Source of the DNA: a virus
Lineage: Duplodnaviria > Caudoviricetes
Reading direction: 5' to 3' (one strand)
Virus record (IMG/VR): IMGVR_UViG_3300042317_000943
Span: 1 to 30,389 of that record
DNA length: 30,389 nucleotides
Part shown: piece after piece, positions 1 through 30,389 of the stretch
Position numbering within the stretch: the first letter of the stretch is position 1
Layout of the letters: the number at the start of each line of letters is the position of its first letter
The notes under the pieces: model-generated
Databases searched by the model: none
Told to the model about the DNA's origin: nothing
The model's input: only the letters and a program-made list of their open reading frames with translations
Translations under genes and position numbers: made by a program

Positions 1-303
1 GACCGCTCCAGCCGGGACCGCACCATCGCCGCCAACGCCCGCGAGCATCTGGCCGAGTGCCTGCATGCCGGGGTGCTGGTGATCGATGACTTGGGCAAGA
101 ACGAATGGACCAGCGCCTTTGAGAGCCAGTTTTTCCAGATCCTCGACCACCGCAAAAACCACCGGCTGCCGCTGCTGTTTTCCAGCAACGCGCACCCGGA
201 GGGCTTAGGGCTGGTGCTGAGCGATCTCAACCGCGAGCCCATCATCGGCCGCCTGATGGACCGCACCACGCTGCTGGAAATCAAGAAGGGAGGCGCGCAA
301 TGA
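1..303 (+). CDS. DnaC/IstB-like AAA+ ATPase (helicase loader), 5'-truncated
   Basis: Frame is open from base 1. Walker B LVIDDLG, then FQILDHRKNHRLPLLFSSN and the IIGRL arginine-finger region typical of DnaC/IstB C-termini. Confidence 0.85.
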   Translation, partial: DRSSRDRTIAANAREHLAECLHAGVLVIDDLGKNEWTSAFESQFFQILDHRKNHRLPLLFSSNAHPEGLGLVLSDLNREPIIGRLMDRTTLLEIKKGGAQ

Positions 304-551
304 GTGAGACGCCGAGAACGGACAATGCAGAATTTCCCGTTATGACATGGCCCGAAAGGGATAACCCAATGGTAGTTCGCTCCGAGCTATCAAGACAACT
401 AGAGCGCGAGCTGGCAGAGGCATGGCACCTGCTAAATGTGCTCTGCCTAAATATAATGGACGATGGTCCGACATGGCCGCGAGTCCTCGAATTTCTTCGT
501 CGAAACGAGCGATTTCGTCCCGAGAACTCCAATGTGCAACCGCCGATATGA
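300..551 (+). CDS. Small hypothetical phage protein (MSETPRTD...RQLERELAEA)
   Basis: ATGA overlap with the upstream stop and a GGAGG SD upstream. Short coiled-coil. Its stop lies inside attC-like site 1. Confidence 0.7.
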   Translation: MSETPRTDNAEFPVMTWPERDNPMVVRSELSRQLERELAEAWHLLNVLCLNIMDDGPTWPRVLEFLRRNERFRPENSNVQPPI

Positions 552-621
552 GCGCGAAAGACTCCAATTCCAAAACCAAACTCCGCCGCTCATATCGGTT
601 GGATGACACGCATTGTTCGGG
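521..621 (-). other. attC-like recombination site 1 (integron cassette-type hairpin)
   Basis: Top strand: AAC(525-527)-N6-GTG-CA...CCGATATGAGCG(543-554)/CGCTCATATCGG(587-598)...TG-[A]-CAC-N5-GTT(615-617). On the minus strand this is the canonical AAC-N5-L''(extra base)...L'-N6-GTT layout. Confidence 0.65.
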
Positions 622-766
622 TTCTTCCGATCTAACGGAAAAACGCCGCAAGCAAAAAATTCAGAAAAATTCACCCTTACAGGACAAGGGTTTGCTGTCC
701 GTGATCTTCGCAAATGAGGCGAAAAGGAAGCAAAAGCCAATCTATCAGAAAACCGAAATGCTATAA
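548..766 (+). CDS. Possible short basic ORF initiating inside attC-like site 1
   Basis: ATG at 548 overlaps the TGA of the previous gene (ATGA). 72 aa with no motif, and it runs through the promoter region, so it may be non-coding. Confidence 0.2.
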   Translation: MSAKDSNSKTKLRRSYRLDDTHCSGSSDLTEKRRKQKIQKNSPLQDKGLLSVIFANEAKRKQKPIYQKTEML

Positions 767-767
767 T
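759..767 (+). promoter_or_regulatory. Extended -10 sigma70-type promoter (TGcTATAAT)
   Basis: Perfect TGnTATAAT in an A-rich context, 9 nt before ATG 777, which has no SD. Consistent with a leaderless or near-leaderless transcript. Confidence 0.6.
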
Positions 768-776
768 AACGCCGCT

Positions 777-944
777 ATGAAGAAAAAGCACTACATCTCA
801 ATGACACTATCAAAACCATTCGGCGGCTTCCTGAAAGATGGGAAGCCGATAACAGACGCAGAAGCCCGCGAAATCTGGGACTCAGGAACTGGAGATTGGA
901 GCCAAGGCGCATTCCAAGAAATGGCAAGGAGGGTGATGCAATGA
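777..944 (+). CDS. Small hypothetical protein (55 aa, MKKKHYISM...)
   Basis: In-frame ATG of track ORF 714..944 directly after the -10 element. Stop overlaps the next ATG (ATGA). Confidence 0.6.
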   Translation: MKKKHYISMTLSKPFGGFLKDGKPITDAEAREIWDSGTGDWSQGAFQEMARRVMQ

Positions 945-1162
945 AAACCGTTGAAATCAATATCAGTATCCCCATATCCGATAGCGTGAGTCACTCGCCG
1001 TCACTGATCCTGCGACTGATCGCGGAAACGCTGGAAGATCGCTTCTCGGAACTCGACGACATGGGGAACGAGGAAGAAGAGACAGTAGCCGATACGCACG
1101 GATTCGGAGGGAACACGCTCACGCTCACGACTGGCGATCACGTCGAGGAAATCTGCCTCTGA
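941..1162 (+). CDS. Small highly acidic hypothetical protein (73 aa)
   Basis: AAGGAGG SD upstream and ATGA coupling. 16 D/E versus 3 K/R. Ends just before attC-like site 2. Confidence 0.7.
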   Translation: MKTVEINISIPISDSVSHSPSLILRLIAETLEDRFSELDDMGNEEEETVADTHGFGGNTLTLTTGDHVEEICL

Positions 1163-1168
1163 ATATCC

Positions 1169-1224
1169 CCCGAACAGCCAAGCACAGCCGCGACAATAGC
1201 GTTGGCTGATGCGACCTGTTCGAT
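1169..1224 (-). other. attC-like recombination site 2
   Basis: CGAAC(1171-1175)-N6-GCA-CAGCC-loop-GGCTG-[A]-TGC-N5-GTTCG(1218-1222). Same spacers and same extrahelical base position as site 1 despite different arm sequence. Confidence 0.7.
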
Positions 1225-1239
1225 TTTTTACCTACCCAC

Positions 1240-1602
1240 ATGACCCAGCTTGAATTCCAGCAAATTGTGGATGGGCTGCCGGTGTGCCCGGCGGCCCGGC
1301 CGCGGCGTGCGGCGCGCAAGCTGCTGGTGTTTGTGCGGGAATTCGTGGAGCGAAAATTCCGCCATGGGCTGACGGACGTGGATTTGCTCATCCTCACGGC
1401 GCTGGCGCATTGTGCGGTGCCGCCGCGGTTTGTGCAGGTGATGGATCTGGCGCGCGGGGTCAGCCAGAGCGGCGTCTGGAACAGCCTGGAGCGGCTCGAG
1501 GGGCACGGGCTCATTGCGGTGGGCGGGCCGCCACTGGCCCATACCTACCGGCTCAGTGACGAGGGGATCAAGGTGCTGGCGCATCTGGCCGGAAAACGAT
1601 AG
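1240..1602 (+). CDS. Winged-helix (MarR-like) DNA-binding protein
   Basis: LTDVDLLILTAL...VSQSGVWNSLERLEGHGLI...YRLSDEG matches the wHTH pattern. Confidence 0.7.
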   Translation: MTQLEFQQIVDGLPVCPAARPRRAARKLLVFVREFVERKFRHGLTDVDLLILTALAHCAVPPRFVQVMDLARGVSQSGVWNSLERLEGHGLIAVGGPPLAHTYRLSDEGIKVLAHLAGKR

Positions 1603-1611
1603 GATCCAATT

Positions 1612-2136
1612 ATGAAAAAGGCGAAAAAGGTAACTGCCAAGAAGGCGGCCAAGAAAGTGGTGAAAAAGCGTGCGCCGGTGGTGGACGAGCACGGACTGAA
1701 CGTGCGCGAGCGGAAATTTGCCGATTTGTATCTGACCGGCATGGCGGCGGGGCGCGCGTATGAGGCGGCAGGGTTCACGGCCCGGGGTGCGAGCGCCGAT
1801 ACGCAGGCGAGCCTCGCCTTGAGAAACCCAAAGGTTTCGCGCTACATACAGGACGAGCGGCGCCGGGCGGCGGAGGCCAGCCGGATGGAACGCTGGGAGC
1901 TGGTGGGCTACCTGTGCCGGGTGCTGCGCACGCCGGTGGGGCGGGTGGACGAGGACAGCGATCTGGCCCAGGAGGTGGCGCGCGAGGAGGTGGCCGAGGA
2001 GGTGGTGCGCAGCCGGATCAAGATGGTGCCCAAGCTCGAGGCCGCCAAGCAACTGGCGCAGATCCTCGGCTACAACGAGCCCGAGAAAATGACGGTGAAA
2101 TACGAAGTGGTGATCGGTGGAAACGCTCAGGATTAG
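1612..2136 (+). CDS. terS: Terminase small subunit
   Basis: LNVRERKFADLYL..G...AYEAAGF...ASLALRNPKV motif and C-terminal KLEAAKQLAQILG. Immediately upstream of TerL. Confidence 0.85.
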   Translation: MKKAKKVTAKKAAKKVVKKRAPVVDEHGLNVRERKFADLYLTGMAAGRAYEAAGFTARGASADTQASLALRNPKVSRYIQDERRRAAEASRMERWELVGYLCRVLRTPVGRVDEDSDLAQEVAREEVAEEVVRSRIKMVPKLEAAKQLAQILGYNEPEKMTVKYEVVIGGNAQD

Positions 2137-3427
2137 AATCGAACCGCGGGCGCATTTCCGCGAGTTTTTGGGAAGCCGCCACCGGTGGAGTGTGCTGGTG
2201 GCGCACCGCCGTGCCGGCAAGACGGTGGCCGTGGTGCAAAAGCTCATTGCCTGTGCGCTGACCCACCAGCGGCCGGGGCCGCCGCTGCGCTACGCCTACA
2301 TCGCGCCCACCCGCGACCAGGCCAAGGACATTGCGTGGGGCTACCTGCAGGACTACACGGCCAAGATTCCCGGGGCGGTCGCCAACCAGGCGGAGCTGAA
2401 AGTCACCTACCCGAACGGGGCGACCATCCGGCTTTACTCGGGCGAGAATTACGAGCGGATGCGGGGCGTGTATTTTGACGGGGTGGTGAGCGATGAGGAT
2501 GCGGACATTCCGCCGGCGGCTTTTGATTTCGTGATCCTGCCGTGCCTGCTCGATTACGACGGCTGGCACACGCGGATCGGCACGCCCAAGGGGCGCAATG
2601 TTTTTTGGCGCGCTTACCGGGATGCGGTGGATGACCCGGACAGCTACGCGCTGATGCTCAAGGCCAGCGAAAGCGGGATCCTGAGCGAGGCAGCACTGGG
2701 CGCGATGCGCAAGAAGCTCACGCCGGAAGCCTACGCGCAGGAAATGGAGTGCGACTTCAGCGTGGGCAGGCCGGGCGCCATCTATGCCAAGTTCCTCGAG
2801 GCGGCGCTCAGCGAGGGCCGGATCATGGATTTCCCGTGGGACCGTGGTGAGCCGGTGTGGACCAGCTGGGACCTGGGCGCGCCGCAAAACACCCGCACGG
2901 TGTATTGGCAATTTATCGGCCGGGAGATCCATGTGATCGACCACGACACCGATCTGGACCTGACGCCAGCGGCGCGGGTGGCCCATATGGTGGCCAAGGG
3001 CTACCCGTATGCCGGGCATTTTTTCCCCCACGACGCTGCGGCAAGCGAAAAGACCGGCAAGAATTTCCAGGACACCATGAAGGAGGCCGGGCTGGAAGGG
3101 ATCCGCATCTTGCCCCGCTGCCGGGAAGTGTGGCCGGGCATCAACAAGTGCGGCGAGATGTTCCCGCGGATGGTGTTTCACAAGGAGAAAACCAAGCACC
3201 TGCGCGATAGCCTGGAAGCCTACCACCGCAAGGAGGACAAGCAGAGCGGGTTCATCCGCAGCGAGCCGGTGCATGATTGGGCCTCCCACGATGCGGATGC
3301 CTTCCGCATGATGGGCGAGGCAATGCTCAATGGCATGCTCAAGGGCATGGGCGAAGTAATTCGGGAATACCGGCCGCAACACCGCCGGCAAACCACGGCC
3401 AAGGCCGGGAACTACAAGCGGATATGA
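2117..3427 (+). CDS. terL: Terminase large subunit
   Basis: Walker A HRRAGKT, YIAPT, RG...DGVVSDE Walker B, IGTPKG coupling motif, nuclease WDLG and HDWASHDADAFR. Confidence 0.95.
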   Translation: METLRIRIEPRAHFREFLGSRHRWSVLVAHRRAGKTVAVVQKLIACALTHQRPGPPLRYAYIAPTRDQAKDIAWGYLQDYTAKIPGAVANQAELKVTYPNGATIRLYSGENYERMRGVYFDGVVSDEDADIPPAAFDFVILPCLLDYDGWHTRIGTPKGRNVFWRAYRDAVDDPDSYALMLKASESGILSEAALGAMRKKLTPEAYAQEMECDFSVGRPGAIYAKFLEAALSEGRIMDFPWDRGEPVWTSWDLGAPQNTRTVYWQFIGREIHVIDHDTDLDLTPAARVAHMVAKGYPYAGHFFPHDAAASEKTGKNFQDTMKEAGLEGIRILPRCREVWPGINKCGEMFPRMVFHKEKTKHLRDSLEAYHRKEDKQSGFIRSEPVHDWASHDADAFRMMGEAMLNGMLKGMGEVIREYRPQHRRQTTAKAGNYKRI

Positions 3428-3747
3428 GCCCATACGAGCAAGCCGCGCGGTGGCACATCGAGCACGTGGGCGAGGGCTTCCGGGAAATCTTGGAGGCCCA
3501 TTTGTTTGGTGGGCATGTGATTTCCGGGCCGGATCGCTTTGTGCTGGGCCGCCAGGTATGGCATGACTGGCCCGAGGAGCGGCTGCGGGATCCGTGGGAC
3601 ACCGACGAGCAGGGCGACTGCTGGATGGTGTGGCTGTGGGCGGGGGATGTGCAAGGATGGCTCGCGGTGGTGCCGTGGCGGCTGCCGTGGCTGTGCTGGC
3701 ACCGTGGCGAGCGGCTGCGAATTCACCGTTTCCCAAGGGGGAAATAG
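3424..3747 (+). CDS. Hypothetical Trp-rich protein (107 aa), possibly GNAT-like fold
   Basis: ATG at 3424 overlaps the TerL stop (ATGA) and is in frame with track ORF 3277..3747. Function not recognised with confidence. Confidence 0.65.
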   Translation: MSPYEQAARWHIEHVGEGFREILEAHLFGGHVISGPDRFVLGRQVWHDWPEERLRDPWDTDEQGDCWMVWLWAGDVQGWLAVVPWRLPWLCWHRGERLRIHRFPRGK

Positions 3748-3779
3748 CGTGCAAATGAGGATCGGCGCACGGTTGGCGC

Positions 3780-3986
3780 ATGGGCAGCAAACCAAAACCA
3801 AAGACCCCTGATCCTCCGCCACCGCCACCGCCGGCCCCTGTGTCCCGCACGATGGATGCCGAAACCGATGGGCAGAATGCCATGCTGCGCGCTCGCCGCC
3901 GCAGCGCCTATGCCAAGTCGTTTTTAAGCGGGCCGCAGCAAACGCTCGGCGGCCAACCCAGCACCACCTCGTTCCTCGGAGGCTAA
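3780..3986 (+). CDS. Small Pro-rich virion assembly protein (positional analogue of T7 gp7.3)
   Basis: MGSKPKPK-PPPPP N-terminus and RRR...S.L...LGG C-terminus, directly before the portal as in related podoviruses. Confidence 0.7.
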   Translation: MGSKPKPKTPDPPPPPPPAPVSRTMDAETDGQNAMLRARRRSAYAKSFLSGPQQTLGGQPSTTSFLGG

Positions 3987-5660
3987 ATGGACGGCCACTC
4001 GATCATCCGCAAACGGGACGCACTCAAGGCGGCGCGCAACCCCTTCGAGGGGCACTGGGACGAATTGGCGGAAATTTTCATGCCGTTTCGCTGCATGAAG
4101 GACGGCGGCCTGCCAGAAATCCCGGCCGCGCGCGAGGTGTTTGACTCGAGCCCCCGGCAGGCGGCGCTCATCATGGCCAATGGACTGGCCAGTTTGGTAA
4201 CCCCGCGGGAGGAAACGTGGTTCGAATTTGCGCCGCCGCGCGCGATCCGCGACGATGACCAGGCCGTGGCATGGTATCGGCAGTGCTCGGCCACGGCGCG
4301 CGAATACATCGAGCGCAGCAATTTCTACGAGGAGATCGGGGAATGCCTCATCGAGGCGCCGGTGTTTGGCACGGCGGCCTTGTTCCTGGGTGACTTGGAT
4401 GACTACGGGCGGCTGTATTTCCGCTGCCAGCCGGTCAAGACGTATTACATCACCGAGGATGCCGCTGGGCGCGTCAATTCATTGTGCCGCGAGCTGGATC
4501 TGACCGCCGAGCAGGCGGCCACGGAATTCGGCCAGGACAATCTGCCACCCGCGGTGCGCGGGGCGCTGGGCTCGCCCGACAAGGCGCAGAATGCCACCCG
4601 CTACATCCACTGCGTGTATCGGCGCAATTACCAGGCGCCGCCGGCGGATGATCCCGGCGCCGAGAATGAAACCGGCGGCCGGGTGTGGGAAAGCGTGGTG
4701 GTCCATGAGGCCAGCGGCCACGTGGTGGCGCGCGCGGGCTACCATGAGTTTCCGTTTGCGGTGCACCGCTACCGGCGCTTTGGGCGCAGCGCGTATGGCT
4801 TCGGGCCCGGCTCGGTGGCGCTTAGCGATGCGCGGCAACTGCAATTCCTCAACCAGCTGGCCGACGTGGCCACCGAAAAGCAGGTGTTTCCGCCGGTGAT
4901 TGCGCCCAGCAGCCTGGAAGGCGAGGTGGCCCGCGGGGCCTTGGAGATCACCTATGTGGATCCCAGCGACCCGAATGCCGCGGCCATGCTGCGCGAGTGG
5001 AGCACCACCAGCCGCTATGATATCTGCATGGACCGCATGGCTGCCAAGCGCGGCCAAGTGCAGGACATCTTTCACGTGCCGCTGTTCAACCTGTTTCAAC
5101 AACGCGCCGCCCAGCACGGCCCGCTGACGGCCACCGAGGCCAGCCTGATGGCCGGCGAAAAACTGACGCAGTTTTCCCCGGTGTTTGGCCGGCTGGTTAG
5201 CGAGATGCTCGATCCGGTGCTCAACCGGGTGTTTGGCGTGCTGCTGCGCGCCGGTGTGTTGGGCGCTCCGCCGCCCAGCGTGGTGCGGGCCATGGGGTCC
5301 CGGGCCGGAGTGGCCGCCCCAAGCGTGCTCTACAAAAACCGCATCATGCTGGCCATGCAGCAGCGCGAAAACGCCAACCTGATGGATTTCATGGCGCTGG
5401 TCACCCCACTGCTCAACCACTACCCGCAGGCAATAGACGCGCTGCGGCTGCCCGAGGTGGTGCGCACGGTGGCGCGCAACAACGGGCTGCCCGAGGAGTG
5501 GCTGCGCAGCCAGGAGGAAATGCAGGCCATCGAGCAGGCCCGCGCCGAGCAGGCCGATGCCGCCATGCAAATGCAGCAGGCCGAGCAAGCCGCCAGCGCC
5601 GCACAGAAACTGAGCGCCGCGGCACCCGGCCTGGCCGACCGCGCGATGAGCGGACTGTAG
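3987..5660 (+). CDS. Portal (head-to-tail connector, T7 gp8/Bbp21-like)
   Basis: 557 aa with R..FE.HW.E, SNFY, FGTA, FPF.V.R...YG.GPG..AL.D..QL and TATE motifs, plus a Q/A-rich tail. Confidence 0.93.
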   Translation: MDGHSIIRKRDALKAARNPFEGHWDELAEIFMPFRCMKDGGLPEIPAAREVFDSSPRQAALIMANGLASLVTPREETWFEFAPPRAIRDDDQAVAWYRQCSATAREYIERSNFYEEIGECLIEAPVFGTAALFLGDLDDYGRLYFRCQPVKTYYITEDAAGRVNSLCRELDLTAEQAATEFGQDNLPPAVRGALGSPDKAQNATRYIHCVYRRNYQAPPADDPGAENETGGRVWESVVVHEASGHVVARAGYHEFPFAVHRYRRFGRSAYGFGPGSVALSDARQLQFLNQLADVATEKQVFPPVIAPSSLEGEVARGALEITYVDPSDPNAAAMLREWSTTSRYDICMDRMAAKRGQVQDIFHVPLFNLFQQRAAQHGPLTATEASLMAGEKLTQFSPVFGRLVSEMLDPVLNRVFGVLLRAGVLGAPPPSVVRAMGSRAGVAAPSVLYKNRIMLAMQQRENANLMDFMALVTPLLNHYPQAIDALRLPEVVRTVARNNGLPEEWLRSQEEMQAIEQARAEQADAAMQMQQAEQAASAAQKLSAAAPGLADRAMSGL

Positions 5661-5672
5661 TTTTTCCCTACC

Positions 5673-5966
5673 ATGGACACCCTGAGCGAAAAACGCGCGG
5701 CCTTGGCCAGCGCCGAAACCGACCGCCAGCGCCGCGAGGAGCGGATCGCGCAGGTGGCGCTGGCGGTTTTTCAAACTACGGACGGGCAAGAACTGCTCGC
5801 CCATTTGGTGCGGCGCTTTGACCTGACCGGCCGGGTGTTTCTTGCGAGCGACCGCGGCGAGGTGAATGCCGTACGGGCCGCGCTTCGCGACGGCGAGCGC
5901 GCCGCGGTGCGGCACCTGATCGATCTGTGCCGCCGGGCCGACAAGGATTTCCCCATACCGCTATGA
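5673..5966 (+). CDS. Bbp19-like protein
   Basis: VFQTTDGQELLAHLVRRF...ALRDGERAAVRHLI pattern, located between portal and scaffold. Confidence 0.75.
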   Translation: MDTLSEKRAALASAETDRQRREERIAQVALAVFQTTDGQELLAHLVRRFDLTGRVFLASDRGEVNAVRAALRDGERAAVRHLIDLCRRADKDFPIPL

Positions 5967-6196
5967 GCACACCCAATAAAAACAAGCGCCCGACAACGGC
6001 GCAGACACACGACTCGCCGGCCATCGAGCCGGAATCGCCTGAGGTATCAATTGATACCATCCCGCACCACCCGCCCATCACGCCCAACGGCTTCCGCAAT
6101 GAGGAGCTCAAAGCGTGGTTCATGTCGTATTACCCCGACCTCGCCGCATGGATCTACGCCGGGCTTGTGTCCAACCAAACCCAGCCGACCCCATGA
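5963..6196 (+). CDS. Small hypothetical protein (77 aa)
   Basis: ATGA overlaps at both ends, filling the gap between the Bbp19-like and scaffold genes. Confidence 0.6.
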   Translation: MSTPNKNKRPTTAQTHDSPAIEPESPEVSIDTIPHHPPITPNGFRNEELKAWFMSYYPDLAAWIYAGLVSNQTQPTP

Positions 6197-7173
6197 GCGA
6201 CTCCACCACAGGCACTGACAGCGGCGCGGGCCAAAACACGACTCAAGCGGCCGCAACCACCACCCAGGCTGCCGCAGCCACCGGCGGCGGGCTGCTGACC
6301 GGCGCCGCCCCCGCGGCGGGCGATAGCACCGGCGGCACCACGCAGCCACCGGCGCATTTTTTTGGCGAGCACATTGCCAAGAATGGGGTGTTTGCCGAAG
6401 GCTGGGCGGAAAACCTGCGGGCGGCTGGGTTCGAGCGGCTGGCCAACAAGGCCATGCTGGCCAAGGACGAGGCCACGCTTTTCAAGACGCTGGATGAAAC
6501 CATCGGCTTTGTGGGCAAGCGGCAAACGGCCGGGCCATCGTGGCCCACCGAGGGCAGCACGCCCGAGGAAGTGGCGCAGTTCCGCAAGGCGGCCGGGGTG
6601 CCGGAAGCCGCCGAGGGCTACACCCTCAAGCCCGATAAGCTGCCCGAGGGCATCCAGTGGAGCGACGAGGATGCCAAGGCGTATGCCGAGGTGTTTCACG
6701 CCCACAACATCCCTGCGGCCGCCGCCCAGGCGCTGGTGGACCGCCATCTGGAAACCATCGCCCACATGGCCGAAAGCGGCCAAGACCAGCTGCGCGAGCA
6801 GATCGGTAAATTTGTCAGCGAAAGCGAGGCGGTGTTCCAACGCGAGTGGGGCGATGCCTACGACTCCCGCTTGGAGGCCAACCGGGCGTTTGTCTCCACC
6901 CGCCTAAAGCCCGAGGAGCTGGCCGATCCGGTGCTGGCCGCGGCCATGAGCCATCCGGCCATTGTGCGCATCGTCGATGAGGCGCGGCGCGGGCTACGCG
7001 AGGCCCCGCTGCCCGGCGTGGGGGCGGATGCTGGCAGCGGCTCGATGAGCCCGCGCGAGCAGGCCCGCACCATCATGGCGGCCAACCCTCAGTGGCAGAA
7101 GGATCCCACCACGGCCAAGCGGGTCAACGACCTCTATGCGCTGGACGCCGCCCAACAAAAGCGGCGCGGTTAG
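6193..7173 (+). CDS. Capsid scaffolding/assembly protein
   Basis: ATG at 6193 (in frame with 6115..7173). T/A/G-rich N-terminus, GVPEAAEGY motif, EWGDAYD helix. Precedes the MCP. Confidence 0.8.
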   Translation: MSDSTTGTDSGAGQNTTQAAATTTQAAAATGGGLLTGAAPAAGDSTGGTTQPPAHFFGEHIAKNGVFAEGWAENLRAAGFERLANKAMLAKDEATLFKTLDETIGFVGKRQTAGPSWPTEGSTPEEVAQFRKAAGVPEAAEGYTLKPDKLPEGIQWSDEDAKAYAEVFHAHNIPAAAAQALVDRHLETIAHMAESGQDQLREQIGKFVSESEAVFQREWGDAYDSRLEANRAFVSTRLKPEELADPVLAAAMSHPAIVRIVDEARRGLREAPLPGVGADAGSGSMSPREQARTIMAANPQWQKDPTTAKRVNDLYALDAAQQKRRG

Positions 7174-7200
7174 ATTTCTCGTTGGGATATGAGAAAAGCG

Positions 7201-7242
7201 GTCGGCCGGGGTCCTGTCACAGGGGCTCCGGTCGATTTGCTT
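7201..7242 (+). terminator. GC-rich hairpin after the scaffold gene (possible terminator or attenuator)
   Basis: GTCGGCCGGGGTCCTG-TCA-CAGGGGCTCCGGTCGAT stem with G-U pairs, followed by only a weak T tract (TTTGCTT). Confidence 0.4.
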
Positions 7243-7436
7243 ATGGGCATTTCCCCAGCGGGAAATAGCACCCGGCGCGCCTGCCCGCATGATGGGCAGC
7301 GTGATCCGAAGGACACCCGCGCGGCCCAGCCCGCGGCCCAGGTAGGAGCACCCGGCACTTCGCCACGGCGACCCGCAGCGTGCGGACACTCGGACGGCAA
7401 CCCGTTTGTTCAACCAACTTATAACCTACCAAAAAA

Positions 7437-8348
7437 ATGGCTTACGATAGTAACATCCCGGATGCATTTCCGAATCTGTATTCCGACCAATGGCGCCTGG
7501 GCGTGCAACAGCTCGCCAGCCGCCTTGAGTCCGTTGTCAACACCGAGATTGTCAATGGCGAGTCCAAGCGCTACCAGAAACTGCCCAGCGTTGCCGCCCG
7601 GCAGATCACCACGCGCTTTGGCGACACCAACCCGGACGACCTCGATGTCGAATTCCGCCACCTGTATGTCAACTTCAAGGACAGCGCCCACATCGTGGAC
7701 CGCCGCGAAGTGCTGCAGCTCGGCAGCGTGGGCAGCCCGCACTCGCAGATCATGCGCTTGCAGTTGGCCGCCGCAGGCCGCGACCGCGACAAGACCCTGA
7801 TCGACGCACTGGGCGGCACCGTGGCATCCGGTAAAACCGGCGGCACCCCGATTGTTCTGCCGGCCACCTCCAAGGTGGGAGTGTCCTTTGCCGCGAATGA
7901 CTCTGGTTTTACCTTCGAGAAGTTCATCGAATCCTGCCGCCTGCTCGGTTCCGCCGATGTGGCTGGCCAGGATGTGGAGAATCAATCTCCGCTCTCGCTG
8001 GTGCTCTCGCACAACCAGGTGGCCGACATGCTCAAGGAAACCGAATTCACCTCCGCCGACTACGGGCTGCAACGCCTGATGAGCGGGGAAGTGGTCAACT
8101 TTATGGGCGTGGCCATCAAGGCGGTGAGCCCGGCACTCCTGCCCTACACTTCCGCCACCAAGGTGCGCATGTGCTACATGTTCGCCCGCAACAGCGTGGT
8201 CTTCGGCATTGCCGAGAACCCGCAAGCGTGGGCCGACGAGCTCCCCATGAAGCGCCACGACGTGCAACTGCGCACGGAATGGGGCTGGGGCGCGCTCCGC
8301 CTGGACGAAGAAGGAGTCATCGAAATCGCCTGCGACGAAGGTGTCTAA
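7437..8348 (+). CDS. Major capsid protein (HK97 fold, podovirus type)
   Basis: 303 aa. QQ..SRL N-terminal motif, AAGR.RD..LI, FTSADY..L..GEV..FMG and GA.RLDEEGV.EI.CDE C-terminus. Follows the scaffold. Confidence 0.9.
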   Translation: MAYDSNIPDAFPNLYSDQWRLGVQQLASRLESVVNTEIVNGESKRYQKLPSVAARQITTRFGDTNPDDLDVEFRHLYVNFKDSAHIVDRREVLQLGSVGSPHSQIMRLQLAAAGRDRDKTLIDALGGTVASGKTGGTPIVLPATSKVGVSFAANDSGFTFEKFIESCRLLGSADVAGQDVENQSPLSLVLSHNQVADMLKETEFTSADYGLQRLMSGEVVNFMGVAIKAVSPALLPYTSATKVRMCYMFARNSVVFGIAENPQAWADELPMKRHDVQLRTEWGWGALRLDEEGVIEIACDEGV

Positions 8349-8355
8349 CCTTAAC

Positions 8356-8382
8356 CCCCGCCCGGTGACGAGCCGGGCGGGG
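8356..8382 (+). promoter_or_regulatory. Perfect 10-bp hairpin after MCP
   Basis: CCCCGCCCGG-TGACGAG-CCGGGCGGGG with no U tract, so more likely an mRNA stabiliser or processing signal than an intrinsic terminator. Confidence 0.5.
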
Positions 8383-8410
8383 CCAACCTCTACCAGAAAG
8401 ACCAATCATC

Positions 8411-8902
8411 ATGTCCAAAGCAACCGAATCCACCCAATACGCCGCGCAAACCGCCGCGGCTTCCAACTACGCCGGCGTGACGCTCGACAAGCGCGACATC
8501 GAAGGCGCAGTGCAATTCGCCACCATCAAGGTGCCGTTCACCGCTGCTAACGTGGCAAACGATGTGATCGACCTCATCCGCTTGCCGGACGGGGCGCGCG
8601 TGCTGCCCGAGCTCAGCAAGTTCATCGTGACTGGCGACCCGAATGACGGCGCCTTCACCGTGGACGTGGGCGACGCCGCCGACGTGGACCGCTACAGCGA
8701 CGGGGCCAACCTCGCCGCCGTGGGCATCGTGGAATTCCTCACCAGTGCGCTGACCGCCGATGGGTTTATCAACCCGATCGGCGTGAAGAACACCGGCGTG
8801 GCATCCACCGATACCAGTCGCATCCAGCTCAAGATCATCACCGAAGCGGGCACCATGGCCGCGGCCGACATTTACGTCGTGCTGGCCTACAAGTGCCTGT
8901 GA
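8411..8902 (+). CDS. Capsid-associated/decoration (cement-like) protein
   Basis: 163 aa, beta-rich (NDVIDLIRLPDGARVL...VDVGD...DRY). Position after MCP is typical of decoration proteins. Confidence 0.65.
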   Translation: MSKATESTQYAAQTAAASNYAGVTLDKRDIEGAVQFATIKVPFTAANVANDVIDLIRLPDGARVLPELSKFIVTGDPNDGAFTVDVGDAADVDRYSDGANLAAVGIVEFLTSALTADGFINPIGVKNTGVASTDTSRIQLKIITEAGTMAAADIYVVLAYKCL

Positions 8903-8933
8903 CCGATTGACCGCCTGCTGCGAACCCCAAACC

Positions 8934-8975
8934 ACCGGGCGGGCGGTGCTCTTCACATGAGCGCCCCCGCCCGGT
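8934..8975 (+). terminator. Long hairpin between head and tail modules
   Basis: ACCGGGCGGG-c-GGTGCTC-TTCACAT-GAGCGCC-CCCGCCCGGT followed by a short CTT. Confidence 0.5.
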
Positions 8976-8984
8976 CTTGCATCC

Positions 8985-9611
8985 ATGCAGACCCTCACCG
9001 ACCTCGCCAACGCCGCGCTCGCCTACCTGGGTGATGCGCCGGTGTCTTCCATCATTGACGCGGACAGCAAGCCCGCGCGGCTCTGCAACCAGTTTGCGCA
9101 AGCCGCCGTGGATGAGACGCTGCGGCTGGGCCGCTGGAACCGGGCCAGCCGCCGGGCCACCTTGGTGCGCGACGCCGCGCCGCCGGCCTTTGGCTACGAT
9201 TGCAGCTACCAGCTGCCGGATGGCTGGCTGCGCTTGCTCGAGGTGAATGGCGAGCCGTGGGAAGACAGCACGCAGTATTTCGCCCTTGAGGGCGACCGGC
9301 TGCTAACCGATCAGGAAAGCGTGGAGCTGCGCTACATCGCGCGCGTGCCCATTGGTGCCTGCGACGCGCTGTGCCAGGAGGCCATCGCGCTGCGGCTGGC
9401 CGCCAAGATCGCCGTGCCGCTGCTGGGCAACCAGGAGATGCGCGCCATCATGGAAGCGCTGGCCGCCCAGGCGCTGCACCGTGCCCGCCACATCGATGCC
9501 GTGGAAAGCAACGGCAAGGAAAACCCGCCGTGGAACCAGGTGATGTCGCGCAGCCGCCTGCTGCGCGCCCGCGGGGCCCGCCGCAACCCACTGCGACTCG
9601 AAGACTACTAG
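8985..9611 (+). CDS. Tail tubular protein A / adaptor (T7 gp11-like)
   Basis: LANAALAYLG..SI...A.LC, WN.A.RR, P.FGY..SYQLP..WLR, LRYIAR and LRLAAKIA motifs. Confidence 0.88.
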   Translation: MQTLTDLANAALAYLGDAPVSSIIDADSKPARLCNQFAQAAVDETLRLGRWNRASRRATLVRDAAPPAFGYDCSYQLPDGWLRLLEVNGEPWEDSTQYFALEGDRLLTDQESVELRYIARVPIGACDALCQEAIALRLAAKIAVPLLGNQEMRAIMEALAAQALHRARHIDAVESNGKENPPWNQVMSRSRLLRARGARRNPLRLEDY

Positions 9612-9617
9612 CGCCCC

Positions 9618-12600
9618 ATGAGCGAGCAAATCGACCGCCGCATTTCGTTTAACGCCGGGGAAATTTCCCCATGGCTGGATCCGCGCATCGACTTGGAAAA
9701 ATACCAGATGGGCTGCCGCCAGATGGAAAACGTGCGTGGCAGCATGTATGGCGGGGCCGTCAAGCGGGCCGGCACCCAATACCTGGGCGCTGCCCTCACA
9801 GCCGACACCGCGGTGCGCCTGATCCCGTGGCTGGGCGGGGACGGTGCCGATTATGTGTTGGAATTTTCCGACATGAAACTGCGTGTGTGGAATGCCGCCA
9901 CCCAGGCCCTGGTGACATCCACTCCACTGCCGGAGGTGACGCAGATTTACACGGTGGCGGATGTGGCCAACAGCCTCGACCAGAAAACCTTCATTTTGCG
10001 CGGCGCGGCGGATGCCACCGTGGGATTCTGGCTGGATACTAATGGCGCGGGCACCGCACCGGCGGAGGCCCTGGCCTGTGCCACCCAGGTGAAGATCACC
10101 CTGGCGACCGCGGACACGGACGCGAGCGTAGCCACCAAGGTGGCGGCCGTGATCGAGGCCCACGCGGATTTCACCGCCACGGCCAGTGCAAATGAAATCA
10201 TTGTGACGGCCGTGGCCACCGGGCTGCGCACCAATGCCTCGGCCAGCACCTCGGGCTTCACGGTGAATCCCATCCAAAAGGGCGTGACCACCGGGGAGAC
10301 GGTGGAACTCACCACGGTTTACACCGCCGCCCAACTGGAGCAGGTGCAGCACGTGCAGCAAAATGATGTGATGTATCTCACGCATCCGGATCACAAGCCG
10401 CAGGTATTGCTGCGTGCCACCGACTGGCAGATCGGCGATGCGAATTTCGAGTGGCCGGCCACGCTGGGCCCCAACATCAGCAGCACCACCATCACGCCGG
10501 TGATCGCCGCGGGCGTGCCGATCCCCACGCCGGCGGCTTACAATCCGAGCGTGCGCTACACCACCGGGCAGACGGTCAGCTACAAGGGCAGCATTTACGC
10601 CCGCACCTCGGCCTACAGTGGCAAAGTCAAAAACGTCGATCCGCTGGGCAATGCCAGCGTGCTGTTCAACCGGCAGGCATGGCGCTTCTGGAAATTCACC
10701 GGAACGATTCCCTCCCCTTCGGCCAGTGGTTTCATTTACGTGGGCCAATCCATCGGCCTGTTGGCCAGTGGGCCGTTGTTCCAGGCTGGCCATGTGGGCA
10801 CCTCCTGGGTGATTGCGCACAATCGGAACACCCCGAAAACCTCGCTTTACATCACCACAGCCTTCCAAGGGGCATTCAGTGAGCCGGTTTATGTGCTCGG
10901 TGCATTTGTCATTTCAGTGACCAGCCTTGTTGCCGGGGTGACTCCAAAAGGCAGTGCCATCGTAGTCATCCAACAAAGCGACGACATGGTGACTTGGGAA
11001 ACCTACACGGGGTTGGGGATTTATTACCAAAACTCCAACCAGATCGTCACTGGGAATTTTGACGAGCCGGTTTTCTTACGCATCTATGTGGAAGGCAACG
11101 ATGGGCTTATCAACTTTTCCTTAGTGGTGGAAATCACCCCCGACTCCGCAACGCAATACGGCATGGTAGTGATCACCGCGGTGACGGATTCCAAGAATGC
11201 CACTGCCACGGTGACGCGGCCCCTGTATCGTCCGCTGGCCACCCAAGTGTGGGAGGAACCGGCGTTTTCCGCAGTGCGTGGCTATCCGCGCGCCGTCACA
11301 TTGCACGACGGCCGGCTGTGGTTTGGCGGAACAATCCACCGGCCCACCAGTGTGTGGGGCAGTGCGGTGGATGCATATTGGGATTTCCGCCTGAGCCCGG
11401 AAGAGGACCGCGCGCTGCAATACACGCTGGCCACCGATGAGAGCAGCAAAGTGGAGTGGCTCGTTAGCCAAGACTTGCTGGTGATCGGCACCAGCTCGGG
11501 CGAGTGGGTGCTTGGCCAGCGCCCGGGCGACGATGCCATCCGGCTGCGGCGCAATACCTCGTATGGTTCGGCGCCGATACAGGCGCGCGCGATATCCGAT
11601 AGCGTGGTCTTTATTCAAAAAAGCCGCCGCAAGCTGCGCGAGTTCGCCTGGTCTTTTGAGCGGGACGGCTACCTGGCCAATGACCTGACGATGCTTGCCG
11701 AGCACCTCGGGGATGCGGAGATGCGCCAAATGGCCATCCAGCGCAACCCGGAGGCCATCGTGTGGGTGGCCACCACCAGGGGCGATTTGCTTGGCATGAC
11801 CTACGAGCGCGGACAAAACGTGGCTGGCTGGGCCCGTTTTACAACCTCGGGCAGCATCGAGAGCGTGTGCGCACTGCCGGCTACGGCCGAGGAAGATCAT
11901 GTGTGGCTGGTGGTGGCACGGGAAATTGACGGCGCCCAGGTGCGCTACATCGAGCGGCTGGCCCCGGACCAACTGCGCGCCTTGAAACTTGGCGAGCTTG
12001 TCGAGCTGGTTTATGCCGACTGCTCGCGGACCATTGCTCCTGCTGCCAATCCGAGCGGATCGGTGATGGTGTCGGGCTTGGATCTGGCGGTGCCCGCCCT
12101 GGCTTACAACGGCCAGCAGAACAACCGGCCGTATTACAGGGCAGATGGGCTGGTTTATCAGCTCTCGGCAATCCGGCCCTTGGGCAGCGTGACGCTGGAT
12201 CCGGCTGGAGCCAACAATGCGGTGGATGTGGAAACCTCCGACACAAGCATCACCGAGGCTGAAATTGCCATCAATAACACCACCGCCCGCACGGCCCTGA
12301 CGATTGGCCAAACCGGCGGCTTGGTCAAAATCACCAGCGGGGACAAGCGGGTGATGCGCATCTCGGCCAATTTCGGCAGCGGCGTGGAAAACCATGATTT
12401 GACTTATTACGGGCTCTCTGGTGTGAACCCGGTATGGATCAAAAATGTGACCGGCGGCGAAGTGTCCCTGACCCATTTCATTGAGGAGGGCGAATTTGCT
12501 TTGAGCAAAGACATTGGCGAGGGCAGCGATTTTTTTGAATTGGTGTCTGCCGCGGCATTCCCGGACTTGGCGGATTGGTCCCAAGCCACCGCAGCGGAAG

Positions 12601-13379
12601 GCGCGGTGGGCGTGCCCACCGTGACTGCCGCGCCCGCCCTGGGCTCGCACGTGGTCACGCTCATCAATGCGGCCGTTGATATCTTCGATGATCTTGTCGC
12701 CACCCATGCCGCAGGCAGCGACGGCAGCGGCCCTGTAGCGGCCATTGGGCCCGTTGCTTTGACTGGGGCGATCCAGTGGCTGCTCAAGGCGCAGGACAAC
12801 GTGTGGACTGCGGACAGCGCGGAGAATTACCCATGGAACGTGCCGGCGGATGCGTGGGTGGCAATGAACAATGATTTGGGCACTCCGGTCATTGAACCGG
12901 CCAATTCCACGGTCACCGGCCTCGCGCACCTCGAGGGCGAGGAAGTGGTGATACTGGCCGATGGCGCGGTGCACCGCCCGCTGACGGTGGTGGATGGGCT
13001 GATCAATTTGGATTATGTGTGTACCGTGGCTGTGATCGGCTTGCCATACACGGCCATTCTGGAGCCCACCTGGCTGGAAAGCCCGGACGTGGCCGGCTGG
13101 AGCAAAGCGGGCAAAAAACGCATCCACCGCATTGTGAGTTCTTTTTGGAACACCGCAGGGGTCGAGTTGTCCACTGACGATGGCAGCACCTGGACGCCCA
13201 TGGAAACCCGTTTGTCCAACGACACAATGGACAGCAACCGCCCGCTCATCACCGGCGTGCGGGAGGATTTTGTGGGCGGCTCTACGGCCCGGCAGATTTC
13301 GGTGGTGCTCCGCAGCCGCGACCCGCTGCCCATGATGCTGCAGTCGCTACACATCCGTTACCAAATCGACGCCAAATGA
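9618..13379 (+). CDS. Tail tubular protein B / nozzle (T7 gp12-like), enlarged by insertions
   Basis: SFNAGEISP.L..R.DL..Y N-terminus, GYPRAV.LHDGRLWFGG, IGTSSGEW, ANDLT.LAEHL, GLAHLEGEEV.ILADG and GLPYT motifs. Confidence 0.9.
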   Translation: MSEQIDRRISFNAGEISPWLDPRIDLEKYQMGCRQMENVRGSMYGGAVKRAGTQYLGAALTADTAVRLIPWLGGDGADYVLEFSDMKLRVWNAATQALVTSTPLPEVTQIYTVADVANSLDQKTFILRGAADATVGFWLDTNGAGTAPAEALACATQVKITLATADTDASVATKVAAVIEAHADFTATASANEIIVTAVATGLRTNASASTSGFTVNPIQKGVTTGETVELTTVYTAAQLEQVQHVQQNDVMYLTHPDHKPQVLLRATDWQIGDANFEWPATLGPNISSTTITPVIAAGVPIPTPAAYNPSVRYTTGQTVSYKGSIYARTSAYSGKVKNVDPLGNASVLFNRQAWRFWKFTGTIPSPSASGFIYVGQSIGLLASGPLFQAGHVGTSWVIAHNRNTPKTSLYITTAFQGAFSEPVYVLGAFVISVTSLVAGVTPKGSAIVVIQQSDDMVTWETYTGLGIYYQNSNQIVTGNFDEPVFLRIYVEGNDGLINFSLVVEITPDSATQYGMVVITAVTDSKNATATVTRPLYRPLATQVWEEPAFSAVRGYPRAVTLHDGRLWFGGTIHRPTSVWGSAVDAYWDFRLSPEEDRALQYTLATDESSKVEWLVSQDLLVIGTSSGEWVLGQRPGDDAIRLRRNTSYGSAPIQARAISDSVVFIQKSRRKLREFAWSFERDGYLANDLTMLAEHLGDAEMRQMAIQRNPEAIVWVATTRGDLLGMTYERGQNVAGWARFTTSGSIESVCALPATAEEDHVWLVVAREIDGAQVRYIERLAPDQLRALKLGELVELVYADCSRTIAPAANPSGSVMVSGLDLAVPALAYNGQQNNRPYYRADGLVYQLSAIRPLGSVTLDPAGANNAVDVETSDTSITEAEIAINNTTARTALTIGQTGGLVKITSGDKRVMRISANFGSGVENHDLTYYGLSGVNPVWIKNVTGGEVSLTHFIEEGEFALSKDIGEGSDFFELVSAAAFPDLADWSQATAAEGAVGVPTVTAAPALGSHVVTLINAAVDIFDDLVATHAAGSDGSGPVAAIGPVALTGAIQWLLKAQDNVWTADSAENYPWNVPADAWVAMNNDLGTPVIEPANSTVTGLAHLEGEEVVILADGAVHRPLTVVDGLINLDYVCTVAVIGLPYTAILEPTWLESPDVAGWSKAGKKRIHRIVSSFWNTAGVELSTDDGSTWTPMETRLSNDTMDSNRPLITGVREDFVGGSTARQISVVLRSRDPLPMMLQSLHIRYQIDAK

Positions 13380-13885
13380 TCGACATCCTACCACTGGCCG
13401 TTATCCCGTTTCTGGTGCCCATCGCCATGGCGCTCTCGGCCGTGGCCACCGGCGTGGGCACCTTCATGGCTTACCGCGGCCAACAGGCTGCCGCGGATGC
13501 CGCCCAAAAAACCGCCGACTACAACGCCCAGCTGCAACGCACGCAGGCCGCGCAGGAAATGGAGACCGCCAAAGAAAATGCCCGCCGAAAGGCACGCGAG
13601 AATGCCCGCCTGCTGGGACGGCAGCGGGCGGTGGTGGCCCAGTCCGGGCTGGCCATGGAAGGCACGCCCCTGGCGATCCTCGGTGAAACCGCCACTATGC
13701 TGCAGCGTGACATCATGGATATGGGATACTCCGCCCAGCAGCGCGTCCGGGCCCTGCAAGCCGGGGCCAACATGAGCTTGTGGGAAGGCCGCAACCAAGC
13801 CAGCGCGCTGCGCACCAAGGCGCTGACCACCGGGCTGGAAGGGGTGGCTTCCATCTCCCAAGGCTTTCTGAATTACGAAAAATAG
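13376..13885 (+). CDS. Small internal virion/ejection protein (T7 gp14-like)
   Basis: Hydrophobic G/A-rich N-terminus, Q/A coiled coil, G.Q....A.SG...GTPL motif. Located after the nozzle. Confidence 0.75.
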   Translation: MIDILPLAVIPFLVPIAMALSAVATGVGTFMAYRGQQAAADAAQKTADYNAQLQRTQAAQEMETAKENARRKARENARLLGRQRAVVAQSGLAMEGTPLAILGETATMLQRDIMDMGYSAQQRVRALQAGANMSLWEGRNQASALRTKALTTGLEGVASISQGFLNYEK

Positions 13886-13918
13886 CTCCCTTGATTACGA
13901 ACCTAAAATCTGACCGTC

Positions 13919-16072
13919 ATGTCATTGCCCACGCGCTACATTGAGGCCGGACCCGGCATGCCTATGGCCGATCCGGGCGCCGCTGCGGCCCAGGCCAGCG
14001 CCTACGCCGGCCTGGGCAATACCATCGCGCAGCTGGGCGCGGCCGGCATGCAGATGGCCGCCCGCGTCCGGCAAATCGAGGATGGCGGCAAGATCGCGGA
14101 GTTCTCTGCTCGTATGGAAAAGACCGCCTCGGATTTTTCCATCCAGCTCATGACCCGCGAGGACACCGAAAAGTGGCCCGGCGATTGGCAAAAAACCGCC
14201 GAGGCATTGCGCCAGGAAGCCAAGAAACTTGGCATCAGCTCCGGGGCGCTGGCGCAGTTTGAGCAGAAATTCACCCAGTGGAATACCCGCCTCACCATTG
14301 GCTTTGAAACCCAAGCGGCCACCAAGAGCATTGAGATCGCCCGCGGCCGGGTGGCCAATGCCTACCAATTCCACCTGGATAACCAGAATTACGAGGCGGC
14401 CCGCGACACCCTAAGCACCGCTCACGCCACCGGCATCCTCGACAGCGTGGCGCTCGAAAAGGGCCTGATGGACACCGACAAAGCCGCCCGCCACAACGAC
14501 GTGCTGGCCGACATCGAAACCGATGCGGCCGTCTGGCTGAACGACAACACCAACCCGCTGCCCGGCTACGACATGGCCGAGTGGAACCGGCTGCGCAGCC
14601 ACGCCCGCAGCGTAGAGCGGCAAGTGACCTACGAGCAATCCGCCAACGTCATGGACCGGATCATCACCGGCCACATTTCCCGCCCCGAGCAGATCGAGCA
14701 GGAGGCCGCCATGCTCCGTCCCACCGAGCGCGCGAAGCTCGTGGACTTTCTGGCCAGCTACCAACGCGCCGAGGCCGACAACCTGCGCCACAATCCCGAC
14801 TGGCAGGCCGAGCAAGTCGGCCGCTTCAACGCGCTGCTGGCCGACTACGTGCCGGTGACCGGCGACTCGCCCGACATGCCGGGGCTGGAGCTCAATGGCA
14901 TTGTGAAGGCAATGCCGGATGGGCCGCTTAAGGATGACATGACCCGGCAGGTGCGCGCCGTGCTGGACAACCAGCAGGCCGAGGCCAAGACCGCGCTGGA
15001 TCTGCAGCTGGCCGAAGTGACGGCCGCCGCCAAGCGCGGCCAATTCGACCCGCCAACTGCCGAGCCCGAGGAATTTGATACCGACCGCGCGCTGCGCGAC
15101 GGCTGGCTGAGTAAAGCCAACGTGCAAAACCTGCAAGGCTTGGGGTATTCCCAAAACCAAGCCAAGGAGATTGTGGGCGAGGACGATCTGAACAAACGCC
15201 GCAACAAATTCCGCGAGCTGTGGCAACAACGCGAAAACAAGGAGGCCACCGGCCGACCGTGGGACGAGGCCGTCAAAGACGCGCTGCTGGATGGCCGCTC
15301 TACCTTCACCCTGGAGGCCGGCGCTGACCCGGACGAGCTCAGCGCCAACCGCGCGCTGCGCACCGGCAAGATCGAAATTCAAATGCGCGACTGGGCCCGC
15401 CAGCACCCGGAGCTGGCCCGCGACCCGGAAAAAATCCGCGCCCAGCTCCATAAGATTTCCGGCATGGAATTCCGCAGGCCAGCCGCCCGCTTGTCTGCGC
15501 CGCCAAGAAGAGCGGCCGCCGCAACAGGAGAAGTCCCCACCGAAACCAGCATGACCCTGCCGCCTGCGACGGGGCAATTTGGGGTGAGTTACCAAACACG
15601 TGAATATCACAAGCAGAGCAAAGCGGGTGCTCGGCAAGTGTCATTGGATTTCAACGACTCTAACAATCCCGCCGCGCGTGGCGTGGAAGTCATTATTCCA
15701 GACGATCACACACCGGAGGAAAGACAAATAGCGCAGCGCTATGTGGATGCCACGGTGGAATGGTTTGCCAGCAAAGGAGTGCAGGTGCCAAGTCGTGGCG
15801 TGAAAACCCGCAGTGAAAACGGCCGGGGAACGCCGGGAAGATTTCACACCGAACCATTCTTCATCAATGATCAGGCGGCATTGGCGGCCGTCCAGAATGA
15901 CCCGGCTGGATATTCTCAAGTATTGGCCAGCACGTTGGGAACCCTTGCTGGTGTTACATTCATTGCTCCCCATAAGAAAAACGATCCCGGCGCAAGCCGC
16001 GGCAATGTAAACGAGCGGGATTTTGCGCGCACTTACCTTTTGCCAAAACTTGCAGAAATACGGAATTCCTGA
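13919..16072 (+). CDS. Internal virion/ejection protein (gp15-like position) with C-terminal amidase-like domain
   Basis: 717 aa, helical. C-terminus contains SLDFN, ARGVEV, HTEPFFIND and H..NDPGA.....NERD motifs of Amidase_3 in permuted order. Confidence 0.75.
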   Translation: MSLPTRYIEAGPGMPMADPGAAAAQASAYAGLGNTIAQLGAAGMQMAARVRQIEDGGKIAEFSARMEKTASDFSIQLMTREDTEKWPGDWQKTAEALRQEAKKLGISSGALAQFEQKFTQWNTRLTIGFETQAATKSIEIARGRVANAYQFHLDNQNYEAARDTLSTAHATGILDSVALEKGLMDTDKAARHNDVLADIETDAAVWLNDNTNPLPGYDMAEWNRLRSHARSVERQVTYEQSANVMDRIITGHISRPEQIEQEAAMLRPTERAKLVDFLASYQRAEADNLRHNPDWQAEQVGRFNALLADYVPVTGDSPDMPGLELNGIVKAMPDGPLKDDMTRQVRAVLDNQQAEAKTALDLQLAEVTAAAKRGQFDPPTAEPEEFDTDRALRDGWLSKANVQNLQGLGYSQNQAKEIVGEDDLNKRRNKFRELWQQRENKEATGRPWDEAVKDALLDGRSTFTLEAGADPDELSANRALRTGKIEIQMRDWARQHPELARDPEKIRAQLHKISGMEFRRPAARLSAPPRRAAAATGEVPTETSMTLPPATGQFGVSYQTREYHKQSKAGARQVSLDFNDSNNPAARGVEVIIPDDHTPEERQIAQRYVDATVEWFASKGVQVPSRGVKTRSENGRGTPGRFHTEPFFINDQAALAAVQNDPAGYSQVLASTLGTLAGVTFIAPHKKNDPGASRGNVNERDFARTYLLPKLAEIRNS

Positions 16073-16075
16073 ACC

Positions 16076-19000
16076 ATGGCCACCACGCTTACACCCACCA
16101 TCACCGCGCCCAACCCGCTGGCTGCGCCCACTGCCCCACAAATCCCGCAATCCGCCGCGCCGCCCGCCGGCATGCTGCAGCCCTTCGAGGATCCGCGCGA
16201 GGCCGACCGCCGCCAGCACAACGAGGCAATGGCCAAGTGGTTCAGTGAAAACCGCCGCGTGGTCGATGAAGGGTTTTTGGATCCGGCCAAGGCATTTGCC
16301 GACATACCGCAAGGCTTTGCCGATAGCATCGACCAGGTGCGCATGCTGGCCGCCAATGACGATCTGCTGCGCCTCTACAACCAAGGCGAGGATCCGCCGG
16401 CCGATGAGCTGGGCCGCTACCTGCTGCGGCTGCGGGTGGCCGAGGAGGAATTCAAGGGGCAGGGCGCGGAGAGCGAAGAGGCATTTTTTCAAAAGGGCAA
16501 AGAAAAGGCACTTAGGCGAGTGGATACAGCTACGGTGATAGCGGGGGTGGTGCAACAAGCGCGCCAATCTGCAATCCTTGATCTGCTCAATCCAGGAGAA
16601 TTCCGAAATGGATGGGTTGCGGCACGCAACTCGGCAATGAGTTTGCCGGGATACGATCCGGCGGAGGACGGGGAATTGTTCCATGCATATTCCGAAACCA
16701 TGCGGGATGAGCGGGAAAAGATGAAACCCTATGTGCCGCAACTGCTGGAAATGATCCAATCGTTCAAGGATCAGGAAGGATCCGGGCCAATTACCGCCAC
16801 GTTAAAAGAAGGCACCGCGATGGGGGTGTTGGGCGCAATGTTTGGCGAAAAACCACAAACCAGCAGGACCGCGTGGGAAATCTGGCAATCGATGGCGCCC
16901 GAGCAACGGCCTGAATTCGAGCAAGCCATCGGCATTCTGGCTCGTGCACTTCCCGAAGATCAGCAGCAAACGTTTTGGGGCAACGTGATGACCAGTGGCG
17001 GGCGCTACTTGGAAAAAGGACTCAGGGACGCATTCAACACGGCGCGCCAAATCAGCGCGCCAGCGGAATTTGACCGGCTGGCCAGTGAAATCGGACGGCC
17101 CGGTGTGGGATTTCCAGAAGAAGCTGATTCCGCGCGCGAGTTGCGCGACAGGCTGAATTTCCAATCCCGCATGGTCATGTTGCGCGAGCAGGTGGTTGAT
17201 CCTGTCAAAGAGGTTTCGGAAGGGCCGGTGAGTCGGTTTTTTGAGCGCATGGCCTACGGGACCCCAGGCGCGATCATGTCGTCTGCTGCGGCCATGTATG
17301 CCGCACCACTGCTGGCGGCATCGCTCACCGAATCCCATTACCAATCCATGCTGCAACGCAGGATGGATGCCGGTGACAGCTATGAGAAAGCCGATAAATT
17401 CGCGGCGCAAGCCGCGCCGGCAGGAATGGCACTCGAATTCATATCGGAAAAACTTGGGGCCAAGCTGCTGGGCGGAGAGCTGCCGTATTTCAACAAGGCG
17501 CTGACCCGGATCATGGACCGCATCGAAAACCCGATTGGGCGGATGGGTGCACGCTTTGCGGCTGGCGGCACACAGGAAGGGCTCACTGAAGTATCCGCCA
17601 ATTACATCGACGCGGTGGTGCAAGACTTGGGGTATGCCTTGGGCGCCGATGTGGGACCAACCAAGTGGCTGGGAGAAAACGGTGAATTCCAAGGCGATTG
17701 GGCGGAGAATCTGGATACGTTCGCACTCGGTTTCCCGCTGGCGTTCTTTGGTATCCGCGGGTCATTTGGGCGGGATGCGCGCGTCAAGGCTTTTGCAGAG
17801 GCCAGCGATTTGGAAATGAAGGCCGTAGGGTATCAACCTGGTGACATTTCCAACATTCGCGCAGGTATTGCCAGGGGATTGAATTCCGGGGAGACCGCAA
17901 TCAATGCTGCATACGAAAACGTCAACCCCAACAGCCCCGAGGCCAAGGCCGCGGCGGAGGAGCTGGCCGCCAGGGAGCGCGCCCGCCGTGAGGCTGCCGG
18001 GGCCCTGCGCGCATCCGGCGATCTGCCCATCATCGTGGCGGGACGCGAAGGATACACTGTGCTGGACGGCCGCACTGAGGAAACCGTGGGCACTGCCCCG
18101 AGCATGGGCGCCGCGTGGACCATGGCCCAAGCGCATTCTGATTTCCTTGCCGATCTGGATGCCGATGCCGTGGCCTACATGAAATCCTTGCTCGAAAGCG
18201 CGGATTTCGTGCAGAAGCTCGATCCGAATCAGGAAACGCGCCTTGAACTGGGCACCGTGATGGACCGCGCGCTTCTTGAGGCCGAGCGCCCGGAAATGGC
18301 CGCCCGCTTCGCCAAGCAAGTCGAACTGAAAGAACAGGCGGCCGGCGGCACCGGGGAAATTTCCTACACCGTCAACGGCTGGAGCGAGTCCCAGATACGC
18401 GACAACCTGCGGCAGACCGTGAACCGAATTTTCCAAGGCGGCAGCGTGCTGACCGTCTTTCACGAATTCACCCACGGCCGGCGCCGGGCCCTGCGGGAAG
18501 CCGGCCAACTGAGCCGCGAGGAGGAGGTTTCATTCGTCCGCGCGATTGACGCTGTGCTGGCCGGCAAGCGCACCCGCGAGGGCGAGCGCCTTTCCTTCCT
18601 GCCCGAGGGCATCACCGACGAGCAGATCACCGAAGAAATGATCGACGAGGCGATTTCCGAGGTAATGGAAATGGAAATCCTGCGCAGCCGCTCTGGCGGC
18701 ACCAAGCGCCGGATGCCGCAGCGTCCCGGTGCCGGCAATGTCCCCAGCGGCTTTGTCACCCGCAACCTCACCGCACTGGCCCGCCTGGCACCGGAGGCCA
18801 CCCGCAAGTTTTCCGCCTTCATCGAAAGCGTGCGCGCCCACTTTGGCCAAGCGCTGGCCCGCGCCCTCGCAATCAAAAAAGCCGAGCGCGAGGGGAAATT
18901 CGATGCTGACAGCTACGACGCCTTCCTCGCCAAGCTGCTGGGGCTCGACGTGCAAGACGATTTCAACCGGCAAACCGCCCAGGAGGCCGCCCGCATTGCC

Positions 19001-22000
19001 GATCCGCTCTCGCCCGAGGCATTTGCCGCGGCCTTGAATTCCGATTACGACGTGGACGCGGATGATATTCCGTTTTCCATTGCGCGCAGCGGCATGCGCT
19101 ACCCGGAATTCCGCTTGTCACAATTCGGCCCCGTGCCAAGTTTGACCAGCAACACCGGGGTGCTGTATCCAGACGGCCATGAAATCGACCTCAGCCAAAA
19201 CCAAGCGCCCGCTCAAATACCCGATGGTGGAGGAGAATTTTGGAATCAACTTTCCAAAGACGGAAGACACGCCGCCGTATTGGGTGCATGGGAAGCCTAC
19301 GAAGGCCGGGGACTGGCCGAAGACTGGATCCGCCCCGCCCTCATCGAGCCCGGCGCCAACCCCACCGACCCCAGCGTAACGGGCTTTTGGAACTGGCTGC
19401 GCGACACGCTCAACAGCGACTTTTTCCGCGGCATCGATCCGGTCGATACCATGGACCTGCTGGTGGATATTTTCCAGCTGGAATGGTATGCCAGCGAGCG
19501 CGACAGCGGCTTTGACCAGCACCATTACATGCAAATCGCGCCGGACGGCACCGTGCTGGCCCTGCGCAACGACACCGGCCAGGCACGCTTTGCGCGCCTG
19601 CCAGACCCGAGCGCCCAGCCCGAGCTGGCGTTTTCGCTGGGACGCAGCACACCGCAAACCTTTGCCAACCGACTCCTTGACAAGATTGGCGAGCAAGCAT
19701 TACGTGCTGAGCAACCAAAGGCGAAATATGAAGACAAGCGCCAACTCCTGCTCGACTTTGCGGAAAGCATCCTCAATCCGGCTGCCGAAAAGTCTGCTCA
19801 AACAGGGAACGTATCCAGACGAACCTTCGGCCCCTTACAGGTTATCCGCGAAAGGTTCGCGCAAAAGCTCCAACTCGATCCACAAATCCGATTCATTGGC
19901 GAAACGCTGACGGATCTCACGGATTTTGTGGAGCGTGCGCAGGCATTGCGCAACCCGTTATTCGAGACGTTTTATGTGATTGCCATCAAGCGCGGAGAAA
20001 CCAGCGACAAGGTGCTGGACGTGCGCGCCTACACTTCACGCTGTCCCTGCGCGGCGGCCGTCACCGATCATGCCAAGGGCGTATTGGCAGGAATCACGGA
20101 ACAAGCTGGCTTTTTGAAAAGCGTGGGCGCAGATGAATTGTATCTGCTGCACAATCACCCGAGCGGTGATTCCACACCTTCGTCTGCCGATTTGGCGCTG
20201 ACACGGAAATACCACGCAATGATGCAAGCTGAGGGCATCAAGCTCCGTGGGCACGTGGTCATCAATCATCGGGAATTCCACAACATCACAGTGGAGGATA
20301 CCGGCGGCGGGGTCTTGGATGCCGTGGCAATGCCTGGCGAATTGGCAGATACAGGCCGGATTGATCCATACGCATGGCCCTTGTTTGATAGTTCAATCGG
20401 CAAGCAGATTGACGATCCTTCGTTGGTGGCGGCACTCGGCCGGGAAGTTGGCGCGGCTTACACCGACCCGGAAACCTTAATCGGCTTCATCACAGACAAT
20501 CGCCACAAGGTGGTGGCAGTGCTGGCTGGATCAATCGATGATTTCATGGGGCTGACCAATGCCGGATTGCAAAACTATGCCAGAGAACAAGGCGGAGTGA
20601 GTCTGATGCTACATGGCAAAGAAGACAGCCAAAGCAATGCGAGACGCCTGCTGCGTCGCTTTGCAACCGCCAATCAAACCAATCGCGTTTTTGAAATGGT
20701 GGTGGAATATCCTGGTGGTTATGTGTCGGGATTGAGCGATGAAGGATACAAAATGCAAAGGATGGTCGATAATGATCGATTCTTTGGCGGAGAGGGAAAC
20801 CCGGCCATGCGGGTGCAGGAAAATTCTATTTCCCTTGGGCGTGCCACCGTCACCCCCACGGCCAGCACCCGCGCGTTCCAAGGGGCTGCGGGCTCGCCCA
20901 GCGCGATCGGCCCGGCGGCTTTCTCCATCGGGGCCTGGCACGGCACGCCGCACAAGATCACCAGCCGCATGAGCCTTGACAAAATCGGCACCGGCGAGGG
21001 CGCGCAAGCCTATGGCTGGGGGCTGTATTTTGCCAACGCTCTCGATGTGGCCAAGAACTACATGGAAAACACGGAATCACGGGCCAAGGTGCAATACAGT
21101 CCGGTGCTTCGTTATGAAGGGCAACGGGTGGATGCACTTGACTGGCCAGCCGTTAAAAAGCGGGCGGCATCGGCCATTGATAGCATGGGGAAAGCACGTG
21201 CCATCGTTACGGCCACGGATCGGAATGCCAATGAATTGCTGGCAGCTATCGAATCTATTGACGAAACAAAACTTTCCTCCGGACTTGAACGATTTGGGGC
21301 GCCAACCGGCAACCTCTACCGCGTGGAACTCGACGTGGAGCAAGACGATCTGCTGGATTGGGACAAGCCGCTGAGCGAGCAGAGTGAGAAGGTGCGCAAG
21401 ATTTTCGACGCATTGGACAATACGCCGCCAGAAGGTTTCCGATTGTCTGAATGGTTGGGACTGACAATGAAAGGCTGGTATGAAGGACCAGGGCGGCACA
21501 ATCCGGCGGTAACGATGTATGCGGAATTGACCAAGCATTTCGGCCGTGCCGATGGGCAAGGTTTTGGCGGTGAAGCATCACGCAAGGCAAGCGAACTACT
21601 CGCCGCCGCCGGCATCCGCGGCATCCGCTACCTCGATGGCAACAGCAGGCGAACTTTCAAGGTTAAGCAATCAGCAAACAAATCACAATGGACGGTGATG
21701 GAAGAAATCACCGACCGCCGCTCTCCAGATTATGGTGACACGGTTCTGGCACAAGGTGGATTTGCCTCTCGGGAAGAAGCTCAACAATGGGCAGACAGGC
21801 AAGTCTCTTACAACTACGTCATCTTCGACGAATCCGCCATCAAGATCACCGAAGAGAACGGGGTGCCGGTGGACCTGTCCGAGGCAGGCGGCAGCTTTTC
21901 GCTGGGCCGCCCGTGGCCGGCGAATTTCCCCAACGTGGTGATTTCCACCACTGTGGGAAAAATGAAATCCCACCCCAACTACACGGCCGCCAAGGCGGGC

Positions 22001-25000
22001 AGCGTGCGGGATGCCTTCCGGGTGGTCAATGATCTGATCAAGGTGGACCGGCTGCGCGAGCTGGGCCGACAGCACCCGGGGGCCATTGTGGCTGGATTGC
22101 ACGCCGAGGAGGCCACCGGCATGAATAGGCTGCCGGAAGCCTTGGCCGAGGCCATCGCCCACCATGGCAACTTGGAGCTCGATGATGAGCTGGTGATTAT
22201 CAACACCCCGAAGCGCACTGGATCCACCGCCATCCACCGGCTGGCCTCGCGCCCGGAGTTTGCCGGGCAAATCCAAGCTGGCCGCCAATACATCCTGGCC
22301 GATGACGTGGCCACCCAAGGCGGCACCTTGTCCGAGGCCCGGGCCTACATCGAGGAAAACGGCGGCGAGGTGGTGGCGGTAGTGACCATGGGCGCTGCCC
22401 AGGGCGGCACTTTGCTGGCCATGTCTGAAAAAACACGGCTTGCACTGGAGCAGAAATTCGGCAACGATGCACTCAATGAATTCGCCAGCGACACCGGGCT
22501 CTACGGCGGCCAATGGCAAGCCTTCACCAACAGTGAAGGACAAGCCATCCTCCGATATTCCAAGCTCGAAACTGCGGCGGATGCAATTCTTGCAGCAAGA
22601 CAAGCAGCAGGCCCAGCGGGAGCTGCGCAGCCTGCGGGCCAACCAGAACTGATCCAAGGCCGCTTCCAGGGCTTTTCGCTTGGCAGGCCCGGGGCGGCCG
22701 GGCAACTTGGCGGCATCGATCCCAACCAGCCCGGCGGGGCCAATATCGGTGACGCGGCCCTGCCGTCCAATGTCGTCACTCCTGAAATGGATGCGGCGTA
22801 TCTCGATGCGGTGGAACGTGGGGATTTGAAGCAAGCATCCGCCATGGTTAAATCTGTTGCCACTGAGTTAGGTTTTGTTGTTGGCCCTGTGTTTCATGGA
22901 AGCCCCAACTTTGAAGGAGGCGCTTTGGGCATCCCTTCAAAATACAAAGGAATGGGTAACTATGTTCATAAATATTGGTTTACTGACAATTTTGACCTTG
23001 CCCTCTACTACGCCGATCAAAACGACATTGACGACGTGACAACCGATTTGAACACATCCGCAGGAAAACCCGCAGTTGTCGAATTTTATCTGAAGTCTCC
23101 AACCAAAACACTTGATCGGCGCGATTACGAAGAGGAAGGCATGGAAGAACAAAGCCCCGTCCAAGATGCAAACTTGCAAATTGGAAGAAAGCAAGGATGG
23201 GAAATTGTCAAAATTGAAAACATTAACGACAAGATTGACTCAGAGACGGTTGGCAATTCTACAATCTACGGTCTTGCAGACACATCTTTTGTCGTTCCGG
23301 CACAGCCTATTCTCCGAGATTCTGCCGGCAACATCATCCCGCTTTCCCAACGTTTTAACCAGTCCTCCCCGGCGGATTCCGGGGCGGCATCTTTGGCCCC
23401 CTCCCGCGGGCTCGACCTGATGCGCATGAATGCGCTGGACCGGGTGCGCAACCCGCGGCGCCGGGCGGAGATATTCCAGCGCATTTCCCGCGAGTTTGAG
23501 CGGCTCAAGCTGGATGCCGAGCGCTTCGAGCTGGTGGCCGGCAGCAAGCGCATGCGCAAGAGCCTGCTCAAGGAGGCGGCCATGCGCGAGGCGGTGCGGC
23601 GCGAGGAGCTGGAAAACGACGTGTATGCGCGGCACTGGGAGCTATTGAGCAACGAGGATTTGGTGCGCATCAAGAGCCAGCCGGTGCACGCCGCGCTGGC
23701 CGATCCTGACAGCCCGCTGCGCGGCCGCCTGATGAGCCGCAGCGCGGCCATGAAGCACCGCGCGGAGTTGTTTGGCGAGGACTACAAGGGCGGCGAGTGG
23801 GACGGCAGCGACGGGCTTTCCCGCTCGATCTTTGGCGGCACTCTCACGCCCGACCAGGCGGCCCAAGAGCTCTACGACGAGGGGCTCATCAACAGCCCCG
23901 ATGTGGACACCCTCTGGCAGGCGCTTCACAGCGAGCAGGCGCAAGTGGCCGGCATGAAAGAGCAACTGGCCCAAGTGCAGCAGCAGCTGCGCGCCGCGCG
24001 CACCACCGCCAAGCAGGAGGCCAACGACTGGCTGCGCCAGGCTGGCGAGGGGCAGGCGGCCAACTACTCGCCCAAGCAGGAAATCCTGCGCGCCCTGGCA
24101 TCGATGCAGGCGATCCTGCGCGCGCTGCCGCCGCCGGTGCGGGCCAAAATCGGCGGGATCATGGACATCGCCCGGGCTGGCAGTGAAGAGGCGCGGCTGG
24201 CAATTCTCAAAGACACCATCGCCAAAAGCGACCGCGAGCTGGAAAAATGGATGCGCGAGACGCTCGACCGCGAATTCCGCGAACTGCTCGAGCGCACGCG
24301 CCCCGAGCGCGATGAGGCGGGCAAGCGGCCCAAGGGCAAGATCGGCGCCAACGTGCATGACTTGTTTCGGTCCATCGAGGATGCCATGTTCCTGGACGCC
24401 GCGGAAACCGAGGCCGAGGCCACCCGCCTGGAAAGCCTGGCCGAGGCCGAGGCCACCACCGCAGAGCAGGCCGCCCACCTGACCTTGGAGGCCAATCTGG
24501 TGCGCTTGGTGGGCGACTGGCGCAAGGCGGATGCCGCCCGGCGGGAAATGGCCTTGGCGGAGGCGACCAGCGCCTATGCCGGTGGCTACCTGCAGGCCCA
24601 AATCAAAGCCGCCCAAAAGCGCGAGCGCATCACCCGCCGCCGCGCGGATCTCAAACACGACACCGGCCGGGCCGGGGAGCGCATGGAGCGGGTGAATGCG
24701 GAGATCAAGGCCCGCGGCACCAAGCTGGGCCGCACCCGCGAGGCACTGCTCTCTATCTTCAGCTTCGATCAGATGCTCGGGCTGGTGTTTGGCGAAGGCA
24801 GCGCCACCGCCCGCTCGTTTGCCGAGTGGGAACTGCGCGCCGCCAATGCCAAGGAGAATGCCATCCAGCGCACGCACAATGCCGTGGAGGCGCTGCTCAA
24901 CGATCTGGCCGGCAATCCGCTGGCCGGCGAAAAACTCCGCTACAAGCTGGCCACCGAGCGCCGGGTGGAGTGGATTGACTGGCAAGGCCGCAAGCAGACT

Positions 25001-26674
25001 GCCACCGAAATGGAGGCGGTATCCTACACGCTGTGGTGGGCCCAGGCCGATGGGCGGCGCCACATGGAAGGGCAGATTGAGGAAAACGCCGACGGCTCCA
25101 CCACCGTGACCTCGGACTGGCACTGGCGCGAAGAGGACGTGGCGGCCATCGAGCGCCAGCTTTCCAAGGAGGCCAAGGCCATCCGCCTGCATCTGCGCGA
25201 GAACTACGGCGCCGAGTATGACCGCATCAACGCGGTGTTTTCCGACCTCTACGGAGTGAACATGCCGCGCCACAAGGACTACAGCCCCATCGCGGTGGCA
25301 CCGCAGCACGCCCCCGGCGGCCAGATGGCAGATCCGGTATCCGGCACCATGCAGGGCCCGGGGCTTACGCCCGGCAGCCTCAAGAACCGCAGCCATTCCG
25401 CCGTGGCCGAGCCGCAGCGCATGGACGCGCTGCAGCATTACGTGGCCCACGTGAAGCAGATGGAGCACTTTATCGCCTACGGCCAGCTGTCCAGCGAGCT
25501 GATGGCCATTGTCAACAACCGCGAGCTGGGGAACAGCATCGAGGCCAAGGCCGGCAAGGAAGCGCTCAACATCCTGCGCGCATGGACCGACTACTTCGCC
25601 CAGGGTGGCACCCGCGATGCCGCGGCGCACCTGGCCGTTTCCGGCTGGTTCCAGCGCGGGCTGGACCGGATTTCCCAAATGGCGCTCGTCGGCCGCGTGA
25701 GCGTGCTGGCCATCCAGAGCGTGCAGCTCGGCGCCGCCACCTACCAGATGCCGGTGGGCAGCTACCTTACGCGCCTGGCAAAACTCACCACCGGCCAGCT
25801 CGGCTGGGGCAAGGCGATCCGCTCCGACTACATCCAGCGCCGCCTGGCTCAGATGCCGCCCGCCGTGCAGCAGGCCATGCAGGGACTGGCCAGCGGCCCG
25901 CCCAGCCGCCTCAAGCACGAAACCGCCCGCCTCGGCAGCCTGATATCCGGCGCCGACGCGCTCTTCACCGCCGGCACCTACGCCATCATCTACGATTACC
26001 AGCTCAAGCTGGCCAAGGACCGCGGCATGCCCAGTCCCGAGCAGTGGGCCCAAGAGGAAACCATTCGCCTCACCGACCAGGTGGCCCAGCCCATGCGCGC
26101 CGGGGCCCGCTCGCTCATCGAGGTCACAGCCACCAATCCGGCATTCCGCATGATGTGGGCCTTCGCGTCCGAACCGCGCCAGAAAATCGCCCTCAGTGCC
26201 TACGGCCTGATGCAGAAGACCGGCCTCGAGCGCTTCCGCGCCGCGGCCATTACCTGGACGGTTTCCGGCCTGCTCGCCGCGGTGGTGCGCGCCGCCGTGC
26301 GCGATCTGCGCGACGATGGCGAGGACGATGAGGTGTTCGATGAAACAAACTGGGATCCCACGCGGCTGGCGCTCATGGCGCTCTCCGGCCCCATCGGTGG
26401 CTTGCCCATCGTCGGCAAGGAAATCGAAAACATGATTTATGCCGGCGCGGGCGAATACATGCCTGGCAGCACCCTCATTTCCGGCCCGTCCAAGGCCGCG
26501 GGCACCATCCGCAAGCTCGCCACCGGCAAGGGATCTTGGGAAGACGCCATCAAGGACGCGGAAAGCATTTTGATGGGCGTGGGCGTGGCCAGCCCCACCG
26601 CAGCCGCCGCCGCGTCGTGGAGCCACATTGCGCGCGATCTTGAGGCCATTTACAAAAACACCACCGAAGACTGA
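16076..26674 (+). CDS. Giant ejection protein (gp16-like position) / large polyvalent protein: zincin peptidase, JAB/RadC, ART-like x2, PRTase
   Basis: 3532 aa. HEFTH (18461-18475), HNHPSGDSTPSSAD (20150-20191), WHGT...IGTGEGAQAYGWGLYFA (from 20936), DDVATQGGT (22301-22327), FHGS...WFTDN (from 22892). Helical termini with hydrophobic segments. Confidence 0.88.
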   Translation: MATTLTPTITAPNPLAAPTAPQIPQSAAPPAGMLQPFEDPREADRRQHNEAMAKWFSENRRVVDEGFLDPAKAFADIPQGFADSIDQVRMLAANDDLLRLYNQGEDPPADELGRYLLRLRVAEEEFKGQGAESEEAFFQKGKEKALRRVDTATVIAGVVQQARQSAILDLLNPGEFRNGWVAARNSAMSLPGYDPAEDGELFHAYSETMRDEREKMKPYVPQLLEMIQSFKDQEGSGPITATLKEGTAMGVLGAMFGEKPQTSRTAWEIWQSMAPEQRPEFEQAIGILARALPEDQQQTFWGNVMTSGGRYLEKGLRDAFNTARQISAPAEFDRLASEIGRPGVGFPEEADSARELRDRLNFQSRMVMLREQVVDPVKEVSEGPVSRFFERMAYGTPGAIMSSAAAMYAAPLLAASLTESHYQSMLQRRMDAGDSYEKADKFAAQAAPAGMALEFISEKLGAKLLGGELPYFNKALTRIMDRIENPIGRMGARFAAGGTQEGLTEVSANYIDAVVQDLGYALGADVGPTKWLGENGEFQGDWAENLDTFALGFPLAFFGIRGSFGRDARVKAFAEASDLEMKAVGYQPGDISNIRAGIARGLNSGETAINAAYENVNPNSPEAKAAAEELAARERARREAAGALRASGDLPIIVAGREGYTVLDGRTEETVGTAPSMGAAWTMAQAHSDFLADLDADAVAYMKSLLESADFVQKLDPNQETRLELGTVMDRALLEAERPEMAARFAKQVELKEQAAGGTGEISYTVNGWSESQIRDNLRQTVNRIFQGGSVLTVFHEFTHGRRRALREAGQLSREEEVSFVRAIDAVLAGKRTREGERLSFLPEGITDEQITEEMIDEAISEVMEMEILRSRSGGTKRRMPQRPGAGNVPSGFVTRNLTALARLAPEATRKFSAFIESVRAHFGQALARALAIKKAEREGKFDADSYDAFLAKLLGLDVQDDFNRQTAQEAARIADPLSPEAFAAALNSDYDVDADDIPFSIARSGMRYPEFRLSQFGPVPSLTSNTGVLYPDGHEIDLSQNQAPAQIPDGGGEFWNQLSKDGRHAAVLGAWEAYEGRGLAEDWIRPALIEPGANPTDPSVTGFWNWLRDTLNSDFFRGIDPVDTMDLLVDIFQLEWYASERDSGFDQHHYMQIAPDGTVLALRNDTGQARFARLPDPSAQPELAFSLGRSTPQTFANRLLDKIGEQALRAEQPKAKYEDKRQLLLDFAESILNPAAEKSAQTGNVSRRTFGPLQVIRERFAQKLQLDPQIRFIGETLTDLTDFVERAQALRNPLFETFYVIAIKRGETSDKVLDVRAYTSRCPCAAAVTDHAKGVLAGITEQAGFLKSVGADELYLLHNHPSGDSTPSSADLALTRKYHAMMQAEGIKLRGHVVINHREFHNITVEDTGGGVLDAVAMPGELADTGRIDPYAWPLFDSSIGKQIDDPSLVAALGREVGAAYTDPETLIGFITDNRHKVVAVLAGSIDDFMGLTNAGLQNYAREQGGVSLMLHGKEDSQSNARRLLRRFATANQTNRVFEMVVEYPGGYVSGLSDEGYKMQRMVDNDRFFGGEGNPAMRVQENSISLGRATVTPTASTRAFQGAAGSPSAIGPAAFSIGAWHGTPHKITSRMSLDKIGTGEGAQAYGWGLYFANALDVAKNYMENTESRAKVQYSPVLRYEGQRVDALDWPAVKKRAASAIDSMGKARAIVTATDRNANELLAAIESIDETKLSSGLERFGAPTGNLYRVELDVEQDDLLDWDKPLSEQSEKVRKIFDALDNTPPEGFRLSEWLGLTMKGWYEGPGRHNPAVTMYAELTKHFGRADGQGFGGEASRKASELLAAAGIRGIRYLDGNSRRTFKVKQSANKSQWTVMEEITDRRSPDYGDTVLAQGGFASREEAQQWADRQVSYNYVIFDESAIKITEENGVPVDLSEAGGSFSLGRPWPANFPNVVISTTVGKMKSHPNYTAAKAGSVRDAFRVVNDLIKVDRLRELGRQHPGAIVAGLHAEEATGMNRLPEALAEAIAHHGNLELDDELVIINTPKRTGSTAIHRLASRPEFAGQIQAGRQYILADDVATQGGTLSEARAYIEENGGEVVAVVTMGAAQGGTLLAMSEKTRLALEQKFGNDALNEFASDTGLYGGQWQAFTNSEGQAILRYSKLETAADAILAARQAAGPAGAAQPAGQPELIQGRFQGFSLGRPGAAGQLGGIDPNQPGGANIGDAALPSNVVTPEMDAAYLDAVERGDLKQASAMVKSVATELGFVVGPVFHGSPNFEGGALGIPSKYKGMGNYVHKYWFTDNFDLALYYADQNDIDDVTTDLNTSAGKPAVVEFYLKSPTKTLDRRDYEEEGMEEQSPVQDANLQIGRKQGWEIVKIENINDKIDSETVGNSTIYGLADTSFVVPAQPILRDSAGNIIPLSQRFNQSSPADSGAASLAPSRGLDLMRMNALDRVRNPRRRAEIFQRISREFERLKLDAERFELVAGSKRMRKSLLKEAAMREAVRREELENDVYARHWELLSNEDLVRIKSQPVHAALADPDSPLRGRLMSRSAAMKHRAELFGEDYKGGEWDGSDGLSRSIFGGTLTPDQAAQELYDEGLINSPDVDTLWQALHSEQAQVAGMKEQLAQVQQQLRAARTTAKQEANDWLRQAGEGQAANYSPKQEILRALASMQAILRALPPPVRAKIGGIMDIARAGSEEARLAILKDTIAKSDRELEKWMRETLDREFRELLERTRPERDEAGKRPKGKIGANVHDLFRSIEDAMFLDAAETEAEATRLESLAEAEATTAEQAAHLTLEANLVRLVGDWRKADAARREMALAEATSAYAGGYLQAQIKAAQKRERITRRRADLKHDTGRAGERMERVNAEIKARGTKLGRTREALLSIFSFDQMLGLVFGEGSATARSFAEWELRAANAKENAIQRTHNAVEALLNDLAGNPLAGEKLRYKLATERRVEWIDWQGRKQTATEMEAVSYTLWWAQADGRRHMEGQIEENADGSTTVTSDWHWREEDVAAIERQLSKEAKAIRLHLRENYGAEYDRINAVFSDLYGVNMPRHKDYSPIAVAPQHAPGGQMADPVSGTMQGPGLTPGSLKNRSHSAVAEPQRMDALQHYVAHVKQMEHFIAYGQLSSELMAIVNNRELGNSIEAKAGKEALNILRAWTDYFAQGGTRDAAAHLAVSGWFQRGLDRISQMALVGRVSVLAIQSVQLGAATYQMPVGSYLTRLAKLTTGQLGWGKAIRSDYIQRRLAQMPPAVQQAMQGLASGPPSRLKHETARLGSLISGADALFTAGTYAIIYDYQLKLAKDRGMPSPEQWAQEETIRLTDQVAQPMRAGARSLIEVTATNPAFRMMWAFASEPRQKIALSAYGLMQKTGLERFRAAAITWTVSGLLAAVVRAAVRDLRDDGEDDEVFDETNWDPTRLALMALSGPIGGLPIVGKEIENMIYAGAGEYMPGSTLISGPSKAAGTIRKLATGKGSWEDAIKDAESILMGVGVASPTAAAAASWSHIARDLEAIYKNTTED

Positions 26675-26678
26675 GCCA

Positions 26679-26987
26679 ATGTCCCTGAGCCGTAGCATCA
26701 CCCCGCCCGCGCCATTTGGAACGCCCCTGGTCAACACCGCCGCGGAATGGACGGCGGCAGATCCGACGCTGGCAGCCGGACAAATGGGCATCGAAAGCGA
26801 TACCGGATACATCAAAGTGGGCGACGGCACCACGGCATGGGCGGCGCTGCCTTACTACACCGGCCCCGGCGTGGCCACCAGCGACGGCACCACCGGCGGC
26901 ACCGGGAGCGCAGGATCCGGCAGTCAATATGTGTTGCTGACCATCGGCGGCGCCACCTACCGGCTGCTGCACGACGGCACCATCTGA
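26679..26987 (+). CDS. Small tail-associated protein with Mtd_N/hyaluronidase N-terminal-like domain
   Basis: TAAEWTAADPTLAAGQMGIESDTGYIKVGDGTTAWAALPY is the characteristic motif. ATG at 26679. Confidence 0.8.
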   Translation: MSLSRSITPPAPFGTPLVNTAAEWTAADPTLAAGQMGIESDTGYIKVGDGTTAWAALPYYTGPGVATSDGTTGGTGSAGSGSQYVLLTIGGATYRLLHDGTI

Positions 26988-27039
26988 TTTCCTTTGGGGG
27001 AAATTGAGGCTGGTGGGCCTCCTGCGGCAGTGTTCCGGC

Positions 27040-29868
27040 ATGGCTGTAGGAACCAACGAAAATGTCAAATACCAAGCCGCAGGCAATGGCAGCAACACCA
27101 CCTTTGCCACGCTGCTCGTAGCCGGGGGGGCCAGTGAAATCGGCGTATGGATCACCACGGCCGCAGGCGCAGTGACCGCCCAAGTCGCGGGAGTCGATTA
27201 CACGTTTTCCAATTTGGGTGGCACTGCCACCATTGTGTTCCAGACAGCACCCCCAGCCGGCAGCACCGTTACCTTTTTGCGCAAAACCGCCATCGCGCAA
27301 GCTCTGGATCTCACCTACAACGAGCGCCTGCCCAGCATCCAGATCGAGGCCCAGCTCGACGCCCTGGTGCGCATGATCCGCGATCTGGACGCTCGCGCGA
27401 CCATCGCCTTCCCCGGCGCGGAACCAGCCGGCAACCCCACCACCTTGTCAGCCCCCGCCCAGCGCAAAGGCAAACTGCTGGCATTCAATAACAACACTGG
27501 GGCCATGGAAGAATTGCCCAAGGAGGAGCTTTTAAGCGAGGTGCTGGGAGACGCGCAGGCCGCCGTGTCCGCCGCCAGCGCCAGTGCCGCCAGCGCCAGC
27601 AGCGCCAGCAGTTCAGCCAGCGCCAGCGCCAGCAGCGCCAGCAGTTCAGCCAGTGCCGCCAGTGCCAGCGCCGCCAGTGCCAGCAATTCAGCCAGCGCTG
27701 CTAGTGCCAGTGCCAGCGCAGCGGCCGCCAGTGCTGTTTTAGCCGATGTCACCAACACTTCCGTTAACACAGCCATATCCGGAAATCCGGCGGCAAGCCG
27801 GACAGCGATGGGGGCCGTGGAGAATTCGCCTGCTGTACGACGGGCTACTATTAACAGTGATGTTTTCAAGCCGCTGCGACTTATGCTGGATGCTAATCGC
27901 TCAACTGGTTTCAAAAACGTCGGAGACTCGCTGGGTAATGGATCGGACGAGTTTGTCGCGCTTTTCGCCAACCATATCGCCGCCGCATACCCAGCACACC
28001 GCGTGGTTCACCGCATCCTCTCGACCAACAACGACCCCGCACTCAATACTTGGGCGGATACGGTCGTTCAAGCAGCTAGTGGAGAGCGTTATGTGTACTT
28101 TCCAAAACAGCGTATCTCCCAGCGGTGCAGCACCAACCCGTTAACACCTTACGCAACCGCCACTGGCACGCTGACCCTAACCGTCACCGCATCCGGCATG
28201 ACCAACAGCCCGAAAGCCGTCTCGGTCTCGGTTGTAAGCGGCGATGTTGATAACGTCCTGGCCGAAAAAATGCGGGCGGCTCTCGCGGCTGACGTGGATG
28301 TCGCCGCGCATTGCGATGTCGCCGCGTCACTCGACCGAGTAATTCTAACCAAAAAGGTCTTGGCGGCTCACGATTCAACTTTCAATCTCGCCATTTCCAG
28401 CAGCGGACTTGGTATTACCAATGACACGCTTTCTGACCCAGGAGTTTATCCGCTATCCTTTCCTGCTTCTGAGTTTCCGTGCCCAACTGGAGACTTTGAG
28501 ATTGAAGCGAAAATCCGAGTTGCCAGCCATGTATTGGCAAACGGACCAATTGTCGCGTGGTGGGCGGGATCGGCCCCTACTTTGGACAGGTCGTTCTCAC
28601 TCTTGTTAAGTGCGGGTTCCAGATTGGAACTCAAGTATTACGACACGTCTGGAACTTTACGGAACGCGGCGACTGGCGACCTTTCTGCCAGCCTTCCCGC
28701 CGCAGGCACCGACTGGTGGCTTAAAGCGTCGGTGGACGTGGACAATGGAGCTGGAGGCACGACAACCACATTTTACAAATCGACGGACGGATTAACGTGG
28801 ACGTTACTAACTACGCTTACCATCGCTGGCACGGGTATTTTTAACCAAGCGACCAGCGGGGCGAGCATTGGAAGTGAGGGTGGAACCCCTCTCTACGACG
28901 TGCGGGTCTATCAAGTGCGGGTACGCAACGGCATCAACGGGCCAATTACCAACAACACCGCCATCGACAACGGGTTCATTGGTGCAACCACGAACTTTTT
29001 GGAGTTCGGCGGCTCGCCGCAAGTTATCATCGAAAATTACGCCCACTCTGGCGCGACCACTAACACCTTGCTCGAACACATCACAGGACGTAAACAATAC
29101 GAAACGGCAACCGCAGCCGGAACAATCACCGGAGATGGAAATGCTACCGTGACCATAACAGGCGCGGGCATCACTGGCTCCCCGCTCGCAGTAAGCGTCG
29201 CCGTCCTCAACGGCGACACGGCGGCAGTGTGGGGAAACAAGGTCAAAGTGCAACTCCTCGCCACCCCAGCGATCACCGCGCTTTACGATGTGCTTGGTTA
29301 CAACGCAGGGATAGTGCTGCGGGCGAAAACTGCCCGTGCCAATGATGCGACTCTCAACATAGCACTGGCAAACGGCACATGCACAGGTATCACCGCTGCA
29401 CCTACCAGCGCAAACACCACGGCAGGGCTCGCGCCGTGGCCTGACATCTGGATGCAAAATAATGGGGACGCATTTGTCATGTATTCTGGTGGAATGAATG
29501 ACATAGGAGCAATCGCAAACGCACACGGCACGAACTGGACGGATGCTGTAAGCTCCATTGTTACCAAACTTCTAACCATTTCGCCGCAGGCTGTTGGGAT
29601 TCTGCTTGGCACCAATCCTTCGGTTGTCGTTCCGCCCAACTACACCACTGCGTTTACCACATGGTCCCGCGAGCAGCACCCCATGCGAATGGCACGCGGC
29701 GCGGCACTAGCTAGAAAAAACAACTGGGCATATCTCGACGTATGGACTGCATTTAATGAAGATGGCAGGGCATTAAATGTTCTGATCCCAGATGGAGTTC
29801 ATGGCAGCTCAACCGCGTCATCCGAAATTTTCGCACCAGTTTTAACACGGGCATTCGACTTCGAATAA
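27040..29868 (+). CDS. Tail fibre/spike with T7 gp17-like N-terminal anchor and C-terminal SGNH esterase plus lectin-like insert
   Basis: ATG 27040. GNGSNTTF...GVDYT...APPAG..V...R.T.I.Q anchor, Ser/Ala stalk, and SGNH blocks GDSL (27922), SG (29047-29052), GMND (29491), DGVH (29791). Confidence 0.85.
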   Translation: MAVGTNENVKYQAAGNGSNTTFATLLVAGGASEIGVWITTAAGAVTAQVAGVDYTFSNLGGTATIVFQTAPPAGSTVTFLRKTAIAQALDLTYNERLPSIQIEAQLDALVRMIRDLDARATIAFPGAEPAGNPTTLSAPAQRKGKLLAFNNNTGAMEELPKEELLSEVLGDAQAAVSAASASAASASSASSSASASASSASSSASAASASAASASNSASAASASASAAAASAVLADVTNTSVNTAISGNPAASRTAMGAVENSPAVRRATINSDVFKPLRLMLDANRSTGFKNVGDSLGNGSDEFVALFANHIAAAYPAHRVVHRILSTNNDPALNTWADTVVQAASGERYVYFPKQRISQRCSTNPLTPYATATGTLTLTVTASGMTNSPKAVSVSVVSGDVDNVLAEKMRAALAADVDVAAHCDVAASLDRVILTKKVLAAHDSTFNLAISSSGLGITNDTLSDPGVYPLSFPASEFPCPTGDFEIEAKIRVASHVLANGPIVAWWAGSAPTLDRSFSLLLSAGSRLELKYYDTSGTLRNAATGDLSASLPAAGTDWWLKASVDVDNGAGGTTTTFYKSTDGLTWTLLTTLTIAGTGIFNQATSGASIGSEGGTPLYDVRVYQVRVRNGINGPITNNTAIDNGFIGATTNFLEFGGSPQVIIENYAHSGATTNTLLEHITGRKQYETATAAGTITGDGNATVTITGAGITGSPLAVSVAVLNGDTAAVWGNKVKVQLLATPAITALYDVLGYNAGIVLRAKTARANDATLNIALANGTCTGITAAPTSANTTAGLAPWPDIWMQNNGDAFVMYSGGMNDIGAIANAHGTNWTDAVSSIVTKLLTISPQAVGILLGTNPSVVVPPNYTTAFTTWSREQHPMRMARGAALARKNNWAYLDVWTAFNEDGRALNVLIPDGVHGSSTASSEIFAPVLTRAFDFE
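27571..27732 (+). repeat. GCCAGC/GCCAGT-based low-complexity tandem repeat encoding a Ser/Ala stalk
   Basis: Repeated GCCAGY units, with GCCAGCAGCGCCAGCAGTTCAGCCAG present twice. Confidence 0.85.
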
Positions 29869-29885
29869 CATAGTGACCACCCGCC

Positions 29886-30200
29886 ATGTCCAAAGAAGAA
29901 ATCCACGGCATCGCAGAATCCACCACGCCGGAAATAAACGTGCCACGCACATGGGCCGGGCTTGTGGTTTGGGCGCTGGGCAAATGGGGCATCGGCATCG
30001 TTTTCCTGGCGCTGCTGGTTCCGGTCTACCAGGACCTGAAAACCTCCAACGCCCGCATCTACGGGATCATCGAGAGATCCGCTGAAGTGTCCACGCAGAA
30101 CGTGCGGGCAATGGAGGCGCTGGCCGCGAAGATCGAGTCGAGCAATGCCGCGACGGCGCGACTTGAAGAGGCGCTGCATCGACTGCACAAGCAGCCATGA
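29886..30200 (+). CDS. Membrane protein with TM helix and coiled coil (holin/lysis-module candidate)
   Basis: WAGLVVWALGKWGIGIVFLALLVPVY hydrophobic segment followed by a heptad-like C-terminus. Located after the tail fibre. Confidence 0.6.
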   Translation: MSKEEIHGIAESTTPEINVPRTWAGLVVWALGKWGIGIVFLALLVPVYQDLKTSNARIYGIIERSAEVSTQNVRAMEALAAKIESSNAATARLEEALHRLHKQP

Positions 30201-30389
30201 AAGCCATCGTGTCATTCCAAGGCTTTACCGAGTCGGACGCAGCGCGCACCGGGATGGAAGACCTTTATTTTTCGGTCATCCGCCGCTTCGCCCGCGAGGA
30301 TGTCACGACCTACCAGCCGCGCACATGGACGGCCAATGTTGAGGCACTTGCTTACCAACTCAACCGCCAAGGCATCCGACACGCGGCCA
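30197..30389 (+). CDS. 3'-truncated protein, possibly alpha/beta-hydrolase-like
   Basis: ATGA overlap at 30197. Open to the window end: MKAIVSFQGFTES...RTWTANVEALAYQLNRQGIRHAA. Resembles the strand-GF oxyanion start of a/b hydrolases, but the nucleophile motif is outside the window. Confidence 0.5.
   Translation, partial: MKAIVSFQGFTESDAARTGMEDLYFSVIRRFAREDVTTYQPRTWTANVEALAYQLNRQGIRHAA

What the first reader, a model, noticed from the sequence alone, without database searches (positions are those of the whole stretch)
521..1224. Integron-type attC sites and an integrated gene cassette inside a phage, with no integrase in view
Seen: two hairpins with unrelated arm sequences but identical geometry (AAC-N6-3bp-stem...stem-[extra A]-3bp-N5-GTT), the reverse complement of the canonical attC layout (AAC-N5, extrahelical base, N6-GTT). 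The outer boxes of each site pair imperfectly (CGAGAAC/GTTCGGG; CCCGAAC/GTTCGAT), but the right box of site 1 (GTTCGGG) exactly complements the left box of site 2 (CCCGAAC). Established: this cross-site complementarity is the signature of an integrated circular cassette. The enclosed DNA is AT-richer and its genes run opposite to the usual attC orientation. Inference: the phage gains or shuffles accessory genes by attC recombination, possibly borrowing a host IntI.
Basis: partly seen in the sequence, partly recalled or inferred. Interest (0 to 1): 0.8.

Follow-up and report, generated by a model that had tools for sequence, protein, structure and literature searches.

The report
Swappable backward integron cassette in phage
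A lake phage carries a 648-base gene cassette between two integron-type recombination hairpins, with its genes facing backwards, and near-identical phages carry a different cassette at exactly the same crossover point, so the phage likely borrows its host's integron integrase to swap accessory genes.

Summary
Confirmed. Both hairpins (521-621, 1169-1224) are attC-type sites on the minus strand: a model trained only on attC sites beside bacterial intI genes ranks them first and second in 30 kb. The cassette (527-1174, 648 bp) is a real unit. Sister phages (terminase 99% identical) hold a different 578-bp methyltransferase cassette with both breakpoints at the AAC triplets, and one run shows a joint skipping exactly 648 bases (weakly supported). 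Across related phages, the boxes of neighbouring sites complement in 18 of 24 pairs, against 3 of 39 within a site. Genes mostly run antisense to attC, read through AAC in frame and borrow their stop codon from the next site. Site 2 belongs to a short, conserved family that may act as the insertion anchor. No IntI is encoded: the sister's integrase is not IntI, and three near-complete attC-bearing phages have no tyrosine recombinase. Host IntI activity and the host (Verrucomicrobiales) are inferred. Phage CALINs are published (Qi 2023); I found no paper on the inverted layout, but this scan noted it before in at least 31 other genomes.

The parts
1..303 (+). 3' part of DnaC-like helicase loader gene (backbone)
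   Evidence: phrog_50 E 2e-10; 98% identical in sisters
300..551 (+). 83-aa small phage gene upstream of the cassette; reads through the AAC crossover in frame (Asn) and takes its last 7 residues and stop codon from site 1
   Evidence: in L027 the same gene ends with a different tail supplied by the other cassette; 16 of 18 homologues with this domain have Asn at this position followed by 14 different tails
521..621 (-). attC site 1 (long, 101 nt), belonging to the 648-bp cassette; extrahelical A at 606 on the + (bottom) strand
   Evidence: 20.1 bits, rank 2 in the window with host-trained model R1; fold z -2.6
527..1174 (-). integrated cassette, 648 bp, from crossover AA^C 526/527 to AA^C 1174/1175 (crossover position within AAC taken from integron literature, recalled; the data place it within 524-527)
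   Evidence: replaced by a 578-bp cassette in L027/L088 and runs X9, X10, X12; joint skipping exactly 648 bases in run X15
548..766 (+). 72-aa frame starting inside site 1, ATG overlapping the upstream TGA (likely translational coupling; protein may be only a leader)
   Evidence: no Pfam match
780..944 (+). 54-aa cargo ORF, unknown function
   Evidence: one homologue; no PHROG or Pfam family
941..1162 (+). 73-aa acidic cargo ORF, unknown function, ATGA-coupled to the previous ORF
   Evidence: 7 full-length homologues at 62-92% identity; no family; Atlas neighbours below 0.8, leads only
1169..1224 (-). attC site 2 (short, 56 nt), resident in the backbone and kept in all alleles; member of a conserved short-site family; candidate insertion anchor; extrahelical A at 1209
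   Evidence: 24.8 bits, rank 1; kept in L001, L002, L027; family in unrelated phage-like contigs
1240..1602 (+). 120-aa gene, weak winged-helix match (below cut-off), backbone; followed by terminase small (1612-2136) and large (2117-3427) subunits
   Evidence: MarR_2 E 0.014; PHROGs

Best explanation
This is a two-site cluster of attC-type hairpins in a phage genome, enclosing a 648-bp cassette that sister phages replace at the same crossover, and the exchange is likely catalysed by the integron integrase (IntI) of the infected or lysogenised host. Shown: site geometry, model support, exact breakpoints, alternative cargo, antisense genes, in-frame read-through of AAC, no IntI in the phages searched. 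Inferred: the + strand, which is the phage's coding strand, is the recombinogenic bottom strand; it folds when single-stranded; host IntI excises the cassette as a circle (site 1 x site 2) and inserts incoming circles at the AAC of the short resident site 2, which would serve in place of attI. Because cargo is written antisense to attC, it lies in the direction of the neighbouring phage genes and would be expressed from phage transcription; the incoming hairpin supplies the stop codon of the upstream gene and often an overlapping start codon, so an exchange would not break the operon. A likely benefit is rapid change of accessory genes such as DNA methyltransferases.
For: Host-trained model ranks the two sites first and second, correct strand and ends. 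L027 follows the window to the AAC of site 1, then carries another attC-like hairpin and a Dam-type methyltransferase (Pfam Dam E 1e-13) and rejoins at the AAC of site 2; its cross-site boxes complement for 8 bases beyond GTT/AAC. The same replacement is a single contig in 3 of 8 runs laid, of 2016 and 2024. A joint skipping exactly 648 bases with 4 shared letters in 1 of 8 runs. Cross-site boxes match 4/4 in 18 of 24 pairs, same-site boxes in 3 of 39; no permutation of 20,000 reached the observed score. All 15 model hits at E<0.05 in terminase-oriented loci are on the minus strand (13 distinct sites, 2 of them the window's own). AAC in frame with the entering gene at 23 of 28 long and 13 of 13 short sites. 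Short-site family: 94% of cells paired, 6 of 12 pairs with changes on both sides. Sister integrase 22.5 bits against the IntI cut-off of 265; no PF00589 match in 5 of 5 other attC-bearing phages, 3 of them at least 90% complete; IntI over cut-off in 12 of 38 Verrucomicrobiales-family genomes. Phage attC sites recombine with IntI1 in vivo in 5 of 6 cases (PMC9892861).
Against: No recombination assay and no circular junction seen (only assembled contigs could be laid). The empty-allele joint rests on one contig with 26 letters on the short side and 'between: not known'. The host is not identified: the best terminase hits among genomes are in MAGs labelled Caulobacter (61%) and Chitinophagaceae (55%), ahead of three Verrucomicrobia MAG contigs (48-50%). 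Model R1 has only 8 training sites, rough E-values, and missed the sites of G001 and G002 with default filters. The hairpin of the methyltransferase cassette has a five-base rather than six-base spacer next to AAC. 6 of 24 neighbouring pairs do not match fully (probably unseen sites in between, not checked). Inversion is not universal: L125 and L126 carry host-like cargo in the ordinary sense orientation, and 10 of 35 long sites have an ORF of 60 aa or more ending on the attC strand. The anchor role rests on 0 of 3 cross-matches and on position. Only 11 of 87 sources had a model hit at E<0.05.
Confidence: 0.8

Rival explanations
1. The sites are attC relics of old insertions. Present-day alleles are swapped between co-infecting phages by homologous recombination in the near-identical flanks, with no current IntI activity.
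For: Flanks are 97-99% identical, so homologous exchange would give the same apparent breakpoints for alleles that already exist. A second, hairpin-free module junction exists at 248-307. The copy of the short site after the RusA-like gene has lost its extrahelical base in L027.
Against: It does not explain how each allele arose with breakpoints at AAC and matched boxes (18 of 24), nor 14 different tails behind one Asn codon. Intact boxes and extrahelical bases suggest recent or continuing use. It can act alongside the main mechanism.
Confidence: 0.12
2. A phage-encoded recombinase, not host IntI, acts on the hairpins.
For: The sister contig G001 encodes a 373-aa tyrosine recombinase; the window's contig is incomplete.
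Against: That protein is not IntI-like (22.5 bits; 0 matches) and looks like a lysogeny integrase. Three attC-bearing phages that are 97-100% complete have no PF00589 match. The sites resemble attC beside bacterial intI. A recombinase of another family was not searched for.
Confidence: 0.05
3. The hairpins are RNA elements (terminators, processing or translational-coupling structures), and the likeness to attC is incidental.
For: They lie at gene boundaries and contain stop and start codons.
Against: No Rfam match at E<=1; not called as terminators; an RNA role does not predict cross-site box complementarity or DNA breakpoints at AAC. A secondary RNA role is not excluded.
Confidence: 0.03

Closest known systems
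[quoted passage not shown] 2023, PMC9892861 (main text read, parts 1-4 of 7; supplement searched by terms only)
   Same: Two or more attC sites in a phage, no intI, DNA methyltransferase cargo, several ORFs between sites.
   Different: That paper reports 17 CALINs in 10,705 genomes, describes the main examples as typical arrays and proposes arrival by off-target or illegitimate recombination. In the text I read it does not report systematic antisense cargo, in-frame read-through, or allele exchange at the crossover among near-identical phages.
Sedentary chromosomal integrons of Verrucomicrobiales (L170, L172, L178, L182) and the general intI-attI-attC system (Cury et al., 10.1101/030866, passages)
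   Same: Same site architecture and arm sequences close enough for a model built on host sites to find the phage sites; chimeric attC/attC boxes.
   Different: Host cargo is sense to attC and ends before it (5 of 8 sites; none of 8 with stop/start coupling). The phage has no intI, and a short attC heads the array where attI would be.
SALINs and cassette insertion at secondary GWT (attG) sites, Loot et al., 10.1101/2022.09.11.507474 (12 passages)
   Same: IntI in trans can put cassettes into DNA far from an integron, which could seed the first site in a phage.
   Different: There insertion shows no bias for strand or transcription direction; here all confident sites have one polarity relative to the terminase gene, and the same position is reused.

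Membership tests
attC site | Outer R boxes with invariant AAC and GTT | tested here: met
   AAC 525-527/GTT 615-617 and AAC 1173-1175/GTT 1218-1220; invariant in 15 of 15 short sites (rows were found partly by patterns containing these bases)
attC site | Paired L boxes with one extrahelical base on the bottom strand | tested here: met
   6 of 7 and 7 of 7 pairs, extra A at 606 and 1209
attC site | Asymmetric unpaired central spacer (5/6) and variable terminal structure | tested here: met
   5/6 spacers in both; terminal parts differ in length (101 and 56 nt sites)
attC site | Scores with an attC covariance model | tested here: met
   Own model from 8 host sites: 24.8 and 20.1 bits, next 12.3. 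IntegronFinder and HattCI models were not available.
attC site | Bottom strand recombined by IntI | not testable with these tools
   needs an in vivo assay
integron gene cassette | Discrete unit bounded by crossover triplets, R boxes complementary in the circular form | tested here: met
   7 of 7 match; unit replaced at AAC in sisters
integron gene cassette | Free circular intermediate | tested here: inconclusive
   no such joint in 8 runs, but only assembled contigs were available
integron gene cassette (typical layout) | ORF on the attC top strand, ending before attC (usual, not obligatory) | tested here: not met
   all three frames are on the opposite strand and the first starts inside the site
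complete integron | intI gene beside the array | tested here: not met
   terminase and DnaC-like genes flank it; no PF00589 in G000; sister integrase not IntI
complete integron | attI site and Pc promoter | tested here: inconclusive
   the first site of the array has attC, not attI, architecture; no sigma-70-type promoter called in 280-1650; no attI model available
CALIN | At least two attC sites on one strand less than 4 kb apart | tested here: met
   648 bp apart, both minus; criterion from 10.1101/030866
CALIN | No integron integrase nearby | tested here: met
   none in the 30-kb contig, nor in sister G001, which extends further upstream; G000 is about 80% complete

The most novel reading that the evidence does not exclude
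Phages of Verrucomicrobia run their own mirror-image cassette pool on the host's integrase: a short, conserved attC works as a surrogate attI, the recombinogenic strand is fixed on the phage coding strand, and ordinary phage genes become new cassettes when two sites come to flank them. Phage early regions would then be a place where gene cassettes are made, a long-standing open question of integron biology.
Probability: 0.3. Interest if true: 0.85.

Novelty: new variant of a known kind. Interest (0 to 1): 0.62.

Why it matters
It turns phage-borne attC sites from a curiosity into a documented exchange system: one position in one lake phage population holds at least two different cassettes and probably none, with base-exact ends. 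It offers a site-specific route to phage mosaicism and methyltransferase switching that needs no phage recombinase, and gives two short, defined substrates (a long cassette site and a conserved short anchor) for direct tests of attC x attC insertion and of how cassettes originate.

Tried and rejected
Rfam scan of the window: 0 matches at E<=1. Geometry-only scan: not decisive alone. Site-2 arm pattern in 401 Verrucomicrobiales genomes: 11 of 401 with one mismatch, about as many as the reversed control, so the short family was not found in those hosts. A gapped host-attC pattern found nothing in 38 genomes. Of 34 metagenome matches to an 18-base arm pattern only 9 were the hairpin family; of 121 viral matches to a host-type arm pattern only 10 were attC arms; the rest were dropped as chance. 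Cargo function: no PHROG, NCBIfam or Pfam family; Atlas scores under 0.8; no relative of the region among 50,697 GenBank phages; the 73-aa cargo gene was found in viral contigs only in the near-identical L001, so its occurrence outside a cassette could not be judged. The methyltransferase of L168 is 73% identical to that of L027 and ends in the same short site, but no long site was found directly before it, so I do not count it as the same cassette moved between phages. An ATCGAAC inside the start of terL could complement site 2's outer box but would cut terL; treated as chance. A second joint in X15 (785 to 1169, side 23 letters) was not interpreted. AT-richness as a cassette marker rejected (alternative cassette GC 0.619).

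Full report
Setting. The window is a whole 30,389-base virus record, G000, linear and about 80% complete. PHROGs show a DnaC-like gene at 1-303, terminase subunits at 1612-3427 and a head, tail and internal-protein module after them, all on +. The DNA is held by lake and freshwater metagenomes (8 of 24 listed runs hold half the sampled words or more).

The observation. Read on the minus strand, both hairpins have the attC layout: AAC, five-base spacer, eight-base L box with one unpaired base, variable stem, seven-base L box, six-base spacer, GTT. Folding z-scores are -2.6 and -4.3. My geometry scan found only these two places, but shuffled windows gave 0.5 hits on average, so this is weak alone. 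For an independent test I collected attC sites beside bacterial intI genes: IntI passed the NCBIfam cut-off in 12 of 38 genomes of the family of a Verrucomicrobiales MAG, and scanning 16 intI loci gave 8 sites in 5 loci, 6 Verrucomicrobiales and 2 from a Nitrospira-labelled MAG. E-values from this model are rough.

The cassette is a real unit. Terminase relatives gave three contigs with 99% identity and upstream DNA. L001 has the window's allele. L027 follows the window to the AAC of site 1, then carries a different hairpin and a Dam-type methyltransferase (Pfam Dam E 1e-13; phage_N6A_met below cut-off), and rejoins at the AAC of site 2; the insert is 578 bp and its cross-site boxes complement for 8 bases beyond the triplets. 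L088 repeats this allele. L002 has other small genes after the DnaC-like gene and joins site 2 directly at its AAC. I laid 8 of the 24 listed runs, all as assembled contigs. The replacement 527 to 1171 with 573 other letters is one contig in 3 of 8 (X9, X12, X10; years 2016 and 2024); a joint 307 to 1179 with 620 other letters, like the L002 type, in 2 of 8; and in X15 a joint from 523 to 1172 skips exactly 648 bases with four letters fitting either side, which is the predicted empty allele. That last joint has only 26 letters on its short side and the tool could not say whether letters lie between, so it is suggestive only. No circle junction was seen; contigs drop rare forms.

The pattern in relatives. 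In 87 sources, most of them oriented by terL, the model gave 15 hits at E<0.05 in 11 sources, all on the minus strand: 13 distinct sites, two being the window's own. It missed the sites of L002 and L027. Pooling scanner, model and short-family sites from 107 sources (sites in 35), the box after a long site matches the box before the next site at 4 of 4 positions in 18 of 24 pairs; within a site this holds in 3 of 39; 0 of 20,000 permutations reached the observed sum. The strand count there (55 to 1) is partly fixed by how I oriented pattern-found loci and is not used as evidence. Of 60 sites, 10 near locus ends were dropped; in the rest a + strand ORF of 45 aa or more enters 28 of 35 long sites, with AAC in frame in 23 and its stop at or inside the site in 27; an ORF starts inside 29 of 35, overlapping that stop in 15; for short sites 13 of 15 have an entering ORF, all 13 in frame and stopping inside. 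In 8 host sites none shows such coupling, and 5 have a sense ORF ending just before the site. At protein level, 16 of the 18 homologues that share the domain of ORF 300-551 have Asn at the crossover codon, followed by 14 different tails, as expected if many cassettes have been placed behind that codon (inference; their DNA was not seen). In an independent pull of 121 viral loci, 10 were attC arms, and in the 6 with long flanks the gene couplings lay mostly on the strand antisense to attC. Against a strict rule: L125 and L126, phage-like contigs in a Verrucomicrobiales MAG, carry host-like cargo in the ordinary sense orientation, though their attC sites are still on the minus strand relative to terL. 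So the constant feature may be the polarity of attC relative to the phage, not the inversion of the cargo.

Two classes of site. Site 1 is long, travels with its cassette and resembles host sites. Site 2 is short, stays in all alleles and belongs to a family conserved from the AAC onwards with unrelated DNA before it (15 rows; 94% of cells paired, 6 of 12 pairs with changes on both sides, several from one divergent row). It recurs in unrelated phage-like contigs of 47-68% GC. Where it is the left member of a pair its box never matches the next site (0 of 3), and it is followed by an A/T-rich stretch and a gene start. In cassette polarity it heads the array, where attI stands in an integron; I infer it is the insertion anchor. 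Its arm was not found above chance in 401 Verrucomicrobiales genomes.

The recombinase. G000 has no tyrosine recombinase. Sister G001 has one, which scores 22.5 bits against the integron-integrase cut-off of 265. Five other attC-bearing phages, three at least 90% complete, have none. Host IntI in trans is the simplest source. The host is inferred, not shown: terL relatives occur in three Verrucomicrobia-labelled MAG contigs but higher identities are in MAGs with other labels; the G001 integrase has relatives at 36-44% in 27 of 301 Verrucomicrobiales genomes, with no other group searched as control.

Mechanism. Established (PMC11023631, 6 passages): IntI recombines the folded bottom strand of attC, excises by attC x attC, and works better when that strand is often single-stranded. 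Here the bottom strand is the phage coding strand. Inferred: cassette circles enter at the short site's AAC, push older cassettes upstream, are read by phage transcription because they are written antisense to attC, and keep the operon intact by supplying the upstream stop and a coupled start. Homologous exchange between sisters may spread alleles once made.

Comparison and novelty. By IntegronFinder's criteria (10.1101/030866, 6 passages) this is a CALIN, not an integron. Phage CALINs with IntI1-active attC sites and methyltransferase cargo are published (PMC9892861, main text read; supplement searched by terms). IntI insertion at secondary sites is published (10.1101/2022.09.11.507474, 12 passages). 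Nine literature searches listed no paper on antisense, in-frame phage cassettes or on allele exchange at the crossover; other listed papers were seen as listings only, and subscription journals are mostly not covered. This scan has noted the inverted layout in at least 31 other genomes and cassette exchange among near-identical phages once; those are unchecked notes, and they prompted my frame test. What this locus adds is alternative alleles at one position in one population, the short anchor family, and the polarity counter-example. Verdict: real feature, new variant of a known kind, interest 0.62.

Noticed in passing
window 248-307; L027 3801-3860 and 4194-4253: The last 60 bases of the DnaC-like gene with the next start are repeated in L027 around a 393-bp module, and many contigs break here: a second, hairpin-free way of swapping small genes, probably by short homology.
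   Followed up: partly
L027 1524-1574: A second copy of the short site after a RusA-like gene (label by eye, no Pfam match), lacking the extrahelical A; also seen as a one-base deletion in runs X4 and X12. Possibly an inactivated anchor.
   Followed up: partly
L125 604-728; L126 1356-2926: Phage-like contigs in a Verrucomicrobiales MAG with host-type, sense-oriented cassettes inserted against the phage gene direction upstream of the terminase genes.
   Followed up: partly
window 16076-26674: A 3,532-aa ORF with only short PHROG matches; part of it (22766-23352) does not align in either sister.
   Followed up: no
window 9899-11127 and 27795-29875: Stretches in the tail gene and the 954-aa gene that do not align with the sister contigs: candidate host-recognition variable regions.
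   Followed up: no
window 1635: 12-base in-frame insertion polymorphism in the Lys/Ala-rich start of the small terminase.
   Followed up: no
window 673-691: Terminator-like hairpin on the minus strand inside the cassette, in an A-rich stretch.
   Followed up: no
L165 (38-kb complete phage G410): Three short sites alternating with long sites within 2.8 kb: a good model array for the anchor hypothesis.
   Followed up: partly
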